A DNA stretch of 64,000 bases from contig JAGRPB010000004.1 in NCBI GenBank assembly GCA_020439945.1, positions 10,307 to 74,306 of the forward strand, in the 5' to 3' direction. The notes below the pieces were generated by a model. The model saw only the letters and a list, made by a program, of their open reading frames with translations, did no database searches and had not been told where the DNA came from. Source of the stretch: Verrucomicrobiia bacterium (lineage in GTDB: Bacteria > Verrucomicrobiota > Verrucomicrobiia > Verrucomicrobiales > DEV007). The translations under genes were made by a program, and so were the position numbers. Below, in pieces: positions 1 through 64,000 of this stretch. The stretch's first letter is position 1. Every line of letters begins with the position of its first letter.

Positions 1-1
1 C

Positions 2-262
2 ATCGGTGTGGGGGTGGCCGATTGTGGGGAGGACGAATTGCGCTATCGACCCGATCGCCTGGTGTCGTTCGCCGCCCGCGGAGAACGCGTGCGGGTGCCC
101 TGGATCGGAGGCGGATGGCGGCTCGAGACCGGAAGCAGCTTCGCCGCGCCGCGGGTCAGCGGTTTCGTGGCGCGACTGTTGTCGGTGTATCCGGGTCTCC
201 GCCCCGATCTGGTGAAAGCCCTGCTCAGAACGGTGGCGGCGACCTCGGGAGCCCCGGTTTGA
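2..262 (+). CDS. S8 subtilisin-like serine peptidase, C-terminal fragment (5' end lies outside the window)
   Basis: The frame is open at the window start. It contains the subtilase catalytic-Ser motif GSSFAAPRVSG. Only the last ~86 codons are present. Confidence 0.8.
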   Translation: MGVGVADCGEDELRYRPDRLVSFAARGERVRVPWIGGGWRLETGSSFAAPRVSGFVARLLSVYPGLRPDLVKALLRTVAATSGAPV

Positions 263-326
263 TCCTCCCAAGGATCGCCCAATCTTTGATTTCGGCCAGA
301 ATGCGTGAACGTTAAGGTCGAGAACC

Positions 327-1046
327 ATGCCCGGCGAAGACCCTGAGATCGTCTTTGAGACGCACGACATCACCAAGGTCTATCACATGGGCGAGGTGTC
401 GGTGCACGCCCTGCGCGGCGTCGACGTGCAGTTGTTCGAAAACGAATTCGTGGTCCTTCTCGGCCGCTCAGGCAGTGGGAAATCCACGTTGCTGAACATC
501 CTGGGCGGACTCGATGTCCCCACGAGCGGCGAGGTCATCTACCGGGGCCGCCACATGGCGGAATTCGATGAGAACGAACTGACCCAGTATCGCCGTCAGC
601 ACGTCGGATTCGTCTTCCAGTTCTACAATCTCATTCCCAGCCTGACGGCGCGGGAAAACGTGGCACTGGTCACCGAAATCGCGAAGAATCCGATGAAACC
701 GGAAGAGGCCCTGGCTCTCGTCGACCTGGAGAAACGGCTCGACCATTTCCCCTCCCAGATGTCCGGCGGCGAGCAGCAGCGCGTCGCCATCGCCCGGGCC
801 ATCGCGAAACAGCCCGATGTGCTGCTCTGTGACGAACCAACCGGGGCCCTCGATCTCAATACCGGCGTCAAAGTACTGGAAGCCCTGCAATCGGTGAATC
901 GCGAACTTGGCACCACCACCGCCGTCATCACCCACAACGCCGTCATTTCCGACATGGCGCACCGCGTCATCAGTCTCTCCGACGGACAGATCGAATCGGT
1001 ATCGCAGAACAAGACACGGAAGGAAGCGAGCGAGCTGGAGTGGTAG
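327..1046 (+). CDS. ABC transporter ATP-binding protein (MacB/LolD type)
   Basis: Walker [13 protein letters not shown] signature [14 protein letters not shown], Walker [16 protein letters not shown] at 327. Confidence 0.93.
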
Positions 1047-1113
1047 TGACCAGTGATGAGTAATCAGTGAATAGTAATAAGTAATTGGCGACACAGAAGA
1101 CAGGGGTTCGCCA

Positions 1114-1162
1114 CTTCCGACTTCCGACTTCCGACTTCCGACTTCCGACTTCCGACTTCCGA
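1114..1162. repeat. Perfect heptanucleotide microsatellite (CTTCCGA)x7 in the ATPase-permease intergenic spacer
   Basis: Seven head-to-tail copies counted directly, ending 4 nt before the permease ATG at 1167. It is preceded by an AT-rich low-complexity stretch with repeated AGTAAT and CAGTGA (about 1047-1085). Confidence 0.95.
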
Positions 1163-1166
1163 ACTC

Positions 1167-3530
1167 ATGCTCGCCATTCACCGCAAATTGATCCGGGATC
1201 TGCTTCAGATGAAGGGGCAGGCCCTGGCGATTTCCGCCGTGATCGGCTGTGGCATTGCAGTATTCATCGGGGCACAGACGACGCTGCTTTCTCTCCAATC
1301 GGCGCTCGCGAGCTACTACGATCGCTATCGATTCTCGGAAGTGTTCACCTCCCTCAAGCGCGCGCCCGTCGCCGTGGCGGAGCGCGTGGAAGAACTGCCC
1401 GGTGTCGCCGTGGTGGAAGACCGCATCGTCGAAGGAGTCACCCTGGATCTTCCCAATCTTGATGAGCCAGCCACCGGGAAGATCATATCGCTCCCGGATC
1501 GGGGGAGGCCGGCTTTGAACGACGTCCATCTCCTGGAGGGACGACTTCCCGAGACGGACCGCACCGGAGAAATTCTTGCCGAGGAGGCTTTCGTAAAGGC
1601 CAATGGCTTCGGGCCCGGCGACCAGATCCAGGCGGTGCTGAACGGAAAGCTGCAGACGCTGACTATCGTCGGTATCGGGCTCTCCCCGGAATACCTCACC
1701 ACCATTCAGCCGGGCAGCCTTTTTCCCGACGATCTCCGCTTCGGCATTTTCTGGATGCCGCGGAGGCAGATGGAGGCGGCTTTCGACATGGAAGGCGCGT
1801 TCAACGATCTCGCCATCTCCCTCGTCCCCGGCGCGAATGAGGACGAGGTGATCCGCCGGCTCGACCTGTTGCTGGACGACTATGGTGGTCTTGGCGCCAA
1901 TGGTAGGGACCAACATCTCTCGCACCGTTTCATCTCCGACGAGATGACCCAGCTCAAGACGATGAGCATCATCCCGCCGACGATCTTCCTGGGCGTGGCC
2001 GCCTTCCTCCTCAACGTGGCCCTGCGCCGCCTGCTCTCCCTGCAGCGCGAACAGATCGCGGCCTTGAAGGCCTTCGGCTATTCGAACCTGGAGGTCGGCG
2101 CCCACTACCTCCAACTCATCGGCGCCATCGTCGCCATCGGGGTCCTCTTCGGTTGGCTCCTCGGCACCTGGATGGGTCGTTCCATGACCGGGATGTACGC
2201 GGAGTTCTACCGCTTTCCGCTCACCAACTTTCGCCCCGATCTCCGCGTCTATCTCGGTGGTGCGCTCCTCAGTTTTGCCGCCGGCTTTGTCGGCGTCGCC
2301 GCCGGTGTCCGCCAGGCGGTCTCCATCCCCCCGGCCGAGGCGATGCGTCCCGAACCGCCGCCCACCTACGAGCCATCCCTCTTCGAACGCCTCGGCTGGC
2401 ATCGCTGGCTCAGTCAGGCGCCGCGCATGATCCTCCGCGAACTGACCCGACGCCCGGCGAAAGCGGGGCTGACTTCGCTGGGAATCGGTTTCGCCTGCGC
2501 CATTCTCATCGTGGGCAATTTCGGCAAGGACGCCATCGATTACCTGGTCGATTTCCAGTTCAGCCTCCAGGAAAGGCACGACGCCACGGTCACCTTTCAC
2601 GAGGCCGTTCCCCGGCGCGCCATCGGCAGCCTCGAGCAGATTCCCGGCATCACCCGGGTGGAGACATTCCGCGCCGTCCCCGTGCGTCTCCGTCACGGTT
2701 CTCGCTTTCACCAAACCTCGATTTCCGGGCTGGAGGAAAACCGCGAACTCTATCGGCTCATCGACGCCAACGAAAACGTGATCGCCCTCCCCGATCGCGG
2801 GCTGGTGATGTCGGCACAGCTGGCGAAGATGCTCGACCTGAAAGTCGGCGACACCGTCCGGGTCGAGGTGCTCGAGGGAGAGCGCCCCAAACGCGACGCG
2901 ATCGTCTCGGGACTGGTCGACGATTTTGCCGGCACATCGGCCTGGATGAATCGCGAAGCTCTCCATGCGCTGTTGCGCGAAGGATCGGTCATTTCCGGCG
3001 CCTACCTCCAGATCGACCCGAAACATGAAGCCGCCGCCTACCGGGAGCTCAAGGAGGCCCCCGCCGTCGCTTCGGTGACGTTGCAGAAAGTCGCGGTGCA
3101 GAGCTTCTTCGAAAACTTCGCCGAAAACCTGCTGCGGATGCGGTTGTTCAACGTCGCGTTCGCCAGCGTCATCGCCATCGGTGTCGTCTACAACAGCGCC
3201 CGGGTCTCTTTCTCCGAGCGCAGTCGCGAACTGGCCACGCTCCGGGTGATCGGCTTCACCCGAGGCGAGGTCTCGGCGATCCTCCTGGGCGAACTCGGAT
3301 TCCTCACCATGGTGGCCATCCCGGTCGGATTCCTGATCGGTTCCGGTCTCTGCAAGTTTCTCGCCACCGCACTGGAGACGGAACTCTACCGCATTCCCTT
3401 CGTTCTCAATCCGTCCACCTACAGCTTCGCCGCGATCGTCATCGTGATCGCTTCCATCCTCTCCAGCCTGATCGTTCGCCGCGGCATCGATCGGCTCGAT
3501 CTCATCGCTGTGCTCAAATCTCGCGAATAG
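1167..3530 (+). CDS. ABC transporter permease, FtsX family (double FtsX module)
   Basis: 787 aa. Hydrophobic 4-TM clusters occur in both the middle and C-terminal parts, separated by large soluble domains. It follows the MacB-type ATPase and precedes a HlyD adaptor. Confidence 0.88.
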   Translation: MLAIHRKLIRDLLQMKGQALAISAVIGCGIAVFIGAQTTLLSLQSALASYYDRYRFSEVFTSLKRAPVAVAERVEELPGVAVVEDRIVEGVTLDLPNLDEPATGKIISLPDRGRPALNDVHLLEGRLPETDRTGEILAEEAFVKANGFGPGDQIQAVLNGKLQTLTIVGIGLSPEYLTTIQPGSLFPDDLRFGIFWMPRRQMEAAFDMEGAFNDLAISLVPGANEDEVIRRLDLLLDDYGGLGANGRDQHLSHRFISDEMTQLKTMSIIPPTIFLGVAAFLLNVALRRLLSLQREQIAALKAFGYSNLEVGAHYLQLIGAIVAIGVLFGWLLGTWMGRSMTGMYAEFYRFPLTNFRPDLRVYLGGALLSFAAGFVGVAAGVRQAVSIPPAEAMRPEPPPTYEPSLFERLGWHRWLSQAPRMILRELTRRPAKAGLTSLGIGFACAILIVGNFGKDAIDYLVDFQFSLQERHDATVTFHEAVPRRAIGSLEQIPGITRVETFRAVPVRLRHGSRFHQTSISGLEENRELYRLIDANENVIALPDRGLVMSAQLAKMLDLKVGDTVRVEVLEGERPKRDAIVSGLVDDFAGTSAWMNREALHALLREGSVISGAYLQIDPKHEAAAYRELKEAPAVASVTLQKVAVQSFFENFAENLLRMRLFNVAFASVIAIGVVYNSARVSFSERSRELATLRVIGFTRGEVSAILLGELGFLTMVAIPVGFLIGSGLCKFLATALETELYRIPFVLNPSTYSFAAIVIVIASILSSLIVRRGIDRLDLIAVLKSRE

Positions 3531-3552
3531 ACTCCCTCCCTCCCTCTTTCCC

Positions 3553-4839
3553 ATGAAACGAAAAACCATCTACTGGATCATCGCCGTCGTCATCGTGGCG
3601 GCGCTGGTGCTGATCGGGCTCCGGCCAAAAACCGTCGAAGTCGATTTCGGCTCCGTATCCCGGGGAACGCTGGTCGTGACGGTGAACGAAGACGGCGAGA
3701 CCCGCATTCGCGAGCCCTACCTGATTTCCGCCCCGCTCGCCGGTCGTCTGCTCCGGGTCGAACTGGAACCCGGCGATCCGATCGACAAGGACGAAGTGCT
3801 CGCCGCCATCGACCCCAGCGTTCCCGGATTGCTCGACGCCCGTTCCGAAGCCGAGGCACAGGCACGGGTCAACGCGGCGCAGGCATCCTACGAACGCACC
3901 GAGAGCCAACTGGAAATCGCCAAGGCGGACTTCGATCAGGCGCAGCGTTACCACGAACGTGATCTCGGTCGCCTCGATCGTGGCAACATTTCGGAAGCCA
4001 CCCTGGAGGATACCGAGCACCAGTTGAGAGTCGCGCGGAACAATCTCTCCGCCGCCCAATCCTCCCTCGAGATCGCGAAATTCGAACTCGAACAGGCCAA
4101 GTCGGCCCTGATTTATTCCAAATCCCTGGGACGTGAAGATCAACCGACCGGTCGCCATTTCGAGATTCACAGTCCCATCGAGGGCGTGGTCCTGCGTCGC
4201 TTCCAGGAAAGCAGCATCATGCTGCCGGCCGGCGAGCGCATTCTCGAAATCGGTGATCCCCACGATCTCGAAATCCGAATCGACGTGCTTTCCCAGGATG
4301 CCGTCCGCATCCGGCCCGGCCAACGCATCATCATCGAGCACTGGGGCGGCGAAAAGCACCTGACTGCCTGGGTGAGACGCGTCGAGCCTTCCGCTTTCAC
4401 CAAGACATCGGCGCTCGGAGTGGACGAGCAGCGCGTGTGGGTCTATGGCGATTTCGCGGAGGATGATCCCGCCGCCGCCGTGACCAAAGAGGGTCAGGTC
4501 CCGGACTCAACAGGGTCGAATGAAGTCACCGCCGAAGACGAGGCGAAGGCTCTGGGTGACGCCTATCGGATCGAGGCGCGGATCGTCGTCTGGGAGCGGA
4601 ACGACGTGCTCAAGGTCCCGGCGGGAGCGCTTTTTCGCGATTCCGGCACACAGGGAGACGAACGCAGCTGGGCCGTCTACCGACGTTCCGACGATGGTGT
4701 CGCGGAAAAAATTCCCGTCACTCTCGGGGAGCGCAACGACCAGGAGGCACAGGTTCTCGAAGGCCTTGACGAAGGCGACCAAGTCGTCCTGCACCCCAGC
4801 GACAAGGTGGATATCGGCACGAAGCTGGAGAGCCGGTGA
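3553..4839 (+). CDS. HlyD-family membrane fusion / periplasmic adaptor protein
   Basis: N-terminal TM anchor (IYWIIAVVIVAALVLIGL), a long coiled-coil segment (AQASYERTESQLEIAKADFDQAQ...SSLEIAKFELEQAKS) and a beta-rich C-terminus. It is the third gene of the ABC set. Confidence 0.88.
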   Translation: MKRKTIYWIIAVVIVAALVLIGLRPKTVEVDFGSVSRGTLVVTVNEDGETRIREPYLISAPLAGRLLRVELEPGDPIDKDEVLAAIDPSVPGLLDARSEAEAQARVNAAQASYERTESQLEIAKADFDQAQRYHERDLGRLDRGNISEATLEDTEHQLRVARNNLSAAQSSLEIAKFELEQAKSALIYSKSLGREDQPTGRHFEIHSPIEGVVLRRFQESSIMLPAGERILEIGDPHDLEIRIDVLSQDAVRIRPGQRIIIEHWGGEKHLTAWVRRVEPSAFTKTSALGVDEQRVWVYGDFAEDDPAAAVTKEGQVPDSTGSNEVTAEDEAKALGDAYRIEARIVVWERNDVLKVPAGALFRDSGTQGDERSWAVYRRSDDGVAEKIPVTLGERNDQEAQVLEGLDEGDQVVLHPSDKVDIGTKLESR

Positions 4840-4843
4840 CGAT

Positions 4844-4880
4844 AAAAAAAGCCGCTCCCGTTTCCGGAAGCGGCCTTTTC
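4844..4880. terminator. Bidirectional intrinsic terminator between convergent genes
   Basis: Stem GCCGCT (4851-4856) pairs with AGCGGC (4869-4874). It is flanked by A7 (4844-4850) and T4 (4876-4879). It lies between the HlyD stop (4839) and the cupredoxin stop (4905). Confidence 0.7.
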
Positions 4881-4904
4881 AGAAAAAATCGCGAGCGATT
4901 CGAA

Positions 4905-5366
4905 TCACTCGGTCACCTTCATGACGCCGTTCATGATGGCGGCGTGTCCGATGTAGGAGCAGAGGTAGGGATAGTCGCCCGGAGCCGGCGCCGTGAACTC
5001 GATGGTCTCCTGCTCACCGGGCTTCAGAAGCTTGGTGTGGTAGAGCATGTCATCGGTTTCCGGAATCGGATTGGCGATCCAGTTCGGGTCGGCCAGCTTG
5101 GAAGGATCGCTCACCAGGGCGATCATGGCGTTGAGTTTGCCCGGTTTTGCGAGGATGAAATTGTGGGGCTGCAGGTTCTGGCTGTCGGCGGGATTGATGA
5201 AGGTCACTTTGACTTTCTGGCCCGTCTTGACGGTGAATTCCTTGGTGTCATAAGCCAGCTGGATCTTGTCCGCGTGGATGGTGATCTCGGCGTCTTCCGC
5301 ATGAAGCAGGTTGCCGGAGGTCAGTAGACTTGCCGCCAAGGCGAGGATAGCAGTGGTTCGTTTCAT
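4905..5366 (-). CDS. Azurin-like blue-copper (cupredoxin) protein, secreted
   Basis: Start moved to the ATG at 5366, giving signal peptide MKRTTAILALAASLLTSG. Copper ligands are PHNF and C-x4-H-x3-M (YLCSYIGHAAIM), the same spacing as azurin. Confidence 0.85.
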   Translation of the reverse strand: MKRTTAILALAASLLTSGNLLHAEDAEITIHADKIQLAYDTKEFTVKTGQKVKVTFINPADSQNLQPHNFILAKPGKLNAMIALVSDPSKLADPNWIANPIPETDDMLYHTKLLKPGEQETIEFTAPAPGDYPYLCSYIGHAAIMNGVMKVTE

Positions 5367-5684
5367 TTCGTAGGTTGGAGAATGAATGATGGTGAGGGAG
5401 ATGGATGACTCGCCGAACACGGCGGCGTCATAGACTTTACGCTGGATGGGAGCCGACTGGATGGCGTTCCCACCGCGAAAAAGGGTCGTCAGAGTAACCG
5501 AGCGGCCGGGGGTCGCAAGTGGGTTTTCGGCACCTGTTTGGACGCGTTCAGGCACCCAAACTGGAGTCCAAGCCCCAAAGATTTAAAGATTTGACCATTA
5601 AATCTTGAAAAAATGACGAAAATTATTTTTTATTATGGAAATTCTGCTAAATTTCAAAATATTCAGAACCAATCATTTTTACGG

Positions 5685-6485
5685 ATGAACCGAATTCTTA
5701 TTGCTTCCGGCGATCAAACCACCGCAGAAGGCGTCCAATACGCTCTCTCGTCCGCCGGCTACCAAACCGCCGTGATCGCCGACAGCCAGCAGCTGATGGC
5801 TTTCTGCGGGCAGCACACGCCCGACCTGACGGTGATCGATCTCGACCTGCCGGGTAGTGACGTCTTGTCCGCCGCACAGGCGATACGGAGCGAAACACGC
5901 CTGCAGAACATGCCGCTCATCGGACTCGCCGGTCCGGTCTCTGACGCGGAACGCGAGCAGGCAAAAGTCTGCGGATTCTCGGCTCTGGAGAGCAAACCTC
6001 TGAATCTTCCGAACCTGGTCAACACCGTCCAGACGGCTTTGAATTCCGTGGCGACCAACATCACTCCCATGCCGGCGCCCAAACCGGCTCCCGTCAATGT
6101 CGACGTGGATCGTGACCCGGTCGGTGTGTTGCTCCGCCAGACCTCAGAAATTCGCACGCTTACAGCCGACCTGAAACCGGCCGTGGCGACCTACGGCGAA
6201 GAAGCGCCGGAGCTTTTCGGCTACATCGAGAATTCGGGCAACCAGATTCAGAACGAACTCGACAAGCTGGCCGAGCACGGAATGGAACGCTCCGCCGTCG
6301 CGTTGCAGGACAAGGATCTGCGCCACGATTTTCGCAACATGATCGGCTCGGTGACCGGTTTCTCCGAACTCCTGCTCATGGAGTCGGGTGTGCACGGCGA
6401 AGCGCGGGAGAAATTCATCCGCATTCGCGAGATCTGCCGCGAATTCTGCGAGATTCTCGATCAGCAGAAAGCCGCCGCCGCCTGA
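5685..6485 (+). CDS. Response-regulator receiver domain fused to a HisKA/DHp-like H-box segment, with no ATPase domain
   Basis: The REC domain (RILIASGD...DLTVIDLDLPG...) starts at the ATG at 5685. The track start at 5613 lies in AT-rich promoter-like DNA. The C-terminus has the H-box LRHDFRNMIGSVTGFSELL, and the protein ends ~45 aa later. Confidence 0.8.
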   Translation: MNRILIASGDQTTAEGVQYALSSAGYQTAVIADSQQLMAFCGQHTPDLTVIDLDLPGSDVLSAAQAIRSETRLQNMPLIGLAGPVSDAEREQAKVCGFSALESKPLNLPNLVNTVQTALNSVATNITPMPAPKPAPVNVDVDRDPVGVLLRQTSEIRTLTADLKPAVATYGEEAPELFGYIENSGNQIQNELDKLAEHGMERSAVALQDKDLRHDFRNMIGSVTGFSELLLMESGVHGEAREKFIRIREICREFCEILDQQKAAAA

Positions 6486-6525
6486 GGTTACCCACTCTCA
6501 GCGACGGGTCCGGTTCGTCTTTTCT

Positions 6526-8127
6526 TCACCCCGTGATCGCGTCGCGGGTGTATTCCCCGTCGACCAGACGCAGGATGCCGCGCGGATTGTCGTCGCGCAG
6601 TTCCTCGGGCAACTGCGATTGCGGCCATCCCTGGAAACAGAGCGGGCGGACGAATCGTTGGATGCAACGCGTCCCGATACTGGTGAAGTAACTGTGGGCG
6701 GTGGCCGGATAGGGACCGCCGTGGTGCATGGCGTGACAGACTTCGATCCCCGTCGGGAACCCGTTGAAGATCAATCGCCCCACCTTTTTCTCGAGAATGT
6801 CGATGAGCCCGCGATAGGTGGCGAGGTCCTCCTCGGTGCCATGGATGGACGCGGTGAGTGAACCGTCAAGTTGAGCGGCAAATTCCTCGAGGTCGCTCGG
6901 TGAGGGACATTTCACCACGGTGGAGACGGGACCGAAGACTTCCTCGAACAACTCGGGATTGTTTCGAAGCCCATCGGCATCCGTTTCGAACACGTAGCAG
7001 GCGGCCTCCGATTTCGCCGGGTCGGCGGGAGTCCCGGATTCGCCGACCAGGGTCAATCCGGAGCGATGCTGCATGGCATTGACGCCCTCGACAAAGGCAT
7101 GATGGATTCCGGCGTGAAGCATGGTGGCCGGAGCCGCGCCCTTCGCCCCTGAAGCGGCGCCTTCGACGAAAGCGGACAGTTCGTCGGACTCGAGGCCGAG
7201 CACGAGCCCGGGATTGGTGCAAAACTGCCCCACCCCGAGGGTGAGCGATTGGATATAGCCGGCGGAAATCGCCTCGCCACGTTCCTTGAGCGCGCCGGGA
7301 AGGACGAAGATGGGATTGACACTGCCCATTTCGGCATAAAAAGGAATCGGAGCAGGACGGGCATTGGCGGCATCGTAGAGCGCCCGCCCGCCACGCAACG
7401 AACCGGTAAAGGCGGCCGCCGTGGTTTCCGGATGCTGAACCAGGCCGACACCCACGGCGTTCGTCCGGCCCTGCACCATGGAGAAAACGCCTTCCGGCAT
7501 GCCGGTCTTTTCCGCGGCGGCGAGAATGGCGCGACCGACCAGCTCACAGGTCGCCGGATGAGCGGGATGCGCTTTCACCACCACGGGACAACCGGCGGCA
7601 AACGCCGAGACGGTATCCGCTCCGAACACGGAAATCGCGAGAGGGAAATTGCTGGCGCCAAAAACGACCACCGGCCCCACCGGAAACATGAGACTGCGGA
7701 CATCCGGTTTCGGCAAAGGCTGGCGTTCCGGCTGCGGCAGATCGATGCGCGCGTCCACCCAGGAACCTTCGCGAACGTACTGGGCGAACATTCTCGCCTG
7801 ACCGGTGGCACGGCCGCGTTCCCCCACACAGCGGGGCTCCGGATGACCGGTCTCTGCCATCGCCGTCTCGATCAACTGGCCGCCGAGAGCCTCCACCTCG
7901 TCCGCACAGGCTTCGAGGAATCGCGCGCGATCCTCGGCCGAAGTCTGACGAAAGGCGACAAATGCCTCGGCCGCGAGCGTCATCGCGCGATCGATCTCGG
8001 CTGCGCTTGCCTCGTGAAATACCGTCGGCAACAGGTCCCCCGTCGCCGGATTCGCCGCCTGGAAAGTGTCGTCCGATTCTCCGCTGGTGCCGCGGCCGAT
8101 GAGTTGATGTCCGTGAAGTTCAAGCAT
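6526..8127 (-). CDS. Aldehyde dehydrogenase, alpha-ketoglutarate semialdehyde (2,5-dioxovalerate) dehydrogenase-like
   Basis: 533 aa of the ALDH superfamily. The catalytic-Cys region is LGVGQFCTNPG, and the size and N-terminus are typical of NADP-dependent KGSADH. Confidence 0.85.
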   Translation of the reverse strand: MLELHGHQLIGRGTSGESDDTFQAANPATGDLLPTVFHEASAAEIDRAMTLAAEAFVAFRQTSAEDRARFLEACADEVEALGGQLIETAMAETGHPEPRCVGERGRATGQARMFAQYVREGSWVDARIDLPQPERQPLPKPDVRSLMFPVGPVVVFGASNFPLAISVFGADTVSAFAAGCPVVVKAHPAHPATCELVGRAILAAAEKTGMPEGVFSMVQGRTNAVGVGLVQHPETTAAAFTGSLRGGRALYDAANARPAPIPFYAEMGSVNPIFVLPGALKERGEAISAGYIQSLTLGVGQFCTNPGLVLGLESDELSAFVEGAASGAKGAAPATMLHAGIHHAFVEGVNAMQHRSGLTLVGESGTPADPAKSEAACYVFETDADGLRNNPELFEEVFGPVSTVVKCPSPSDLEEFAAQLDGSLTASIHGTEEDLATYRGLIDILEKKVGRLIFNGFPTGIEVCHAMHHGGPYPATAHSYFTSIGTRCIQRFVRPLCFQGWPQSQLPEELRDDNPRGILRLVDGEYTRDAITG

Positions 8128-8166
8128 GGGAAAGTTCGTTTTTTGAGATTTCTGGGTAGGAGCGAT

Positions 8167-9078
8167 TCAAGCGCGGTTGATGAGTTCGATCGCCGCCGAT
8201 TTCACCCTCTCGCTCTCCGCCGGTGCCAGACCGCTGAGCAAGGGCAGGGCCGGTCCCGTGTCCGCGATTCCCGCCAACGCGACCGCTTCGTGCAACACCC
8301 GCACGGGATTGATTTCATTGCGGAGATCTTCCAAGGGACGAAATCCGGCGCGAAGCAATTCCGCGCGTTCGTAATCCTCCGCCACGATGGCTTCCAGCAT
8401 CTGCTGACTCAGGTCCGGGCGCACGCACACACACCCGGCGGTGAATCCGTTGATGCCGAAATCACGGAGGTGAATGATGGCCGGCTGCTCTCCGATGCCG
8501 CTGACGATGAGCTGGGGATCGACGAGGTTGACGAGTTCGCTGAGGTAGGGGTCGTTCAGCGGATCTTCCCGGACAATGGCGTACTTGATCCACGAGACGA
8601 GCCCGTCGTCGACCAGCGCCGCCGCGTCCGCCGGATCGATGAACCCATCGAACTTGATGTAAAGCACGATGGGCTTGCCGAACGCCTCGGCAAATCGACG
8701 CACCCCCGTGGCCACGCCCGCCGAGGTGGTCAGCCCCTGCATGGGCAAGATCATGACGGTCGGGAACTCGAAGTCGCCGAGTATTTTCGCCTGATCCATC
8801 ATCGTCCCCCAGGCCGGACCGACGGAGGGAATCACGAGGGAATTTTCTCCGGCCGCCTCGACCAATCCGGCAAGAACGTGGGCATACTCGCTGAGAGCGA
8901 TGTGGTAGAAATTCGCGTTGCCTCCGTACAGCAGAATATCGACACCTCCCGCTTCGATATGGCGCATGATTTTTGCGTTCTCGCCCGGTGCAAACTTCAA
9001 ATCGGCGTCCCGGGCCATGGGTGGGACAGCGATGACGGATGAGCGGAGGCGTTCAGGGGTGACGGGAGAGGTTTGCAT
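8167..9078 (-). CDS. DHDPS/N-acetylneuraminate-lyase family class I aldolase/dehydratase (keto-deoxy-sugar-acid dehydratase candidate)
   Basis: 303 aa with the DapA-family layout. It lies immediately upstream of the KGSADH-like gene on the same strand, a pairing typical of oxidative pentose/hexarate routes. Confidence 0.7.
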   Translation of the reverse strand: MQTSPVTPERLRSSVIAVPPMARDADLKFAPGENAKIMRHIEAGGVDILLYGGNANFYHIALSEYAHVLAGLVEAAGENSLVIPSVGPAWGTMMDQAKILGDFEFPTVMILPMQGLTTSAGVATGVRRFAEAFGKPIVLYIKFDGFIDPADAAALVDDGLVSWIKYAIVREDPLNDPYLSELVNLVDPQLIVSGIGEQPAIIHLRDFGINGFTAGCVCVRPDLSQQMLEAIVAEDYERAELLRAGFRPLEDLRNEINPVRVLHEAVALAGIADTGPALPLLSGLAPAESERVKSAAIELINRA

Positions 9079-9187
9079 ACGAAGACGTTCCGGAAAGGAA
9101 ACGCCTCAAGACTTGGCGCAAGCGGTCCGCAGCGTCAATCGCGAATCCGGGCGAAAAGCAGGCGCACCCCGCTCACGATCTTCCGGC

Positions 9188-9514
9188 TCAGGCTCGTGGA
9201 AGCAACTGAGCGGCAGGCGCTTCGGGCTCGATCCGGAGCTTCCGTTCCGAGGCCTGGGGCGACGGCTTCGGGGCGAGGGCCTGAAGTTGACGCTGGCGGA
9301 TGCCGGACCGAATCACATCAACCGCAAAAACTGTCACCGCGATCAGCCCGACGAGGATCATGCCGAGCCACAAAACCAAATATCCCGGTCCGGGAATTCC
9401 GGTTCCGCGTCCTTCAAAACGAAACGCGTCCCAGATCAAAAACGCCGACACAGCCAGCGCGGTCACGAGACAGCACAGGCAGCGATTGCGGCGACGTTGG
9501 AAAAAGCGTTTCAT
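9188..9514 (-). CDS. Small two-TM membrane protein, hypothetical
   Basis: 108 aa with a basic N-terminus and two hydrophobic helices (CLVTALAVSAFLIW and YLVLWLGMILVGLIAVTVFAV). No family recognised. Confidence 0.5.
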   Translation of the reverse strand: MKRFFQRRRNRCLCCLVTALAVSAFLIWDAFRFEGRGTGIPGPGYLVLWLGMILVGLIAVTVFAVDVIRSGIRQRQLQALAPKPSPQASERKLRIEPEAPAAQLLPRA

Positions 9515-9654
9515 CGTAAGTTGCGGCGGTGGGATCGGGTATTTACGACAACCACCCTTGGCAATCAGTGTGCCAAAACTGTGCCGAATTCCGAGCTTCC
9601 GGTAAACTCACACGAACGCGCCGCGCAACCGCGCCATGCCCACCATGGCGAGCC

Positions 9655-10734
9655 TCACTTCCCGGAGTCCTTGTTTTCAGTGCCCGGAGCCTCTGCCTTT
9701 TTCACCTCGACCTGCTTCATCTGATCGGCGGTGACCTGTTCGATCAATTCGCTCCCGCTGCTGGCCTCCCCCATCTCTCCCTCCACCCGATTCCTTGCAT
9801 TTTGTCCGAGCGCCGTCTCTCCCAGGGTCAGTTTCTCGCTCAATGCAAGGTTCGCGACGGGATGGGCGTTTTCCCACAGCTCACCTTTCCCGAAAACCGA
9901 GGCGTAGAATTGCGCCTGGGCTCGCAGTTGAAACCAGTCCGGTTTTTCCTCCCTGCGCTCGTCTCTCGCGGCCTCGGCCAACTCAGCCTGCGACGCCAAC
10001 ATCTCGATGGACCTCCGCAGCGCCAATTTCGAGAATTGCCTGTCGGTCGCGGCATTCAGCGAATACGAGGCCGCATAGGCCAGCGTGGCTTCCGGGAAAC
10101 GTCCCAGTTCTTCCAACGCCATTCCTTTCAACAGGGTCAGTTCAATCATCTCACCCTGTTTGGTCTCCCTGTTTTCGGAAATCCCGGCATCCGCACCAGT
10201 CAGCACCTTCTCCCACCGCCCTTTTCCGGCAAGGGCCCAGAGCTCCAAAGCGGCGGACAACTCCCGTTCCGCTGCAGGCAATTTCTCGATCTCCAGTCCC
10301 GGAAGGAACTTTGCGACGGAAGGAGCCTGCGCCTGGTAGCGGAAGCAGTCGAGCATCCGCAGGTGGGCGCGAGTGGCGAAATTGCCCGGAGCCGGATAGA
10401 AAGTGTCTCGCGTGGTTTTTTTCTGGGAGAGCCTCTCAAATTCCACCGCCGCTTCGCCAAACTGGCCGGTCCGGAAAAGTTGCTCCGCGTGAACCCATTC
10501 CTGAGTTTCCGGCCACTCCACGGAGGCGATCTGATCGTATCCAAGACGCGCCGTCGCCTGGCTCGCCGCCGTCCGAATCGCGAGGGAAGCGCTGTCGACA
10601 CTTTCCACTCTCACGGTCAGCACGGTGCCATTGGTGAGCTGAACGGTTACCTCCTGGCCTTCGACGACGAATGCCGTCGCCACCACCACCACGAACGTCG
10701 CCAGACGAAAGAGAATTCGGGATGATCGACTCAT
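9655..10734 (-). CDS. Secreted TPR-like/helical-repeat protein, hypothetical
   Basis: Start moved to the ATG at 10734 (MSRSSRILFRLATFVVVVATAF signal). This makes a 4-bp ATGA overlap with the upstream TPR gene stop at 10731. Confidence 0.7.
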   Translation of the reverse strand: MSRSSRILFRLATFVVVVATAFVVEGQEVTVQLTNGTVLTVRVESVDSASLAIRTAASQATARLGYDQIASVEWPETQEWVHAEQLFRTGQFGEAAVEFERLSQKKTTRDTFYPAPGNFATRAHLRMLDCFRYQAQAPSVAKFLPGLEIEKLPAAERELSAALELWALAGKGRWEKVLTGADAGISENRETKQGEMIELTLLKGMALEELGRFPEATLAYAASYSLNAATDRQFSKLALRRSIEMLASQAELAEAARDERREEKPDWFQLRAQAQFYASVFGKGELWENAHPVANLALSEKLTLGETALGQNARNRVEGEMGEASSGSELIEQVTADQMKQVEVKKAEAPGTENKDSGK

Positions 10735-13625
10735 GATTTTTTGACCCATTCCTCCTTCCATTCGGCGAACAGTTTTCGGCCCTTCTCAATACCGGGATGC
10801 TCCAGGTGGCCGAGCCGCTTGAGCATGTCCACGAGGACCAGGATGGCATCGCCGTCCCGCCCCTCGGTTTTCAATATCCGCGCCGCGCCGAGGTAGGATT
10901 CGGTTGACCAGTTCAGGTGTCCCGGATACAGGGCATAGACACTGGCGTAGATTTTCAGAGCCTCGTTCGGGGAACCGGTCTTCTCGATACAGGTTCCGTA
11001 GCGGAAGTTTGCCTCGGCACGCGCGCTCTGCCAGTTGGAGTGCCGCAGGTAGTCCGTCCACCACACTTTCGCTTCCTCGAAATCTCCCTCTTCGAAGAGA
11101 AGTCGCCCCCCACCGATCACCGAGGCTTCCTGCAGATCCGACGCGTCAGATTGTTCTCTGACCTGGCGATAGAGAGTCACGGCGCGCTCGCCATCTTCCT
11201 CGACACCGGTTTGCGAAAGCATTCCGGCAAGATCGAACATCGCCATTTCGACGTGCGGCCCCTGGGCGCGGTGCTCCAGGAGAAACTCGTAGATTTCTCG
11301 GGCCTCATTCGCCTTCCCGTCATCGCGATACCATCTCGCCAGTTTCACCAGGGGATAATTCGGCATCTCGCGCTTGTCGCCCAGCGACGCCAGTTCGCGG
11401 TATCCGGCCGAAAGAGTCGCCGCCCTCGAGGCGTCGGATCCTTTCCCCTTTTCGGCGCGCTCGATCCGGATCATCGTCAGCCAGGCGCGCAAAGGCACGG
11501 GAGCCGGTGTTGGCAGGGGAAAATACTGAATTCGATTTTCGACCTCATCGGGCGTGTAGTGGGTATCGAGAAACTTGAGAAAGGTTCCCATCAGTTCCCC
11601 CAGGCTTCCCGATTCCGCCTCCCCGGCGTAGGCCCTGATCTGTCGCCGGAGAGTATCCTCGGCCTCGCTCGACCGTCCCACCTCGACGAGTGAATCGACC
11701 ACCGCGGCGACGATGTCGAGTTCATGGCGACTTCCGTCATAGCCTTTTCGGTAGGCATCGTAGAGCGCGACGGCCGCCTCGTCTTTTCCGGCCTGCGCAT
11801 GCATCAGAATGAGCTTCCAGTAGGAATACGCAACCGTGTCAAAGTGAACGGGCACACCATCGCCGAGTTCGATGGCGGTTCGATAGGGTGTTTCGATTTC
11901 CTCGAATTCCGCGGTTCCCAGCGAGGTGAGGACATCTCCCTTGAGATTCCATGAAGCCGGTATCTCCATCGCATCCGGAAACTCGGACTGAAGGCGATCA
12001 ATCCGCGCCAGCGCCTCCTCGAGATCGCCGAGAACGAAGCGCCCCAATGCCGATTGGTAGAGCGCACTCGAGAGCAGGTCGGATCCGGGCCACTTTTCCA
12101 TGAAGGCCTCGAGGATCTCGACTCCCTCCTTCCACTGGAACCGTTTCACCTTGCAGGAACCATGGTAGTAGGTCGCGGCCTCCAGGCGACGGGCGTCAGG
12201 ATAGTTTTTCAAGTATGCCGTGAGTTCCGCATCGGCCTCCTCGTAGCGATCCAGATGATAGAGCGACGCTCCCACCACGAAGTCCGGCACATCGCGGCCC
12301 ACCGAACCGATTTCGAACCGGTCGCGCAGATCGATCGCGATTTCATAGGCTTGCTGCCACTCCTGCAGGATGAAGGTGGACTCCGCCAACAGCCGCGCGA
12401 CTTCGGGCGCCAGAGGGTGATCCGGATACTCGTCGAGAAACTGCTTTCCGTCTTTCTGGGCCTGTTGCCACATGGCCAGTTGCACGCCACTGGCGACGAC
12501 GTTGTAGAGCGTGTCGGGCCGCTTCTCGTGCTTCGGGAAGGCATCGGCGACTTCCCGGAAAGCGGCATAGGCCCCCGCATAATTTCTCATCTGGTAGTGC
12601 CCGGCCCCGACACCGAGCAGCATGGCCGCCACCATCGATTCCGCTTCGTCGATGCCCTTGCGGGTTTCCTCGATTCGACTCTTCCAGGCGGCTTCTTCCT
12701 CCGGCTTCGTCGGTGGATTCAGTTCCATTTCGGCCAATAGTTCCCGCCGATGGTTAACCAACTCCCTCGGATCGAGCAGAAAACTGTACCAGGTCAGGGC
12801 TCTCAGCGGATCCTCCCGATCGAGTGCCTGCCTCCCCAGGTAAGCAAACAGCGGATTCCGCGACCAGCGGTTGCCCCGGGTATCCTGCCGGACCAGATCG
12901 CCAAACTCCCACAGATAGGGCTGGACCCGATCGAAGGAAACCTCCGGCGACCAATCTTCCGCCAGGATCAGGAAGGCTTTGCGCTTCATCTCGATGGCCA
13001 GCGATTCGCTCCGCATCGCTTTCTCCAACAAGGCGAGCCCATCGTCGAAATCGCCGTTGCGCAAATGACTCCGGGCCAGATTCAGCCCGATCACGTCCGT
13101 CCGGATTTTCACGCCCGCCGATTCGGCCAGCGCCGCTTTCAGTTTTTCCACCGCTCCGGCGTAATCTCCCAGGACCATCAGACAGGCTCCCCACTGCGCG
13201 AGGGCATGGGTGAGAAATCGATTTTGGAGCTTGGTGCTCTCCCGTTCGCCTTCGTTGTTGATGATTTCGTTGGAAAAATCTTCGCGACAGGTTCGGAACG
13301 AGACCACCGCCCCCGCGTAGTCTTCCAGTCCCATCTGGAGCAATCCCTTGAGGTAGTAAAAATGACCGAATCCCGGTCCATATTGCTCGGCCGCACGCGG
13401 CCCCCAATAACGGATCACTTCATCAACCAGTTCCAACCCCTCGATGTATTTCTGCTGTCCCAGGGACATCAGAATGAGATTGTAGGCCGCGGCGGGGTTC
13501 GAAGCCGCCAGTTCCTTGCTGTTCGGCAGCTGGGCCTCGACTCGCGCCCCGCCCACAGCGAACCAGATCCCCACGAATGTGAGGAAGCTCCACCCTCCGA
13601 GACAAATTGAACGAATCAGCTTCAT
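10731..13625 (-). CDS. Large secreted tetratricopeptide-repeat protein (964 aa)
   Basis: Signal peptide, then many TPR-like A/Y/L-rich repeat units throughout. It lies 3 nt downstream of the preceding gene. Confidence 0.85.
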   Translation of the reverse strand: MKLIRSICLGGWSFLTFVGIWFAVGGARVEAQLPNSKELAASNPAAAYNLILMSLGQQKYIEGLELVDEVIRYWGPRAAEQYGPGFGHFYYLKGLLQMGLEDYAGAVVSFRTCREDFSNEIINNEGERESTKLQNRFLTHALAQWGACLMVLGDYAGAVEKLKAALAESAGVKIRTDVIGLNLARSHLRNGDFDDGLALLEKAMRSESLAIEMKRKAFLILAEDWSPEVSFDRVQPYLWEFGDLVRQDTRGNRWSRNPLFAYLGRQALDREDPLRALTWYSFLLDPRELVNHRRELLAEMELNPPTKPEEEAAWKSRIEETRKGIDEAESMVAAMLLGVGAGHYQMRNYAGAYAAFREVADAFPKHEKRPDTLYNVVASGVQLAMWQQAQKDGKQFLDEYPDHPLAPEVARLLAESTFILQEWQQAYEIAIDLRDRFEIGSVGRDVPDFVVGASLYHLDRYEEADAELTAYLKNYPDARRLEAATYYHGSCKVKRFQWKEGVEILEAFMEKWPGSDLLSSALYQSALGRFVLGDLEEALARIDRLQSEFPDAMEIPASWNLKGDVLTSLGTAEFEEIETPYRTAIELGDGVPVHFDTVAYSYWKLILMHAQAGKDEAAVALYDAYRKGYDGSRHELDIVAAVVDSLVEVGRSSEAEDTLRRQIRAYAGEAESGSLGELMGTFLKFLDTHYTPDEVENRIQYFPLPTPAPVPLRAWLTMIRIERAEKGKGSDASRAATLSAGYRELASLGDKREMPNYPLVKLARWYRDDGKANEAREIYEFLLEHRAQGPHVEMAMFDLAGMLSQTGVEEDGERAVTLYRQVREQSDASDLQEASVIGGGRLLFEEGDFEEAKVWWTDYLRHSNWQSARAEANFRYGTCIEKTGSPNEALKIYASVYALYPGHLNWSTESYLGAARILKTEGRDGDAILVLVDMLKRLGHLEHPGIEKGRKLFAEWKEEWVKKS

Positions 13626-13628
13626 GCC

Positions 13629-15152
13629 TCATCCGGTAGCCGGCAGATAGCGATAGTAGACCTCCAGCATCAGCACACAGAGACAAGTGCGGTAGATATC
13701 CGGATCGCCCGACCCGTCCGACTTCCCACTGCCTTCCCGATCGAAAACGCCGTTGTCCCGCTGATTCTTCATCAATTCCCCGCGGAAAATTTCATTCCAA
13801 TGCTGCCATTCATCGCCGCCATGGTAAAAGGCCGCCTGGGTGATGTAGTACCAGGCATACAGGTCACAATTGAACTGGTCATACTTGAAATTACCTCTCC
13901 CCGATTTGAAGAAATACTCCAGCCCCCGCTTGATCCGACTGCCCTGTCCGCCGCCAAGCAATTGCAGTCCGACCAGACCGACCCCGGTGAGACTGGGTTT
14001 GTCGCCCCGGTTGCGATAACCGAAACCGCCCTGATCGCCCTGCCGCTCGGACACGAAGCGGCTCGTCCGGCCGATGGCACCGTCGAGTTCAGGTTCATCG
14101 AGGCGCGCATACTGGGCGGTCTTCAGCGCCTGAAACTGCCAACCGGTCACCGAGAGGTCTCCCGCGCCCTGCCGGGTATAGCCGTAGACCCATCCGCCAT
14201 CCGAATTCTGTCCCTCGATCACGATTCGAACGGCGTTCGCGTAGACTGATTCCAACTCCGGGATCTGGGTCCCCTCCTCTCGCGTCAACATGAGCGCTTC
14301 GCCCAGGGCATAGGTGGCGATCCCGTGCTCGTAGGCCCAATTCTTGTTGCCTACGTTTCTCATTCGTCCGCCACCCCGCCGGGACATCTCCACCAGCGCC
14401 TGCAGACCTTTCAGCACCGTGTCGCCGTATTGCGCCGATCGAGGTGTTTCGCAGTGCCCCAGATAGCTCAGCAACGCGAAGCCCGTCATCGCGGCCTGGT
14501 AGGTGGTTCCCCAGCTTCCATCCGGGTTCTGCGCCCCCTGCAGCCAATCGAGTGCTTTCACCACCGTGTCTTCGACTTCGGCCGTGCCGCCGTTCGAACG
14601 CAACAATCGGATCCGCTCGCCCGGGACGCAGCGCCCCCGGATCACCGCCGGAATGCGCGCCATGTTCATGCCGCCACCGCCTCCGCCACCACTGCCCATT
14701 CCCATCCCGGCGCCCAGGTCCCCCAATCCCAAGCCGAGCGGTCCCGGGTTTTCGAGTTCCACCTCGGGTGCGGCGATGACCGAGGCCGTGTTCGCCCGCA
14801 TCATTTTCATCATCGAGGAGGAAGCGCTCGCCCTGACTTCGGCCAGCTGCTTCACGGCGCTGAGTCTCTGCATTTCCACATCGAGCACGCGATCGGGCAC
14901 GATCACTTCGGCGATGATTTCCGGTGCGTCGTCTTCCCGAGGCACCACCACGATGACCACGGCCACGATCAGGACCACGAGGTGAAAGATCAACGCCCAG
15001 AGCACGGCGCGCTTACCTTTTTCACCACCGGGAATACGATCGACCCCGGCCCAGAACCATCTCTTGAGAAGCAGCCAGAGTCGCCAGCGCCAGGGCAGCT
15101 TTTCCGGCTCCGGCTCTTCCCACGGATTGAAGGGTCGATAGGAATACGACAT
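13629..15152 (-). CDS. Membrane-anchored protein with prenyltransferase/squalene-cyclase-like alpha/alpha-toroid repeats
   Basis: One TM helix (VLWALIFHLVVLIVAVVIVVV), a Gly-rich linker (GSGGGGGGGMNM), then repeats of the type QNPDGSWG, GQNSDGGWVYGY and SVTGWQFQALK. Confidence 0.75.
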   Translation of the reverse strand: MSYSYRPFNPWEEPEPEKLPWRWRLWLLLKRWFWAGVDRIPGGEKGKRAVLWALIFHLVVLIVAVVIVVVPREDDAPEIIAEVIVPDRVLDVEMQRLSAVKQLAEVRASASSSMMKMMRANTASVIAAPEVELENPGPLGLGLGDLGAGMGMGSGGGGGGGMNMARIPAVIRGRCVPGERIRLLRSNGGTAEVEDTVVKALDWLQGAQNPDGSWGTTYQAAMTGFALLSYLGHCETPRSAQYGDTVLKGLQALVEMSRRGGGRMRNVGNKNWAYEHGIATYALGEALMLTREEGTQIPELESVYANAVRIVIEGQNSDGGWVYGYTRQGAGDLSVTGWQFQALKTAQYARLDEPELDGAIGRTSRFVSERQGDQGGFGYRNRGDKPSLTGVGLVGLQLLGGGQGSRIKRGLEYFFKSGRGNFKYDQFNCDLYAWYYITQAAFYHGGDEWQHWNEIFRGELMKNQRDNGVFDREGSGKSDGSGDPDIYRTCLCVLMLEVYYRYLPATG

Positions 15153-15171
15153 GACGGCTGCCAGCTCGTGG

Positions 15172-15615
15172 TCAGGGTGAAATGCTCACGTTCTTGATGT
15201 CCGCTTTGGCGCAGGCGTTGAGGACATCGATGAACCTCTGCTCGGGCACCCTTCCGTCCGCCTTGATGACCACCTGGGCCTCGGATTGGGCGATCTGTGC
15301 CGCCGCCGCGTAGCGCACCAACCTGTCGGTCAGGTTGAGCGCGCGATGATCGTTCATGTCCGCGTCCACCGGTTCCCGATTGACCAGGATGACGCCGGCC
15401 GGATCGATTTCGATCGTCATCTGGTCCACCGACACGGCCTCGCTGCTCACCTGGGACACCCCCGGCAGCACCATGGAAAGGTCCGCTTCGTCCTTCGTCA
15501 GCGTCGTGGTGACCAGGAAATAAATCAGCAGCAGGAAGGCCACATCGATCAGCGGCGAAATATTCAGCTCCGGCTCATCATGATGGGAAAAGGGACTGCG
15601 ACGACGAATTCTCAT
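15172..15615 (-). CDS. exbD: ExbD/TolR biopolymer transport protein
   Basis: 147 aa with the signature ISPLIDVAFLLLIYFLV followed by a periplasmic domain. Confidence 0.9.
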   Translation of the reverse strand: MRIRRRSPFSHHDEPELNISPLIDVAFLLLIYFLVTTTLTKDEADLSMVLPGVSQVSSEAVSVDQMTIEIDPAGVILVNREPVDADMNDHRALNLTDRLVRYAAAAQIAQSEAQVVIKADGRVPEQRFIDVLNACAKADIKNVSISP

Positions 15616-15628
15616 GACTGATCGCGTC

Positions 15629-16072
15629 TCAATGGTCGGTGATGTAGGTGGAAAAGATCACGTTCACGACGCCGCCGCGCGCGGAGGCATCGATGACCTC
15701 CTTCACCTTGGCGTGAGCGGCGACACGGTCCGCCCGCACGTGCAGTTTGACTCGGGGATCCGCCTCCTTCTCCGCACGCATCAGGGTTTCCACCTGTTCC
15801 AACGAAATCGCCTCGCCAGAGTCCCGCTTCACCGTACCGTCTTCGTAGACATTCAGGATGATCCTGTTCCGAACATTCCCGGGCACCTTGCCATCCGAAG
15901 CCACCGGGATCTTCACGTTGGGATCTTTCCGGTAAGTGATCAGCGTCGAACTGACCATGAAGAAAATCAGCAGCAGGAACACGAGATCGATCATCGGAGA
16001 AAGATCGATCCGGCAACTGCTGGCGCTGAAGAGCCGGAGCCTCAGGCCGCGTTTTGAAAGAGAGCTGCTCAT
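15629..16072 (-). CDS. exbD: ExbD/TolR biopolymer transport protein (second copy)
   Basis: Start moved to the ATG at 16072, a 4-bp ATGA overlap with the exbB stop. Signature LSPMIDLVFLLLIFFMV. Confidence 0.9.
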   Translation of the reverse strand: MSSSLSKRGLRLRLFSASSCRIDLSPMIDLVFLLLIFFMVSSTLITYRKDPNVKIPVASDGKVPGNVRNRIILNVYEDGTVKRDSGEAISLEQVETLMRAEKEADPRVKLHVRADRVAAHAKVKEVIDASARGGVVNVIFSTYITDH

Positions 16073-16941
16073 TCGGCGACATCTGGTGGGGGCAGGCCCG
16101 CTTCGCCATTTCGACTGGCGTAGGCGACCCGCCTCAGTCGATTCAACATTTCCACACCAAACTCCTCGCAAAGCGTGATCAATTCCTCCAGCCGGTCGCG
16201 GAAATAGAAATAGAGAAAAATCGCCGGCAGCGCGATGACCAGACCCGCCGCGGTCGTGACCAATGCCTCGGAAATGTTGGCCGCCAGCAGACTTGGATCA
16301 CCCATGCCCTTGTTGCCCAAGGTTCCAAACGCCTTGATCATGCCGGATACGGTTCCCAGCAATCCCATCATCGGCGCCGCCTGAGCCAGCACCGAGAAGT
16401 AGTTGATCACGCGGGCGCGCTTTCGGTTGTGTTTCACACCCGCCTCCAGCATCAGGTCGCGGATCAACTCGTTGTCGTCGGTGGAATACCCGGTCTCCTC
16501 GACCTGCCTCGCGAAAGCCGCCATCATTCGCCCCAGAGTGGAGGTATCTTCGCTTACCAATTCCGACACCGCTTCGAGGTCTGCCCGGCGCATCGACTCC
16601 TCCAGATCCGCAACCAGAGGAGCCGGTTTGAAATTCGTTTCCCGAATATCGAACCCGCAGAAAAAACCGAGCCCGATCACCGCGAGTGAAAACAGCCCCA
16701 GTATCCACATCGCCCAACCACCCGCCGCGATGAGCCCGAAGAGCGAGGTATCGCTTCGAGTTCGCTCCCCTGTTTCATCGCCACTTTCGGCGGGTGCGAC
16801 CGTCGTCGATACCGGCTCATCCGTGAGCCCGGGAACCGAGAGATCGTCCTGTGCCTTCGCCAATTCGAGAACGCCCCCCACGCACCAGCACGTCAACACG
16901 AGAAACAAGGAACGGAAAGTGTTGGTGGTGAGTATGTTCAT
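16069..16941 (-). CDS. exbB: MotA/TolQ/ExbB proton-channel protein with an N-terminal secreted extension
   Basis: Signal peptide plus an acidic extension, then three TM helices. Conserved motif PMMGLLGTVSGMIKAFG. Confidence 0.9.
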   Translation of the reverse strand: MNILTTNTFRSLFLVLTCWCVGGVLELAKAQDDLSVPGLTDEPVSTTVAPAESGDETGERTRSDTSLFGLIAAGGWAMWILGLFSLAVIGLGFFCGFDIRETNFKPAPLVADLEESMRRADLEAVSELVSEDTSTLGRMMAAFARQVEETGYSTDDNELIRDLMLEAGVKHNRKRARVINYFSVLAQAAPMMGLLGTVSGMIKAFGTLGNKGMGDPSLLAANISEALVTTAAGLVIALPAIFLYFYFRDRLEELITLCEEFGVEMLNRLRRVAYASRNGEAGLPPPDVAE

Positions 16942-17286
16942 GAGTCGTCAGTTCCCGGCAATCGCCAACGCCCGTTTTAATCAGAACCGCCTGAACTGTG
17001 AAATAAAAAAGGGAACGCGAAGGAAAAAGGAACGACGCCCGGAATCAGGACGAAGCCGTCGTCGGTTTCATCGTTCCATGGCCTCCGGTTCAACAGGGTT
17101 CGATCGTGGACCCAACAGGGTTGAATGAGACTCCGTTTCCCATCGCCGCCCGCCGGACCGGTCACGGCCATTCCGAAGCCTTTTCAGGCTCCATCCTCTC
17201 TGGCACGCAAACTCGGGCGTTGTTCAACCAAGCCCCGTGAGTATAGTTAACCTCCCTCAGTCGGTTCTTTCAATTTCACGGCGTCC

Positions 17287-18741
17287 TTGCGATTCATGAG
17301 CCTCCTCAGCCCCCTCCGTCCCTCCATTTCCGCCTGCTTCATCGCCCTCGCGTCGATGAGTCTTCTTGGTTTCACCTCCTGTGAAAAAGTCGGCGGCATC
17401 GGCGCCAAGCTGGAGGAAGCCCTCAACCGGAAGCCCACGTCCACCGAATCGGGTGTCCCCCAGCCCGACCCCGAACAACTCCTGGCGGACGAACCCGACA
17501 CGGTGATTCCGCCACCACCGGAGCCGGTGAAAATGGAGCCTGAAATCAACAAGGACGCCCGGGTTTCCATTCTCGGCTATCACGATTTCACGGAAGGGAA
17601 ATCGCGGAACGACATGATCATCAACATCGATGATTTCCGCGCCGAGATGCAGGCGATCAAGGATGCCGAGATTCCGGTCATCAGCATGAGGGAGTTTCTC
17701 GCCTGGAAGCGCGGAGAAGAGGAGATTCCCGATCCCTGCATCATGATCACCATCGACGATGGTTGGAAAGCCACCCACACCCTGGCCATGCCGGTGCTGA
17801 AGGAATTCGGCTACCCGTTCACGATCTTCCTCTACAAAAAGTATGTCGGCATCGGCGGTCGTTCCCTCACCTTCGACGAGGTGAAGGAACTGATGGCCAA
17901 CGGCGCCAACGTGGGAAGTCACAGCGTCAGCCACCAGAACATGGCGAGAAACGCGGGACGCAACGCCACGCAACAGACCGCCTGGCTGAAGGATGAGCTC
18001 GAAGAGTCATGGAAATTTCTCAACGAAAACTTCGGATCACACGGCGAAGTCTTGAAGACCTTTGCCTATCCCTTCGGTATCTACAGTGACGAGGTCATCG
18101 ATTTGGCCGACAAGTTTGGTTATGAGGCCTGTTTCACCGTCAACGGCAAGAAGACGACCTGGGAAGATCACCACGCCAAGCTCGGGCGCTATGTGGTCCA
18201 CGGAAAGACACTCGCCAATTTCGATCTCGCCCTCGATTTCGGAGGCGGTGGCACCACCACTTCCGGCCGGAGCCTGATGACGGAATCCACCACCGAAGAC
18301 GGCGAAGTTCGCGGCCCGCTGGTGACGACCTGGCCGGCCGAGGGACAAACCATCATCGATCGCCTTCCCGAGATCCAAATGAATGTGGCGGGACTGGAAG
18401 GCTTCGATCCGGAGAGTGTCGTCATGCGGGTGACCGGACTCGGCAAGGTGACGCATCACTGGGACGCGGATACCTCCACCGTTCGTTTCCAGATACCACA
18501 GCGACTGCGGTCCGACACTTGCGGGGTGAAAGTGAGCTTCAAGCACGCGGGCAAGAAGGACTGGGAAGTGATTGCCTGGAATTTCCACATCGATCGCCTC
18601 GCCGGCTATCTCCCCCCCGACGCGCTCGACAAGCTGCGGGAACATCGGGAAGAGTCGGACGAAACGCCCGGCGATGAAAACACCGCCAAGGCCGCGTCTC
18701 TCCCAGTGGCGAACGAATTGCCGAAGACGGCCGCGCGCTAA
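17287..18741 (+). CDS. Polysaccharide deacetylase (NodB-homology) lipoprotein
   Basis: Lipobox LLGFTSC and NodB motifs ITIDDGW and SHSVSH. TTG at 17287, or ATG at 17296 as an alternative start. Confidence 0.85.
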   Translation: MRFMSLLSPLRPSISACFIALASMSLLGFTSCEKVGGIGAKLEEALNRKPTSTESGVPQPDPEQLLADEPDTVIPPPPEPVKMEPEINKDARVSILGYHDFTEGKSRNDMIINIDDFRAEMQAIKDAEIPVISMREFLAWKRGEEEIPDPCIMITIDDGWKATHTLAMPVLKEFGYPFTIFLYKKYVGIGGRSLTFDEVKELMANGANVGSHSVSHQNMARNAGRNATQQTAWLKDELEESWKFLNENFGSHGEVLKTFAYPFGIYSDEVIDLADKFGYEACFTVNGKKTTWEDHHAKLGRYVVHGKTLANFDLALDFGGGGTTTSGRSLMTESTTEDGEVRGPLVTTWPAEGQTIIDRLPEIQMNVAGLEGFDPESVVMRVTGLGKVTHHWDADTSTVRFQIPQRLRSDTCGVKVSFKHAGKKDWEVIAWNFHIDRLAGYLPPDALDKLREHREESDETPGDENTAKAASLPVANELPKTAAR

Positions 18742-18748
18742 TACAAAG

Positions 18749-19243
18749 CTAGGCCCACGACATCCCGTCCTTCGGCTCGGCCAGCCAGGCCAGCGCCGCC
18801 GATTCATCGAGGAAAGCCTTGGTCTTGATGTCGATCCCTCGCGATCTCACCACCAGATCGAAAGTCCAGATCAGATCGCTGTCGAATTCATCGGCCACCA
18901 GGCAGGCCCAACGGGACGATCCACGAAACTGGGCCAGCTCGGAGGAGTGATCAACATAGCGGCTCAGCGCCTCGACATCATCAGCCAGGTCGGCATGGCG
19001 AAAATCAATCAGCGTGTCCATCCCCGGCTTGAACCTGGGATCCTCGTTCACTCGCAGGGAATGCCGGATCATCTGGTCGATGGTGAAACTGCCTGAACAG
19101 CGCACCTTTACCAATCCCTCCCCTGGATCGATTTCGTATTCGATCGGCACGCCGGAGAATAGGCACTTTCTGCCGGAACCGTTAGCGATTTCTTCAGCGA
19201 AGCGCGTGACTTCCCGGCAAAGTTCGTTCACCGTTGCGGCCAT
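18749..19243 (-). CDS. Hypothetical cytoplasmic protein
   Basis: Start set at the ATG at 19243 (MAATVNEL...). The longer track ORF would overlap the neighbouring gene. No family recognised. Confidence 0.5.
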   Translation of the reverse strand: MAATVNELCREVTRFAEEIANGSGRKCLFSGVPIEYEIDPGEGLVKVRCSGSFTIDQMIRHSLRVNEDPRFKPGMDTLIDFRHADLADDVEALSRYVDHSSELAQFRGSSRWACLVADEFDSDLIWTFDLVVRSRGIDIKTKAFLDESAALAWLAEPKDGMSWA

Positions 19244-20465
19244 GAAAACCACCCTGCCCCTTTTCCTGCTGACCGCGCTTTCAATCGTATCGATCGCATC
19301 CGATTCCGCGGCGGAGGAAAAAAAGAAATGGTCACCACCGCCGGCCATCGCTCTTGAGAAACTGATCCCGGAGAATCCCCAGGAAGCCGCCAAGATCATT
19401 CGTCAGAGCTGGGGCGAAAAGTCTTTCGCGTCGAACCAATCGAAAGTGCTCGAAAAGACGACCGCTCTCTGGGTCGGGCAGGCCGACTCGCCGATCGAGG
19501 TGGTCCGGCTCGATACGGGCGAGACTCTCGGCAGGATGACCGATCTCGGTGGATTCCAGGCGCTCGCGAAGACCCTGCCGAATTGTCAGTGGTTCGACTA
19601 CGAACTGCGCGCCGATGGCAAGAAGATCGGAGGCGGGAACCTGAAGATCGAGTACTACGACTACACCCCGGATTCCCTGGAAAAGCCGGACGTGCCCAAA
19701 GGCACCGTGACCCAGCATGAATGGAAGGATTCGAAGATCTTTCCCGGCACTTCCCGCGAGTATGTCGTCTACGTGCCCGCCCAGTACGACGGCACGAAAC
19801 CGGCCGCGCTGATGGTCTTTCAGGACGGTCTCCGTCATGCCGATCCGAATACGAGTAACGGCCTGCACGCCACCACCGTGTTGGACAACCTGATCGCCGC
19901 CGGCGACATCCCGGTCACGGTCGGCGTTTTCATCAATCCCGGTCGCAACGCCAACCAGAAACCCGACGCCAAACCGGGCAACCGCAGCTTTGAATACGAC
20001 TCGCTCGGGGACGCCTACGTTCGCTTCCTGCTCGAAGAGATCATTCCCGCGGTCGAGAAAGAGCACGATGTGAAACTGAGCGACGACCCGAAGCTGCGCG
20101 CCATTTCCGGTGGCTCGAGTGGTTGCGCCTGCGCTTGGACCGCCGCCTGGGAGCGGCCCGACCAGTTCGGCAAGGTACTGGGTTGGGTCGGCACCTTCAC
20201 CAACATCCGGGGCGCGAACATTTACCCTTCTCTCGTTCGCAAGACCGAGCGGAAACCCATCCGCGCCGCCCTGCTCGACGGTCACAACGACGTCGTCAAC
20301 CAGTTCGGCAGTTGGCCCCTGGCCAACCAACAGATGGAAGCCGCGCTCAAGTTTTCGAACTACGACTACCGCTACTGGTGGGGCGACGGCTTTCACGGCA
20401 GCACCTACGCGGCCGCGATGTTGCCGGAAATGATGCGCTGGCTGTGGAGCGACGTGAAAGGGTGA
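19242..20465 (+). CDS. Secreted esterase (putative esterase / enterochelin-esterase-like alpha/beta hydrolase)
   Basis: Start at the ATG at 19242 gives signal peptide MKTTLPLFLLTALSIVSIA. Motifs YVVYVPAQYDG and nucleophile elbow GGSSG. Confidence 0.82.
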   Translation: MKTTLPLFLLTALSIVSIASDSAAEEKKKWSPPPAIALEKLIPENPQEAAKIIRQSWGEKSFASNQSKVLEKTTALWVGQADSPIEVVRLDTGETLGRMTDLGGFQALAKTLPNCQWFDYELRADGKKIGGGNLKIEYYDYTPDSLEKPDVPKGTVTQHEWKDSKIFPGTSREYVVYVPAQYDGTKPAALMVFQDGLRHADPNTSNGLHATTVLDNLIAAGDIPVTVGVFINPGRNANQKPDAKPGNRSFEYDSLGDAYVRFLLEEIIPAVEKEHDVKLSDDPKLRAISGGSSGCACAWTAAWERPDQFGKVLGWVGTFTNIRGANIYPSLVRKTERKPIRAALLDGHNDVVNQFGSWPLANQQMEAALKFSNYDYRYWWGDGFHGSTYAAAMLPEMMRWLWSDVKG

Positions 20466-21224
20466 TCAGCGCGCCTTGATGAGCGACATCCATGCCCAGC
20501 GTCTGGCGAAGGGTATCACGGTGAAGAGGAGCCGATCACAGAAATGGCCGATCGCCCGCACCGGCTTGAACAGCGGCGTGTTGATGAAAGGAACGGCGGC
20601 GAAGGTGAACAGGTGAAAGAAGCCAATCTCGGTTTCGGGGAAGTATTCGCTGATCAACTTCAGATCGCTCATCATCAACGGATGCTCGTCCACCGTTCTC
20701 ATCTGAGGCGTCAGCTTTCGATAGAGATTGATGCAGGGGTTGTGCCCCAGAGGTTCGGTGAAAACCAGCATGCCGCCCGGCCGCAGCACGCGCCGCATCT
20801 CGGCCAGCGTCTGATCGAGATTGAGGTGATGAAGGATCGAACTGCCGAAAATCAGATCGAACGAATCATCCTCGAACTTCAGATCCTCGCAATTCATCTC
20901 CAGGAAATCGATCTCGACGCCGAGACCCGCCGCCTTCTTTTTCGACATCTCGATGGCCACCGGCGAAAGATCGATCGCGGTGGCTGACCGAGTCACCGGT
21001 GCCGCATCGTAGATGTAGCCGTAGGGACCGCAGCCGAATTCGAGCACATCCGCGTCCTTCACATTGGCTTCCAGGGTGGCCACATACTGATCGTACTCGA
21101 TCCGGGTGAGCGCGTAGTACTTTGCCGCCGACATCCGAAGATCGGAACTGAACGCCTCGTCATGAAAATCCTGCTCACGCTGAAGACGAGAGGAGACCGG
21201 TTCAGGAGCAATCAATGTTTCCAT
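20466..21224 (-). CDS. Class I SAM-dependent methyltransferase
   Basis: Motif I VLEFGCGPYG and post-motif LRPGGMLVFTEP. Start placed at the ATG at 21224 just downstream of AT-rich DNA; the track start at 21377 is possible but less likely. Confidence 0.8.
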   Translation of the reverse strand: METLIAPEPVSSRLQREQDFHDEAFSSDLRMSAAKYYALTRIEYDQYVATLEANVKDADVLEFGCGPYGYIYDAAPVTRSATAIDLSPVAIEMSKKKAAGLGVEIDFLEMNCEDLKFEDDSFDLIFGSSILHHLNLDQTLAEMRRVLRPGGMLVFTEPLGHNPCINLYRKLTPQMRTVDEHPLMMSDLKLISEYFPETEIGFFHLFTFAAVPFINTPLFKPVRAIGHFCDRLLFTVIPFARRWAWMSLIKAR

Positions 21225-21456
21225 AATTTTTATATTCTCACTGATTTTGAGGTAAAATGCAACTCTTTCAGCCACGATCCGGAAGGGTTCACTCATCCTC
21301 GGGTAATTCCTTCGCGACGAAGTCACTTGGGCGAACGCTTCGATCGGCCGTTGCCCCTCGAGGTAACAGGGTAGCATTCATGACCTAAGAGGGTTCACCC
21401 GGTGGCCAACGCACCTTTTCATTGAGCGCCGCGCGCCTTCCGGCTACGGTCAAAGC

Positions 21457-22041
21457 ATGGCCGAAGTTCCTTCCACTTTCCGACTCGAACGCGGTGCTGC
21501 GGCGCCGGATTTCTCGCTCGTCGACGGGCATGGCAATGCCTACTCGCTCGCCCAGATCGCCAGCGAGCGGAGGGCGGTCGTCATCGCCTTTGTGTGCAAT
21601 CACTGTCCGTTCGTGATTCACCTGGCTGACGCGCTCGGTGCCTGCGCGCGGGAATACCTGGCCAAGGGGGTGCAATTCGTCGCCGTCAACGCGAACGATG
21701 TTGCCAACTATCCCGACGACGCTCCGGAGAAAATGCCGGCCTTTGCCCAATCGCACAGTTGGGATTTTCCCTATCTCTACGACGAATCGCAGGAGGTCGC
21801 GAAAGCCTACGCGGCGGCCTGCACGCCAGATTTCTACGTGTTCGACGGCGACCTGAAACTGGCCTACGCGGGGCAGTTCGACAGCACGCGTCCGGGACGG
21901 GGCGACGAGATCACCGGCGCGGACCTGCGTGCGGCGATCGACGCAGTGCTGGAATCAGGCGAGGGTCCCGCTCAGCCCTGGCAGCCCAGTTCCGGCTGCA
22001 ACATCAAGTGGAAAGCGGGCAATGCCCCTGACTACTTCTGA
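21457..22041 (+). CDS. Thioredoxin-fold (AhpC/TSA-like) thiol-disulfide oxidoreductase
   Basis: 194 aa with redox motif CNHCPF in the context VVIAFVCNHCPFV. Confidence 0.85.
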   Translation: MAEVPSTFRLERGAAAPDFSLVDGHGNAYSLAQIASERRAVVIAFVCNHCPFVIHLADALGACAREYLAKGVQFVAVNANDVANYPDDAPEKMPAFAQSHSWDFPYLYDESQEVAKAYAAACTPDFYVFDGDLKLAYAGQFDSTRPGRGDEITGADLRAAIDAVLESGEGPAQPWQPSSGCNIKWKAGNAPDYF

Positions 22042-22061
22042 ACCGGCTTTCGAATAGTGCC

Positions 22062-23207
22062 TCAACTGGAGAGTCCGGGACACTCGTGCTCCAGCCGGGA
22101 GAGGCACTCGTTGTTCACGAAACGCTCCCGCCAGCGATTCTTGACGCCCTTGAGTCCGTAGACGGTCGAATAGGCGGCGAGAAGCGGGAGATTTCCCAGG
22201 CGCTTGGGAATGACCCGGAAACGGGAGACTTCATAAAAGGTCTTTGCCCACCGGCTCTTGTAGGCTTCTTCCCCGCTGAGCAGATCAAAACGAAGCCTGC
22301 CACCGCCCATCCGATCGGCGCAATTGGAGAGGGTTTCGATGAGCAGATACCGGCCGGGTGACAGCTCGGAATTCTCCCCATCGTAAGCCGTGAGATAGTA
22401 GTAGTAGGTGCCTCCGGAGAAGTAGCCGAGATGAAAGGCGAATGGTTCCGTGCCGGGCCGCTCCCGCAGGGTCGAGATGAGCAGGGGGGCGTCGCGGTTC
22501 GCCTGTTGTTGGAGAAAAACCACGAAATCGAGGTCGGCGAAAATCGATTTTCCCTTTTTCCGATATTGGTTCGAGCGGTGCAAGTGGGCGATTTCTTCGA
22601 GGAGACGCAGATCGATTTCAGAGCCGAGTCGATGTTCGATGACATGCTCGGAAAATGCCTCCGACATTTTTCGGCGGGCCGCCTTGTAATCCTTTCGCTG
22701 ACGACTGCGAAGTGCCTCGATAAACTTGCCGGGACCTTTCACCTCGAACTCGGTCGCGGGGCAGACACTCCAGAACCGACTCCGAACCGACGCGACCTGG
22801 CTGAGTCGTTCGTCCACCAGCGCGGCGTGGAGCCGCGAATGCTCGGCGACTTTGGCGAAAGAGAGCGCCATGCCTTCCCCACCCTCGCGTTCGATGATGG
22901 CACTGATCAACGTCACGGCGACATCGGTGGAAACGGCCGCGATGTCCTGATAGTCCAGATGACGATCCGAGACGACGTGGAGAGTCTGGCCGTCCAGATA
23001 CATCGGCAGCAAGGCCACCAGATCACCGTCTTCGCGGAGTTCGTAAACCACGGGAGGAAACTCGAGAAAGGTGTCGAGCCAGGAGAGCCAGACATCGCCA
23101 CGGCAGAAAGGGGCCGCCACCGGACAACGCCGAGAAAACTGCAACCATTCGTCGCGACGTTTCGCGATCTGGTCGGAGTGATCAACACGATGAAGTTCGT
23201 AGGCCAT
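22062..23207 (-). CDS. GNAT-type acetyltransferase, CelD/BcsL-like (Acetyltransf_6)
   Basis: 381 aa. Its overall pattern and length match the CelD-like family. ATG at 23207. Confidence 0.7.
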   Translation of the reverse strand: MAYELHRVDHSDQIAKRRDEWLQFSRRCPVAAPFCRGDVWLSWLDTFLEFPPVVYELREDGDLVALLPMYLDGQTLHVVSDRHLDYQDIAAVSTDVAVTLISAIIEREGGEGMALSFAKVAEHSRLHAALVDERLSQVASVRSRFWSVCPATEFEVKGPGKFIEALRSRQRKDYKAARRKMSEAFSEHVIEHRLGSEIDLRLLEEIAHLHRSNQYRKKGKSIFADLDFVVFLQQQANRDAPLLISTLRERPGTEPFAFHLGYFSGGTYYYYLTAYDGENSELSPGRYLLIETLSNCADRMGGGRLRFDLLSGEEAYKSRWAKTFYEVSRFRVIPKRLGNLPLLAAYSTVYGLKGVKNRWRERFVNNECLSRLEHECPGLSS

Positions 23208-23397
23208 GCGCTCGCTCGGAAATTTAAGAAAACTACGTTATTTATGGTAATTATCAAACCTAATCACAAATCCGGCAACTATCCTTTCGCGAATTGAGCC
23301 GATGCGAATCCGAGCGGGCCATCCGGGGTCACGGTTCGAACCCGATTTCACTCAGCCGGTCTTGCGTTCGATCCGGGGGGCAGCGTAGACTTCGGCC

Positions 23398-23937
23398 ATG
23401 CGCTGCTTTCTTCGTACTTTGGCCGGATTGCTCATCCTGTTGATCGTCGTATTCGTTGCTCTTTACGCCCTGGCCCCCGCCGAGGTCCGCGTGGAGCGCT
23501 CCATCGTCATCGACGCCCCTCCGGAGGCGATTTTTCCCAAGGTGAACGATCTGAAAGCCTGGCGCACCTGGTCTCCCTGGATGCTCCGCGAGCCTGACAT
23601 GAAAAGCACCTACTCGGGACCCGAAACCGGTCTCGGAGCAAAAACCAGTTGGGAAAGTGAAACTCAAGGTTCGGGATCGCAGGTGATCACCGAAAGTGTG
23701 CCGAATGAGCGAATCGCCACGGCCCTCGATTTTGGAGGCATGGGAACCGCCACTTCCGATTGGAGCTTCGCGGCGGAGGGCGATGGCACCAAGGTGACCT
23801 GGGGCATGAATACCGGCCCTTCGAAGAATCCGATCAGCCGCCTTTTCAACCTCATGATGGACAAGATGGTCGGTCCCGATTACGAAAGCGGCCTGGCCAA
23901 CCTGAAGAAGGAAGTGGAAGCCTCGAAAGGCGGTTGA
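23398..23937 (+). CDS. SRPBCC (polyketide cyclase/dehydrase-like) family protein with an N-terminal TM anchor
   Basis: 179 aa with the typical start RVERSIVIDAPPEAIFPKVNDLKAWRTWSPW. Confidence 0.8.
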   Translation: MRCFLRTLAGLLILLIVVFVALYALAPAEVRVERSIVIDAPPEAIFPKVNDLKAWRTWSPWMLREPDMKSTYSGPETGLGAKTSWESETQGSGSQVITESVPNERIATALDFGGMGTATSDWSFAAEGDGTKVTWGMNTGPSKNPISRLFNLMMDKMVGPDYESGLANLKKEVEASKGG

Positions 23938-23991
23938 GGTGCTTTCGCACCCTTGTTGATCCCTCCTCTCTCCTTTCCGTCTCCGATTCGC

Positions 23992-25482
23992 ATGAGCCGA
24001 CGCCACGTTCTCGCCCTGGACCAGGGAACCACCAGTTCGCGGGCCATTGTTTTCGATGAGCGCGGCCAGATCGTCTCGCTGGCGCAGCGGGAATTTCGAC
24101 AGATCTTTCCGAAGCCCGGATGGGTGGAGCACGATCCGGAAGAGATCTGGGAAAGCCAACTCGCCACCGCGCGCGAGGCGTTGGAAAAATCCGGGCTGTC
24201 CGTTTCCGAGATCGCCGGGATCGGCATCACCAACCAGCGGGAAACCACGCTGATCTGGGACCGCAAAACCGGCGAACCGATCATGAACGCCATCGTCTGG
24301 CAGGATCGCCGGACGGCCGATTTCTGCCAGGAACTTCGCCAGGGAGCGGACGCCAAGCGCATTCAGGACACGACCGGACTGGTGATCGACGCCTACTTTT
24401 CCGGGTCGAAGGTTCGCTGGATGCTCGACCATGTGGACGGCGCCCGCGAGCGAGCCGAGGCGGGAGAACTGGCCTTCGGAACGATCGACAGTTGGCTGGT
24501 CTGGAAACTGACCGGCGGGCGCGAACACCTGACGGATGTCTCCAACGCCAGCCGGACTTTGCTGCTGAATCTCGGGTCGCTGACCTGGGACGACGACATG
24601 CTGGGACTGTTCGACATCCCGGCAGCGATGCTTCCCAAACTCCGTCCCAACAGCGGAGAAATCGCCGAAACCGATCCGGAAATCTTTGGCGAGTCGCTGC
24701 CCATCGCCGGGATGGCGGGCGATCAACACGCCGCGCTTTTCGGCCAGGCCTGCCACGAAACGGGGATGGCCAAGAACACCTACGGAACCGGGTGTTTCAT
24801 GCTCATGAATACGGGCACCAATCCGGTTCGCTCGAAGCACAAACTGCTCTCGACGCTCGCGTGGCAGATCGGCGATCGGGTCGAATACGCGCTCGAAGGC
24901 AGCATCTTCATCGCCGGGGCCGTCGTCCAGTGGCTGCGGGACCAACTGGGCATCATCGAGAATTCCAGCGACATCGAAGCGATGGCGAGGTCGGTCGAAA
25001 GCAGCGACGGCGTCTACTTCGTTCCGGCCTTCGCGGGATTGGGCGCGCCGCATTGGGATCCGCATGCCCGGGGGACCATTACCGGTCTGACTCGCGGCAC
25101 GACCAGAGGGCACCTCGCCCGCGCCGCCCTGGAGGGAATCGCCTTTCAAAGTTACGACGTTCTCCACGCCATGACCGCCGACTCGGGCATCGATCTGGCG
25201 GAGTTGCGGGTCGATGGCGGCGCCTCGATGAATCCGCTGCTGATGCAATTCCAGGCCGACCTCCTCGGCGTGCCGGTGGTGCGTCCGACCATTTCCGAGA
25301 CCACCGCTCTCGGCGCGGCTTACTTCGCCGGCCTGGCAACGGGCGTGTGGAAGGATCAGAAGGAAATCGCGGAATATTGGACCGAGGACATTCGCTTCGA
25401 ACCGCAGAAATCGAGCGGGGAAATGCAGTCGATCATCGACGGATGGCAGGATGCGGTGGAGCGAACTCGTTCCCGCGATTGA
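23992..25482 (+). CDS. glpK: Glycerol kinase
   Basis: Start at the ATG at 23992. Motifs [15 protein letters not shown] and [11 protein letters not shown]; FGGY-kinase length (496 aa). Confidence 0.95.
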
Positions 25483-25494
25483 GTGCGGTGTTTT

Positions 25495-26697
25495 TCAGAG
25501 ACCCAACAGCGGCGCGGGCACCAGAAACGCGTGTTGCTCCAGCAGGCTGAACGAACCGTGCCAGCTGAGGTATTGCGTCGCCCAGACGAAGAAGGCATAG
25601 GCCACCACCACGGGAATCGCCGCCAACCGGCTGAACCAGCGAAACACCCAATGCCGTGGCAACTCGCGACGGGTTCCGCGATTCAGCGCCCAGCCCACCA
25701 GCAGGCGAGCCGGAAAAATGAAAACCACGAACAGCAGGGCCGGGAGCCAGGCCACTTCGCGGGGAGTCAGTTCGATCTTCAGCAGGTAGAGCGGCAGCGC
25801 AAACAGGACCGTGATGAACAGCGCGAACCAGAACGCGATCGGAGCGCGGGAAAAAAACTGGCGCACTTCCTTGATCCGGAACATCACCTCGAAGCGCTCG
25901 GTTCGGGCAAAATGCGCCTGCAGGAAAGGCAGGTAGAGCACGGCAATCATCAGGAGCCCGGCGCCCAGGAGGCTGGTCAGGGCCGCGAGACCGTCATTCC
26001 GAATCTGGGAAGCCGCCATCAGGATTCCCACGGGAATCGCCAGCCACATCACGGCCGAGACGAAACCACGAAATCCGAGCCAGAAGTAGTGAGGCAACCG
26101 GAGACCGGCGACCCAGTCACCGACTCGATCTCCCATTTCGTGGAGAGCCGACAGACGCGGATGCCGTAAGGCGCGAAAGGCACGAACCGGCGCGGGCCAG
26201 AGAAAATGCCGCAAACGCCCCCCCCGAACGCAGGCCCACGCGATCTGGGCGAGACCGGCGACAGTCAGAACGATCAGGGCGACGCGCCAACCCTTCGCCA
26301 CCTGACTTCCCGCCGAGATCAGTTCCGCGTCGTTCCAGTAGCTGGCCGCGATCTGTGCCGGTAACAGAACCAGCCATCCCCCGATCACCACACTGCCGAG
26401 CACCGATGCCTTGCGGACACCGACGAACCCGTCGCGAAAACGTCCCGTCCGAGCCACTCGTCCGCTGGCTTCGAGGAGGTAGCCAAGGCTGAACAGATTC
26501 AGCACTGGAACAACCGAGAGAACCGCCAGGCCGACGACGATGGCACCCAGGCCGAAAACCCAGTCCAGCGCCGACTTCAACTTGTTCCAGCAACCTCGTG
26601 GAAAGGGCTCGCGCCGCGTTTTACCCTCCGGCGGTTCCACCACGGAGGTCGATTCCGAGGCGACCGTTGGATCCGTGGTGGTGGCGATGGGAGGCAT
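25495..26697 (-). CDS. Multi-pass integral membrane protein, hypothetical
   Basis: 400 aa with about 9-10 hydrophobic helices. No catalytic motif recognised. Confidence 0.7.
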   Translation of the reverse strand: MPPIATTTDPTVASESTSVVEPPEGKTRREPFPRGCWNKLKSALDWVFGLGAIVVGLAVLSVVPVLNLFSLGYLLEASGRVARTGRFRDGFVGVRKASVLGSVVIGGWLVLLPAQIAASYWNDAELISAGSQVAKGWRVALIVLTVAGLAQIAWACVRGGRLRHFLWPAPVRAFRALRHPRLSALHEMGDRVGDWVAGLRLPHYFWLGFRGFVSAVMWLAIPVGILMAASQIRNDGLAALTSLLGAGLLMIAVLYLPFLQAHFARTERFEVMFRIKEVRQFFSRAPIAFWFALFITVLFALPLYLLKIELTPREVAWLPALLFVVFIFPARLLVGWALNRGTRRELPRHWVFRWFSRLAAIPVVVAYAFFVWATQYLSWHGSFSLLEQHAFLVPAPLLGL

Positions 26698-26794
26698 GAT
26701 TTCGAAACGGCGTTGAGCGGGCGTCGTTTCGAAAAGACGGAGGCGAATCGAGATCGGTTACACGCACGCCTTCACCATCGCCGAAAACAGCGCG

Positions 26795-28081
26795 TCACTT
26801 CACGTGCCGGTCGGCGAAGTCGAGATAGCGTGTCCAGTCGAAGTCAGTGACGTCGTGTTTTCCCGTGCGCATGTGGTAACTGATCGTTTCGCCGACGGGT
26901 TGATCGACGGGCGGCATCTCATCGACGCCGACCCCTTTTTTTCCGAACAATTCCCACGCCGGGCTGGCGAATTTCGCGGAAAGAAACTCGCCATGGGGAT
27001 CGGCCCACTCATCACCTTCGGCACTCGCGACACAGAGCGGGCGCGGCGCCATCAGGGCGAGCAGCTCGTGCTGATCGATCGGCAGATCACCGACCCGGTC
27101 ATTGTATTCCGGGAAACGATCGTTGAACCAGTGCGGAAAACTCGTGTTGATCCGTTTCACCGTTTCGCCGAACTGGCGTCGACTCAATGCCGCGCCGCCG
27201 CAACCCGAGTCATTCGAGATCACCATGGCGAAGCGTTCGTCCTGTGCTCCCGCCCAAAGCGCGGTTTTGCCGAGCCGGGAATGCCCGAAAACCATCACCT
27301 TGGTTCCGTCGATCTGGGCGTCGAGTTCGAGGTAATCGAGCGCCTTTTCCAATCCCCACGCCCAGGTTCCGATCGATCCCCACTCGCCCTCCTTCGGTTT
27401 TCCGAAAACCGCGTGGACGCCGTTCTCGAATCCGTCGTCGAAGTCCGGATCGATGTCGCCGTAGTACATGGTCGCCAGCGCATAGCCGCGATCGATGATC
27501 ATTTCCACCGGCCAGCGAGCCGACGCCGCGCCACGTGAGGCTTCAGTGGCCTGATGATCGACCACCCTGCCCTCCTTGTCCGGACGCATCCAACTCTTCG
27601 AGAGCGTGATGCGCGGGTCGGGATGAATGGACTGGTTTCCCTTGAAGTTCAGCCCCAGGAAAGCCGGAACCGGTTTACCCATCGCCTCCTTCGGCGCAAT
27701 CACCAGGAGATGCAACGTGGGCCCGTCCTCACGATCGGGAAAAGACAGGCTCACTTCCTTCATCGACGCCTTGCCACCGAGGAAATCGGTCACCGCCTGG
27801 GTCACGTCGATCTTCAGTTTGACCTTCTCAGCCGCCTCGGGAGTGCGACCGTAAACGTAATCGGCGAAGAGATTGAGCAATTCCTGGCGACGTTTCGTCC
27901 ACTGCGCCTCGTTGCGCACCGTCTTCCCGTCCTCGAATCTCAACAACTCGGGCAGGACGTAGTCGGGCACCTTCGATTCATCGTAGTTCGCCTCTTCCTG
28001 TCCGAGGGCGACGGATGAAAGGAGGAAAGCGATCGCGGCGAAGCTCGACACCGGTTTGAGGAAAGGCGGGAGTTTCTTCAT
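26795..28081 (-). CDS. Glucuronoyl esterase (carbohydrate esterase family 15)-like
   Basis: Signal peptide, then the CE15 nucleophile context VFGHSRLGKTALWAGAQDERF. Confidence 0.82.
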   Translation of the reverse strand: MKKLPPFLKPVSSFAAIAFLLSSVALGQEEANYDESKVPDYVLPELLRFEDGKTVRNEAQWTKRRQELLNLFADYVYGRTPEAAEKVKLKIDVTQAVTDFLGGKASMKEVSLSFPDREDGPTLHLLVIAPKEAMGKPVPAFLGLNFKGNQSIHPDPRITLSKSWMRPDKEGRVVDHQATEASRGAASARWPVEMIIDRGYALATMYYGDIDPDFDDGFENGVHAVFGKPKEGEWGSIGTWAWGLEKALDYLELDAQIDGTKVMVFGHSRLGKTALWAGAQDERFAMVISNDSGCGGAALSRRQFGETVKRINTSFPHWFNDRFPEYNDRVGDLPIDQHELLALMAPRPLCVASAEGDEWADPHGEFLSAKFASPAWELFGKKGVGVDEMPPVDQPVGETISYHMRTGKHDVTDFDWTRYLDFADRHVK

Positions 28082-28212
28082 GCCCTCACCCTACCCCGGC
28101 GCGGCCCGGACGCGCAACCGGCAAGCGCCCCGCGAATCCGTCGCAACCCGTTCCGCAATCCACTTGCTTCCAATGTCCGGCCATCCTTTGGTAACGGCAG
28201 CCCCTCCGGTCG

Positions 28213-29430
28213 ATGAACGTCTCCCCTGCTTCCGCCCGCCTTCGCGTCACGCTTCTCGTCGCGGTCCTGCTCGCCTTTCCCTTCGCCGCCCGGGCGCACA
28301 AGGTATCGGCCGTATCGGTGGTGTCCGATTTTGATACCAAGACCAAAGCCTTCAAAGTCGAACTGGCGATGGACGTCGATCCCTCGGGCGATCCGACGCT
28401 CGACGACCAGGTGCCACCCGATCAGGCGGCCCGTGTCTTCGCCACCGAAGCCCTGACGATTTACTTCGATGATCAGCCGATGAAACTGGAGCCGGAGATC
28501 CGGATCATCACCGCCTCGGACGAAGACACGCCCGCGGAGCTGACCCGGAAAAAGGTCATCGGCACCCTGAGAGGCACCGTTCCCGATGGCGCGGAAAATT
28601 TTCTCCTCCACGTCAACGAGACGACGAGCGCGGCCGTGGTCATGGTAACGGTGAAGGACGGGAAACCGGCGCGACGCCTGCAGGTGCTCTACCCGGGAGA
28701 GTTCAGCAACCCGGTTAGCCTGGCGCCCGTCATTGCCGGCGATCCCTTCACGGAAAACGAAAAGGAGAAAGCGAACAACGAATCCGGAAAATCCGACTCC
28801 GAGACCCCGGGAAGCCCGGCGGCGGAACCGGAACCGGCACCCGAGGATTCCCCACCCTCTGTGCCGGTCAAAAATCCCGGTCTGGGTCACTGGCTTGGCC
28901 GCGGATTTCTCGCCATCCTGCCGTCGGGAATCGATTACTGGCTCTTCATGCTCGCGATGTTCACCCTGAGTCTGCGCGCGAAGCCGCTCGGTTGGCAGGT
29001 CGGGCTCTACACCATCGCCCACTCCCTCACCCTGGCCCTCGGGGCCTTCGGCCTGGTGAAAATCTCGCCCCACGTCGTCGTCGCGGTCGTCGCCATCAGC
29101 GCGCTCTATCCCGCTCTCGAGAATCTCTTCATCAACGAGCTGAAACCGTGGCGTGGCGCGGCCGTCCTTGTTTTCGGTCTCTTCCACGGCCTCGGACTGG
29201 CGAATCTCCTGTGGAGCGGCGAACCGCGGCTCAGCGGCATTCTCACCGCTCTCATGGGATTCAATCTCGGAGTCGAATTCGCCCAATTGGCCGTGCTGGT
29301 GATCTGCTCGATCGTCGCCGTGGCATTGGCGAAGCGCACCTGGTTTCGGCACGCCGTTGTGGTCCCTCTCTGCGTCGTCATCGCGGGAATCTCCCTGTTT
29401 CGATTCATCGACGTTCTCTGGCTGAATTGA
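28213..29430 (+). CDS. HupE/UreJ-like membrane protein with an N-terminal periplasmic domain
   Basis: Signal peptide, ~190-aa soluble domain and acidic Pro-rich linker. The C-terminal 6-TM region has motifs TIAHSLTL and FGLFHGLGLAN. Confidence 0.72.
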   Translation: MNVSPASARLRVTLLVAVLLAFPFAARAHKVSAVSVVSDFDTKTKAFKVELAMDVDPSGDPTLDDQVPPDQAARVFATEALTIYFDDQPMKLEPEIRIITASDEDTPAELTRKKVIGTLRGTVPDGAENFLLHVNETTSAAVVMVTVKDGKPARRLQVLYPGEFSNPVSLAPVIAGDPFTENEKEKANNESGKSDSETPGSPAAEPEPAPEDSPPSVPVKNPGLGHWLGRGFLAILPSGIDYWLFMLAMFTLSLRAKPLGWQVGLYTIAHSLTLALGAFGLVKISPHVVVAVVAISALYPALENLFINELKPWRGAAVLVFGLFHGLGLANLLWSGEPRLSGILTALMGFNLGVEFAQLAVLVICSIVAVALAKRTWFRHAVVVPLCVVIAGISLFRFIDVLWLN

Positions 29431-29480
29431 CCAGCGATGTAACCGGCACGCAATCGGCTTCGTCTTTACCCGGCAATGCC

Positions 29481-30899
29481 ATGAGAACCCGCCTCCTTGT
29501 TGCCGCCGGCCTGCTCCTCTCCATCGGTTCATCGCTTTCCGCCGGGGACGAGAAGGGGGAGAATTCGCTCGCCGGCACCTGGCAGGGTGTGATCGCCATC
29601 GGAGGAAAAGAGATTCCGGTCGTCTTCGAGATTTCATCCGACGGCAGAAACGGATGGAAAGGGCATCTCCTGAGCCCCTCCCAGACCGATCAGAAGATTC
29701 CGCTCAGTCTGATCGACTATCACGATCGCGACCTGAACCTCGCCGCCGAGATCATCGGCGGAAGTTTTCGCGGCAAGATGACCTCCAGCGGCCGATCCAT
29801 CCGGGGCGACTGGACCCAGGGAGGATTCACCGTGCCACTCGATCTCGATTTCAGCGAGGAAGCGTTCGCCTACGATCGACCCCAGACGCCGAAACCTCCG
29901 TTTCCCTACGTGACCGAAGAGGTGAGTTTTCCCAACCCACTCGGTAAGAACGAACTCGCCGGCACGCTGAGCTTTCCCGAGAAACCGATTTCCCCACTTC
30001 CCGCCGTCGTTCTCATCACCGGTTCCGGTCCCCAGGATCGTGACGAGACCATCGCCGGACACAAGCCCTTCGCCGTTATCGCCGATTACCTCACCCGGCG
30101 CGGCATCGCGGTGCTGCGCTACGACGATCGCGGCGTCGGGAAATCCACCGGCACCTTCGAGTACGGCACCACGATGGATTTCGCGACCGATGCCTGGGCG
30201 GCGGTCGAATACCTGAAGACCCGTTCCGAGATCGATCCGGAAAAAATCGGCCTGCTCGGTCACAGCGAGGGCGGCCTCATCGCGCCGATCGTCGCGGCGA
30301 AACGCGAGGGCATCGCCTTCCTCGTCCTGCTGGCGGGACCGGGTCTCAGAGGCGATCAGACCCTGCTCACGCAATCCAAGGCCATTGGCGAAGCCGCCGG
30401 GCTGAAACCGGAGATGCTCCAGCTCAGTCAGCAATTTTCGAAGGCGGTTTACGAACTGCTCACCCAACCGAATCCCGATCTCTCCCGGGTGCAGGAACTC
30501 GGGGAAAAATTCGAAGAGGAAGCCAGGAAATTGAACAGCGAAGATCTCGAAGCGCTCAACCAACTCGGTCCGATGCTGGAGCAGCAGATGAAAATGATCG
30601 AGTCGCCCTGGTTTTCCAATTTTCTCGCCATCGATCCGGCCGAGTATCTCCGCCAGGTCACCTGCCCCGTCCTGGCACTGAACGGAAAGAAGGATCTCCA
30701 GGTGATCGCCGACCTGCAACTGCCGGCCATCGAAGCCGCGCTACCGTCCGGCAAGCGAACCGTGCGCGCCCTGCCCGATCTCAATCACCTGTTCCAGAAA
30801 GCCGAAACCGGCCTCCCCGGAGAATACGCCGCCATCGACGAAACGATCTCGCCCACGGTGCTCAAGATCATCGGCGACTGGATCGAGTCCTTGTGGTGA
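29481..30899 (+). CDS. Secreted alpha/beta hydrolase (S9/dienelactone-hydrolase-like)
   Basis: Start at the ATG at 29481 gives signal peptide MRTRLLVAAGLLLSIGSSLSA. Nucleophile elbow LLGHSEGG. Confidence 0.82.
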   Translation: MRTRLLVAAGLLLSIGSSLSAGDEKGENSLAGTWQGVIAIGGKEIPVVFEISSDGRNGWKGHLLSPSQTDQKIPLSLIDYHDRDLNLAAEIIGGSFRGKMTSSGRSIRGDWTQGGFTVPLDLDFSEEAFAYDRPQTPKPPFPYVTEEVSFPNPLGKNELAGTLSFPEKPISPLPAVVLITGSGPQDRDETIAGHKPFAVIADYLTRRGIAVLRYDDRGVGKSTGTFEYGTTMDFATDAWAAVEYLKTRSEIDPEKIGLLGHSEGGLIAPIVAAKREGIAFLVLLAGPGLRGDQTLLTQSKAIGEAAGLKPEMLQLSQQFSKAVYELLTQPNPDLSRVQELGEKFEEEARKLNSEDLEALNQLGPMLEQQMKMIESPWFSNFLAIDPAEYLRQVTCPVLALNGKKDLQVIADLQLPAIEAALPSGKRTVRALPDLNHLFQKAETGLPGEYAAIDETISPTVLKIIGDWIESLW

Positions 30900-31047
30900 C
30901 CCAATTCCTTCCATCCTCCCAAGCGAGCCCAAAGATTGCCCGGAAATTGGAGAGCAGTTTCGTTCAGGCGAGTCCGCGACCATCGGACGCTTTGTTCCGC
31001 CTCGACCCGAAGTCAGCTGCCGTCGCCAATCGTCCGAATCCTATTTG

Positions 31048-31116
31048 TGTAGCGGAATTCGTGAGAATTCCGAAAACGAAGCCAACGCCGTCGGAATTCT
31101 CACGAATTCCGCTACA
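31048..31116. repeat. 26-bp perfect inverted repeat (hairpin/cruciform) with nested EcoRI-site palindromes
   Basis: TGTAGCGGAATTCGTGAGAATTCCGA (31048-31073) is the exact reverse complement of 31091-31116, with a 17-nt loop. Each arm holds the sub-palindrome GGAATTC-N4-GAATTCC. It lies between convergent genes. Confidence 0.9.
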
Positions 31117-31202
31117 TCGCCCCTCCCAAGAATCGCCGGTCCGGCGAATTCTTTTCTTGTCCAGAATCAACAGGGTCAAGTCGCGGACCCAACCCTGTAC
31201 AC

Positions 31203-32231
31203 TCAGCGGATTTCGATGACGATTTTGCCCACATGCTCCCCGCTCCGCAGGTGGGCGTAGGCGGCCTCCGCTTCCTCGAAGGAAAAAGACCGATCGATCA
31301 CGGGACGAATCTCTTTCTCGGCGAGAAAGGCGTTCAACCGCTCGAACATGGCGACGCTGCCCACGTAGATGCCGTGAAGGTCGGCGTTCCGCGCCACCAG
31401 TGGGAACAAGGTCGCATCGGGAGCCGAGAATCCGGTGAGCACGCCGATGAGCGCAATGTGACCACCCGCGGTGACGGAATTGAGCGAACGCCCCAGCGTG
31501 CCGGGGCCACCGACTTCGATTACGTGATCGACGCCGCGCTTCCCGGTGATGTCCCAGACCCGCTTGTCCCAATCCTCGTGTTCGCGGTAGTTGATCGTCT
31601 CCCAGGCGCCGAATTCGCGGGCCTGGGCGAGCTTTTCATCGGAGCTGGAAGTGATCACCACGCGTGCTCCGGCCGCGGTTGCCAGTTGCAGTCCGAACAC
31701 GGAAACGCCGCCGGTTCCCAAGGCCAGGACGGTCTGGCCGGCTTTCAATCCACCGCGCTCGAACAGGCCGTGCCACGCCGTGAGACCGGCACAGGGCAGG
31801 CAGGCGGCCTCGGCATCGGTGAGATAGTCCGGCGTGGCCACGAAGGATTCCGCCGGCCCGACCACGAAGTCGGCCAGCATGCCATCGCAGGAACCACCCC
31901 GTGCGGCCTGGTGATAGCTCATGTCGAAGGAGCCGTCCCGCCAGTCGCGGAAAAAGGCTCCCATGACGCGATCGCCTTCCCGCCAAGCCGTCACGCCTTC
32001 ACCGATCGAATCGACCACGCCCGCTCCGTCCGAAAGCGGAACGACTCCCCCGCCGGCGCTGCTGGCGGACTGGCCGCGTTTCATGAGCAGATCACGGTAG
32101 TTCAGCGAACAGGCGGTCACTCTCACCCGCACCTCACCTGGACCGGGATCGGGTGCGGGCGCGTCCTCGAGCACCAGTTCCAGTTCTTCTTTCTCGCCGG
32201 CGGCTGGTTGAAGCTGGTATCGACGCATCAT
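31203..32231 (-). CDS. Zinc-type/MDR NAD(P)-dependent alcohol dehydrogenase / quinone oxidoreductase
   Basis: Start at ATGATG at 32231 (MMRRYQL). Motifs GEVRVRVTACSLNYRD and Rossmann LALGTGGVSVFGLQLA. Confidence 0.85.
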   Translation of the reverse strand: MMRRYQLQPAAGEKEELELVLEDAPAPDPGPGEVRVRVTACSLNYRDLLMKRGQSASSAGGGVVPLSDGAGVVDSIGEGVTAWREGDRVMGAFFRDWRDGSFDMSYHQAARGGSCDGMLADFVVGPAESFVATPDYLTDAEAACLPCAGLTAWHGLFERGGLKAGQTVLALGTGGVSVFGLQLATAAGARVVITSSSDEKLAQAREFGAWETINYREHEDWDKRVWDITGKRGVDHVIEVGGPGTLGRSLNSVTAGGHIALIGVLTGFSAPDATLFPLVARNADLHGIYVGSVAMFERLNAFLAEKEIRPVIDRSFSFEEAEAAYAHLRSGEHVGKIVIEIR

Positions 32232-32343
32232 TTCCCAGCGTAGGGGTCTCTGAAAGGGAACGCAAATCACCGCTCGGGAAAGGCTCGCGGATGCCCAAAT
32301 TTTCTTTTGAATTCCCTTGGCAATCGCTCCTACAGTGAAAGTA

Positions 32344-33393
32344 ATGCCGCACACCACCCCATCCGTGGCGTCGGCCGCCTCTGTGGATGCGGAGAAGAAT
32401 CGTGAGCGATTCGTTTCCGCCTTTCGCTGGATGCTGCTGGCCCGGACCTTTGAAGACAAGATCGCCGCGCTCTACCGGGCGGGGAAAATCGTCGGCGGCG
32501 TCTATCTGGGACGCGGCCAGGAGGCGTTCAGCGCCGCCCTGGGCATGCAGCTCGACCAGAAACACGGCGACGTTTTCGCCGGTCTCATTCGGGATCAGGC
32601 GGGCAGGATGGCCTTCGGCGAACCGCTGCTCGATTCGGCCCGGACCTACCTGGGATCGGCGGAAGGTCCGATGCGCGGACGCGACGGAAATATCCACCGG
32701 GGGCGTCCGCTTCGGGGAATGCCGGCGATGATCAGCCATCTCGGCGCGATGATCTCCGTGGTGAACGGGATGCTGATGGCGAAACGTTTCCGGGGCCGGA
32801 CAGATGTCGTCGGCGGCGCGACCATCGGCGATGGCGGCACCTCCACGGGGGCGTTTCACGAGGGACTGAACCAGGCCGCGGTGGAAAGACTGCCGCTGGT
32901 GGTGGCGGTGGCGGACAACCAGTTTGCCTATTCCACGGCGACCGAACACCAGTATGCCTGTGAGAATCTGGTCGACCGGGCCATCGGCTACGGCGTGCGC
33001 GGTTACCGAATCGATGGGACCGACCTTGAAGCCTGCCTGGAGGCATTTGCCGAAGCGATCGAACGGGCGCGACGCGGCGAGGGTCCCCAGATGGTCGTGG
33101 GAAAGCTGCTGCGCCTGGCGGGACACGGCGAACACGACGACGCTCGCTACATTCCGCCGGACCTTCGAGACAAACCTTTCGGCGGCGACTGCCTGCCGCT
33201 GGCGCGCGAGCGGCTGCTTGACGAGAAGTGGCTCTCGCAGGACGAACTGGACGAACTCGTGACCACGACCCAGGAGTCGGTCGACGAAGCCGTGGCCCGG
33301 GCCCAGAGCGAGCCGGATCCGAATCCGTTCCGTGAATCGTGGCACGCGCTGGCGACCAAGCATCTCGCGGAAGGCACTTTGCCCGCTGACTGA
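32344..33393 (+). CDS. Thiamine-diphosphate-dependent 2-oxoacid dehydrogenase E1 component, alpha subunit
   Basis: TPP motif GDGGTSTGAFHEGLNQAAVERLPLVVAVADN. ATG at 32344, or the in-frame TTG at 32317. Confidence 0.88.
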   Translation: MPHTTPSVASAASVDAEKNRERFVSAFRWMLLARTFEDKIAALYRAGKIVGGVYLGRGQEAFSAALGMQLDQKHGDVFAGLIRDQAGRMAFGEPLLDSARTYLGSAEGPMRGRDGNIHRGRPLRGMPAMISHLGAMISVVNGMLMAKRFRGRTDVVGGATIGDGGTSTGAFHEGLNQAAVERLPLVVAVADNQFAYSTATEHQYACENLVDRAIGYGVRGYRIDGTDLEACLEAFAEAIERARRGEGPQMVVGKLLRLAGHGEHDDARYIPPDLRDKPFGGDCLPLARERLLDEKWLSQDELDELVTTTQESVDEAVARAQSEPDPNPFRESWHALATKHLAEGTLPAD

Positions 33394-33529
33394 TCCCGCG
33401 CCACACTCGGATCCCGACCGAGACCGCCCGGTCTTTCCCCTTGCGTCGGGGGGACGCTTGTTGAAAAGAAGAGCGACACCGTTTTTCCGACGATCCGATT
33501 TCCCGCCTTCTTCTTCGAAAAGACCGCCC

Positions 33530-34495
33530 ATGGCCATCACCTACCTCGACGCCATTCGCGAAGCCCAGTCCCGCGCCCTGGAAGAGGACGAAAATGTCTA
33601 CATCTACGGGCAGGACGTGGCGGCATTCGGCGGTGCTTTCAAAGCGACCAAGGGATTGTCGGAACGATTCCCCGGCCGGGTGATCGATGCGCCGATTTCC
33701 GAGGATGCCATCGTCGGATCGGCGGTGGGCGCGGCGATCGAGGGTATGCGGCCGATCATCGAGATGCAGTTCGCGGACTTCTCCTCGATCGGTTTCAATC
33801 AGATTATCAACCAGAGTGCCACCCAGTTCTGGAGAACCGGGGTTCCGTGTCCCATCACCATTCGCCTGCCCTCCGGCGGCACAGAAGGCAGCGGACCCTT
33901 TCACAGCCAGAGTCTCGAGTCGATCTATGCGCACTACCCCGGTCTGATCGTGATGACGCCGGCAACCGTGGAGGATGCCTACGGGATGCTGCTGGAGGCG
34001 ATCCGCATCGATGATCCGGTGATTTTTTGCGAGCACAAGCTGCTTTACTACCACCTGAAGGCGGACGAATTGCCAAAAACGATCCTGCCGGTCGGCAAAG
34101 CGCGCATCGCCCGCGCCGGACGCCACGCCACCGTGGTGGCCTGTTCGGCGATGGTCCATGAGGCGCTGCGCGCCGCCCGCGAACTGGCCGAGGAAGGTTG
34201 GCAGATCGAGGTGGTGGACCTGCGCTCCGCCAAACCGATCGACACGGATACGATCCTCGCTTCCGTCGCCCGGACGGGCCGACTGCTGGCAGTCAGCGAG
34301 AGTTTTCCCTGGGGCGGCCTGACGGCCGAGGTGGTCTCCCGGGTGTCCGCGGAGGGATTCCACCTGCTCGACGCTCCCCCGCAGCGGCTGAACTCGAAAG
34401 ACACGCCAATCCCCTATCACCCGAACCTGTGGCGGGCTCATCGCCCGACTTGGCAGACCATTGCGGCAGCGACCCGCAACCTGATTCAGCTCTGA
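33530..34495 (+). CDS. 2-oxoacid dehydrogenase E1 component, beta subunit
   Basis: Start at the ATG at 33530 (MAITYLDAIREAQSRALEED). Motifs FGGAFKATKGL and PISEDAIVG. Confidence 0.9.
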   Translation: MAITYLDAIREAQSRALEEDENVYIYGQDVAAFGGAFKATKGLSERFPGRVIDAPISEDAIVGSAVGAAIEGMRPIIEMQFADFSSIGFNQIINQSATQFWRTGVPCPITIRLPSGGTEGSGPFHSQSLESIYAHYPGLIVMTPATVEDAYGMLLEAIRIDDPVIFCEHKLLYYHLKADELPKTILPVGKARIARAGRHATVVACSAMVHEALRAARELAEEGWQIEVVDLRSAKPIDTDTILASVARTGRLLAVSESFPWGGLTAEVVSRVSAEGFHLLDAPPQRLNSKDTPIPYHPNLWRAHRPTWQTIAAATRNLIQL

Positions 34496-34519
34496 TCGCG
34501 TACCGTTTTTCCCTTTTGA

Positions 34520-34957
34520 ATGTCGCGCGGTTCATGTTACGCATTACGTATGGCGCGAGCATTTACGGCAGTCGTGATCGCCATCCTCATGGCGAATCCG
34601 TTCTGTTGCTGTGCCGCCGGTCACGGTTCGACCGGCGCAAAGGCTGATTCGTCGCCGGCCACATCGGGGCATTCCTGTTGTCAGTCCAGAAAGGCAACAT
34701 CTGAAAAGAAATCGGATGCCCCCGACTCGGATCATCACGAGTGCCAGTGCGCGAAGAACCAGCGGCTCACCGGTGACTCCTCGCTGCTCAAGGCTCCCGC
34801 GCCCCTTTGCGCGGCACTCCCCGCGCTCCTGCCCACTTTTCCTGAGAGCGACTGTTGGACCGATCGCGATCTCTCCATCCTCCGACCGGAGATTCCCGAT
34901 CATCCTCCGCCAAACGGTTTGTCATTTTCTGTTCTCTACGGCGTCTACCGTTGTTGA
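34520..34957 (+). CDS. Cys/His-rich membrane-anchored small protein, hypothetical
   Basis: One TM helix (AFTAVVIAILMANPF) followed by clusters CCC, HSCC and HHECQC. Alternative start at the ATG at 34550. Confidence 0.55.
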   Translation: MSRGSCYALRMARAFTAVVIAILMANPFCCCAAGHGSTGAKADSSPATSGHSCCQSRKATSEKKSDAPDSDHHECQCAKNQRLTGDSSLLKAPAPLCAALPALLPTFPESDCWTDRDLSILRPEIPDHPPPNGLSFSVLYGVYRC

Positions 34958-35185
34958 GATCCTTTCCGTTCGAACGGCCAGGCGCGATTTCTCCCCCGCG
35001 AAACCTGTGTCGGAGCCTGCGCACGGAAACCGATCCTGGTCGCGATCCGTAAACCTTTTCAAAAGCTTCCGATGGCCGCTTTCGAAATTTCCCACTCTCC
35101 CCGGGAGACTCTCTTCGACCGGAGCTAAGGGTCGAACCTTCTCATCAAACTCACTGCAAACTAAAATCCAAACCAAATACAACTC

Positions 35186-35488
35186 ATGAAATACCTCACT
35201 GCTGCTCTCTTCGCCGCCGCCATGGCCTTCACCGTGGTCTCCGCCAAAGCGGAAGAGAAAACCTTCGAAGGCGTGATGTGCTGCGCCAAATGCAAACTCA
35301 AGGAAGCCGATGCCTGCGCCGATGTGCTCAAGGTCGGTGACGTCGTTTACCAACTCGAGCAGGACGGCAAGCGCAAGACTTCCGAACATCAGTGCAGCGG
35401 CACCGCCAACGCCAAGGTGACCGGCACGGTCGAAGAACGCGACGGCAAGCAGTTCATCGTCGTTTCCAAGATCGAAAAGGAAGGCTGA
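35186..35488 (+). CDS. Small secreted Cys-rich protein (C-C-x2-C ... C ... C), hypothetical
   Basis: Signal peptide MKYLTAALFAAAMAFTVVSA. Mature part has CCAKCKLKEADAC and HQCSG. Followed by a strong terminator. Confidence 0.75.
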   Translation: MKYLTAALFAAAMAFTVVSAKAEEKTFEGVMCCAKCKLKEADACADVLKVGDVVYQLEQDGKRKTSEHQCSGTANAKVTGTVEERDGKQFIVVSKIEKEG

Positions 35489-35502
35489 TCCAGCCCAACC
35501 TA

Positions 35503-35566
35503 TTTTGATCGTTTGACGATCAAAAACTCAGAGAACGCCGCTTCGGGAATCCGGAGCGGCGTTTTT
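35503..35566 (+). terminator. Tandem hairpins ending in an intrinsic terminator
   Basis: Hairpin 1 is TTTTGATCG-loop-CGATCAAAA (35503-35525). Hairpin 2 is ACGCCGCT...AGCGGCGT followed by T5 (35535-35566). Confidence 0.8.
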
Positions 35567-35642
35567 CATTGCGGCGTTGCGCCCGGACTTCTGTTGGACA
35601 AGTTCACCAGCGCGTTCGATCGATGTGGGAGAAACCTCACCC

Positions 35643-36689
35643 ATGAAACCATTCCTCTTCGCGTCTCTCGCCTCCCTATCGCTCGCCGGAATCGCTCTCG
35701 CTGACGATTCCCCGCTGACCTTCAGCGATCCGAAGCCACAGCGTTACCAACTCGAAGCCCGGGCCAGCGAACTCGATTCGCGGACGAAGGAACATCCCGA
35801 GATCGATTTCATTTTCGAAAAGGACGGCAAGCCGCAGGATGTCGAACACGCGTCCGTGGATACGAGCGTAAAACCGGCCGGCAAATTGGTGATCTGGATG
35901 ATGGGTCACAATGAGAAGCTTTTCGAACGTCTCAACTCCTACGGGCTCCACGCCATCCAGCCTCACTACGCGAATCGATGGTTTTCCAAAGTCTGCACCG
36001 AAACTCCGGTCAGCGAAACCTGTCGGGGCAACGTGCGTCTCGAAGCGGCCACGGGAGAGGATTACAGCGAAGACGTCAACATTCCCCAGCCCGACGGCAT
36101 GATGGAGCGGGCGTTCCAATTCGTGAAGTGGCTTTCGAAAGAAAACCCCGCCGGACGCTGGGACTACTTCATCAATGAGAGCGGCGACGGACTGCGCTGG
36201 GACCGGGTGATCATGTCCGGGAGTTCGCACGGCTCGACCACCTCGGCGCGTTTCGCCAAGCATCAGCGGGTCGATCGCGTGGTCATGCTCTGCGGACCTC
36301 GCGACCAGTATCAGAACTGGCAGGCGCTCCCCTCCGCCACGCCGGCGAACCGCTATTTCGGATTCAGCCACGTGCTGGACGGCGGCTGGACCGGCGACCA
36401 CTACTGCCGATCGTGGGAACTGCTGGGGCTTCACGAGTTCGGCCCCATCGTGAATGTCGATGATGCCAAGCCTCCCTACGAAAACACCCGGCGCCTCATC
36501 ACGGCCGCCGATGTCGGGAACGACGACAAGCGGGCCCACTCCTCCGTGACACCCGGCGGGGCGTCACCCAAGAACACGGAAGGAGAATTCCTTTTTGAAG
36601 ACGTCTGGCGCTATCTCTACACCCATCCCGTCGACGAAGTGGGCACGCCCGTGCCGATGGATGATGATTGCGTGAAAGATCAGCGTTGA
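35643..36689 (+). CDS. Secreted hypothetical protein, possible alpha/beta-hydrolase-like esterase
   Basis: Start at the ATG at 35643 gives signal peptide MKPFLFASLASLSLAGIALA. There is a GxSxG-like motif MSGSSHGS. The function call is weak. Confidence 0.6.
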   Translation: MKPFLFASLASLSLAGIALADDSPLTFSDPKPQRYQLEARASELDSRTKEHPEIDFIFEKDGKPQDVEHASVDTSVKPAGKLVIWMMGHNEKLFERLNSYGLHAIQPHYANRWFSKVCTETPVSETCRGNVRLEAATGEDYSEDVNIPQPDGMMERAFQFVKWLSKENPAGRWDYFINESGDGLRWDRVIMSGSSHGSTTSARFAKHQRVDRVVMLCGPRDQYQNWQALPSATPANRYFGFSHVLDGGWTGDHYCRSWELLGLHEFGPIVNVDDAKPPYENTRRLITAADVGNDDKRAHSSVTPGGASPKNTEGEFLFEDVWRYLYTHPVDEVGTPVPMDDDCVKDQR

Positions 36690-36786
36690 GGAATTCCCGC
36701 GCGCGCGCCCTACAAAGGCAGGGTCGAATTGTAATCGAAACCGGAGGCTCCCGTCGGAAAGTGAAAGCATCCATTTCAAGACAATC

Positions 36787-37236
36787 ATGAACGAAACTTC
36801 TACCTCTATCCAACCCCACGCGGGAGGTGCGCCGGCCGGGAATCCGCCCGCCAGTTCGACTCACAGCGTGGCGATCGGCTACATCCTTTGGATTTTCGGT
36901 TTCACCGGCGCCCATCGCTTTTACTACGGCAAACCGATCTCGGGCGCGATCTGGCTTTTCACCGGCGGTCTCCTCGGGATCGGCTGGTTGATTGACCTTT
37001 TCCTGATCCCCGGCATGGACCGCAAGGCGGACCTCCGCTACGCGACCGGCCGCTATGATTACTCGACCCCCTGGTTGCTGCAAACCTTCGCCGGTCCGCT
37101 CGGGCTTCACCGCATGTACCTCGGCAAATGGGTCAGCGGATTCGTCTACCTGTTTACGGGCGGCCTGCTCCTGGTTGGCTGGATCTACGATTTCTGCACC
37201 CTGAACGGCCAAGTCGACGAACAGAATCGCGCCTGA
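36787..37236 (+). CDS. TM2 domain-containing membrane protein (two TM2 units)
   Basis: Duplicated motif: WIFGFTGAHRFYYGK...GIGWLIDLF and GPLGLHRMYLGK...VGWIYDF. Confidence 0.85.
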   Translation: MNETSTSIQPHAGGAPAGNPPASSTHSVAIGYILWIFGFTGAHRFYYGKPISGAIWLFTGGLLGIGWLIDLFLIPGMDRKADLRYATGRYDYSTPWLLQTFAGPLGLHRMYLGKWVSGFVYLFTGGLLLVGWIYDFCTLNGQVDEQNRA

Positions 37237-37240
37237 TCGA

Positions 37241-38269
37241 TCACTCCAATTCGACGATCTGGAAACTCTCAACCGTCACGACGCTACCCACCGCGGGTCC
37301 GATTCCCACGGGGCTGTCGAGTGAGTCAAAGGCACCGTCCATGGTGGCCCTTTGCTTGCCGTCGACGCTGACTTCGATCTGGTTCTTCCGAACATCGATC
37401 ACGAAATCGTGCATCTCGTTCGCAGAAACGCTGCCGGCGCCCGGCACTCCGATGGCCCGATAGGTAGCGGGATCGCGCAGCCGCAACTCTTCGACATTCA
37501 TCTCCCAATTGAAGACGGCCAGGATTCCTTTCCCATAGTAGAAACGGATGTTGGTGGAGTCCGTCTTGACGCGGGCTCTGATTCGAAACGGAGGTGAGAA
37601 ATCGCGCCGAGATTCGACCCAGCAGGTTTTCGGTCCCTTGAGTTCCAAGCCATCCGGCACCGTCTCCACCTCGCACCCCTTCATGGATTCGACGCTGGCT
37701 CGACTTTTGAATTCCCAGAGAACTCGAGCCATTTCCGCGGTCGGCCGACTATCGGGATGGGCGATGGACAACTTGCTGATTTCCGCCTCCAATGCGTCAA
37801 CCCGCTTCTTCACTTCCAGGGCCTCGTCAATCCTGCCCTCCTTGGTAAGTGCTTCCATCCTCGGCCGCAACGCCTCGCTGTAGGACTCCAGGAGTTTCGC
37901 TTTGCTTTTGTCGACTTCCCCGGAAAGGGTCGGCCACTTCTCATCGTAAATCTCTCTCAAGCGACGCAATTCGGGAAATCCGTCGTAGTCTCGCTCCCCT
38001 TTCTCCCGAAACAATTCGCGCTCCTTTTTCACCAGCAAAGCCATTTCGAGTCGACCTCGCGACTGAGCCAGCTCTTGAAGTTGTTTCAATTCCTGCTCGT
38101 AGCGCGCCTCAAAATCTCGGACCGGTTGCTCGGCCTCGCGCATCGCCTTTGCGAATTTTTCCTCCATGGCGACCAGCTCTGTCAGGGAGGAGGAGGCGTC
38201 GTCCTGCGCGACGGTGGCCGCGATGGCGGAAAGCCAGAGAAAGCCGAGGAAGAGAAACGTTGGTCTCAT
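37241..38269 (-). CDS. Secreted protein with an N-terminal coiled coil and a C-terminal beta-sandwich (lectin/glucanase-like) domain, hypothetical
   Basis: ATG at 38269 gives signal MRPTFLFLGFLWLSAIAA (GTG at 38281 is the alternative). The N-terminal half is heptad-rich and the C-terminal half beta-rich. Confidence 0.7.
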   Translation of the reverse strand: MRPTFLFLGFLWLSAIAATVAQDDASSSLTELVAMEEKFAKAMREAEQPVRDFEARYEQELKQLQELAQSRGRLEMALLVKKERELFREKGERDYDGFPELRRLREIYDEKWPTLSGEVDKSKAKLLESYSEALRPRMEALTKEGRIDEALEVKKRVDALEAEISKLSIAHPDSRPTAEMARVLWEFKSRASVESMKGCEVETVPDGLELKGPKTCWVESRRDFSPPFRIRARVKTDSTNIRFYYGKGILAVFNWEMNVEELRLRDPATYRAIGVPGAGSVSANEMHDFVIDVRKNQIEVSVDGKQRATMDGAFDSLDSPVGIGPAVGSVVTVESFQIVELE

Positions 38270-38483
38270 GCGAAACAGCACCGGAAAAGTTCTTTAGTCA
38301 ACGAATGCAAGAATAGTATGCAGCCATCGCCCCCTTCAAGGCCTGTTTCCCGGAGGGGCGATTCTGCGATTTCATCCCATGAAAGGGCTGCGGGAAATTT
38401 GCGATTGGCGAAGGATTCCCGCTTGGAAAAGTCGAATCCCTGTGCCAATTTCCCGCTCGCTCGACTTCCGGGCGATTGGTCAA

Positions 38484-38560
<77 letters not shown>

Positions 38561-38564
38561 CTCT

Positions 38565-38635
38565 GGGTCTACACCAAAGGGGTCTACACCGGGTCTACAC
38601 CAAAGTTTGGGGGGTCTACAGGGTCTACACCAAAG
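38565..38635. repeat. Five direct copies of GGGTCTACA(CC), three of them extended to GGGTCTACACCAAAG, starting 4 nt after the tRNA
   Basis: Copies at 38565-38579, 38580-38590, 38591-38605, 38612-38620 and 38621-38635. A T7 run follows at about 38651. Confidence 0.9.
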
Positions 38636-38675
38636 ATTGGGGGAAGGACCTTTTTTTGTTCATCTTCGGTTTTGG

Positions 38676-38744
38676 TCAGCCGCATTGAGCGATGACCCTG
38701 AGTCGATAGTTCTGGAAGTTTCGGAAGCCGTAGGCACGGCGCTG
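38676..38744 (-). pseudogene. Remnant of a transposase 3' end (ISL3-like C-terminal motif)
   Basis: Minus-strand translation gives QRRAYGFRNFQNYRLRVIAQCG-stop. From memory this resembles the conserved ISL3-family C-terminus (AYGFRNFxNFRLR). Nothing recognisable lies upstream and there is no start codon. Confidence 0.35.
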
Positions 38745-38994
38745 CGGCGGGCTTAAATCAAATTTCGCGAAATGGATTTGCGAAGGGGCGCGGTAACATT
38801 TCATCGCGCAACCGGATTGCCCACCAGCATGATTCTGGGCGTCAGATTCCACCAATTACCAACGCCTCGACCCGATTTTCGCCCCACCGGTTTCATGGAG
38901 ATCGGACGGATCGGACAGCAAAAGAGCGCTAATCAATCAGCTTGATATTGATACCGCGTCTCATTATCAGATTGGCACCGAACTACTCTACCTC

Positions 38995-39930
38995 ATGAAA
39001 AGATCGAATCCATCACTCTCCCTCGTCGGCCCACGCCGAATCATCGCAGTTGCCGGAATCACGATGTCGCTCGTATTGACGGCGGCGCAATCGCCCGATC
39101 TCCACGCCGGTGAAGAAATCTTCAGCCATGTCAAGACGGCGGAAACCCTGCCCGAAGGAGCCTGGGAAGCCTACCAGACCCTCACTTCCCGCTTCGACAA
39201 GGGACAAGGATCTTACAACGCCTGGAACCTCATGCTAGAACTGGAATACGGAGTCACCGACAAACTCTCGATCAGCGGGGGTCTACAGGCGCAGTCTCTG
39301 GACACCAGTGGTCTGATCGTGGATGGCTACATCCCCGAGGAAATCGACCGGACTGGTTTCTCCGGCGCTGAGATCGGGTTGAAATACAATTTCCTCCAGC
39401 CCGCCAAGGCAAAAATCGGCCTCACTTACTATACGGGTTTCGATTTCACCTGGGTGGATCCCCATTCCGGCCAGGACAAGTATACACTCTCCTACGAGAA
39501 CCAGCTGCTCCTTCAGAAATACATGATGGAAGGCCAATTGATCTGGGCAACCAATCTTGGTGTTGAAACCACCTACGCCGACCGCGCGTCTATTCCCGGT
39601 CTTTCACCCGACATCGAGTGGCCCACCGATCCCGAAGTCGAAATCGAACTCCAGGCCGGAACCGCGCTCAGCTATCGCATCGCCCCGAAGCTTTTCGTTA
39701 ACATGGAAACGCTCTTTGAAACTGAGTTCGAAACCGAAGTCGGCCAGGAGCGCTGGTCCGTCTTTGTCGGTCCCAGCCTCCACTACGCGACCGAAAAATG
39801 GTGGGCGACCATCGGCTGGCTCCCGCAAGTCGGCGGCGGCGGCGAACGCTACCCCGGACAGACCAGCGGGCTGCACCTGATCGAGAAAACAGCGCACGAA
39901 ATTCGCTTCCGTGCCGGCCTGAATTTCTGA
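38995..39930 (+). CDS. Outer-membrane beta-barrel protein (MetA-pathway/transporter-like), hypothetical
   Basis: Signal peptide, alternating beta-strand pattern, and a C-terminus ending RFRAGLNF (terminal aromatic residue typical of outer-membrane proteins). Confidence 0.75.
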   Translation: MKRSNPSLSLVGPRRIIAVAGITMSLVLTAAQSPDLHAGEEIFSHVKTAETLPEGAWEAYQTLTSRFDKGQGSYNAWNLMLELEYGVTDKLSISGGLQAQSLDTSGLIVDGYIPEEIDRTGFSGAEIGLKYNFLQPAKAKIGLTYYTGFDFTWVDPHSGQDKYTLSYENQLLLQKYMMEGQLIWATNLGVETTYADRASIPGLSPDIEWPTDPEVEIELQAGTALSYRIAPKLFVNMETLFETEFETEVGQERWSVFVGPSLHYATEKWWATIGWLPQVGGGGERYPGQTSGLHLIEKTAHEIRFRAGLNF

Positions 39931-39941
39931 TCTCTCCTGCC

Positions 39942-40493
39942 ATGCGAACTCAATCGTATCTTGCGCATGCGCTCGTTCCGGTGACTGCAATCGTGGCACC
40001 GGTGACGATCGTTCAGACCGCATTCTGTCGCGAATACCTCTCGGTTTCGCAGGCCCAATCCGCTCTGTTTCCCGGAGCCCAATTCACCCAGCAATCGATC
40101 AAACTCGGCAGCGATCAGCTGAAAGAGATTAAGCAATTGTCCGGCGTGCGCCAGCGCGACAAGTCGCCCCAGGTCTGGCGCGCGGACCGTGGCGGTCTTG
40201 CCGGCTGGTTCATCGTGGATGACGTGATCGGCAAACACGAATACATCACCTACGGCGCCGCCATCTCTCCCCAGGGAAAGGTGATCGGTGTGGAGGTGCT
40301 CGTTTACCGCGAAACCCACGGTGATGAAATCCTCCAGGAATCGTGGCGGCGAAACTTCAAAGGCAAAGACCTCGGCGACAAGTTTGCCCTCGATCAGGAC
40401 ATTCCGAACATCAGTGGAGCCACGCTCTCCTGCCGGAATGTGACCGATGGAGTGAAGCGCCTGCTCGCCCTGCACAAGGTCGCGCTACGATGA
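39942..40493 (+). CDS. Periplasmic FMN-binding domain protein (flavinylation substrate)
   Basis: Start at the ATG at 39942, 11 nt after the outer-membrane gene. FMN_bind pattern GKVIGVEVLVYRETHGD, and flavinylation motif ISGATLS. Confidence 0.82.
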   Translation: MRTQSYLAHALVPVTAIVAPVTIVQTAFCREYLSVSQAQSALFPGAQFTQQSIKLGSDQLKEIKQLSGVRQRDKSPQVWRADRGGLAGWFIVDDVIGKHEYITYGAAISPQGKVIGVEVLVYRETHGDEILQESWRRNFKGKDLGDKFALDQDIPNISGATLSCRNVTDGVKRLLALHKVALR

Positions 40494-41323
40494 ATCCGTC
40501 GATTCGCTGCCGCCCCTTTTTGGGCACCTTTGTCGAGATCGGCGTGACTTCGGACAACGAAGTGACTCGGCGCGCCGTCGATGATGCCTTCGACGCGATC
40601 GGTGACGTGCATCGCCTGCTGAGCTTTCACGATCCCGAAAGCGATCTGAGTCGGCTTAATGCCAGCAACGGCGAGTGGGTGCGTCTGCACCCACTCAGCC
40701 TGCGCGTTCTCCGTCTCGCCAAGGGACTGACCGAACAAAGTGGCGGCCTCTTCAACTGCACAGTCGGAGCCCACATCGTGGAGCTTGGTGTCTTGCCAAA
40801 CCACCTCAGACACCGATCCCATCGAGCAGCGAGTGGTCTCGCCGATGATCTGGTTCTAAAGCAAAATGCCGCCCATCTCGCCAGTCCGATTCTGATCACT
40901 CTCGACGGTATCGCCAAGGGCTACGCGGTCGATCGTGCCGTCGCCGCCCTGCTCCGGGGAGGCGTTGCATCCGGTTGGGTGAATGCGGGTGGAGACATGC
41001 GCGCTTTTGGAGACATCGCCCTGCCCGTGCACCAGCGCAGTTTGACGGGCGAGCTACTTCCTCTCGGTGGATTGAGTGGAGCGGCGATTGCGACTTCGCG
41101 CGTTGCTCCAGAGAGAGATTCCCGCTTTCCCGGATGCATCGTCAACACGGACGGTGGTCAATCCTGTCACGGCGTTTGGACCGTGCTCGCCCGCCGAGCC
41201 TGGCGAGCCGACGCACTGACCAAGGTCGCCGCCAATGCGCCCAACTCGAAACGTGAAAGCTGGATCGAGCAGCTGGGTGGACGATTGATTGTCCCCGAGA
41301 CGGGTGTAGAAGTCGCGGCATGA
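40490..41323 (+). CDS. apbE: FAD:protein FMN transferase
   Basis: Start at the ATG at 40490 (ATGA overlap with the upstream stop). Motifs FHDPESDLSRLN and TLDGIAKGYAVDRAV. Confidence 0.88.
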   Translation: MNPSIRCRPFLGTFVEIGVTSDNEVTRRAVDDAFDAIGDVHRLLSFHDPESDLSRLNASNGEWVRLHPLSLRVLRLAKGLTEQSGGLFNCTVGAHIVELGVLPNHLRHRSHRAASGLADDLVLKQNAAHLASPILITLDGIAKGYAVDRAVAALLRGGVASGWVNAGGDMRAFGDIALPVHQRSLTGELLPLGGLSGAAIATSRVAPERDSRFPGCIVNTDGGQSCHGVWTVLARRAWRADALTKVAANAPNSKRESWIEQLGGRLIVPETGVEVAA

Positions 41324-41754
41324 AAGGCTATCCGAAGCATTTCAAAACCGTCCTGCTTTCCACCTTCGCCGCGCTGGTTGCCAGCGGGCTGACGCTGGCT
41401 CCGGGCCTGCTGATGTTTCGTCTCGATCTCGATGTACCCGATTGGGCGAGTCCCTTCGAGCGAACCTCCGTCGCTGCGATTCACGTCGGAGCGGCTCTTC
41501 TGACCTGCTTCTTTGTGGGTTCGCTCTGGTCGATCCACATGCGAACGGGCTGGAAGCGACGGAAAAACCATCGCAGCGGCACCCTGCTCTGCACCGCGTT
41601 TCTCGTCCTCGCAGCCTCTGGTCTTGGCGGCCTCTACTTTGGAGATGAGTTGCTCGCGCGCGGCAACGCCATCGTTCATCTTTCGGCGGGAATCATTTTG
41701 CCGTCGATCCTCATCTTTCACAGCCTGGCTTGGCGGCGGCGACGAAATCAGTGA
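41320..41754 (+). CDS. Four-TM membrane protein with intramembrane histidines (possible b-type cytochrome)
   Basis: ATGA overlap with the apbE stop. Four helices carry His in AAIHVGAALL, WSIHMRTGW, AIVHLSAGI and LIFHSLAW. Confidence 0.7.
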   Translation: MKGYPKHFKTVLLSTFAALVASGLTLAPGLLMFRLDLDVPDWASPFERTSVAAIHVGAALLTCFFVGSLWSIHMRTGWKRRKNHRSGTLLCTAFLVLAASGLGGLYFGDELLARGNAIVHLSAGIILPSILIFHSLAWRRRRNQ

Positions 41755-42770
41755 CTGGCGCTCGCGGGTTCCCGGGAAAGATCGATCGCCAGTCGGACCG
41801 CGCTGTACAGACTGTCGGGGCGGGCTTTTCCCGTCCACGCGATGTCGAAAGCGGTGCCGTGATCGACGCTGGTTCGAATGACGGGCAGCCCGAGCGTCGT
41901 ATTGACCGCCGAATCGAAGGCGAGTGCCTTCACCGGGATGTGCCCCTGATCGTGATACATGCACACGAAGGCGTCGTTGGCTTCCAGCGATGATTTGATG
42001 AAAGCGGTATCGGGAGGCACCGGACCAACGGCGTTGATTCCCTGTTCCCTGGCTGCCTCGATGGCGGGAATGATAGCCCGCTCCTCTTCCCCGTCTCCGA
42101 ACAAGCCGTGCTCCCCGGCGTGAGGATTCAATCCGCACACCACGATGCGGGGAGAGCGTTTCCGGATGCGGGTCAACGCGTCGGCCGTCAGCTCGATCAC
42201 CTGGAGAATCCGGTCCCGCGTCAACAGGGCGGGCACCTCGGCATAGCCCACATGCACGGTTACGAAGGTGCAGGTGATGATCTCGGAATACTGCATCATG
42301 CAGAAATCATCCGTGTTCGTCCGACTCGCGAAGATCTCGGTATGCCCGGGAAAATTGATCCCCGCCATCCGCATCGCTTCCTTATTCAGCGGCAAGGTGG
42401 TCACCGCATCCACCCGCCCGGATTGCACCGCTTCGATGGAATGCTCCACGTAGGTGTAGGCGGCCTTCCCGGCGGCGGCGCTGAGTTCTCCCGGCGAAAA
42501 CGCGCCCGGTTCGATCGCTCCGATATCGTAGATCGCGGGGCCGGTGATCCCTCCCACATCGGCCGCTTGATTCACGATTTGTGTCGCTTCGTTCCAGGCG
42601 ATGCCCGTCGCCTCACCGGCCGCCCGCATCACCGCCACATCGCCGAACACGATCGGACGGCAATGCGCCAGCAACGACGATTCTGATAAAAGGCGCACCC
42701 CCAATTCGGGTCCGACTCCGGCGGGGTCGCCCATGGTGACGGCAATTCTTGGGAGGGAATCCGAAGGCAT
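41748..42770 (-). CDS. pdxA: 4-hydroxythreonine-4-phosphate dehydrogenase family (PdxA)
   Basis: Motifs MGDPAGVGPEL, NFPGHTE and VDHGTAFDIAW. Confidence 0.88.
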   Translation of the reverse strand: MPSDSLPRIAVTMGDPAGVGPELGVRLLSESSLLAHCRPIVFGDVAVMRAAGEATGIAWNEATQIVNQAADVGGITGPAIYDIGAIEPGAFSPGELSAAAGKAAYTYVEHSIEAVQSGRVDAVTTLPLNKEAMRMAGINFPGHTEIFASRTNTDDFCMMQYSEIITCTFVTVHVGYAEVPALLTRDRILQVIELTADALTRIRKRSPRIVVCGLNPHAGEHGLFGDGEEERAIIPAIEAAREQGINAVGPVPPDTAFIKSSLEANDAFVCMYHDQGHIPVKALAFDSAVNTTLGLPVIRTSVDHGTAFDIAWTGKARPDSLYSAVRLAIDLSREPASASH

Positions 42771-42826
42771 TTGCCCTCAGCTTAGACGCTTCGCGGTCCC
42801 AGGCAACCGGGTTGAAATGCCGAATC

Positions 42827-44602
42827 TCACCGCGATGGCATCCAGGCGCGCCAGCCGCCGTGGGAGGTGATCTCCTCGGCAGATACGGTCGCCCATTCCT
42901 CACAGACGAATCCACTCACTTCACGGCTGTCGGCGAGCGTCACCTTCCCAATTCCCAGCGGCGATCCGATGCCATCCACGAACGTCCCGAAGCTGCTCGC
43001 CGGAACCGACCAGATCTCCACCTCGATCGCGGCACCTCTTGAATCATCGCGAACCAATCCCGGACGCGGCGGGAAATCTTCTGTGGCCGGCAGTGCGAAC
43101 ATCCGATAACACGGCGCGGTTTGAGTGGCTTCCACCAGCCAACCGCCACGAGTCGTCAGTTGATGATTCAGTGGCAATCCGCTGAGATGAGCGCCACAGA
43201 CCACCACTTCGATTCGAGGTTCGTCAGAGTCGATCCGGAGAGTCGGGAACGCATCGCCTTTCGCGTGAAATTTCGCCGCCAACTCGAGCAGGAACGCGTC
43301 GCAAAACGCCGGACCAAACAGGGTTATGCCCCACGGCATACCCTGTTGACTCAGGAACCCCGCCGGCACCGCGGTCGCCGCGTAGTCGAGCAGGTTCATG
43401 AAATTGGTGTAGTAACCGAGATTTGAATTCAAACGAATCGGATCGGCTTCGACTTCGGCAACGGTGTAGGGCTTGCCAAAAGTCGGTGTGAGTATGGCAT
43501 CGACGAAATCCCAAACGTCGTCGGCCCGGCGTTTGAGTTCGCGGAGCCGATACTCGGCCCGGAATGCGGCCACCGCCGTGAGGGTGCGGCCACCTTCGAT
43601 GATTTTTCGCGTCACCGGAAAGACCGCATCGGCCTGGGCATCGAGGAATGGCTCGATCGCCGCCAAGCGCTCCGCCACCCAAGGACCTTCGTAGAGCAGG
43701 AGGGCGGCTTCGAGGAAGGGAGCGAAATCGATTTCAGTGACCTCGCATCCCAGATCGCGAAATCGCTGAATGGATTCCGAAAAGAGCGCCCGGCAATCTT
43801 CGTCGCCGAAAAACTCAAGCTGATCAGGTTTGGGAATTCCAATCTTTGCTTTTGAAACCTGCGGTCCCGGCAATGGCGAACTGATTACGCTTCGGCTATA
43901 CGGATCCGCCGCGTCGAAGCCGGCCATCACATTCAGGACCTCGGCGGTTTCGCTAGTGGTGGCGGCGAAAACTGTGACGCAGTCGAGGGAGCGGCAGGCG
44001 GGAACCACACCGGAACAGCTCACCAGTCCCTTGGTCGGTTTGAGCCCAACCAAATCATTCAGCGATGCCGGGACGCGGCCTGAGCCAGCGGTGTCGGTTC
44101 CCAGCGAAAAGCTCACCAGCCCAGCGCTCACCGCAACCGCCGAACCGGAACTTGATCCACCGGGAATGTAGTCGCCATTGTACGGATTTGTCGGAAATCC
44201 GAAGGGCGAACGCACGCCGACCAGACCGGTGGCGAACTGATCGAGATTCGTTTTCCCGATCGGAATCGCTCCGGCTTCGATCAACTTCCCGACAGCAAAC
44301 GCGGAGCGCTCGGGCACGTAGGCGTATTCGGGGCATCCCGCTGTCGTCGGCACTCCGGCGAGGTCGATGTTGTCTTTGATGGCGAACGGCACGCCCAAAA
44401 GCGGAAGCGAATCAGGATCGAGCGCCTCCATACGTTTCACGTATGTCATCACCTGCTCGACCGACAGGCGTTCGATCCAGATTTTTGGATCTGCGCCATC
44501 ACAAGCTTCCAGGACACGTCCGATCAGTTCTTCCGGCGTGGTCTTTCCCGATCGATAAGCCTCCCGTAACACCGAGAGTGAAAGGTCATCCTTGAGCAAC
44601 AT
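42827..44602 (-). CDS. atzF: Allophanate hydrolase (amidase signature domain plus C-terminal AH domain)
   Basis: 591 aa with amidase signature GGSSSGSAVAVSAGLVSFSLGTDTAGSGRVPA, plus a ~120-aa C-terminal domain. Lies 10 nt downstream of the carboxylase. Confidence 0.9.
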   Translation of the reverse strand: MLLKDDLSLSVLREAYRSGKTTPEELIGRVLEACDGADPKIWIERLSVEQVMTYVKRMEALDPDSLPLLGVPFAIKDNIDLAGVPTTAGCPEYAYVPERSAFAVGKLIEAGAIPIGKTNLDQFATGLVGVRSPFGFPTNPYNGDYIPGGSSSGSAVAVSAGLVSFSLGTDTAGSGRVPASLNDLVGLKPTKGLVSCSGVVPACRSLDCVTVFAATTSETAEVLNVMAGFDAADPYSRSVISSPLPGPQVSKAKIGIPKPDQLEFFGDEDCRALFSESIQRFRDLGCEVTEIDFAPFLEAALLLYEGPWVAERLAAIEPFLDAQADAVFPVTRKIIEGGRTLTAVAAFRAEYRLRELKRRADDVWDFVDAILTPTFGKPYTVAEVEADPIRLNSNLGYYTNFMNLLDYAATAVPAGFLSQQGMPWGITLFGPAFCDAFLLELAAKFHAKGDAFPTLRIDSDEPRIEVVVCGAHLSGLPLNHQLTTRGGWLVEATQTAPCYRMFALPATEDFPPRPGLVRDDSRGAAIEVEIWSVPASSFGTFVDGIGSPLGIGKVTLADSREVSGFVCEEWATVSAEEITSHGGWRAWMPSR

Positions 44603-44612
44603 TGCGACAGAT

Positions 44613-47600
44613 TCAGGAGGGTTCGAGATAGAGCAAAGCCTGCCCCGGGCGTACGGCGGCGCTTTCGGTCACAGTAACTTTCCAGACCGTTCCGGCTCGC
44701 GGGGCGCAGATGGTGAACTCGGTTTTCATCGCCTCGAGAATGGCCACCTTTTCCCCCGCTTCCACGACGTCGCCTTCGGTCTTGAACAGTTTCCAGACGT
44801 TGGCGGCGAGGAAGCTTTCGACAGGCTCCACATGATCCGGGATCGCTTCGTCGCCATCGCCGGCGGCACTTTCGGCGAGTTCCGGGGCCCCCGACATGGC
44901 GACGCCGGCGGCGGCCCAGCGCTCGCGTTCTTCGTCGAAGGCGGCCTGCTGCCGTTGCTTGAAGGACTGGATCGACTCGGAGTTGTCGGCGAGGAATTTC
45001 GCGTAGTCCCCCATCGAGAAGGTGCCCGTCTCGACTTTCGGATTGAAACGTCCCTGGATGAAATCGCGCCGCAGTTGTTTCAGTTCATCGGCGCTGACGG
45101 GATACCAACGAATCTGATCGAAGAAGCGGAGCAACCACGGCTTGCCTTCGCGAAAAGACACCGTTTGCCGATACCGATTCCACATCTGGATGGTGCGGCC
45201 GACAAACTGGTAACCGCCGGGCCCTTCCATCCCGTAGATGCAGAGATAGGCGCCACCGATGCCGACGGCGTTCTCGGGAGTCCAAGTCCGCGCGGGATTG
45301 TATTTCGTGGTGACGAGCCGATGACGCGGATCGATAGGAGTTGCCACCGGTGCGCCCAGATAGACATCGCCCAGACCGAGAACCAGATAGCTGGCGCCAT
45401 AGACGATCTCTTTGACCGCTTCGATGGAGTCGAGGCCGTTGATGCGGCGGATGAACTCGATATTACTGGGACACCACGGCGCATCCGGACGAACCGATTG
45501 CGTGTATTTCGCGATGGCTTCCCGGGTTGAGGGATCGTCCCAGGAAAGAGGCAAGTGAACGATCCGCGAAGGCACCTCCAGCTCTTCCAGAGGGGGCAGC
45601 GCGACTTCGAACGCTTCGATGTGGGCGATGAGATCAGTCTGCGAGATCACGCGGCTGTCGTAGTGAACCTGCAGCGAACGAATTCCCGGCGTGAGATCGA
45701 TGATGCCATCGAGGTTCTCCTCTTTCAGAGCCTGATAGATTACATGAACGCGCAGCCGGAGATCGAGGTCGAGCTTGAGCGGACCGCATTCAACCAGCAG
45801 ATAGCGGTCGCTCGACTGCCGATAGACGACGCGATACTCCCCTTCCCCGTGCTCATGAATGATGGCGGATTCGGGAATCGCGGCGATTGGAGAATCCTGT
45901 TCGTCGCCCGAGAAATCCGCCCCTGCCCATGAGCCGAGTTTCGACTCCCGGTCCGTGTCGAGACGAGTTGCTTCGTCCAGCGATACCGGCAAAAACCGAA
46001 CCGTATCTCCGGCGCGCAACTGCCCCATCTTCCACAGGTCGGCATGGATAATGGTCGCCGGACAGACGAATCCGCCCAGGCTCGGTCCGTCGGGGCCGAG
46101 GATGACGGGCATGTCGCCGGTGAAATCGACTGTTCCAATCCCGTAGGCATTGTCGTGAATGTTGGAGGGATGAAGTCCCGCTTCTCCCCCATCCGAGCGG
46201 GCCCACTCCGGTTTCGGACCGATCAACCGAATGCCGGTCCGGTCCGAGTTGTAGTGAATTTCCCAATCTGTTTGGAAGAACGTTTCGATATCTGCGCCGG
46301 TGAAAAAGTCGGGCGCTCCGTGAGGACCATAGAGCACGCGGATTCTCCACTCGTGGCCATAGGTCGGAGGACTCTTGATCTCACTCGATTCTGAGATGCC
46401 TTCGGAAGCACCGAAGTGAATCACGTCTCCCGGTCGCAGCGCTCGACCGCCGTGACCGCCAAACTGACCGAGAATGAAGGTCGAGCGACTGCCGAGATAC
46501 TCCGGCACGCTCAATCCTCCCGCGACGGCGAGATACGAACGCATACCCTCAGAACTGGCACGCCCGACCACAAGCGTCTGGCCCCGTTTCACGGCGGTTG
46601 CTTTCCAATACGGCACCGCTTCGCCATCGAGCGTGGCATCCATCGGCGCTCCAGTCAGGGCGATGACGGTATCGCGGTTGAAGCGTAGCGTCGGGCCAGC
46701 GAGCGTGATTTCGAATCCGGCGGCGTCCTCGGCATTACCGACGAGACGATTGGCAAGCCGAAACGCCAGGGAATCCATCGGACCCGAGGGCGGCACGCCG
46801 ACGTCCCAGTAACCCAGTCGGGCCGGGTAGTCCTGCACGGTGGTCTGGGCGCCGGGCGCGATGACATCGATGCTGTGGGGCCGGTAATCGAAATCCGACA
46901 GCCAGCGTGTGGTCATCCTGCCGTCGCGGAAAACAGGCGCATCGACGACCTGACGCAGGTATTCGAGATTGGTTTCGATACCGGACACTTCGGTCTCGCC
47001 CAACATCCCGAGCAGCCCTTCGATCGCTTTTTCCCTGGTATCGCCGTTCGCCATCACCTTGGCGAGCAAGGGATCGTAGAAGCCGGTCACCTCGGTCCCG
47101 GCGCTGATCCAGTGGTCGATTCGTCCTGTCTCAGGAAAGTCCACATGCGTCAGAAGTCCCGGCGAAGGCTGGAAATTCTTGTTTCCGTCTTCCGCATAGA
47201 GTCGGACCTCGATGGCGTGGCCTTGGCTGGCAAGCGTCGATGCCTCCGGAAGCGTGAACTCCCCCGCGGCGCAGGTGATCATCCACTCCACCAAGTCAAC
47301 GCCGAAGACCATCTCGGTGACACCGTGCTCAACTTGGAGCCGGGTGTTGACCTCGAGAAAGTAGAACGCTTCGGCATCGACATCATAGAGAAATTCGACC
47401 GTTCCCGCCGAGCGATAGTTGACCGCCTCCGCCAAAGACACAGCTGCCTCGTGGAGTGCTTGACGGGTATCCTCGGAAATCCCCGGGGCCGGTGTTTCCT
47501 CGACCACTTTCTGGTTTCTTCGTTGCGCGGAACAATCGCGTTCACCGAGCGCGAGTACACCGCCTTTGCCGTCGCCGAAAATCTGGACCTCGATGTGCCT

Positions 47601-48215
47601 GGCACGAGCGATGAATTTTTCCAGGAACACGCCGCCCTCGCCGAAATTGGCGGCGCTCAATCGGGTGACCGATTCGAAGGCGTCGGCGAGTTCCGCCGCA
47701 TTTTGGCACACCTGGATACCGATCCCGCCACCGCCAGCCGAGCTTTTCAGCATGACCGGATACCCAATCACCTCGGCCTTCTCTGTGGCCTCTTCGAGCG
47801 TGGCCAACAACGAGGTACCTCGCAGCAACGGCACGTCGCTTTTTTCGGCCAGATCGCGGGCCTCATGCTTGAGACCAAAGGCTCGGATTTGATCCGCGGT
47901 CGGACCGATGAATGCCACTCCGGCGGCTTCACATCGACCGGCGAAAGTCGTGCTTTCACTGAGGAGACCATAACCCGGATGAACCGCCTCGGCTCCGGAC
48001 TCGGCCAGGACTTCCATGAGCCGATTCTGGTTCAGGTAGCTGTCTTTGACCGGCGCCGGTCCCAGGCAATAGGCTTCGTCCGCCAACGCCACATGCGGCG
48101 ATTCGCGATCCGCCTCCGAGTATACCGCCACCGAAGCGACGCCCATCTTGTGGAGCGTGGCCAGGATGCGGCAGGCGATTTCTCCGCGGTTGGCGACGAG
48201 AACTTTGGTAAACAT
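44613..48215 (-). CDS. Biotin-dependent urea carboxylase family enzyme; gene context suggests guanidine carboxylase
   Basis: 1200 aa. N-terminal biotin carboxylase ([16 protein letters not shown]), central KipA/KipI-type domains, and a C-terminal biotinyl motif EAMKTE. Confidence 0.92.
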
Positions 48216-48251
48216 GATGCGACGACCGGTGACGTTGTCCGATTCGGTTTC

Positions 48252-48887
48252 TCAGTCCCAGATCAACACCTGCACCGGGGTCGGATTGTAAGCGTTGCAG
48301 GGGTTATTGAGCTGCGGGCAGTTGCTGATCAGGGCGATCACGTCGCGCTCCGCCCGCATTTCCACGTAGCGCCCGGGTGCGGAGATACCGTCCTCGAAGG
48401 TGAGCTTCCCTTCAGGCGTCACCGGCACATTCATGAAAAAGTTGATGTTGCAGGTGATGTCGCGTTTGCCCATGCCGTGGCCCCAGCCGTTCACTCCGTT
48501 GATGAAGCTGTCGCGGCAGGCGTGCATGTGCTCTTTCTCCAGCGCGTAGCGCATGGTGTTACTCTCGCGCGAACAGGCGCCACCGAGGGTGTCGTGTCGC
48601 CCGCAAGTGTCGGCCACGATGGTGAGCAGGGCGTCGCCACCGGTGGACATCAATCGGGTGTCGGTAGTCAGGTAGAGATTTCGCTGTGCCCGAATCGTGT
48701 CGCAGGCGCTGTAGCGATTATCGACGTTGTGAGCGTCGTAAAACAGAGTGTCGGCGGCCTGATTGCCCTCCAGATCGACGATGCGAAAATACTGGCCCGC
48801 CTTGATCTCGTGCATCCAGTGATCGCCGGCGAGAACGGTGAAGTCGTAGATCGCGTCTGCCGGATCGAGTTGGCTTTCGGTTAACAT
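48252..48887 (-). CDS. DUF1989 urea-carboxylase-associated protein (carboxyguanidine deiminase subunit type)
   Basis: 211 aa. Motifs [20 protein letters not shown] and [22 protein letters not shown]. Confidence 0.85.
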
Positions 48888-48931
48888 GATGGAGAAATCT
48901 GGGAAGTTGAGTTCAGCGAGGATGGCGTGGC

Positions 48932-49663
48932 TCAGTCACGAAGCCGGTAGTAGTTCTCGGTATTGAGGAAGGCTCGTTCGTTTTCCGGGCGGGAAAGGCG
49001 GCAGGGATCATCGGCTGCGGCGGGTTCCCCGGCGAAGACTTCGAGTTTTACCGGCTTCGGCGCCCAGGTGGTCGTCGGGTCGAGTGGATGCGGGCAGGTG
49101 TTGAGCACCACCAGCGTCTTCATTTCGAAGCGGAGATCGATCGAGTCGCCCGCCTTCACGTTTTCCGGGGAGAGCGAGAGGTTGCCCGCTTCATCGGGCA
49201 CGACCTGGCTGAACCAGTTCAAGTTCGGCACCAGGTCCTTCTGACCGAGCCCCCATTTCGCCAGTTCGATGAGGAAGTTTTCCTTTCCGTTCCGGACGAA
49301 GTCGTTCCGGCACGCTTGGTAGTTCATCGCTTCACCGTATTGCTCGAGAACCTGAGCCTCATCGGTGCATCCGCAAACGGTGTCGTGCCAACCCCGGGTG
49401 TCGTTGACGATGGAACAGAAAATCCGGCCCATGTCGGAGTGCACGCAGAGCGGCGAGGTCAGAAAGAAGACGTGCTGCCCCTTGAGCGTGTCGGGCATGT
49501 TGTAACGCTCAACCATTTGGTCAGCGTTGTAGAGAAGCATGGAGACATTGGCGCCGCCTTCGAGATCGGTCAGTCGCAGCGTTTTGCCACGGCCGATGAC
49601 CTGCGACCACATGCCGCCGCCGTGAATTTCCGTTTCGTAGATGGGTGTCTCGGATGAACTCAT
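48932..49663 (-). CDS. DUF1989 urea-carboxylase-associated protein (second carboxyguanidine deiminase subunit type)
   Basis: 243 aa. Motifs [20 protein letters not shown] and [16 protein letters not shown]. Confidence 0.85.
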
Positions 49664-49691
49664 GATTAAAATTCTAGGGTCCCCTCAGCTC

Positions 49692-50141
49692 TCAACGTCG
49701 GGACTCGTTTGGAAACGGATGGATCGGCGGCAGGAGCATCGACATCATCACGAGGCGGCCTGACTTCACGCCCTTACAGGTGATCAGCTTGTCAGCGATC
49801 ATTTTCAGTCGCCTTGCCGGTCCCTGGACGAGGATGACTTCCATGGTGTGATTCTCCTCCAGCAGTATGTGCTGCGAGCTGATGACCTCGTTGATGTACT
49901 CGCGCTCGATCGAGGCCAACTGCTGCAACAAGCCGGGCTTCGACTCGTCGTAGAACAGCGTGATGGTTCCCGCCATCATCTCGGTTCCTCGCTGCTTGTA
50001 GTGCTCGATGAGGCTCGCGTTGATCATCTCGGCCACCGCCTGGGAACGATTAGTGAAACCGCGCGCCTTCACGAGATTGTCCAACTCGCGATAGACTCCG
50101 GCCGGAAGTGATACGCTGATTCTTTTGACGCCTTTTTCCAC
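49692..50141 (-). CDS. NikR-family ribbon-helix-helix transcriptional regulator (metal site apparently non-canonical)
   Basis: GTG start. The N-terminus RISVSLPAGVYRELDNLVKARGFTNRSQAV aligns with E. coli NikR [30 protein letters not shown]. An ACT-like C-domain is present. It lies 28 nt upstream of the DUF1989 gene. Confidence 0.8.
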   Translation of the reverse strand: MEKGVKRISVSLPAGVYRELDNLVKARGFTNRSQAVAEMINASLIEHYKQRGTEMMAGTITLFYDESKPGLLQQLASIEREYINEVISSQHILLEENHTMEVILVQGPARRLKMIADKLITCKGVKSGRLVMMSMLLPPIHPFPNESRR

Positions 50142-50197
50142 GGGGATGAGTGGTTCCTTGGTTTGCGTCTTTCACATAGCAGCGGCCATGCCGCCGC

Positions 50198-50225
50198 GTA
50201 ATACTTTTTTCTAAAATCGTATTAC
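50198..50225. promoter_or_regulatory. 28-bp dyad GTAATAC-N14-GTATTAC, candidate NikR-type operator
   Basis: Perfect 7-bp inverted arms at 50198-50204 and 50219-50225 with an AT-rich spacer, 57-84 nt upstream of the regulator's GTG. Same overall span as the E. coli nik operator GTATGA-N16-TCATAC. Confidence 0.45.
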
Positions 50226-50241
50226 TCACTGCGACAACTCC

Positions 50242-51081
50242 TCACATTCCTTTTCCAAACCACTCGCGAAGCTGGCGACCCATCCACGCATTCACCTCCC
50301 AGAGATCGGCGACGGGTTTCCGGGTGTAGGGCTCCAGGTGAAGGTAGCCGTCGGTCCCGAACTCGGGCGTCATGGTGGTGATTTCACACTCGCTGTCCTC
50401 TCGCAGATTCCAGATGACCTCCCACCACGCTCGATGGCTGGCGACTGCCTCGGCGTATTCCGGAGCACGCGGATCGGGCACCTGCGGCCCCTGGTCGTAG
50501 CCGACCCGCGCATGCACGTGGCGGCATCGGCTGGCAATGAAAGCGAGCATCACCAAATCGTCGTTCATCACCAATCTCTCAGTCACACAACACCAGTGAC
50601 TGAAGTCGCAGGTGATCGACAGATCGGGTACCGCTTCGAGAATTTCCCGTGTCACCCAGGGATGAAACATGGAGCGACTCCGATGCGTCTCGACGGAGAT
50701 GGGAATGCCATACTCGCTTTCCAAATCCAGGATGCGCCGGTGAAACTCGATCTGCATTTCGAGATTCCAGGCGTCCAATCCGGCCTGCGTGTTCACGAAT
50801 CGGGGCTTCAGCGGCAGACTCCTTTCGATTCCCTCCCGAAGATCCTCGAGGTGATCCCCTGGGTGCGCCGTCGGATCGGGAACATAATTGCCGCCGGTCG
50901 TCACTTCGGCGATCAGAGACAGACCCGACTCTTTGAGTAGAGCACCGAAGCGTTTCCTTTTGCCGGGATCCGCCGGGACCGGACCTTCGATCCCGTCAAA
51001 TCCCGCCTCGATTGCTTGGCTGATGGCGTCTTCGATCGAACCGACGTGTCCCCACAGCGGTTTGTAGATTTCCAGTTTCAT
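50242..51081 (-). CDS. Xylose-isomerase-like TIM-barrel protein (sugar phosphate isomerase/epimerase family)
   Basis: 279 aa with the family pattern GFDGIE...HRSRSMFH...CDFSHW. Confidence 0.78.
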   Translation of the reverse strand: MKLEIYKPLWGHVGSIEDAISQAIEAGFDGIEGPVPADPGKRKRFGALLKESGLSLIAEVTTGGNYVPDPTAHPGDHLEDLREGIERSLPLKPRFVNTQAGLDAWNLEMQIEFHRRILDLESEYGIPISVETHRSRSMFHPWVTREILEAVPDLSITCDFSHWCCVTERLVMNDDLVMLAFIASRCRHVHARVGYDQGPQVPDPRAPEYAEAVASHRAWWEVIWNLREDSECEITTMTPEFGTDGYLHLEPYTRKPVADLWEVNAWMGRQLREWFGKGM

Positions 51082-51087
51082 GGGGGT

Positions 51088-51765
51088 TCAATGGGCGCAT
51101 CGACACTCTGTTACAACTCGAAAGCCTAGATTGTCCCGTCGCGTCTCCGGTCGCAAGGCGTCGCGCCAACTGCTTCTAAGCATGCGCGGCAAATAGTCCC
51201 AGGCTCCCCCGCGCACCACGCGGCGGGTGTCGTCCCCGACCGCCTCGTCCGACCAATTCGACCGCCAGTTGTCGGCGGTCCATTCGCTGACATTCCCGTG
51301 CATGTCGTGGAGTCCGAATGGGTTGGCGTCGTAGCAGCCCACCGGCAGCAATTGGCCGGGTCCGACTCGGCGGCCATCTTCGGAGTAAAGAAAGTTCGCC
51401 TGAGCGGTTTCGATCATCATGCCGGTATGAAACGGAGTCTCCGTGCCACCACGGCATGCATACTCCCATTCCGATTCCGTCGGTAGCCGCCAGATTTTTC
51501 CGGACTTCTCGGTAAGCCATTCGCAATAGCCCACCGCATCGAACCAGGAGACTCGCGTGACCGGCAGTTCCGGATTGCAGTCGCCCCGGCCATTCTGCTT
51601 CCACGCCTGCCAGTCTTCCACGGTGATCGGACAGATCGACATGCGAAACGGTTGATCGATCACGATTTCACCTCGCGGCAACTCGGTCGCGTTGACGAAT
51701 TTGTCGTCCGGTCCCCCGCCCCGAACGCTGCGTCCGGCGGGTATCTCGATGCAGGCCGGAATCAT
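51088..51765 (-). CDS. Formylglycine-generating-enzyme (SUMF1/FGE) fold protein, cytoplasmic
   Basis: Motifs WRLPTESEWEYACRGGT, GLHDMHGNVSEWTAD and RVVRGGAW. No signal peptide. 4-bp overlap with the upstream gene. Confidence 0.85.
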   Translation of the reverse strand: MIPACIEIPAGRSVRGGGPDDKFVNATELPRGEIVIDQPFRMSICPITVEDWQAWKQNGRGDCNPELPVTRVSWFDAVGYCEWLTEKSGKIWRLPTESEWEYACRGGTETPFHTGMMIETAQANFLYSEDGRRVGPGQLLPVGCYDANPFGLHDMHGNVSEWTADNWRSNWSDEAVGDDTRRVVRGGAWDYLPRMLRSSWRDALRPETRRDNLGFRVVTECRCAH

Positions 51766-52655
51766 GCCTTGGCTCCTTTCGCGTCGAAATCAATTTCCCG
51801 GCGGACCTCTGGATAGCTCCGCACCCAGTCCGCAATTTGCGACCCTGTGGCGATCCAGGCATCGTCCGTCTCCATGATCCCGCTGACGAGGCGCTCGAGC
51901 AGCTGGACCCGCGATGGGCGGCCGCTCAGCCAGGGGTGCAGGGTCAGCACGAAGCAGCAGCCATAGTCGCGCATGGCCTCGAACTCGCGCCACCAGAGAC
52001 GGAAGACCTTGTCGCAATCCTCCGGAATGAAACCCCAGGCAGGATCGGCGTTGAAGGCGAACTGCTCCCAATCTTCCAGCATCCACTGCCCAGGGATTTC
52101 CACCAGCCCATTCTCGTGCTGGAACGGGGCGTCGTCGTTCATCATGCTGGCGTTGTAGGAAAAGCCATACTTCACCAACAGATCGGTCGTGCCCGGGTTG
52201 ATCTCGAACCAGGGCGCCCGGTATCCAATGGGTTTTCTTCCGAGTTGAGCTTCAAAGATCCCGAGACTTTTCACGAGCACGGCTTCCTCTTCCTCGGGTG
52301 AAAGCGTGGCCAGCTTTTCGTGCAGATGTCCGTGCGCCCCAATCTCGTGGCCCGCTGCTGCGACCGCCTCGGCCATGCGCGGGTGATTCTCCACGATCCA
52401 GGTCGGAATGAAAAACGTCGCTGGGACTTCGAGATGATCGAGCAGTCCCAACAACCTGGGCACCCCAACGCGGGGACCGTAGGCGCATTGGGACATCGTG
52501 GTGACCCGGTTTTTCAACTCAAGATCCTCGGATAGCGCGGTGGTTTCGCCATCGACATCGAAGCAAAGCATCACCGCGCAGCGCTTCCCTTCCGGCCAGA
52601 GAAACCTCGGCTCGGGCAGATAGGGACGAAAGGGCGTGAAACGGTTGAGATCCAT
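51762..52655 (-). CDS. Polysaccharide-deacetylase-fold hydrolase (PuuE-allantoinase-like family)
   Basis: Start at the ATG at 52655 (MDLNRF...). Motifs CFDVDGE, ATFFIP and GHEIGAHGHLHE. Confidence 0.8.
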   Translation of the reverse strand: MDLNRFTPFRPYLPEPRFLWPEGKRCAVMLCFDVDGETTALSEDLELKNRVTTMSQCAYGPRVGVPRLLGLLDHLEVPATFFIPTWIVENHPRMAEAVAAAGHEIGAHGHLHEKLATLSPEEEEAVLVKSLGIFEAQLGRKPIGYRAPWFEINPGTTDLLVKYGFSYNASMMNDDAPFQHENGLVEIPGQWMLEDWEQFAFNADPAWGFIPEDCDKVFRLWWREFEAMRDYGCCFVLTLHPWLSGRPSRVQLLERLVSGIMETDDAWIATGSQIADWVRSYPEVRREIDFDAKGAKA

Positions 52656-52671
52656 TTTCGGAAAAATGCGT

Positions 52672-53445
52672 TCAGTCGGTCCAGGAACCACCCGCCACGT
52701 TCGCGGGCGCGACGGTGTCGTATCGGGCCCAGCCGGCCATGATGCCGCCATCGACCGGGAGGACGGCTCCGGTGACGTAGGAGGCGTCATCCGAAGCAAG
52801 AAAGTGAAAGGCGGCAGCGATCTCTTCAGGTTTCGCGAGCCTACCCAGCGGCGTGCGCTCTTCCATAAAAGGGATCTCCGGATTGTCCGGTATCTCCATC
52901 ACCGCCGGGGTGAGGACGGTGCCGGGGCAGACGCAGTTCACGGTGATGCCACGCGGCGCCAACTCCATGGCGGCGACCTTGGTCAGGTGAACGATGGCCG
53001 CTTTCGACGTTCCATAGACCGAAGCTCCGGGAAGTCCCAGAACTCCCGAATAGGAAGCCGTATTGACGATCCGCCCGCCGCGTTCCATCAGGCGAGCGGC
53101 ATGCTTGATGCCATAAGCCACGCCATTCACGTTCACGGCAAAGGTCCGCTCCATCAGGCTCGGCGTGAGATCGTCGAAACCGACTCCGAGCGGCTGGATG
53201 GCGGCGTTGTTGACGAGAATGTCGAGGCGACCGGATTCGGCGTAAACCTGCTTCAGGGCAGCCTCGACACCGGCCTCGTCGGAGACATCCACCTCGATCC
53301 CCGAGGCCCCCTCGGGCAAGTCGCCGGGACATCGGTCGAGCACCGTTACCGATGCCCCGGCGTTGAGATACCTTTCCACGATGGCACGCCCGATTCCCGA
53401 TCCGCCGCCAGTGACGGCCGCCGTTTTTCGAGCCAGGCTGAACAT
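52672..53445 (-). CDS. Short-chain dehydrogenase/reductase (SDR)
   Basis: Cofactor motif TGGGSGIGRA and catalytic YGTSKAA. Confidence 0.9.
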   Translation of the reverse strand: MFSLARKTAAVTGGGSGIGRAIVERYLNAGASVTVLDRCPGDLPEGASGIEVDVSDEAGVEAALKQVYAESGRLDILVNNAAIQPLGVGFDDLTPSLMERTFAVNVNGVAYGIKHAARLMERGGRIVNTASYSGVLGLPGASVYGTSKAAIVHLTKVAAMELAPRGITVNCVCPGTVLTPAVMEIPDNPEIPFMEERTPLGRLAKPEEIAAAFHFLASDDASYVTGAVLPVDGGIMAGWARYDTVAPANVAGGSWTD

Positions 53446-53466
53446 CGCGGGAAACCTGTGCGGTGA

Positions 53467-54855
53467 TCAGGCAGGACTGCCGATGAATTCCAGATCCGGT
53501 CGCTGGGAAGCCGCCGGTTCGCGATCCAACGTGGGCCAGGTACCGCGCGAACGAGCCGCGAGATAGCGCTGGATCATCCAGATCGGCATTTCCAGGTGAC
53601 TAAGCCTTCCTCGCTGATAGCCCGACGAGTAGTAGCCGCGCTGGACCGCCATGCAGACTTCCATGTCCTCCAAGTGGAACGACACCGCTTGGCCGATTCC
53701 CTTCTCCAGCATGGCGTCGAAGTCCGGATGTTTCACTGACGATTTCGGCACCAGCATGGTGGTCGTCAGCTTGATCCGGTCCGGTCCCAGCGGTTGAGTG
53801 CGATACCAGATGGCGCAATCCGCCGTGACGAGGAACTTGAACATGGGGAAGCCGAGAAACAGCCCCCACTCGAAGCGGTCTTCGCCGGTCACGTCGGGGA
53901 TCGGCGGGAAAGTATCCCACTGTTCCCCGCGACCCTCCATGGCCGCGATCTCATCGCGAATCGCCGGTTTCAGCGGGAGGTGGCACTTGATGTAGTGCGC
54001 CTTTTCCTGCTCGGTCCAGGTGTCCTTCGCCGGCATCATCGGCTGCAGCGTCTTGCTGTGCGCACCGGCGTGGTGATAGGATTCCATGAAGTTCTCGGTC
54101 AGGACTTTCCAGTTGAACGGACAATCCCATTCGCGAGCCATGACCAGTTCCATGTCGGCGAGATTCCACCGTTCGAGGTGCTTGCCGAGGCCTTCATACT
54201 GCTCGGCGACGGACTTGGGCGCATCGCCGTCGAGATTGACGAAGATGAACCCATTCCACACCTCGCTGCGGTAGGTCTTGAGCCCCCACTCGTCGCGATT
54301 GAAACCGCGAGCCTCCTGCATTTCGGCGCAGGCTTTCAGTTTGCCGTCCAGTTCGAAGGTCCACGAGTGGTAGGGACAGAGCAGCAGCCGGGTGTGACCG
54401 CAGTCCGCCTTGCCGTCCCGCGCCTCGGCGGGATGATGGCCATCGTGACCGAACCCGGGAGGCATGATGTCCATGCCACGATGCGGACAGACGCGTGAAT
54501 GAATCTGGATATCGCCGCTCTTGTCGCGAATCACCAGAAGCGGTTCGCCGAGCAGATCGACATTCATGAAATCGCCGATCTCGGGAATCTGCGACACGTG
54601 CGCCAGGCAGAGCCATTCCTTGCGAAAGACATTCTCGACTTCCCAGTCAAAGAACTCCTGCGAGGTGTAGGCCTGGGCCGGGAGCGTGATGCTATCGACG
54701 AACGGCAGATCGGCCGCCCGCTGGATTTCCGCGAGAATGTCATCGACCGACATCTCGGGAAGCGCGCTCCGAGTGCCGGAGCGGTGGGAGAATTGGAGCG
54801 GATCCGTCGGGGCCGAACAGGCCTTGCGGATCTCGCCTTCCGTGACTTTAACCAT
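53467..54855 (-). CDS. Rieske [2Fe-2S] non-heme-iron oxygenase, alpha subunit, with an enlarged Rieske loop
   Basis: Start at the ATG at 54855. Cluster ligands are CPHRG ... CPYHSW. The C-terminal catalytic domain has FMESYHHAGAH. Confidence 0.85.
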   Translation of the reverse strand: MVKVTEGEIRKACSAPTDPLQFSHRSGTRSALPEMSVDDILAEIQRAADLPFVDSITLPAQAYTSQEFFDWEVENVFRKEWLCLAHVSQIPEIGDFMNVDLLGEPLLVIRDKSGDIQIHSRVCPHRGMDIMPPGFGHDGHHPAEARDGKADCGHTRLLLCPYHSWTFELDGKLKACAEMQEARGFNRDEWGLKTYRSEVWNGFIFVNLDGDAPKSVAEQYEGLGKHLERWNLADMELVMAREWDCPFNWKVLTENFMESYHHAGAHSKTLQPMMPAKDTWTEQEKAHYIKCHLPLKPAIRDEIAAMEGRGEQWDTFPPIPDVTGEDRFEWGLFLGFPMFKFLVTADCAIWYRTQPLGPDRIKLTTTMLVPKSSVKHPDFDAMLEKGIGQAVSFHLEDMEVCMAVQRGYYSSGYQRGRLSHLEMPIWMIQRYLAARSRGTWPTLDREPAASQRPDLEFIGSPA

Positions 54856-55106
54856 GATTTTGTGAAGTAAAGCTTGAAAGATGAAGACTGTTTGTTGACG
54901 AGCGCGGCACGATTTTCGCCCGCGATCGAAAGAGAAAGGGAGAGATCGCTCGCGCTCAGCAGCCCAGAAAGACGAAGCTGCAGAGAGTGATGCCCAAGGC
55001 GCGCAATGCCTCCCGGCCATCACTGGCCGTCGCCTTGCGTGGAGATCCCTTTTTCATCTTCATTTCCAGAAATTCACGAAACCTTCCATCGCCCAATCAC
55101 GCGCCG

Positions 55107-56318
55107 TCACTTTCCGTAGCCTGACTCTGCCAGTGATTTCATCGGACCGAAGGCGATGCCTGCCTCGGGCGGGTGATTCTCTTTGCAGACTCCGAACTTC
55201 ACCCACCAATCGTTGGTGAGTTTCCAGTGATCCTTGATCTGGCCGTTTTTACCGACCGGCGGTTCCCCTCCCGTCACGCCCATGAAAGCGGATGATTCCG
55301 GCCAACCAAACACGTAGAGTCCCCCGTCCTTCGGTCCGCCATCGGCGCCAATCACGGCTTCGACATCCTTCACGTCGAACTGAATGGCCTTGGCAATGAT
55401 CTCGTTGGCTTCGGCAGTATTCGCTTTCCAGTAGGCCACGGCATCGAAATAGGCTTTCATCACTTTCGCCGCCAGTTCCGGTTTTCCATCGAGGAACGAT
55501 CCGCTCATGTACATCCCGTCGGCGAGCAAACCGGTCTCCTGATAATAGGCATCCTTGGAAGTCGATGCCACCTTGGCGCCTTCCAAGGTTTCCAGCACCT
55601 GCTGACCGAAGGGCTCCCAGAATTCCCCGCCCTGCACCTTGCCACTGACCATGGCGGCCACGGCGTCGTCCATAATGACGTTCACGTAGGAAACCTCATC
55701 GAATTTCACGCCGTTCTGTTCGAGAAATATCCCCATGTAAATCTGGGTCAATCCACCTTCCAGGACGGCAACCGATTTTCCTTTCAAGTCGGCACCGCCC
55801 TCGATGCCGGGCCCGAGCAGGATCTTGTCGGTCCCATAGGAAGCATTCGTGTAGCTCACGAGTTTGACCGGTACGCCTTCCTCGGCGGCGATGGGACCGT
55901 ATTCGACGGTGCTAGAAGTGACGTCCAACTGCCCCGCGCTCATGAGCCCGAAGCTTTCATAGGGATCTTCGATGATCTTGATATCGAGATCGAACCCATC
56001 CGTCAGTCCTTTTTCCTTCGCCACAAACCAGAAGCCGTAGCCGGGCCAGGAAAAGAGCGAAACACTCACGGTTTCAGTTTCTTCCTTCGGCGCCTCGGCG
56101 GGTTTCGACTCGGGTTCCGGTGTCGATTCAGCCTCGGGCGCAGGAGCCTCGGGCTTCGGTTCCTCCATTGGCTCAGGAGCAGCCACTTCAGCGGGCGCCT
56201 CAGGCTCAGCTTCAGGAGGCGTTCCCGAATCCGAACACGACGCTACTGAAAACAGGATGGCCAGTGAGAGACCAGCAAGAATTCTGGCAGACAGAAATAA
56301 CTGTCGAGTAAGTTTCAT
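55107..56318 (-). CDS. ABC transporter substrate-binding lipoprotein (NMT1/THI5, NitT/TauT family)
   Basis: Lipobox FSVASCS, a ~60-aa Pro/Glu/Ala-rich linker, then an NMT1-like binding domain. Confidence 0.82.
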   Translation of the reverse strand: MKLTRQLFLSARILAGLSLAILFSVASCSDSGTPPEAEPEAPAEVAAPEPMEEPKPEAPAPEAESTPEPESKPAEAPKEETETVSVSLFSWPGYGFWFVAKEKGLTDGFDLDIKIIEDPYESFGLMSAGQLDVTSSTVEYGPIAAEEGVPVKLVSYTNASYGTDKILLGPGIEGGADLKGKSVAVLEGGLTQIYMGIFLEQNGVKFDEVSYVNVIMDDAVAAMVSGKVQGGEFWEPFGQQVLETLEGAKVASTSKDAYYQETGLLADGMYMSGSFLDGKPELAAKVMKAYFDAVAYWKANTAEANEIIAKAIQFDVKDVEAVIGADGGPKDGGLYVFGWPESSAFMGVTGGEPPVGKNGQIKDHWKLTNDWWVKFGVCKENHPPEAGIAFGPMKSLAESGYGK

Positions 56319-56465
56319 CGAAGCAAATCAGGGGAAAATGGGGGCTTCGTTGAGTCCCTCTTCTGAAGCTTAAGACATGCCACTCCCCCTTGCTTCCCAT
56401 CTCAGGGGATTACCATTCCCCACCTGTGGTAATACCCGTAAACAGTTCGGGTATGAGCTGATTTG

Positions 56466-58145
56466 CTATTTCTGTTCCGGCCGCGATTTGGACCATTTCA
56501 GTTTCAACGGCATCGGAGCACCCTGGCTCCAAGTCCCTTCCATGGTCTTTCCGTCGATCTCGGCTTCGTAGCTTCCGTGAACGGTTTCAATCTTCAGTTC
56601 CAGTTGCCGTCCCTCGATTTTCAATTGATCCACTGAGAGCGCTCCGGGCATTTGGGTGGGGCTGTAGAGCCACGCCTCTCCGGCGTCTGCGACCGATTCG
56701 ATCTGGAGAATGACGAACAGGCCGCCTTTTCCCCCGATCATGCCTGACCAGAATCCGTTGATTGTCGATATGTCTCCATCGATCCGCTGTTTCAGGAACT
56801 CCGAAAGCTTGGGTGGAAGCTGCTCTGCGCGTTTCAAACTCAACGGCAGGGTGACGCCTTGTTCGAACTCCCCTGCCAGCAAGTCATCGGCAAACTTCCC
56901 GGTAAATTTGGCTCTGATGCCGGGGAATTCGGCCGTCAGCGTTGATCCATCGAAGGTAGCCGAGGTCGACGGTATCCCCTGCAAGGCTTGATCGAGGCTG
57001 TGAAGGACAACCTGGCCACTCTCCGATATCCGCAGGAATTGTCGCAACTCCACGCCGTTGGCATTCAAAGTGCCTGACCAGAATCCCGAGATCTTTTTGA
57101 AATCTCCTTCGACCTTTGTGCTCTGGGGAGGCTCAGCGCCATTGGTCAGCATGATCTCCGCAGTCCGGTTCTCCGGAGAAATCTTCAATTCGCTGCGAAA
57201 TCCGCCGGTTCCCCCGTTGTGCCAATAGCCCTTGTCACCATGGAACCACGCAAGGCCCATGTCATTCCTCGTCTCCCTCATGGCGAGATCCATGGCCGCA
57301 CGCAACTCGGTAGGCGTCGATTCATTCCAATGCGCAGTCGCAAATTTGGCCATGTCGGCGGCGGAAGAAACAATCGCGCCCGCGCCACAGAGCGCATCGA
57401 TGTGCCAGTGCGAGGTTTCTCTGCCTTCCGAATGACCGGTCGCAAATCGGCCTGCTGACTTCTTAGGCAAATCGCCCTTCGCTCGTTGCACAAAAGTCGA
57501 ATCCATTTCGAGGGGAGCGAGAATCGTTTTCGTCAGAAGCGCCTCATACGGCATTCCGGAAATGCGCTCAAGAATATGACCCAGCAATCCTACGCCGAGG
57601 TTCGAATAACTTTGCTTTCCCCTTTCTTCGAAGTCGGTTTCTTGAAAATTTTTCAGATACTCATGCAGATCATCCACGGAGTAGTTCGCGTAGGGATCTC
57701 CCGGATCCAGATCTTCGCTTTCGAGATTGCCGGGAAGTCTTGGTAATCCCGAGGTATGGGTCGCCAAATCAAGGAGCGTTACGGAAGCGAGTGGAGAATC
57801 CTTCGGCAAAACCGAATCCGGCAGGTGTTTTGCAATCGGATCATCGAGCGAAGCCTTCCCCCGTTGGACCTGATCCGCGAGCAGGATTCCGGTGAACACT
57901 TTCGTGATTGAACCAATCTCGAAAAGGGTATTCTCGTCCACCAGATCGCGATCTTTACCAAGTCTCCCCGCAGCAGCAAAAGTGGTCTCATCTCCCTCGA
58001 GTAGAGCCATCGCGACCCCTTCGTCGGGCTGCAGTTTCCCCTCCTGATAGCGCTTGGCTCTTTCCGTAAGCTCGTTCTCGTTCGCTTGAGCAGAGCAAGC
58101 CAGGAACAGGGCGACAAGCACTTGACCGATGAGCGGTTTCATCAT
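56466..58145 (-). CDS. Secreted beta-lactamase-fold serine hydrolase with two C-terminal repeat domains
   Basis: Start at ATGATG at 58145 (MMKPLIGQVLVALFLACSAQA). S-x-x-K motif FEIGSITKVF. The C-terminal ~190 aa hold two similar GFWSG... modules. Confidence 0.82.
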   Translation of the reverse strand: MMKPLIGQVLVALFLACSAQANENELTERAKRYQEGKLQPDEGVAMALLEGDETTFAAAGRLGKDRDLVDENTLFEIGSITKVFTGILLADQVQRGKASLDDPIAKHLPDSVLPKDSPLASVTLLDLATHTSGLPRLPGNLESEDLDPGDPYANYSVDDLHEYLKNFQETDFEERGKQSYSNLGVGLLGHILERISGMPYEALLTKTILAPLEMDSTFVQRAKGDLPKKSAGRFATGHSEGRETSHWHIDALCGAGAIVSSAADMAKFATAHWNESTPTELRAAMDLAMRETRNDMGLAWFHGDKGYWHNGGTGGFRSELKISPENRTAEIMLTNGAEPPQSTKVEGDFKKISGFWSGTLNANGVELRQFLRISESGQVVLHSLDQALQGIPSTSATFDGSTLTAEFPGIRAKFTGKFADDLLAGEFEQGVTLPLSLKRAEQLPPKLSEFLKQRIDGDISTINGFWSGMIGGKGGLFVILQIESVADAGEAWLYSPTQMPGALSVDQLKIEGRQLELKIETVHGSYEAEIDGKTMEGTWSQGAPMPLKLKWSKSRPEQK

Positions 58146-58237
58146 GGGATTGGTGATACTTTCTCCCGGTTTTGATCCCGAAAACAGGGAATAGCGAGCT
58201 CTTTTTCCGGTCGAACTGAATTGGTAGGAACTGCCGG

Positions 58238-59056
58238 TCATTTCCTTCCGTCACGAGCATACGGAAAACATCCCCAGCGAACGCCGCGAAGAATGGCGTC
58301 GGAAACCAGGCCGAGGACGCCGATGACGAGGATACCCGCCATGATCTCGTCAACGCGCACGAGACGCTTGGCGCGCATCATCATCGCGCCGATGCCGTCG
58401 GTGGCCGCGACGATTTCTGCAATGACAAGGTAGGTCCAACTGACCGCCAGCATTTGCCGAATGGTGTCCACATAAGTAGGAAGGGCCGAGCGAAAGACGA
58501 CCTTCAACAGGGCCTGACGACGATTGGCGCCCAGAGTTTGGGCCGATTCCACGAGATCTCGCGAGACAGCTCGGGTGTTGTCCATCAGCAAAGTGACGAG
58601 GAACCAGATCACTCCGAGAAACAACAGGGCCAGCTTCTGCATTTCTCCGGTGCCCAACCACATCAGCAAAAGAGGGACAAAAGACGGAGCCGGCAGATAG
58701 CGAAACGGCGAAATCAGCGGGTTCAATAGGTTCTCAGGAAAGGCGAACGCCCCCATCAAAAGCCCGAGCGGCAGCGCCACCACCACGGCCGCACCGAAAC
58801 TCAGAAGAATCCGGCGCAAGCTCACAAGCACATCCGCGCCGAATCCACGCTCACCAAAAAGTTCCGCCATCGCCCGCAGCACTTCCAGGGGCGACGGCAG
58901 AAGTCGAGGATTTGCCCAGCCACTGACCGACAGCAGGTGCCACCCAAGCAGGAAACTTCCCCAGGCGAGAAGACCGAGACCGAGTTTCCCTTTCCAGCCA
59001 ATGGGCTCGAAAAAGCGCCAACCAGGAATCAGGCGATGACGGGAAGGCGGAGTCAT
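58238..59056 (-). CDS. ABC transporter permease (NitT/TauT family)
   Basis: Start at the ATG at 59056. Six TM helices and an EAA-loop VESAQTLGANRRQALLKVVFRSALP. Confidence 0.85.
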   Translation of the reverse strand: MTPPSRHRLIPGWRFFEPIGWKGKLGLGLLAWGSFLLGWHLLSVSGWANPRLLPSPLEVLRAMAELFGERGFGADVLVSLRRILLSFGAAVVVALPLGLLMGAFAFPENLLNPLISPFRYLPAPSFVPLLLMWLGTGEMQKLALLFLGVIWFLVTLLMDNTRAVSRDLVESAQTLGANRRQALLKVVFRSALPTYVDTIRQMLAVSWTYLVIAEIVAATDGIGAMMMRAKRLVRVDEIMAGILVIGVLGLVSDAILRGVRWGCFPYARDGRK

Positions 59057-59073
59057 CGGTGTCAAAAAATCGC

Positions 59074-59643
59074 TCACTCGGGCTTCGACCAAGCCAACTG
59101 CCTCACCGCCGGATCGAGCGGCGTGTGGGCGATTCCGTTCGCGTAGTTGCTGATCAACTTCGTCGCGAGGCCGAGTACAATTTCCAAACCCTGCTCCGGT
59201 CCGTATCCCGCAGCGAGGAAGGCTTTCCATGACGCCTCGGGCGGGTGCCCGCGATGGGCGATCAGCTCACGAGTGTACACCCGGAGTGCTTCAAGTTTTT
59301 CGTCGGGAATTTCCGTTCCCTCTCGCAGCGCCGCGATCGCCTCGGCGGTCATGCCGGCCTTTTGCGCCAACAGGGTGTGCCAGGGCACGCAATAGGTGCA
59401 GTTGTTTTCAAAGTTGGCGGTCAAATAGACGACTTGGCGCTCGATCGGTGTCAGCGAGGTCTGATCAAACAGGGTCCAAAGCCGGACGTAACCCTCTAGG
59501 GTCGGCGGCGACGAGGCCAGAACCCTTTCCAGGTTCGGAATCATCCCGAAGTCCGCCGCCACTTCCTCCAACAGAGGCTGCGACGCCTCCGGAGCGGAAG
59601 CGAGATCGTGAAGCGGAAATTGTTCGGGATCGAAGCCAGCCAT
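59074..59643 (-). CDS. Carboxymuconolactone decarboxylase / AhpD-like family protein
   Basis: 189 aa with the AhpD-type motif NCTYCVPWH (CxxC...H). Confidence 0.8.
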   Translation of the reverse strand: MAGFDPEQFPLHDLASAPEASQPLLEEVAADFGMIPNLERVLASSPPTLEGYVRLWTLFDQTSLTPIERQVVYLTANFENNCTYCVPWHTLLAQKAGMTAEAIAALREGTEIPDEKLEALRVYTRELIAHRGHPPEASWKAFLAAGYGPEQGLEIVLGLATKLISNYANGIAHTPLDPAVRQLAWSKPE

Positions 59644-59646
59644 GAA

Positions 59647-61068
59647 TCACAGGAAGGTCAGCATGCGATCCAGTTGGTCGTCATGAATGGTATAGAAGTC
59701 GCGCTCCCAGTCGGTGGTCTTCTGCTTCAGATAGATCTCCTTCATTTCACCGAAAACCTCTCCAGCGAGTTCGTCTTCGTCAAAAGCCTCGATAGCGTGG
59801 CACAGGGTGGCGGGCAGAAAATCGATGCCGGACTGGCGGATCTGGCGCTTGCTCAGGTTATAGAGATTGTCATTTAGCGGCTCGCCCGGATCGAGCTCCT
59901 GCTCGATGCCTTCGAGACCGGCGGCGAGATGGAAGGCGGCGGCGAGATAGGGATTCACGCTCATGTCCGGCGCGCGATTCTCGAGACAGTACCGGTTCAG
60001 CGGCATCCGCATCATCGCCGAGCGATTGTTTCGACCATAAGCAATCAGCACCGGCGCCCAACTGACGTCGAGCATTTCCCCCTGCGCGATAAACCCCTGG
60101 TAACTGTTGTAGGTCGGCGATGTGACCGCGGTAAGGGCGGAGGCATGTTTCAACACCCCGGCCGCAAAGTGGTAAGCCATCTTCGACATCGGAATTCCAT
60201 ACTTCTCGATGAAGGGATTACCGCCCTCCTCCGGGGCGAAAGCGTTGCTGCCATCGGCGTCATTCTTCAGCGACATGTTGAAGTGGCAGCCCGAACGAAA
60301 ATCATCGGCAAAAGGCTTCGGTAGGAAGGTTGCCATGCAGCCGACGGACTCGGCGATCTTCTTGGCCATCAACCTGAGAAACACGAGCCGGTCGGACATG
60401 GTGAGCGCGTCAGCGTAGTCGCAGTCGAACTCGAATTGGCTGTGTCCGCCTTCCTGGTCAAAAGAATAAAGCCCCCAGCCCAGTTCCTGGAGTGCTTGGG
60501 AGAATGGCTCGAGGAAGTCCATTGCTCCCATCGCCTGGTAGACATCGTACGCCGGGCAGATGCCGCGATACTTCTGCGGTGAAAGCCCACTTCGCTCGCC
60601 GGTTTCGGGATCGATTCGAAACACATAAAACTCGGGTTCGACTCCCAGGTTGAAGGTAAACCCGAGCGATTTCGCCTTGTCCATCTGCCGCTTCAGGATC
60701 TGGCGGCTGTCGTTGGGATAGGGTTCACCATGGTAATAGAGATCGCCGAAAAAGTAGGCGAACCGCTTGTCCCACGGACAGACGATCATCGTGTCCAGAT
60801 CCGGCACAGCCGCACATTCATCCTCCTGCGGACCGACCAGGCCCATGCCTTCCATCGCGCCGACGGTGAACAGTTCCGAGCCGTTCGCCATTTTTTTCAG
60901 CGCGGACACAGGATTCACCTTCGCTTTCGGTGATCCGTGAACGTCGACATAGGTGGAAAGGAGATACTGAATATTGGCCGATTCGAGCTTGGCGGCGACC
61001 TGGTCCAGTTTTCCGGCATCGACTTCGAAGCCCTCGGGAACGGCAAAGGTGGGGTGAGAAGAACTCAT
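59647..61068 (-). CDS. Glutamine synthetase family protein (GlnA-like gamma-glutamyl ligase)
   Basis: 473 aa. Glutamine synthetase catalytic motifs FLPKPFADDFRSGCHFNMSL and NNRSAMMRMP. Confidence 0.85.
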   Translation of the reverse strand: MSSSHPTFAVPEGFEVDAGKLDQVAAKLESANIQYLLSTYVDVHGSPKAKVNPVSALKKMANGSELFTVGAMEGMGLVGPQEDECAAVPDLDTMIVCPWDKRFAYFFGDLYYHGEPYPNDSRQILKRQMDKAKSLGFTFNLGVEPEFYVFRIDPETGERSGLSPQKYRGICPAYDVYQAMGAMDFLEPFSQALQELGWGLYSFDQEGGHSQFEFDCDYADALTMSDRLVFLRLMAKKIAESVGCMATFLPKPFADDFRSGCHFNMSLKNDADGSNAFAPEEGGNPFIEKYGIPMSKMAYHFAAGVLKHASALTAVTSPTYNSYQGFIAQGEMLDVSWAPVLIAYGRNNRSAMMRMPLNRYCLENRAPDMSVNPYLAAAFHLAAGLEGIEQELDPGEPLNDNLYNLSKRQIRQSGIDFLPATLCHAIEAFDEDELAGEVFGEMKEIYLKQKTTDWERDFYTIHDDQLDRMLTFL

Positions 61069-61093
61069 GGTTTCGGGTAGGTAGAGTGAAAGT

Positions 61094-61915
61094 TCAGAGA
61101 ACCGGCATCCGCGACGACTCCAGCCATTCGGAGGGCGGCAGCGGAGGTTCTTCGGTCAAAGCGACCCGGATTTTCTCCGAGAGTGCGACGACCATCTTGG
61201 AAAAGAGCCAGGCCCCCTGCTCGGCGGTCCCCTCGCTCGGTTTGCCGGTGATCCCATTGAGACTGGTCTGCGATACGGGATGCGAGAAAACGGTACCGTC
61301 AGTGCGATCCGGATCGTCTTCGACGCGACTCATGTCGACGGTATCGGGCGCCAGATGAAGCATCAAATCGGTCTCGGCGCGGTTGGCGTGCAGATCTTCG
61401 GCATCCTCGAAGAAGTAATCCCGAATCGCCGGAGACAGGAGGAAGCTGTTGATCATGCCGATCTGGAATTTACCCAAATGGCGAAGCCTCAGCTGATCGA
61501 TGGCGACGCGAAGCACGGCGTCATTTCCGAAGTGGGAGTTCACGATGAGAAGCCGCTCCCACCCGGTCGCGACCATCCAATCGACGAGATCGAGGATGGA
61601 TTGAATGAAGGTGTCGTGACGCAATGAAAACGTCCCCGGCCATTTGCCCGTGTGGCCGGCGGAGACGGTGTAGGTCATCGTCGGCAGCAACGGCACGCCC
61701 GTCGCGGCGGAAGTAGCTTCCACGAGATGAGTAGCGATCACCGAGTCGGTATTTACCGGCAGGTGCGGCCCGTGTTGTTCGGTGGCGCCTGTCGGTAGCA
61801 GCAGCATTCTCATGCCGCTTTCCTGCAACTCGGCGATTTCCTTCCACGAAAGCCGATCGAGAGGCAGCGGCGAATTCCCATCGTTGGGCATGTCCGGTAA
61901 CGGGATAAAGCTCAC
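61094..61915 (-). CDS. Creatininase-family amidohydrolase
   Basis: Motif [24 protein letters not shown] start at 61915 overlaps the upstream stop (GTGA); the ATG at 61891 is the alternative. Confidence 0.85.
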
Positions 61916-62811
61916 TCGACTTCGTCACCCGCCATCGTCATTCGCGGAATCTCCACGCCCCCGCCTCCGCGTTGCTCTCTCGGATGGATGAGTTCGTTGA
62001 TCCGGTGCTTGGTGGCCAGGTATTCGGGATCGATGGCCTGATCGAGACTTCGAGGACGCGGCACCGGCACCTCGATGATTTCGTCAATCCGACCCGGCTT
62101 GGCTTTCAGCACGAGAATCCGGTCGGCGAGGAAGACCGCTTCATCGAGATCGTGAGTGATGAAGAGGATGGTGATGTCGATGTTCTTCCAGATCTGTAGC
62201 AAATACTCCTGCATCTGCGCGCGCGTCTGAGCATCGAGAGCACCAAAGGGCTCGTCCATGAGCAGGATGCGCGGTTGGTTGGCGAGGGCGCGGGCAATGG
62301 CAACGCGCTGTTTCATGCCGCCCGAGAGTTGGAAAGGATACGAATTCTCGAAATCGGAGAGTCCAACCATTTCGATCCACTGCCTCGCTTCCTGCTCGAC
62401 CGCCGTCCCGGTGCGACCGGCCATCTTCGGACCGAACATCACATTCTGCTTCACCGTGAGCCACGGAAAGAGCGTGTAGGATTGGAAGACCATGCCGCGA
62501 TCCGGCCCGGGCCCGTGAACGACTTTCCCATCGAGCAGCAACTCGCCCGACGTCGGTTGTTCGAGTCCGGAAAGAATCCTGATGAGCGTGGATTTCCCGC
62601 AGCCCGACTGACCGATGACACACATGAACTCCCGGCGATAAACGTCGAAGTCGAGCCCCTGAAGCGCTGTTACGGTGCCCTCGGTCGAACCGAAAGTCTT
62701 TCCCAAGCCCCGCACCGAAAGGACCACGGGACGTTGCTTGAGTTTTCGGAATCGCTCGGCGACAGCCGGAGATTGCTCGCGGTAGTCCGGCAGAGTGGCA
62801 ACGGCAGTCAT
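61912..62811 (-). CDS. ABC transporter ATP-binding protein (NitT/TauT family)
   Basis: Start at the ATG at 62811 (ATGA overlap with the permease stop). Walker [10 protein letters not shown], signature [14 protein letters not shown], Walker [13 protein letters not shown]. Confidence 0.92.
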
Positions 62812-64000
62812 GAGGGAATCTTGTCGAGGCTGATGTTGTCCGCCGGTTCGGGCGCGTGGTTTCTCGGGCGGCTCAGATCCGGCGGCAGCCGATCGTTCGC
62901 GGCCGCAACCAGCCAGCGGGGAAACCACGTGATCGCCCGGCCCACGATGCTCGGCTTGCGATTCTGGTTCCCTTCCGCGTAGGGAAAGAGAATCCGGTGC
63001 AGCCAGGCCAAAACCTGGTCCGTGAAAAAGCCCATCATTCCAATGAGGATGATCACGGGAAACACCCGGTCGAAATTCCGCCACCGACCCTGGGTTTCGA
63101 TCAGTTCGGTGAGTCCGCTCTTCACTCCGATCAGTTCGGCGATCACCAGCCATGTCCACGCCCAGCCGAGGAGGATGCGGAGATCGTTGTAGAGGTTGGG
63201 CATGATGCCGGGGATCACCACCTTGGTCACCAGTTGGCGTTGCTTGGCGCCAAGCGTTTGCGCGGCTTCGAGGAGCGACACGTCGAGCAGGCGCGTCGTC
63301 TTGGCGATGACGAGCACCATCTGGAAAAGGGTGCCTACCACTACCAGGGCCACCTTGGGCGCGTCATTCGCCGCGAACAGAGCCACCAGCAGCGTGCTGA
63401 AAGCCGGCGCCGGCATGTAGCGGAAGAAATCGACGAAGGGTTCGAAAAGCTTCGAGAAAAACTGGTAGGTCCCACAGAGGACCCCCAGCGGGAGACCGAT
63501 CAGACAGGAAATGAGAAAGCCGCCGAACACGATCTTGACCGAGTGCGCGAGGCGATCGGTCATCGATGGCTGGTTCTCATCGACCTCGCGCTGAAACTCC
63601 TTGATTCCCATCACGACCACCTCGTGCGGAGGCGGCAGGTAATCCGGGTTCGAGGGCGCCCCCTGGGGAATCATCTGGGCAAAGGGCTGCGTCGGGTATT
63701 GGTCGGAATCGTAGGTGGGCGACGCCGCCGACATGATCTCCCAGTTCTCCCTGGCAATGGCAAGATTCTCGTCAGTCAGTTCCGGCCTGGTGGAAACCTT
63801 CTCGCCCGTGGCGAGGTCGCGCCAGATTCCGTAGATGGCCTCGTCATCGGTGGCCTGATCTTCCGTCAGCCAGCCGTTGGCAATCGCGATCGGAACGACC
63901 TGCCGGAGCAGTTTCTTGTTGGCGCGCGAGGAAAAGGTTTCTCCTCCGGCTCGGCGTTCCCGGATCGAGACGTTCTGCGTGCGAACGGCCTCCTGAAACT
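62808..64000 (-). CDS. ABC transporter permease (NitT/TauT family); reading frame stays open to the window edge
   Basis: EAA-loop [25 protein letters not shown]. My hand translation of 63735-64000 continues in the same frame with no stop and protein-like composition (…[30 protein letters not shown]…ENWEIM). The true start may therefore be 63611, 63734 or beyond 64000. Confidence 0.8.

Follow-up and report, generated by a model that had tools for sequence, protein, structure and literature searches.

The locus analysed here lies in a window of 64 kb (the whole stretch of DNA that was analysed) and raises the question of what is done by four small genes encoding an outer-membrane barrel, an FMN_bind flavoprotein, an ApbE-family protein and a four-helix (4-TM) membrane protein, and for which substrate. 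A preliminary description had reported four co-directional genes with an 11-nt gap and two ATGA overlaps, and had proposed a flavin-based extracytosolic electron-transfer module to which no function could be assigned. The features used in the following analysis were:

38950-38968, + strand: Fur-type box GATACCGCGTCTCATTATC, 14/19 matches to GATAATGATAATCATTATC, 45 nt upstream of the barrel ATG
38995-39930, + strand: DUF6662 outer-membrane barrel, 311 aa (ORF calling; Pfam PF20367 over the full length, 272.7 bits against a cut-off of 27, E 6e-81)
39942-40493, + strand: FMN_bind (RnfG/NqrC-like) protein, 183 aa (ORF calling; Pfam PF04205, 38.9 bits against a cut-off of 22)
40410-40430, + strand: flavinylation motif I-S-G-A-T-L-S, residues 157-163 (alignment of 16 cassette copies)
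40490-41323, + strand: leaderless short ApbE-family protein, 277 aa (ORF calling; Pfam PF02424, 106.2 bits against a cut-off of 25.6)
41320-41754, + strand: 4-TM inner-membrane protein, 144 aa, predicted di-haem cytochrome b (ORF calling; model and homologue alignment)
41482-41484, 41536-41538, 41677-41679 and 41719-41721, + strand: codons of H55, H73, H120 and H134 of the 4-TM protein (homologue alignment)

The ORF positions and direct reading of the junctions bore out the reported arrangement. The barrel and FMN_bind genes are separated by an 11-nt spacer (TGA 39928-39930, tctctcctgcc, ATG 39942), and ATGA overlaps join the FMN_bind stop to the ApbE start (40490-40493) and the ApbE stop to the 4-TM start (41320-41323). 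A survey of synteny, which had been suggested as a check, found the four genes in unchanged order at more than 20 other loci (L001-L009, L011-L015, L017-L021 and L023-L026) belonging to Gamma-, Beta- and Alphaproteobacteria and Bdellovibrionota; among the carriers are Shewanella, Microbulbifer, Bowmanella, Aliikangiella, Caulobacter, Methylotenera, Roseateles and Bdellovibrio. Since the flanking genes differ in each locus, the cassette appears to be a self-contained module. No ferrous or ferric transporter was conserved adjoining it in the flanks of the cassette loci surveyed. These comparisons indicate that the barrel-FMN_bind-ApbE-4TM cassette is real, widely conserved and not described before, its four genes, predicted to be translationally coupled, being kept as a unit across several bacterial phyla. 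In a search of sequencing runs, the window sequence was present only in DNA metagenome runs. Upstream of the cassette lie a tRNA-Pro gene and then a short array of GGGTCTACACC units, a region that had been taken for a tRNA-linked integration scar; this was not substantiated, since neither a direct repeat of the tRNA end flanking the region nor a clear GC break was found, and no integrase-like gene was evident in the ORF list for 36000-45000.

The DUF6662 match and the C-terminus of the first protein (...GLNF, with a terminal Phe) agree with its earlier assignment as an outer-membrane beta-barrel ending in F. Its signal peptide covers approximately residues 1-39 (...DLHA/GEE). The AlphaFold2 model (pLDDT 89) has 12 strands, and the best Foldseek matches were FapF (5o65, E 3e-9) and the COG4313 channel 4rl8 (E 3e-7; TM 0.55-0.63), the identity to the FapF/COG4313 structures being 7-12%. 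A DENLFGYVKGAETLP-like N-terminal segment, located before strand 1, was highly conserved in the homologue alignment. The model is that of a 12-stranded channel similar to the FapF/COG4313 channels, which are occluded by an N-terminal segment, and by structure (12 model strands, 4rl8 match, conserved N-terminal segment) it would belong with the COG4313/Phenol_MetA_deg channels; by sequence it does not, as PF13557 gave no match to the window barrel at E<=1 in Pfam, and a precomputed PF13557 match exists for only a few homologues. According to PMC4493636, the cargo of COG4313-type barrels is probably hydrophobic molecules and not ions, which speaks against iron as the substrate. Among 34 homologues, sixteen Glu were invariant (including E82/84, E126, E191, E214/216/218, E238/242/244/246 and E302), with a mature pI of 4.25-4.84; these glutamates may form lumen-facing ladders, in which case the lining would be acidic. 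No mention of DUF6662 was found in a full-text literature search.

The second protein, for which the motif ISGATLS in an FMN_bind context had been reported, has both the Pfam FMN_bind match and the motif at residues 157-163. It is predicted to be periplasmic, with a Sec signal peptide of approximately 29 residues; all 16 cassette copies have a short Sec-type leader followed by (D/E)YL...QAQ, the leader ending in A-x-A in most copies and in a variant (...TAFC/REYL) in the window. N156, I157, G159, A160, T161, L162 and S163 were invariant in the 16 copies, the residue before the invariant G-A-T161 being S, T or G, and Thr161 is the predicted site of FMN attachment. The flavinylation motif is defined as [S/T]GA[S/T] in PMC8238504, and the protein combines this motif with an FMN_bind domain and a secretion signal, the features of an ApbE substrate.

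For the 4-TM protein, a histidine on each of four TM helices had been described. The four helices were recovered in the AlphaFold2 model (pLDDT 87; helices 7-33, 45-76, 84-106 and 110-143), but the distribution of one histidine per helix was not: of those in the window protein (7, 55, 73, 84, 120 and 134), only H55 and H73 on TM2 and H120 and H134 on TM4 were invariant, both among 17 close homologues and among 41 diverse ones; TM1 and TM3 have no conserved His. The four stay invariant down to approximately 20-30% identity. The two members of each pair are 18 (TM2) and 14 (TM4) residues apart, which by arithmetic puts them on a single face of their helix, and this spacing suggests that the pairs may sandwich one haem near each membrane face. 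Reading of the charge distribution gave an N-in/C-in topology, with the best-conserved parts besides His, the N-terminal K-G-Y-P and W-S-I-H-M-R, facing the cytoplasm. A profile search (E<=1e-3) yielded a family of 1234 representatives at 50% identity. The HMM comparison with DUF4405 and cytochrome b561 that had been recommended gave a divided outcome. Among 41 diverse members, 13 matched PF01292 and 8 matched DUF4405 at E<=0.01; 3 of 10 distant members scanned exceeded the PF01292 cut-off, and the family profile reached PF01292-scoring proteins at E ~1e-16. The window protein itself, in contrast, gave no significant Pfam cytochrome match (the best was a spurious Bax1-I, 20 bits) and only generic helix bundles with Foldseek. 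The family is, at the level of sequence, linked to prokaryotic cytochrome b561 (PF01292) and DUF4405.

The third gene was rightly called ApbE, as the PF02424 match is above the cut-off (residues 11-262, with profile position 1 at residue 11) and the motif TLDGIAKGYAVD is present; the best solved relative is TM1553 (1vrm, E 2.4e-12). DGIAKG, AGGDxRxFG and ADALTKVA were invariant in the 16 cassette copies, and the protein therefore carries the motifs DGIAKG, AGGD and ADAL-T, which, from family knowledge and a review and by motif only, we take to bind FAD and Mg. It lacks the catalytic His (His257 of Vibrio cholerae ApbE, in the HH(I/L)DP stretch): the 16-sequence alignment contains no conserved His at this position and no invariant His anywhere, and alignment with 1vrm places a 4-residue gap opposite 'ryhh', the stretch with the canonical catalytic His. 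An N-terminal lipoprotein or secretion signal is typical of ApbE, not universal. All 16 copies lack a signal peptide or lipobox, and in the 120 closest relatives the first strand is not preceded by a hydrophobic leader; 4-20 residues separate the ORF start from that strand, without a hydrophobic upstream extension. These observations speak against an ApbE acting in the periplasm, as had been assumed. Because the ApbE has no leader and the FMN_bind protein is Sec-exported, enzyme and substrate are predicted to be in different compartments and, with the canonical catalytic His absent as well, the maturation step as drawn is not explained. It is conceivable, although we consider it quite unlikely, that this leaderless clade without the catalytic His either attaches FMN to the unfolded FMN_bind precursor before Sec export or acts as an FAD-holding subunit of the cytochrome; both of these cytoplasmic modes are without precedent.

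The earlier statement that no function could be assigned can be revised: iron is suggested by the Fur-type boxes at the promoter and by one locus that sits within an iron-uptake cluster. The window box was the sole match of at least 14/19 to the Fur consensus in the whole 64 kb (shuffle p = 0.003 for the 150-nt region upstream of the barrel); this match is modest (14/19), and the consensus may not be that of the host, an activated-sludge bacterium. In L001 (16/19), L023 (15/19), L026 (14/19, two sites) and L025 (13/19), Fur-type sites likewise precede the barrel ATG, at a distance of 63-84 nt. In 237 kb (the window and 16 loci), there were 11 matches of at least 14/19, and 6 of them, from four loci including the window, were within 150 nt upstream of the barrel ATG, regions that make up 1.1% of the DNA searched. 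In Gammaproteobacteria, the site AATGATAATCATTTGCATT occurs ~80 nt upstream of the ATG, with a TAGAAT -10-like hexamer after it in several loci; no Fur-like site was found in the Bdellovibrio-type L009 and L012 or in the Roseateles L017. L010 has no barrel; there, a TonB-dependent receptor, a PepSY_TM-like protein, DUF4198 and ChaN are followed by FMN_bind-ApbE-4TM on one strand. In L003-L006, a ferritin gene lies ~130 nt downstream of the cassette. The PepSY/DUF2271/DUF4198/ApbE operon of Caulobacter, an analogue of the cassette, was induced 12- to 51-fold by iron limitation and by fur deletion (PMC3751524, PMC8238504).

We propose, with moderate confidence, that the cassette is a self-contained operon, probably Fur-repressed, for reductive iron acquisition via flavin and haem electron transfer. 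The core of this reading, a flavin-based extracytosolic electron-transfer module, was already in the preliminary description, and it fits every domain assignment, the strict synteny and the reach of the 4-TM kin to PF01292 and DUF4405. Iron starvation would derepress the operon; the 4-TM protein, binding two b haems, would take electrons from quinol or a donor in the cytoplasm and deliver them across the inner membrane to the periplasmic FMN_bind protein, whose covalent FMN on Thr161 would be supplied by the ApbE-family gene; the FMN_bind protein would then reduce Fe(III) or a small ferric chelate entering through the acidic DUF6662 channel, and the resulting Fe(II) would be imported by a transporter whose gene lies elsewhere. 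For ubiquinol, reducing an FMN of low potential would be uphill, and the electron donor is therefore uncertain. The proposed route would be TonB-independent and Fur-controlled, and it is testable in cultivable bacteria.

The same electron-transfer architecture could serve a substrate other than iron, with the barrel admitting a hydrophobic or amphipathic oxidant or reductant (a quinone, free flavin or an organic peroxide-type compound) that the flavoprotein either reduces or oxidises, in the latter case passing electrons to the quinone pool. We regard this as unlikely but credible, given that the barrel is closest in structure to FapF and to the COG4313 channel Pput2725, that COG4313 members are implicated in the uptake of hydrophobic molecules (PMC4493636), that some loci have no Fur-like site and that an iron transporter is not conserved next to the cassette. 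Against it, the deduced barrel lining consists mostly of invariant glutamates, not hydrophobic residues, the Fur-type boxes are enriched exactly at the promoter, ferritin adjoins the cassette in L003-L006, and L010 sits within a TonB receptor-PepSY-DUF4198-ChaN locus; we retain iron as the preferred substrate.

The role of the ApbE-family protein could also differ from that in the proposed route: rather than being a maturation enzyme, or only that, it might pair stoichiometrically with the 4-TM cytochrome on the cytoplasmic side, perhaps as a module that holds FAD and docks on the invariant GYP / WSIHMR face there, with a housekeeping periplasmic ApbE flavinylating the FMN_bind protein. The missing leader (in the 16 copies and the 120 relatives alike), the loss of the canonical catalytic His region with retention of the FAD/Mg motifs, the coupling of the ApbE and 4-TM genes via ATGA and the cytoplasmic position of the most conserved non-His parts of the 4-TM protein would all suit such a partner. 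We nevertheless judge it decidedly improbable, because no ApbE-fold protein is known as a redox subunit, the cytoplasmic ApbE of Klebsiella is a true transferase, and the H257G mutant of Vibrio cholerae ApbE still retains reduced activity (review PMC12052999). Moreover, the cluster genes of L010 (15-6429) include no ApbE-family gene besides this one, as would be expected for a dedicated transferase, and no ApbE-4TM fusion occurs among the matches listed. A periplasmic oxidative-stress device, comparable to the MsrPQ repair system or to E. coli cytochrome b561 CybB (a superoxide:quinone oxidoreductase), is very improbable, even if Fur-type control would then mirror the link between iron and oxidative stress and the 4-TM family has its sequence link to PF01292; the haem ligands of the FdnI/CybB type are spread over three helices, unlike the 2+2 histidines on two helices seen here. 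MsrQ-like cytochromes do occur in apbE clusters (PMC8238504), but no repair enzyme, whether MsrP-like, thioredoxin-like or other, is encoded in the cassette, and a dedicated outer-membrane channel and the iron-uptake context of L010 suit uptake better than repair.

The cassette provides a first functional context for DUF6662, which has hundreds of members (including those of Shewanella, Alteromonadales, Caulobacter and Bdellovibrio), and likewise for an unnamed 4-helix membrane family that, at 50% identity, counts more than 1,200 representatives. To the known ApbE-linked systems of extracytosolic electron transfer it adds a candidate class of membrane cytochrome and the first dedicated small outer-membrane channel. 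A leaderless ApbE with a Sec-exported substrate raises the question of where and how flavinylation takes place; if the ApbE were an FAD-holding subunit, the chain would be complete from cytoplasm through inner membrane and periplasm to outer membrane, and the ApbE fold would serve redox, not maturation.

By the definition of Meheust et al. 2021 (PMC8238504), the cassette is a flavinylation-associated extracytosolic electron-transfer cluster. Five carrier classes are named there (NapH-like, MsrQ-like, PepSY-like, DsbD and Nqr/Rnf-like), and apbE clusters with cytochromes of the DUF4405, PepSY-like and MsrQ-like kinds are well-founded precedents (PMC11334425, PMC8238504). The profiles PF01794, PF03929/PF16357 and PF02683 (MsrQ-like, PepSY-like and DsbD) were absent from the matches of the window 4-TM protein at E<=1. 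The PepSY-like/DUF2271/DUF4198/ApbE clusters with a FoxB-type cytochrome (PMC8238504) resemble the cassette in combining, within one operon, apbE, a flavinylated secreted protein and a small di-haem cytochrome of the inner membrane, and some have an outer-membrane importer (TonB receptor) alongside. The Caulobacter CC_3059-3063 operon, of this type, is Fur-repressed and induced by iron starvation, as is proposed for the cassette, and in L010 the two systems are physically merged. The cassette differs in its cytochrome, which has four helices and no PepSY_TM match, in its flavoprotein, which is FMN_bind and not DUF2271, in its leaderless ApbE and, at the outer membrane, in its DUF6662 barrel of 12 strands. 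DUF4405-ApbE clusters (Huang et al. 2024, PMC11334425) likewise have a membrane protein of unknown function with four strongly conserved His adjoining apbE, and haem b binding has been shown for one DUF4405; these proteins are six-TM in models and, in Firmicutes and Proteobacteria, occur together with Flavodoxin_4 and a flavin transporter, whereas the cassette protein has four helices and is accompanied by FMN_bind and an outer-membrane barrel. The DUF4405 match was weak in the 8/41 family members and absent from the window protein.

RnfG and NqrC belong to the same FMN_bind fold family and have the same S-G-A-T-L-S/T flavinylation site as the cassette flavoprotein, which is nevertheless far below the NCBIfam RnfG and NqrC cut-offs (35 vs 102 bits), its rnfG subfamily match included. 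RnfG and NqrC are membrane-anchored, whereas the cassette protein apparently has a cleavable signal peptide, and no other Rnf or Nqr subunit accompanies it. Pput2725 (PDB 4rl8) and FapF (PDB 5o65) likewise have 12 strands, ~270 mature residues and a conserved segment before strand 1, which in Pput2725 occludes the lumen (PMC4493636); the cassette barrel differs in its presumably glutamate-rich lining and in its partner genes, which are redox and not catabolic or amyloid. The ApbE of Klebsiella pneumoniae, which flavinylates a soluble fumarate reductase (PMC12052999), also lacks a signal peptide, but its substrate is cytoplasmic as well, whereas the cassette offers a single candidate substrate, and this one is Sec-exported. 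On the best reading, the cassette is a so far undescribed variant of the known ApbE-linked electron-transfer clusters.

Our analysis established which genes make up the four-gene cassette at 38995-41754, how they are ordered, and which motifs and promoter sites they carry, together with a predicted topology; the cassette is very likely a haem-and-flavin transmembrane electron-transfer module. The co-directional arrangement, the 11-nt gap and the two ATGA overlaps of the preliminary description were all found again by base-by-base reading: the barrel gene ends with TGA at 39928-39930, the FMN_bind gene starts with ATG at 39942, and the overlaps are located at 40490-40493 (FMN_bind/ApbE) and 41320-41323 (ApbE/four-helix gene). 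No Shine-Dalgarno-like purine run was found directly upstream of the FMN_bind start (39931-39941; gap, tctctcctgcc), and, judging from the sequence, expression of the second to fourth genes probably depends on translational coupling. The cassette and its neighbours are as follows.

36787-37236, upstream of the tRNA: double TM2-domain protein (PF05154)
38995-39930, plus strand: barrel gene (Pfam DUF6662, 272.7 bits)
39942-40493, plus strand: flavoprotein gene (Pfam FMN_bind, 38.9 bits; cut-off, 22)
40490-41323, plus strand: ApbE gene (Pfam ApbE, 106.2 bits; cut-off, 25.6)
41320-41754, plus strand: four-helix membrane protein gene (window protein with no significant Pfam match)
41748-42770, minus strand, convergent: pdxA (Pfam PdxA, E = 2.5e-103)
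42827-48215, minus strand: allophanate hydrolase gene (Amidase and AH_C domains) and an adjoining 1200-aa ORF
53467-55023, further downstream of the cassette: Rieske ring-hydroxylating oxygenase alpha subunit

Homologues of the 144-aa membrane protein numbered 17 in a word-indexed search and 1234 representatives (E<=1e-3) in an exhaustive profile search. The synteny survey that had been proposed was performed on contigs encoding these homologues or DUF6662 proteins, and the order DUF6662, FMN_bind, ApbE and small membrane protein on one strand was found to recur in many lineages, including Shewanella, Microbulbifer variabilis, Bowmanella, Aliikangiella, Caulobacter, Methylotenera, Roseateles rivi, an alphaproteobacterial MAG, several Bdellovibrionota and metagenome contigs, with about 35-60% identity to the window proteins for all four genes. 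Since the flanking genes differ in each lineage, the cassette is self-contained. The window sequence itself was found only in DNA metagenome runs, from activated sludge and wastewater.

The neighbours in the window (pdxA, allophanate hydrolase, the putative urea carboxylase ORF and the TM2-domain protein) are ordinary chromosomal genes; the 1200-aa ORF is probably a biotin-dependent urea carboxylase, paired with the hydrolase for urea degradation and without relation to the cassette. No Pfam family was assigned to the large neighbouring ORFs at 28078-29637, 32732-34441, 35577-36689 and 37241-38281. The 3' ends of the four-helix gene and pdxA overlap by 7 nt (41748-41754), leaving no room for an intrinsic terminator. 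The cassette had been placed just after a tRNA-linked integration scar; a tRNA-Pro(CGG) gene is indeed present at 38484-38560, but 37800-43000 contains no att-type repeat of the tRNA end around the cassette, and the GC content of the cassette (0.55-0.62) is like that of its neighbours, so that the claim was not borne out. An Rfam scan of 38300-39100 detected the tRNA only, with no FMN riboswitch or other riboswitch. Directly after the tRNA, about five copies of GGGTCTACACC, often with AAAG next, form an irregular short array (38565-38640), which may be what had been taken for the scar; no counterpart was found downstream of the cassette, and the array has neither an Rfam match nor an evident integrase-like ORF nearby.

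The flavoprotein gave only sub-threshold RnfG/NqrC-type matches in NCBIfam. All 16 flavoproteins examined from cassette copies have a short Sec-type leader, ending with A-x-A in most, followed by (D/E)YL..QAQ; the leader of the window protein ends in the variant ...TAFC, followed by REYLSVSQAQ. In the same 16 proteins N-I-x-G-A-T-L-S is invariant (Thr161 in the window), which, with FMN_bind above its cut-off, upholds the flavinylation motif originally noticed; [S/T]GA[S/T] is given as the motif of ApbE substrates in the survey by Meheust et al. (PMC8238504). From the leader and the invariant motif, we predict a soluble flavoprotein in the periplasm with covalently bound flavin. Further flavinylation sites were ruled out in the barrel, where the conserved S-G-x-E carries an invariant Glu in place of Ser/Thr, and in the four-helix protein, where the residues after the conserved [ST]-G (86-87) vary.

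The AlphaFold2 model of the four-helix protein (pLDDT 87) consists of four long helices (7-33, 45-76, 84-106 and 110-143), and both termini and the 73-87 loop are predicted from the Lys/Arg distribution to be on the cytoplasmic side. The preliminary description had assigned one histidine to each helix; across 17 close homologues and 41 diverse ones, however, the invariant histidines are two on TM2 and two on TM4, with H55 (TM2) and H120 (TM4) near the periplasmic ends and H73 (TM2) and H134 (TM4) near the cytoplasmic ends. The spacings of 18 and 14 residues place each pair on one helix face. The suggested HMM comparison with DUF4405 and cytochrome b561 was positive for some family members, with Pfam matches at E<=0.01 to cytochrome b561 (PF01292) in 13 of 41 and to DUF4405 in 8 of 41, and negative for the window protein itself; three of ten distant members scanned exceeded the PF01292 cut-off. 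Against the PDB, Foldseek with the model returned generic helix bundles only (all E>0.1), and the family profiles matched no PDB sequence.

With the start at 38995, the barrel protein (311 aa) has a proper signal peptide (...DLHA, then GEE), and its homologues have leaders ending with A-x-A, then DENLFGY; the public gene call is without the signal peptide because it starts at Met24 (39064; 288 aa). The AlphaFold2 model (pLDDT 89) has 12 strands, and its best structural matches, both of them 12-stranded channels, were FapF (E = 3e-9) and Pput2725 of COG4313 (E = 3e-7; TM, 0.55-0.65). The lumen of Pput2725 is occluded by a segment ahead of strand 1 (PMC4493636), the counterpart of which is strongly conserved in DUF6662. 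Across 34 homologues, the mature barrel has no cysteine, a pI of 4.25-4.84 and 16 invariant glutamates, many of them at alternating strand positions (E82/84, E214/216/218 and E242/244/246), so that they probably line the lumen; which side faces the lumen was assigned from the alternation of hydrophobic residues.

Fur-type sites were searched on both strands of the window and 16 loci (237 kb in total) with a threshold of at least 14/19 against a Fur consensus that is perhaps not the host's own. Of the eleven matches obtained, six, distributed over four loci, fall in the 150 nt preceding the barrel ATG, in regions constituting 1.1% of the sequence scanned. The 64-kb window has a single such match, which occupies 38950-38968 and lies 45 nt ahead of the barrel ATG (shuffle p, 0.003), and scores of 16/19 and 15/19 were found for the homologous locus L001 and the Shewanella locus, respectively. 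Gammaproteobacterial loci have the site AATGATAATCATTTGCATT at about -80, followed in several by a TAGAAT -10-like hexamer; no Fur-like site was found in several Bdellovibrio-type loci or in the Roseateles locus. In the Burkholderiaceae MAG OZ245872.1 (15-6429), there is no barrel, and genes for a TonB-dependent receptor, a PepSY_TM-like protein, DUF4198 and a ChaN-type protein are directly followed on the same strand by FMN_bind-ApbE-four-helix genes. Clusters like these upstream genes are of the iron-uptake kind described by Meheust et al. (PMC8238504), and the Caulobacter version is Fur-repressed (PMC3751524); the Burkholderiaceae locus looks like a natural hybrid of a PepSY-type iron system and the cassette. 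In four related metagenome contigs (L003-L006), a ferritin gene (153 aa, PF00210) is located about 130 nt downstream of the four-helix gene on the same strand.

As for cofactor binding, electron donor, direction of electron flow, substrate and regulation, we infer the following scheme. Iron starvation would lift Fur repression of the cassette, the putative four-helix di-haem cytochrome would conduct electrons across the inner membrane and hand them to the FMN protein in the periplasm, and this protein would reduce ferric iron, or a small chelate of it, let in by the acidic DUF6662 channel. On balance, we lean slightly towards the cassette being an iron reductase.

The ApbE ORF starts only 4-20 residues ahead of the first fold strand (Pfam profile position 1 is residue 11). 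No hydrophobic segment was present in the in-frame upstream extension in any of 16 cassette copies, nor was a hydrophobic leader found ahead of the first-strand motif in the 120 closest database relatives (258-321 aa). With neither, the cassette ApbE is predicted to be cytoplasmic, and its only plausible cassette substrate is Sec-exported. DGIAKG, AGGDxRxFG and ADALTKVA are invariant in the cassette ApbE; in the alignment with TM1553 there is a gap at the canonical HH(I/L)DP stretch, which holds the general-base histidine (His257 of Vibrio cholerae ApbE; PMC12052999), and the cassette alignment of the leaderless clade has no invariant histidine. At all cassette loci the clade opens with a conserved dibasic stretch, (K/R)R(M/L)(R/K)P-LLGTFVEIG (window 40490-40540). 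This resembles a twin-arginine pair, but a Tat signal was rejected since the first ApbE-fold strand comes directly after it, at the start of the Pfam match; FMN_bind has no twin-arginine leader either. A hidden upstream start or a frameshifted fusion to FMN_bind was also rejected, the ApbE frame being open just one codon upstream in the metagenome contig L003.

Three explanations remain for an ApbE so placed. It may be a dedicated transferase that works before export or by another route, which is favoured by the Burkholderiaceae locus, where it is the sole ApbE-family gene among the cluster genes examined; a housekeeping periplasmic ApbE may perform the flavinylation, the cassette ApbE having another role; or it may be a cytoplasmic partner of the four-helix cytochrome. 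Neither the 120 nearest ApbE relatives nor the 150 top-scoring four-helix matches include an ApbE fusion that would fix the topology.

By the operational definition in PMC8238504, the cassette is a flavinylation-associated cluster. Its four-helix carrier matches none of the Pfam families named there for the MsrQ-like, PepSY-like and DsbD classes, and it differs from the DUF4405 type described in 2024 (PMC11334425), which has six helices; it has the same two-helix, four-histidine arrangement as the PepSY-like, MsrQ-like and DUF4405 cytochromes. A full-text literature search for 'DUF6662' returned no paper, and b561, PF01292 or a barrel partner was not found mentioned in either of the two flavinylation surveys. 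The leaderless ApbE is the single feature of the cassette that could exceed the known flavinylation-associated clusters.

Follow-up and report, generated by a model that had tools for sequence, protein, structure and literature searches.

Introduction

In E. coli, NikR needs Ni(II), bound at H76'/H87/H89/C95, in order to bind DNA, and it represses nickel import. Its gene ends the nik operon, and its operator, the 28-bp inverted repeat GTATGA-N16-TCATAC, lies 37 nt 5' of the nikA ATG. H. pylori NikR has the same fold and regulates urease genes, which makes it a precedent for the control of urea-type metabolism by the NikR family; unlike the regulator described here, however, it is nickel-dependent, has a full HHHC site and a pleiotropic regulon, and recognizes a different operator. 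One review considers NikR the sole metal-regulated ribbon-helix-helix (RHH) protein, and a 2026 preprint terms NikR a 'more complete functional landscape'.

Guanidine breakdown, on the other side of this comparison, is described in the literature as a route made of CgdAB, guanidine carboxylase and allophanate hydrolase, and this carboxylase route serves, without any need for nickel, as an alternative to the nickel-dependent guanidinase. The guanidine-I (ykkC, RF00442) riboswitch, an RNA sensor on the nascent transcript, stands at the head of such operons, and its targets are the DUF1989 pair, the carboxylase, the allophanate hydrolase and an NMT1/uca-type ABC importer. According to a 2025 review, riboswitches are the sole receptors for guanidine that are known besides transporters and enzymes, and guanidine-binding transcription factors are anticipated. 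Our literature search returned no prior description of a NikR/CopG-type repressor tied to guanidine, urea carboxylase or DUF1989. Here we describe a NikR-like regulator at the head of such an operon; judging from sequence comparison, the clade to which it belongs makes a strong candidate for the first switch of guanidine breakdown that is a protein rather than an RNA.

Results

The regulator is encoded at positions 49692-50141 on the minus strand of the window (the whole 64-kb stretch of DNA that was analyzed). The open reading frame starts with GTG and yields a product of 149 amino acids. A preliminary description of this DNA had assigned to it a NikR-type RHH N-terminus and an ACT-like C-terminal domain, and the profile and structure searches bore this out. 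The N-terminus matches Pfam RHH_1 (7.4e-5), and residues 57-132 match NikR_C over profile positions 1-76 of 77 (4.6e-24). The protein scores above the cutoff of NCBIfam NF003381 (111.9 vs 105 bits) and below those of the NikR models TIGR02793 (63.7 vs 175), NF002815 (71.5 vs 83), NF002169 and NF001884. Its top PDB sequence match and closest solved relative is P. horikoshii NikR (2bj1, 3.4e-31; also 2bj3 and 2bj7), a protein of the NF003381 type, to which it aligns without gaps over residues 7-134. The two have in common the RHH plus beta-alpha-beta-beta-alpha-beta architecture and the R-x-S-x-S beta-strand; in the regulator this strand is R7-S9-S11, which aligns with R3-T5-T7 of E. coli NikR (motif R-x-[ST]-x-[ST]). 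AF2 monomer models built from 24 and 79 sequences reached a mean pLDDT of 81.9 and 85.3, and both helices of the RHH domain are visible in them. Foldseek returned only NikR structures among its matches, with a TM score of 0.91-0.94 and an rmsd of 0.8-1.5 Å between the C-terminal domain and NikR nickel-binding domains. Pfam, NCBIfam, Foldseek and the search of PDB sequences thus agree in placing the product clearly in the NikR family.

Nonetheless, it departs from P. horikoshii NikR in carrying R80, L93 and T99 at the equivalents of E. coli H76, H89 and C95, in its extra conserved, clade-specific C-terminal tail LLPPIH at residues 136-141, and in adjoining a guanidine carboxylase operon instead of nickel transport or enzyme genes. 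The tail was unstructured and unplaced in both AF2 models. HMMER alignment against the NikR chains of E. coli, P. horikoshii and H. pylori, gapless across the metal-site region, sets R80, H91, L93 and T99 opposite H76, H87, H89 and C95, and a MAFFT alignment, likewise gapless, puts the same residues in the nickel-ligand columns. Three of the four ligands are therefore replaced, and the degenerate site with H91 as the only ligand kept, which had been proposed beforehand, is confirmed by both methods. C122 is the sole cysteine, H91 and H98 are the only histidines of the C-terminal domain core (57-132), and H141 lies in the tail; because of this inventory, a gapped alignment cannot restore the four ligands, and none does. 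We regard it as very likely that the regulator is not a canonical nickel sensor.

This is not an isolated case. Clustered at 50% identity, the family gave 58 representatives in which the site is degenerate and the C-terminus carries a PPxH tail, and 50 canonical representatives without the tail, all 50 of which have the HHHC site. In a neighbor-joining tree, a single split brings together 50 of the 52 proteins that bear the tail and leaves out all 50 canonical ones. Judged by alignment and tree, the regulator is a member of a separate NikR clade, defined by the degenerate nickel site and the PPxH tail and present in over 590 species, most of them Verrucomicrobiota. The former ligand positions vary inside the tailed group (RHLT, RHQR, HHHT, RRLV, RQMN, YNNT and others among the 58 representatives). 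Outside the old site, E85 (81%), Q106 (91%) and L112 (95%) are conserved across the clade, as is the tail, with PP at 100% (by definition) and H141 at 67%; for the remaining histidines and cysteine the values are 57% (H91), 33% (H98) and 36% (C122). We considered the four former nickel positions as a new ligand site and rejected them, given that orthologues with an unchanged regulon differ freely there. As the clade shows no conservation at these positions, a new ligand site, if there is one, must be elsewhere, and E85, Q106, L112 and the PPxH tail are candidate parts of it. Positions 93 and 99 also seem to change together, leucine occurring with threonine, valine or isoleucine, and glutamine or methionine with arginine or lysine; this looks like packing and not like ligand contact.

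The same alignments bear on whether the protein could still be a metal sensor. A site might have been rebuilt, for example from H91, H98, C122 and H141 or, in the HHHT variants that do occur, from three histidines and the tail histidine, and the metal-bound protein would then repress the nickel-free carboxylase route whenever guanidinase or urease can work. Descent from NikR and the retained H91 agree with this, as do the near-invariance of H98, C122 and H141 inside the close subfamily and the existence of a nickel-dependent guanidinase to which the carboxylase is the alternative. Across the clade, though, no set of at least three histidines or cysteines is conserved, and none of the 120 closest homologues has a cysteine in the C95 column. 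Members with RRLV, RQMN or YNNT retain the gene neighborhood, and those with RRLV and YNNT the operator as well. Moreover, neither the window nor the inspected clade neighborhoods contain nickel transport or enzyme genes, whereas canonical HHHC controls (n=2) adjoin CbiM/CbiQ/ABC nickel/cobalt transporters. A rebuilt metal site is improbable in our view.

Alternatively, the regulator could be a ligand-independent autoregulator whose former sensor domain has become a tetramerization scaffold, so that expression is buffered and the real control lies elsewhere. RHH proteins without an effector are common, Arc, Mnt and CopG among them, and a former nickel site that evolves freely is what one would expect. 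The conservation of E85, Q106, L112 and the tail outside the old site speaks against it; a conserved extra tail points to a function beyond oligomerization, and a catabolic operon that costs ATP is expected to be conditional. We hold this for quite improbable.

The preliminary description had also noted a dyad upstream of the gene. GTAATAC-N14-GTATTAC is found at 50198-50225, 57-84 nt 5' of the regulator GTG, and spans 28 bp as described; it is an S-type version of the family operator GTAWKA-N16-TMWTAC. In the 64 kb it is the sole match even when up to two mismatches are allowed (0.03 expected by chance), and at the same tolerance the window holds no second operator for the accessory block upstream. 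An operator scan of 92 loci (1.36 Mb) gave 89 sites against 17 in shuffled sequence, and 38 of 80 loci reached a dyad score of at least 12, compared with 4 of 1600 shuffles. Most of the 92 loci have a homologous dyad 5' of the regulator or of the first gene of the operon: it precedes the regulator where the regulator heads the operon, and the substrate-binding protein gene where the regulator is internal. In the family loci the distance from the 3' end of the dyad to the Arg7 codon downstream of it has a median of 63 nt (range 20-97); as in E. coli, the operator is situated some tens of nucleotides 5' of the first start codon.

Two forms of the operator occur across the loci, GTATTAC-N14-GTAATAC and GTATGA-N16-TCATAC. 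The latter is the E. coli nik operator consensus, and many clade members have exactly this sequence, often reading GTATGACGAAT... as in E. coli; the 28-bp inverted repeat is common to both systems, with a spacer of 16 bp (or 14 bp in the clade). The sequence of the half-site and residue 9 in the beta-strand of the regulator change in step. Threonine at this position pairs with GTATGA in 50 of 52 half-sites, serine with GTA[T/A]TA in 88 of 96, and the equivalent residue of E. coli NikR, whose operator is GTATGA-N16-TCATAC, is Thr5. As in E. coli NikR, an Arg/Thr/Thr-type strand would read the half-site. Conservation across loci and co-variation with the DNA-reading residue both support the earlier suggestion that the dyad is a NikR-style operator, and we treat it as the putative operator of this regulator. 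That a different protein binds it, for instance the canonical NikR of the organism, is highly improbable: in several loci (L025, L030, L046 and L049) the T-type operator does equal the E. coli NikR box over its first 11 bases, but the half-site follows residue 9 of the adjoining NikR-like protein across lineages, and the dyad tracks the operon of the regulator wherever its first gene is. A scan for sigma-70-like promoters around the dyad detected none, and promoter and terminator scans of its surroundings and of the operon gave nothing above background. Because no promoter was detected, the polarity of the putative repressor is read from the distance to the start codon and from the analogy with nik.

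The regulator gene ends 28 nt (49664-49691) before the first of two DUF1989 genes on the same strand, which are followed by the carboxylase, in agreement with the preliminary description; the successive gaps along the operon are 28, 44, 36 and 10 nt. The DUF1989 paralogue 1 is of the UAAP1 type (48932-49663, minus strand; Pfam DUF1989 2.7e-54; TIGR03425, 326.7 bits vs 206) and paralogue 2 of the UAAP2 type (48252-48887, minus strand; 9.9e-67; TIGR03424, 332.5 vs 284.7). They are presumed to be the two subunits of a CgdAB pair, a carboxyguanidine deiminase, a role that we take from the literature. Next comes a biotin-dependent urea/guanidine carboxylase of 1200 amino acids (44613-48215, minus strand; TIGR02712, 1849.5 bits vs 1304, with the Pfam domain set), and the last gene encodes an allophanate hydrolase of 591 amino acids (42827-44602, minus strand; NF006043, 813.8 bits; TIGR02713, 759.5 bits; Amidase and AH_C domains). 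All of these models are above cutoff, and the gene set of a guanidine carboxylase operon is complete. We infer guanidine as the preferred substrate of the carboxylase from the CgdAB-type pair and from the guanidine-I riboswitches that precede orthologous genes elsewhere. The preliminary description had called this pathway the nickel-free alternative to urease. The route is indeed nickel-free, but urease is not its only counterpart: because the DUF1989-linked carboxylase route is one of guanidine degradation, as the CgdAB literature indicates, the nickel-dependent counterpart is guanidinase as much as urease.

Upstream of the operator, on the same strand, lies an accessory block (50242-63159), delimited by annotation and by its recurrence in related loci. 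It encodes a TIM barrel, an FGE-like protein, a PuuE-like deacetylase, an SDR, a Rieske oxygenase, an NMT1-type substrate-binding protein, a beta-lactamase-family protein, a permease, a glutamine-synthetase-like protein, a creatininase-family protein and an ABC ATPase, and it probably belongs to the same cluster for the utilization of nitrogen or guanidino compounds. The arrangement around the regulator is conserved. Of 80 genome loci, 65 have the regulator immediately 5' of DUF1989 or pathway genes and co-directional with them, at a median distance of 28 nt, and the link extends down to 32% identity: seven of seven distant clade members (32-57% identity) adjoin DUF1989, carboxylase-hydrolase genes or an NMT1 ABC transporter. 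In relatives the same operator also precedes an NMT1-type ABC importer operon; the predicted regulon therefore comprises importer and catabolic genes, that is, guanidine import and catabolism, and differs in this from that of E. coli NikR. The regulator also differs from E. coli nikR in heading its own operon.

Finally, the preliminary description had held that a NikR-fold protein replaced the riboswitch. At gathering score, Rfam found one tRNA, no other family and hence no guanidine riboswitch in the whole window, a permissive search (E<=10) of 49500-50400 gave nothing relevant, and Rfam found no guanidine riboswitch in the loci of seven verrucomicrobial relatives. Replacement thus holds for the verrucomicrobial lineage. 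It does not hold as a strict either/or: a fuzzy motif scan of all loci (1.3 Mb) found guanidine-I only in four proteobacterial loci (L031, L054, L062 and L072), each of which has the regulator as well, and in L031, L054 and L072 the riboswitch sits before homologous DUF1989 genes. Overall, the earlier interpretation is supported, and none of the refutation tests it had named, among those that were run, refuted it.

The co-occurrence of regulator and riboswitch may mean that the regulator senses something other than guanidine. One such scheme would follow the co-repressor logic of NikR and MetJ: a signal of nitrogen sufficiency or a product (ammonium, glutamine or a downstream metabolite) would promote operator binding, keeping importer and catabolic genes off when nitrogen is plentiful, and substrate specificity would come from elements such as riboswitches. 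The four loci with both elements fit two non-redundant signals, ligand does promote DNA binding in characterized NikRs, and the regulon consists of nitrogen-scavenging functions, including the glutamine-synthetase-like enzyme. Additionally, the potassium site of E. coli NikR, E30/D34, corresponds to Q34/E38 in the regulator. Yet one would not expect a regulator of global nitrogen status to stay strictly beside one pathway in more than 590 species or to have a single operator in 64 kb, and enterobacterial and Vreelandella clusters set a precedent for paired guanidine sensors, with guanidine-I and guanidine-II riboswitches side by side. We consider a nitrogen-status signal unlikely.

Discussion

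We propose that the regulator is a nickel-blind local repressor with a NikR fold, which controls the guanidine carboxylase pathway and is relieved by a small molecule related to that pathway (probability about 0.55). That it is a dedicated regulator of the guanidine regulon and binds the dyad at 50198-50225 is, taken separately, quite probable. By homology to NikR, the protein would form a tetramer, with its two RHH dimers reading one half-site each of the 28-bp dyad. The operon would consist of the regulator, the two CgdAB-type DUF1989 genes, the carboxylase and the allophanate hydrolase, and the dyad coincides with the place that its core promoter or 5' UTR must take; at such a position, bound regulator would silence the operon together with its own synthesis, a case of autoregulation. 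In the verrucomicrobial lineage the protein-operator pair would thus occupy the place, at the operon head, that the guanidine-I riboswitch has in many Proteobacteria, with the difference that the pair is predicted to act on initiation.

Food for thought is what the regulator senses. Of the two effectors suggested beforehand, a non-nickel ligand and nickel scarcity, the former is favored. The molecule that relieves repression would most likely be guanidine, an alkylguanidine or an intermediate, and not nickel at the canonical site; we tentatively take the effector to be guanidine itself or else a guanidino compound or intermediate closely related to it. MetJ offers a partial parallel, being an RHH repressor whose co-repressor is organic (SAM) and not a metal. 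Unlike the regulator, however, MetJ has no ACT-like C-terminal domain, its homology is confined to the RHH, and its effector binds the RHH dimer itself. In NikR allostery the ligand promotes DNA binding, and the inducer model therefore needs the opposite sign; we infer both the identity and the sign of the effector, as well as the polarity of the repressor. It is possible, and we put it forward with some reserve, that the clade comprises the first protein transcription factors that sense guanidine or alkylguanidine and control importer and carboxylase pathway, as protein counterparts of the guanidine riboswitches. The nickel site of NikR might then have been converted into a site for an organic cation, to which E85, Q106, E101, Y64 and the PPxH tail may contribute. 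That the guanidine-I riboswitch binds guanidine is established; for the regulator it is a proposal.

The clade is a concrete candidate for a guanidine-responsive transcription factor: its operator is defined, a regulon is predicted, and its hosts include cultivable strains such as Rubritalea marina DSM 17716, Haloferula sargassicola NBRC 104335, Luteolibacter marinus NBU1238 and Pelagicoccus sp. SDUM812005. The correspondence between Ser9 or Thr9 and the operator half-site is a ready specificity switch for RHH engineering, and a protein-based guanidine sensor, if true, would be a useful biosensor part. PGAP and JGI annotate the genes of the clade as 'nickel-responsive transcriptional regulator NikR', a label that probably misleads surveys of metal homeostasis and of the nitrogen cycle in Verrucomicrobiota. 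NikR is usually taken as a functionally uniform nickel sensor; a large monophyletic branch that lacks the nickel site and would serve nitrogen catabolism alters this view of the family.

A NikR-family protein that has lost its nickel site

The regulator gene (49692-50141, minus strand; GTG start, 149 aa) encodes a NikR-type protein, as proposed in the preliminary description. Pfam recognizes RHH_1 and NikR_C (4.6e-24, profile positions 1-76 of 77), Pyrococcus horikoshii NikR is the closest relative of known structure (3.4e-31), and Foldseek returned NikR structures only. The NCBIfam NikR equivalog NF003381 agrees with 111.9 bits, 7 bits above its cutoff of 105; the scores against four other NCBIfam NikR models lie under their cutoffs. 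In two AlphaFold2 models (mean pLDDT 81.9 and 85.3) a beta-alpha-beta-beta-alpha-beta domain comes after two RHH helices, and Foldseek superposed this C-terminal domain on nickel-binding domains with TM 0.91-0.94 and rmsd 0.8-1.5 A.

The nickel ligands of E. coli NikR are H76, H87, H89 and C95 (review PMC7055735). Aligned by HMMER with the E. coli, P. horikoshii and H. pylori proteins, the regulator shows no gap across the metal site and has R80, H91, L93 and T99 opposite these residues, bearing out the earlier by-eye reading that only one of the four is kept. C122 is the sole cysteine of the regulator and therefore no alternative alignment, gapped or otherwise, can rebuild the site. Its fold, domain order, DNA-reading strand and operator geometry make the regulator a NikR-family protein; neither its residues in place of the defining nickel ligands nor its regulon are those of a nickel-responsive NikR.

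The same loss extends across a whole clade. A word-indexed search gave 895 homologues at E<=1e-5, and among the best 120 of these none has a cysteine in the C95 column, the dominant pattern at the former ligand positions being R-H-L-[T/V/I]. An exhaustive HMMER search, taking representatives at 50% identity, gave 1151 NikR-family clusters. The best 150 of these include 58 full-length proteins that combine a degenerate site with a C-terminal extension, [IL][LIM]PP[LIV]H, and 50 proteins with the canonical ligands (HHHC) and no such tail. In a neighbour-joining tree of the core without the tail, one split holds 50/52 tail-bearing proteins, 20 more degenerate ones and 0/50 canonical ones. Within the clade E85, I87, Q106, L112 and the PPxH tail (unstructured in the AlphaFold2 monomer models) are conserved and particular to it, and the former ligand positions vary (RHLT, RHQR, HHHT, RRLV, RQMN, HVHS, YNNT, SHFS). 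A metal site rebuilt within the regulator seems improbable to us. Positions 93 and 99, equivalent to E. coli H89 and C95, apparently change together (Leu with Thr/Val/Ile, Gln/Met with Arg/Lys), as would be expected if both side chains still touch in a collapsed metal site.

Gene neighbourhood and species range

In the window, 28 nt separate the end of the regulator gene from two DUF1989 genes, a carboxylase of 1200 aa (urea/guanidine) and an allophanate hydrolase, all on the minus strand and above their NCBIfam cutoffs; the coordinates match the arrangement first described. According to the literature, guanidine is degraded by guanidine carboxylase, carboxyguanidine deiminase (CgdAB, two homologous DUF1989 chains) and allophanate hydrolase, in that order. 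The pathway of this operon is guanidine degradation, and from this context the window carboxylase presumably prefers guanidine.

With one genome scanned per species, at least 590 species have a clade member, mostly Verrucomicrobiota but also Kiritimatiellia and Alpha-, Beta- and Gammaproteobacteria. The expected synteny is present in related genomes: the regulator lies immediately 5' of DUF1989 on the same strand in 65 of 80 retrieved loci (median gap 28 nt), and 48 of these 65 have all four downstream genes. DUF1989 genes stand elsewhere in the 20-kb locus in six cases, two loci end too near to tell, and seven are without DUF1989 but carry companion ABC transporter, glutamine-synthetase-like or creatininase genes. 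Additionally, seven distant clade members (32-57% identity) looked up one by one all adjoin DUF1989, carboxylase-hydrolase genes or an NMT1-type ABC transporter. The two top-scoring canonical HHHC proteins (41-42% identity to the regulator) are directly upstream of CbiM/CbiQ/ABC nickel/cobalt transporters. Therefore, nickel ligands track a nickel neighbourhood and ligand loss tracks the carboxylase neighbourhood. These counts, like those on co-variation below, take in related genomes and are not phylogenetically independent, though several phyla are covered and identities reach as low as 32%.

Upstream of the operator, a block of 11 genes (50242-63159, minus strand) recurs beside the regulator in many loci. 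It encodes an AP_endonuc_2 TIM barrel, an FGE-sulfatase-like protein, a PuuE-like polysaccharide deacetylase, an SDR, a GbcA-like Rieske oxygenase, an NMT1 substrate-binding protein, a beta-lactamase-family protein, a permease, a type-III glutamine-synthetase-like protein, a creatininase-family protein and an ABC ATPase. The role of the block may be to produce guanidine from substituted guanidines or creatinine-type compounds. In a Sulfuriferula MAG (locus L062, 15024-18312, minus strand), a guanidine-I riboswitch motif at 18206-18312 is followed by an NMT1 substrate-binding protein, a homologue of the window's TIM-barrel protein (37% identity) and a fatty-acid-desaturase-family di-iron oxygenase. 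The position of the homologue behind this motif ties the TIM-barrel protein to guanidine metabolism, and the gene set gives a hint of demethylation by an oxygenase plus a lyase, in analogy to MgdH/MgdL.

A conserved operator and its probable reader

The dyad GTAATAC-N14-GTATTAC was read again at 50198-50225, 57-84 nt upstream of the regulator GTG. With two mismatches allowed it is the only such site in the 64 kb (0.03 expected by chance). A 28-bp inverted repeat recurs 5' of the regulator in two forms, GTATTAC-N14-GTAATAC and GTATGA-N16-TCATAC; the second, found at orthologous loci, is the consensus of the E. coli nik operator, with which the window dyad had been compared. A symmetry score of at least 12 was reached in 38/80 loci compared with 4/1600 shuffles, and GTAWKA-N16-TMWTAC with at most one mismatch occurs at 89 sites in 92 loci compared with 17 in shuffled sequence. 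Where the regulator is internal to its operon, the dyad lies before the first gene, for a substrate-binding protein (e.g. L087, L088, L092, L062, L078, L054). Moreover, several verrucomicrobial loci carry a second dyad before an ABC importer operon (e.g. L057, L047, L046, L018, L026, L077, L009, L017), and thus the predicted regulon comprises importer and catabolic genes. The best NCBIfam match of the dyad-controlled substrate-binding proteins is TIGR03427 ("urea carboxylase region"), at about 140-150 bits, below cutoff. Directly downstream of the window operator, before the GTG, is a GC-rich hairpin with a 7-bp stem (GCGGCGG-CATGG-CCGCTGC, 50179-50197, minus strand), which has a similar sequence only in the closest relative (L001) and may fold as a stem-loop where the transcript begins.

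The strongest single argument that the adjacent protein reads this operator is co-variation: the half-site is GTATGA in 50/52 cases where residue 9 is Thr, and GTA[T/A]TA in 88/96 where it is Ser. Thr9 occurs in at least two beta-strand contexts, RVTVSM and RVTISL/RITISL, possibly a sign of separate lineages. The equivalent residue of E. coli NikR is T5, and the E. coli operator, GTATGACGAATACTTAAAATCGTCATAC, lies 37 nt upstream of nikA in 5426/5426 complete E. coli genomes; the T-type dyads of several loci (e.g. L025, L030, L046, L049) share its first 11 bases.

It had been suggested that the regulator could couple nickel scarcity to the carboxylase route. This is attractive, since that route is the nickel-free alternative to a nickel-dependent guanidinase described in the literature, but it is difficult to reconcile with orthologues that keep the gene neighbourhood with RRLV, RQMN or YNNT at the old site, the RRLV and YNNT ones also with the dyad, and with a clade that has no conserved His/Cys set. 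The other option offered, a non-nickel ligand, is favoured.

Relation to guanidine riboswitches

Guanidine carboxylase operons are often under guanidine riboswitch control. We found no riboswitch of any Rfam class in the operon leader or the 64-kb window, whose sole Rfam match is a tRNA gene (38484-38557, plus strand, 67.2 bits), and no Rfam match in seven verrucomicrobial loci (143 kb). In the window lineage, the protein-operator pair occupies the place that the riboswitch has elsewhere. To this extent the suggestion that the regulator replaced the riboswitch holds; as a general rule it does not, because four loci, all proteobacterial, have both. Guanidine-I aptamers lie directly 5' of orthologous DUF1989 genes in L031, L054 and L072 (82-86 bits; gathering score 63), and a motif scan of all 1.3 Mb of loci added only that of L062. 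In the first three, an ABC importer operon, sometimes including glutamine-synthetase-like and creatininase-family genes, ends with the regulator gene, and the neighbouring DUF1989-carboxylase genes carry their own riboswitch, which implies two different sensors per cluster.

Mode of action and effector

The 3' end of the dyad is a median 63 nt (range 20-97) from the Arg7 codon, which is usually preceded by 5-12 residues; the dyad thus usually precedes the start codon by about 30-45 nt, in some loci by less than 10 nt. By analogy with E. coli nikA, this would be a core promoter or 5' UTR position and not an upstream activator site; a promoter scan around the dyad and across the operon identified none. 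From this position we infer a repressor of the guanidine operon, which would be negatively autoregulated since its gene is the first of the operon. By homology to NikR, a tetramer would place two RHH dimers on half-sites two helical turns apart.

The most economical guess for the effector, at a probability of roughly 0.4-0.45, is guanidine or a close relative. It is based on the strict co-localisation with a single pathway and on the division of labour in some Proteobacteria, where the catabolic genes are under the riboswitch and the importer operon is under the dyad; in enterobacteria a guanidine-I riboswitch controls the corresponding importer operon too (2025 review). A co-repressor signalling nitrogen sufficiency, with the NikR sign of allostery kept, is conceivable but rather unlikely. 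That the regulator accompanies a single pathway in hundreds of species speaks for a signal specific to that pathway. Operation with no effector at all appears the least probable, slightly behind a rebuilt metal site.

A branch of the NikR family

Our literature search found nothing linking NikR/CopG-type regulators to urea or guanidine carboxylase operons. A 2025 review lists guanidine riboswitches as the sole receptors for guanidine known besides transporters and enzymes, and foresees protein regulators; a 2026 preprint regards the functional landscape of the NikR family as essentially complete and nickel-only. Public records name the window regulator and several homologues (P0005, P0006, P0043, P0070, P0113) "nickel-responsive transcriptional regulator NikR" because they clear the NF003381 cutoff, which, given the missing ligands, is probably a systematic misannotation. 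The clade is a large functional branch of the NikR family that seems not to have been described before. Other clusters outside this guanidine-linked clade are also without HHHC, namely P0223, P0226 and P0247 (QQYC), P0237 (FGYY), P0221 (QHQS), P0246 (HLRC) and P0195 (EHQC). The family may hold further non-nickel sensors.

Follow-up and report, generated by a model that had tools for sequence, protein, structure and literature searches.

A conserved verrucomicrobial gene cluster that may feed substituted guanidines into a guanidine carboxylase pathway

In the 64,000-nt stretch of contig JAGRPB010000004.1 analysed here (Verrucomicrobiia bacterium, assembly GCA_020439945.1; hereafter the window), genes of a NitT/TauT ABC importer are interleaved with a series of enzyme genes directly upstream of a carboxylase operon, which raises the question of whether these enzymes belong to the carboxylase pathway and what they would supply to it. 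We think that the array and the carboxylase operon may well be one regulon, in which a guanidine carboxylase core has gained feeder modules for substituted guanidines, and give this reading a probability of about 55%.

Organisation of the array

In an ORF and family survey of the window, every long ORF with family support between 41748 and 64000 was on the minus strand, and the labels of all array genes were backed by Pfam and NCBIfam profiles. In transcription order the features are:

62808-64000, minus: NitT/TauT permease 1, incomplete, running off the window end (Pfam BPD_transp_1)
61912-62811, minus: ABC ATPase (Pfam ABC_tran; NtrCD-type subfamily model, 254 bits)
61094-61915, minus: creatininase-fold binuclear metallohydrolase (PF02633, 205 bits)
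59647-61068, minus: glutamine-synthetase (GS)-like ligase, paralogue GS1 (Gln-synt_C, 270 bits)
59074-59643, minus: CMD/AhpD-like protein with CxxC motif (Pfam CMD, TIGR01926)
58238-59056, minus: NitT/TauT permease 2 (BPD_transp_1)
56466-58145, minus: secreted beta-lactamase-fold serine hydrolase (PF00144; signal peptide)
56407-56457, no strand: second operator-like site, three GTAWTAC half-sites 15 nt apart with one mismatch, upstream of SBP-B
55107-56318, minus: substrate-binding lipoprotein SBP-B, NMT1/SsuA-like (Pfam NMT1; SsuA_fam, 89 bits; lipobox VASC)
53467-54855, minus: alpha-only Rieske oxygenase, GbcA/CntA/Stc2 type (Rieske and Ring_hydroxyl_A domains)
52672-53445, minus: short-chain dehydrogenase/reductase, SDR (adh_short_C2, 214 bits)
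51762-52655, minus: polysaccharide-deacetylase-fold metallohydrolase, de-N-acylase type (PF01522)
51088-51765, minus: short FGE-fold protein without signal peptide (PF03781, 156 bits)
50242-51081, minus: divergent xylose-isomerase-like TIM-barrel enzyme (PF01261, 47 bits)
50198-50225, no strand: predicted perfect palindromic operator GTAATAC-N14-GTATTAC, upstream of the NikR-like gene (motif scan)
49692-50141, minus: NikR-family regulator (RHH and NikR_C) without canonical nickel site (Pfam, NCBIfam)
48932-49663, minus: CgdA-type DUF1989 protein, UAAP1 (TIGR03425, 327 bits, cut-off 206)
48252-48887, minus: CgdB-type DUF1989 protein, UAAP2 (TIGR03424, 332 bits, cut-off 285)
44613-48215, minus: biotin-dependent urea/guanidine carboxylase (TIGR02712, 1849 bits, cut-off 1304)
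42827-44602, minus: allophanate hydrolase (TIGR02713, 759 bits, cut-off 511; Amidase and AH_C domains)

The gene order, strand, domain labels and junction sizes of an earlier sequence-only reading were all reproduced, with ATGA/GTGA overlaps at 62808, 61912 and 51762, short gaps of 3-25 nt and long gaps of 92, 147, 251 and 100 nt. The order of the array was right but its extent was not: the ORF of permease 1 is stop-free in frame from 63735 to 64000, 22 relatives conserve the protein sequence encoded by this stretch, and therefore the incomplete gene, and hence the array, extends past the window. In relatives a further NitT/TauT binding protein gene, closest to the urea-carboxylase-associated family TIGR03427, lies directly upstream of permease 1. 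The array has a single ATPase for two permeases. Downstream of the TIM-barrel gene come the NikR-like gene and the four genes of the carboxylase operon; PdxA, encoded at 41748-42770, has no synteny in relatives.

Conservation and modularity in relatives

About 20 Verrucomicrobiota genomes have the same co-directional order beside NikR-like–CgdA–CgdB–carboxylase–allophanate hydrolase, across Verrucomicrobiales, Opitutaceae, Chthoniobacterales and Spartobacteria (290 of 297 matches in Verrucomicrobiota loci co-directional), and a metagenome search anchored on the TIM-barrel gene, independent of the first search, recovered the same partner genes. Given this conserved order, and a palindrome at the cluster promoters (see below), chance grouping does not account for the array. 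The synteny comparison that the sequence-only reading had proposed thus found gene set and order conserved, and its view of the extra enzymes and the carboxylase module as one functional unit is borne out by order, recurring partners and common operator.

Presence was counted only in relatives with enough flanking sequence, giving denominators of 17 or 27. The creatininase-fold gene was found in 26/27 Verrucomicrobiota loci, permease 1 in 25/27 and the ATPase in 24/27; on the denominator of 17, the Rieske gene was in 17/17, the TIM-barrel and FGE-fold genes in 15/17 each and the SDR and deacetylase-fold genes in 13/17 each. Permease 2 co-occurs with SBP-B in 8 of the 17, and the CMD/AhpD-like gene (6/17) is accessory and variable. 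The beta-lactamase-fold gene, previously counted as a pathway member, was in none of the 17 and in none of the 80 genome loci; the window has its lowest GC content (0.547) where this gene lies, and the gene is a lineage-specific insertion that is probably outside the pathway. Two pairings stand out: the creatininase-fold gene adjoins the GS-like gene in 56/56 cases, and the FGE-fold gene consistently accompanies the Rieske gene, which lies within 3.5 kb of it in 33/34.

The clusters form a modular series, from ABC–NikR-like–CgdAB–carboxylase in Kiritimatiellia, through the addition of a creatininase-fold gene and a type III GS in Lentimonas, to the addition of permease 2–SBP-B–FGE–TIM–Rieske in Luteolibacter algae; locus L099 has ABC–TIM–NikR-like–CgdAB. 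The TIM-barrel gene is the accessory gene present in the smallest carboxylase-linked clusters, and in the TIM-anchored scan it adjoins the carboxylase core, either under the same operator or beside guanidine-I riboswitches. Depending on lineage it adjoins three non-homologous oxygenases: Rieske plus FGE, a fatty-acid-desaturase type, or a 2OG/Fe(II) enzyme. In proteobacterial contigs the TIM-barrel gene is flanked by two guanidine-I riboswitches, and in locus L150 two such riboswitches enclose a TIM–2OG pair immediately ahead of CgdAB–carboxylase–allophanate hydrolase. Homologues of MgdL, an N-(hydroxymethyl)guanidine lyase, with the catalytic D49/R51 motif occur in related clusters of Phycisphaerales, Devosia and Neomegalonema MAGs, in Devosia beside a guanidine-I riboswitch. 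The three MgdL-carrying loci had no TIM match and the loci with a TIM match no MgdL homologue, a complementarity based on three loci.

These data also bear on an unlikely but serious alternative, a nitrogen-scavenging island of parallel, independent modules that share a regulator without feeding one another: guanidine uptake and carboxylation, GmaS-like ligases that assimilate methylamine or alkylamines, and the oxidation of some unrelated compound (an amine, betaine or sulfonate) that enters through SBP-B. The modules are indeed seen apart, as marine contigs have TIM–permease 2–SBP-B–ATPase operons alone, the Lentimonas creatininase-fold/GS pair has no oxygenase in its operon, and many proteobacterial creatininase-fold/GS/Rieske loci lack a carboxylase in the DNA examined. 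Counting against the feeder reading, five marine loci, Halopseudomonas and locus L168 have the TIM-barrel gene and an ABC importer without a carboxylase within 10 kb. However, the guanidine operon itself can hold the accessory genes, which then separate its transporter from CgdAB, or a pair of guanidine riboswitches can enclose them, the MgdL homologues of homologous clusters are specific to the guanidine hemiaminal, and one operator is common to all units. The resemblance of the ligase to glutamate–methylamine ligase and of SBP-B to sulfonate-binding proteins, its nearest relatives, fits an island, and urease and urt genes adjoining the cluster in Opitutaceae suggest a general nitrogen island.

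Enzymes of the array

The Rieske oxygenase matches GbcA best among families and CntA and Stc2 best among solved structures, all N-demethylating or C–N-cleaving enzymes, and retains the CPH…CPYH and E-x3-H-x4-H metal ligands. It differs from them in its score (143 against a GbcA cut-off of 670), an unalignable C-terminal catalytic domain, the lack of an adjoining reductase gene and its invariable FGE-fold partner. No Rieske reductase gene is encoded within the 64-kb window, and an FMN-reductase-like gene was found in four relatives only. The FGE-fold protein is closest to PvdO (5hha); by eye, and with PvdO rather than an FGE as reference, no Cys was aligned in its C-terminal region. The deacetylase-fold protein has 3rxz (248 bits) and HP0310 PgdA (131 bits) as best solved structures, and its earlier PuuE-like label proved weak (81.7 bits, cut-off 424.6). 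The TIM-barrel protein had no match in a PDB sequence search, and its AF2 model (pLDDT 93) gave best Foldseek TM-scores of ~0.6-0.67 with epimerases, dehydratases and C-glycoside lyases; since neither sequence nor structure reveals a close relative, calling it a 'lyase' is only an analogy. For SBP-B, with a linker rich in Pro, Glu and Ala, a search found no close solved structure.

The GS-like ligase scores 434.5 bits with TIGR03105, below the cut-off of 469.6, and gamma-glutamylation is plausible because among solved structures it is nearest to a glutamate–methylamine ligase (9qur, 283 bits; 7cql is another). Its trio with the hydrolase and the Rieske oxygenase recurs across phyla. The hydrolase keeps the fold, metal ligands and catalytic His of creatininase, but scores 125 bits with the TIGR04448 equivalog (cut-off 235) and, relative to the Pseudomonas putida enzyme, has lost the residues that sandwich creatinine (Y121F, E122G; W154 and W174 absent). 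We thus rejected its identity as a bona fide creatininase. This makes very improbable a pathway in which creatininase opens creatinine, an oxygenase and hydrolases turn creatine into methylguanidine or guanidine, and the carboxylase finishes: creatinase is absent too, even if old reports and abiotic chemistry tie creatinine to methylguanidine (cited in PMC12508155) and an N-demethylase-type Rieske enzyme would suit creatine.

Regulator and operator

The window contains the palindrome GTAWTAC-N14/15-GTAWTAC twice, where the expectation is 0.025 sites. At the NikR-like gene the half-sites are conserved and the spacers diverged in nine genome loci and in further metagenome loci, and the closest relative (L002) has a weaker copy at the same position upstream of SBP-B. 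In the 526 kb of Verrucomicrobiota loci the motif occurs 22 times, each time preceding either the NikR-like gene or the gene that opens the array, whereas 812 kb of other loci contain no copy. Of the 27 sites in TIM-anchored loci, nearly all are at cluster promoters, the exceptions being one without assignment in L110 and one ~1 kb from the TIM-barrel gene in L156. Binding of the NikR-like protein, whose gene always adjoins DUF1989/carboxylase genes, to these putative operators is a prediction.

The regulator shares with NikR repressors the RHH and NikR_C domains (Pyrococcus horikoshii NikR, 111 bits, E 3e-31) and an operator with two half-sites about two helical turns apart. It is unlike them in its high-affinity site, where R-H-L-T takes the place of H-H-H-C, and in its predicted regulon, guanidine catabolism instead of nickel uptake. 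Three of four nickel ligands are thus replaced, no complete set occurs among the 120 nearest homologues, and the idea of a canonical nickel sensor had to be given up. Scarcely any weight is left for a nickel-sparing urea route, in which the protein would sense nickel and turn on a nickel-free urea carboxylase when urease is unmetallated, with the upstream enzymes as passengers; the NCBIfam NikR model is passed (111.9, cut-off 105), the operator architecture is NikR-like, a different metal site could involve a conserved His, the Cys of TCKG and the PPIH motif at the C terminus, and Opitutaceae have the adjoining urease genes, but the feeder units and the TIM-barrel gene have the operator in front of them as well, and the CgdAB-type genes point to guanidine rather than urea. 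These genes, reportedly a marker of guanidine use and not of urea use (Schneider et al. 2020), are the sole basis on which we would assign the carboxylase a preference for guanidine.

Proposed pathway

The best reading of the cluster is oxidative dealkylation of substituted guanidines that feeds the carboxylase, probably for use of these compounds as a nitrogen source; each chemical step, the substrate and the effector of the regulator are what we infer. The NikR-family protein would act as a repressor of both array and carboxylase operon, and the core would follow the known route of ABC importer, carboxylase, carboxyguanidine deiminase CgdAB and allophanate hydrolase. An N-substituted guanidine would enter through the second importer (permease 2 and SBP-B), the Rieske oxygenase and its FGE-fold partner would hydroxylate the carbon adjoining the guanidino nitrogen, and the TIM-barrel enzyme, as a functional analogue of MgdL, would free guanidine from the hydroxylated intermediate. 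Alternatively or in addition, the SDR may oxidise the intermediate and the deacetylase-fold hydrolase remove the resulting acyl group. The carboxylase pathway would then mineralise the guanidine. The GS-like ligase and the creatininase-fold hydrolase, as an obligate pair, may tag and untag an amine or guanidine with gamma-glutamate, a role modelled on the aniline dioxygenase systems, or may capture released methylamine or ammonia; the Lentimonas pair, with no oxygenase in its operon, speaks against a role confined to tag–oxidise–untag.

The substrate, as had been said before, cannot be named from sequence and can only be narrowed. The sequence-only reading had proposed a cyclic-amide or guanidino compound: a guanidino type ending as guanidine is supported by the guanidine-I riboswitches and MgdL homologues of homologous clusters, and a cyclic amide is without specific support because the creatininase label fails and the PuuE-like one is weak. 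Methylated or otherwise N-alkylated guanidines, the methylated ones foremost, would be the leading candidates.

Comparison with known systems

The joining of this enzyme set to the known guanidine carboxylase pathway is undescribed. Guanidine carboxylase operons comprise an ABC importer, CgdA/CgdB, guanidine carboxylase and allophanate hydrolase, usually under guanidine-I riboswitch control. The window shares the NitT/TauT importer and all four catabolic genes above the NCBIfam cut-offs, but no riboswitch was found in it, the nickel-site-less NikR-family protein and palindromic operator taking its place, and up to 11 extra genes separate importer and catabolic genes.

In Vreelandella boliviensis, MgdH and MgdL extend the guanidine carboxylase operon to methylguanidine (PMC12508155). 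The resemblance lies in the addition of a hydroxylase and a second enzyme that would, as proposed here, convert a substituted guanidine to guanidine, in the MgdL homologues of homologous Planctomycetota and Alphaproteobacteria clusters, and in the 2OG oxygenase that adjoins the TIM-barrel gene in riboswitch-controlled operons of relatives. The window itself, however, has neither a 2OG dioxygenase nor MgdL, and instead has Rieske plus FGE, TIM-barrel enzyme, SDR, deacetylase-fold hydrolase, GS-like ligase and creatininase-fold hydrolase. With the aniline dioxygenase systems (AtdA1-A5/TdnQTA1A2B) and other gamma-glutamyl-tag pathways (Ipu, Puu) it shares the grouping of genes for GS-like ligase, hydrolase and Rieske oxygenase, whereas its hydrolase has the creatininase and not the GATase fold, its oxygenase is alpha-only, without small subunit or reductase gene, and its ligase is nearest to GmaS, with no aromatic-ring pathway alongside.

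The carboxylase core and the array upstream of it

The genes downstream of the array all score above the cut-offs of their families: the urea/guanidine carboxylase reaches 1849.5 bits with TIGR02712 (cut-off 1303.85), the two DUF1989 subunits adjoining it 326.7 with TIGR03425 (205.95) and 332.5 with TIGR03424 (284.7), and the allophanate hydrolase 759.5 with TIGR02713 (511.05). By these matches the window has the carboxylase, CgdA/CgdB and allophanate hydrolase of a predicted guanidine carboxylase pathway operon. The sequence-only reading had placed all genes from 41748 to the window end on the minus strand, and the ORF list confirmed this series without a break, while searches with Pfam and NCBIfam backed the family label given to each gene. 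Start codons were revised using alternative starts and signal sequences before the junctions were measured. The resulting junctions match the original description: neighbouring genes overlap by 4 nt at 62808, 61912 and 51762, gaps of 3-25 nt prevail, and the larger gaps measure 92, 147, 251 and 100 nt.

Genes of the array, and the NikR-like gene after it, referred to individually in the text, in transcription order
62808-64000 (-), first permease
ATPase (-), revised start 62811
59647-61068 (-), glutamine synthetase (GS)-like ligase
59074-59643 (-), AhpD-like protein (CMD)
58238-59056 (-), second permease, revised start 59056
56466-58145 (-), beta-lactamase-fold protein, revised start 58145, signal peptide
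55107-56318 (-), substrate-binding protein SBP-B
Rieske protein (-), revised start 54855
51762-52655 (-), deacetylase-fold protein, revised start 52655
50242-51081 (-), xylose-isomerase-like TIM-barrel protein
49692-50141 (-), NikR-like regulator

The first gene is indeed a permease, but it is incomplete: there is no stop codon in frame over 63735-64000, the translation of this N-terminal extension is kept in 22 relatives, and the relatives' permease is about 460 aa long and preceded by a further binding-protein gene (SBP-A), whose best family in the relatives' sequences is TIGR03427, the urea-carboxylase-associated binding protein (171 bits, under the cut-off). The beta-lactamase-fold gene had also been counted into the array, but was found in none of 80 related genome loci and in none of the 17 with enough flank; it encodes a secreted protein, lies between the second permease and SBP-B in the lowest-GC segment of the window (GC 0.547), and looks like a recent insertion. 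PdxA scores above its own equivalog cut-off, its synteny was not seen in other loci, and it is probably unrelated to the array. Upstream of 41.7 kb in the window, the ORF list and tRNA scan revealed no functional link to the array. This part of the window contains a tRNA-Pro (CGG) at 38484-38560 (+), in a lower-GC stretch (0.559) and unrelated to the array, and three co-directional ORFs at 327-4839 (+), which by eye resemble the ABC ATPase, large permease and periplasmic adaptor of an export system.

Conservation and modularity of the cluster

A scan of a genome collection with the ligase as anchor gave 80 loci, which were then searched by tblastn with the 19 proteins of the window, genes being called by coverage and identity thresholds. 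Most of the loci in this analysis are MAG or metagenome contigs. Some 20 genomes of Verrucomicrobiota, belonging to Verrucomicrobiales, Opitutaceae, Chthoniobacterales and Spartobacteria, keep the co-directional order, and 290 of the 297 tblastn matches are co-directional. The common order is SBP-A–first permease–ATPase–creatininase-fold–GS-like–(CMD)–(second permease–SBP-B)–Rieske–SDR–deacetylase-fold–FGE–TIM-barrel–NikR-like–CgdA–CgdB–carboxylase–allophanate hydrolase. In the Verrucomicrobiota loci with enough flank, the Rieske gene is present in 17/17, the FGE-fold and TIM-barrel genes in 15/17 each, and the SDR and deacetylase-fold genes in 13/17 each, with SBP-B/second permease (8/17) and CMD (6/17) as the variable genes. 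The creatininase-fold gene was within 2.5 kb of a GS-like gene in all 56 cases, and the FGE-fold gene within 3.5 kb of a Rieske gene in 33 of 34. A few relatives have an additional FMN-reductase-like or LuxR gene, several a second Rieske paralogue, and many a second GS-like gene (L004, L009, L014, L016, L018, L022, L023, L025, L027 and L045), absent from the window, about 42% identical to the window ligase and above the TIGR03105 cut-off at 618 bits.

Many environmental Verrucomicrobiota conserve the cluster, and related clusters occur in Planctomycetota and Proteobacteria; the window version is among the largest in the PVC series. In Kiritimatiellia, the contexts of NikR-like homologues comprise only binding protein–permease–ATPase–NikR-like–CgdA–CgdB–carboxylase; in Lentimonas isolates the NikR-like gene is transcribed away from SBP-A–permease–ATPase–creatininase-fold–type III GS–CgdA–CgdB–carboxylase; and the Luteolibacter algae version adds second permease–SBP-B–FGE–TIM-barrel–Rieske–DLH-type hydrolase. 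In two Opitutaceae loci, urea ABC transporter-like genes lie directly upstream of the cluster (L022, about 300-4300; L045, about 400-2900), and since L022 also matches the model of the 5' ureB sRNA, a marker of the urease region, that genome probably has urease plus carboxylase.

The TIM-barrel gene and its alternating oxygenases

An independent metagenome scan used the TIM-barrel gene as anchor, and among the 40 loci that were 7 kb or longer, 34 contained cluster partners and 24 the carboxylase core within the available flank, making this gene a close partner of the core. Minimal arrangements include SBP-A–permease–ATPase–TIM-barrel–NikR-like–CgdAB, and divergent SBP-A and TIM-barrel genes with the operator between them. 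Five marine loci contain only TIM-barrel–second permease–SBP-B–ATPase, suggesting that the TIM-barrel protein handles the compound imported by SBP-B, either directly or at a later step. Three high-GC contigs (L150, L153 and L157) have a gene for a 2OG/Fe(II) dioxygenase after the TIM-barrel gene, directly before CgdA–CgdB–carboxylase–allophanate hydrolase–permease–ATPase; in L150 this pair is bracketed by guanidine-I riboswitches at 9228-9367 (-) and 12432-12566 (+), L153 and L157 being compared by gene order only. In Halopseudomonas laoshanensis, Thiomicrorhabdus and an Anaerolineales-labelled contig, the TIM-barrel gene adjoins that of an FA-desaturase-type di-iron oxygenase, the last contig also encoding a creatininase-fold/GS pair and a MOSC protein. 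Together with the Rieske protein, three unrelated oxygenase families therefore alternate beside one TIM-barrel family.

The hydrolase next to the oxygenase/TIM-barrel pair varies between lineages as well (L079, 5351-6136, +; L083, 9147-9926, +): Thiomicrorhabdus has an AiiA-like metallo-beta-lactamase-fold lactonase, Luteolibacter a hydrolase of the dienelactone-hydrolase type, and the window the deacetylase-fold protein. In the FA-desaturase–TIM-barrel–ABC cluster of L168, a MOSC-domain protein (16866-17735, +) follows the creatininase-fold/GS pair; the MOSC family includes reductases of N-hydroxylated compounds, and this protein hints at N-oxygenated intermediates.

The AF2 model of the TIM-barrel protein is confident, with a pLDDT of 93, but Foldseek pairs it only with generic barrels of the xylose-isomerase-like kind, such as epimerases, dehydratases and C-glycoside lyases, at TM-scores of about 0.6-0.67, so no function can be transferred from them. 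PDB sequence searches gave no match for this protein and were uninformative for SBP-B.

A precedent for an oxygenase with a dedicated lyase is the guanidine carboxylase operon extended by two enzymes, of which MgdH hydroxylates methylguanidine and the lyase MgdL resolves N-(hydroxymethyl)guanidine, a compound of unusual stability (Sinn et al. 2025, PMC12508155). The MgdL query from Supplementary Data 1 of that paper was compared by tblastn with the window and all 169 loci, and homologues keeping the catalytic D49/R51 motif (ADIRLPA) were found in three of them.

MgdL homologues with the catalytic motif
L049, 4950-5681 (+), Phycisphaerales cluster, beside FGE-fold and Rieske genes
L052, 350-979 (-), Devosia cluster, beside a guanidine-I riboswitch
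L044, 12557-13021 (-), Neomegalonema cluster

None of these three loci has a match to the TIM-barrel protein, and tblastn found no MgdL homologue in the window or in any TIM-barrel-bearing locus. This complementarity, in a small sample, and the pairing with oxygenases are the grounds on which we propose that the TIM-barrel protein resolves a hydroxylated guanidine intermediate.

The ligase, hydrolases and Rieske/FGE pair

The creatininase-family label of the sequence-only reading does not extend to creatinine as substrate: the protein scores 125.3 bits with TIGR04448 (equivalog cut-off 235), and while the equivalents of E34, H36, D45, H120, H178 and E183 (binuclear metal ligands and catalytic His) are kept, the creatinine-binding residues are changed (Y121F, E122G), in a gap (W154) or not conserved (W174). 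Its likely role is that of an amidohydrolase acting on some other substrate. The Mycobacterium smegmatis 'creatininase' of the literature presumably belongs to the mycofactocin cluster. The GS-like ligase is closest to glutamate–methylamine ligases, at 434.5 bits below the cut-off of 469.6 for TIGR03105 (type III GS/GmaS); a Verrucomicrobiae MAG encodes an identical protein, exact-sequence look-ups gave no record for the window's ligase and ATPase, and the plasmid collection contained only GlnT-type ligases of at most 40% identity, and no annotated reference cluster.

The nearest relatives of the Rieske protein are GbcA, CntA and Stc2. Its ligands for the Rieske cluster and the mononuclear iron are intact, CPH…CPYH and E-x3-H-x4-H aligning with CntA, but it reaches only 143.5 bits with the GbcA family model (cut-off 670); no reductase gene for it was found in the array by Pfam and NCBIfam searches. 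The FGE-fold protein is closest to PvdO and, by our reading of the printed alignment, appears to be without copper-binding cysteines. The deacetylase-fold protein is closest to 3rxz, an M. smegmatis structure of unknown function, and also resembles Helicobacter pylori PgdA; its earlier PuuE-like label fails at 81.7 bits with TIGR03212 (cut-off 424.6), a score that rules out an allantoin reading of this gene.

A predicted operator and a NikR-derived regulator

The 100-nt gap upstream of the NikR-like gene contains a perfect palindrome, GTAATAC-N14-GTATTAC, and as each half-site is itself palindromic, the consensus becomes GTAWTAC-N14/15-GTAWTAC. Counted at no more than one mismatch, this predicted operator occurs exactly twice in the 64 kb of the window (0.025 expected from shuffles).

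Predicted operator sites in the window
50198-50225, perfect palindrome upstream of the NikR-like gene
56407-56435, second site, in the 147-nt gap before SBP-B
56451-56457, third half-site, in the same gap

The Verrucomicrobiota loci (526 kb) have 22 predicted sites, each of which precedes either the NikR-like gene (9 loci) or SBP-A, the first array gene (11 loci), with half-sites kept and spacers diverging, versus none in 812 kb of non-Verrucomicrobiota loci. Operator-like sites were also found in Lentimonas and Kiritimatiellia loci, and the TIM-barrel-anchored loci have 27 sites in 753 kb, nearly all at cluster promoters, the exceptions being L110 (unassigned) and L156 (about 1 kb upstream of the TIM-barrel gene). 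The window from 40000 to 64000 gave no match to a riboswitch or other RNA family in Rfam at E≤1, and hence no guanidine riboswitch, nor was one found in the Verrucomicrobiota loci scanned.

The NikR-like label holds for the domains (RHH and NikR_C, PF01402 and PF08753) and for NF003381 (111.9 bits, cut-off 105), but not for the high-affinity nickel site: aligned to solved NikR structures, the high-affinity ligands His-His-His-Cys read Arg-His-Leu-Thr, three of the four being replaced. Twelve orthologues read similarly, and the complete ligand set is missing from all 120 of the nearest homologues in the database. Nickel at the canonical site is therefore an unlikely effector. Other features of the protein are a TCKG cysteine and, at the C terminus, a conserved PPIHP extension. 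Given the shared operator and the lost nickel ligands, the best view of the array and the carboxylase operon is that they make up a single regulon, controlled by a NikR-derived protein. A literature search, with most subscription journals outside its reach, found no paper on this cluster or on a NikR-type regulator of guanidine catabolism.

Proposed pathway and its alternatives

Of the models considered, the best supported is a feeder pathway added to the guanidine carboxylase core, its catalytic steps being predictions. The second permease and SBP-B would import a substituted guanidine, and the Rieske/FGE pair would hydroxylate the carbon adjoining a guanidino nitrogen; the TIM-barrel protein, or the SDR with the deacetylase-fold hydrolase, would then resolve the hydroxylated intermediate to guanidine, which would be carboxylated and hydrolysed. 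The affinities to MgdL and to N-demethylases make methylated guanidines the leading candidates, with other N-alkyl guanidines (guanidino acids, taurocyamine) as further candidate substrates. The ligase/creatininase-fold pair may act by tagging or buffering, or may capture methylamine or ammonia.

The main rival shares the common regulation, but sees in the cluster an island of parallel nitrogen-scavenging modules that do not feed one another. A nickel-sparing urea switch is less likely; it would sit with the NikR scaffold and the carboxylase, and has to be set beside a regulator with three of the four canonical nickel ligands replaced. A creatinine pathway is also less likely, and is rejected on the creatininase residues and HMM score.

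Taking the feeder pathway further, we give roughly one chance in four to the full reading that in PVC bacteria a NikR-derived sensor of guanidine or a related molecule replaces riboswitches, and controls a new Rieske/FGE, TIM-barrel and ligase/creatininase-fold route freeing guanidine from N-alkylated guanidines. The regulator would then apparently have taken over the role of the guanidine riboswitch through a repurposed NikR scaffold, and as a guanidine-sensing protein would be the first of its kind, accompanied by several enzyme activities new to guanidine biology. Only recently has guanidine come to be seen as a widespread source of nitrogen, and to our knowledge its natural precursors are largely unknown. 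Among the candidate enzymes that the cluster supplies for turning substituted guanidines into guanidine is a TIM-barrel family without a characterised member, and the ligands of the two binding proteins would name the substrates. As the cluster has cultured carriers (Luteolibacter algae, Lentimonas, Opitutaceae MBA3-11 and Halopseudomonas laoshanensis), the question is open to direct bench work.

Comparison with known systems

Riboswitch control is typical but not universal for guanidine carboxylase operons, and the window is without it. The aniline dioxygenase-type gamma-glutamyl system likewise has a GS-like ligase encoded with an oxygenase, but needs a GATase-like hydrolase, a Rieske small subunit and a reductase, domains present in none of the 19 window proteins. 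The ligase/creatininase-fold pair resembles AtdA1/AtdA2, the ligase and hydrolase found in aniline dioxygenase systems, but occurs without an oxygenase in Lentimonas. The window differs from the MgdH/MgdL module in having neither enzyme, Pfam and NCBIfam finding no 2OG-FeII_Oxy domain in the array proteins, whereas the related loci include MgdL homologues in L049, L052 and L044 and a 2OG/Fe(II) dioxygenase in L150.
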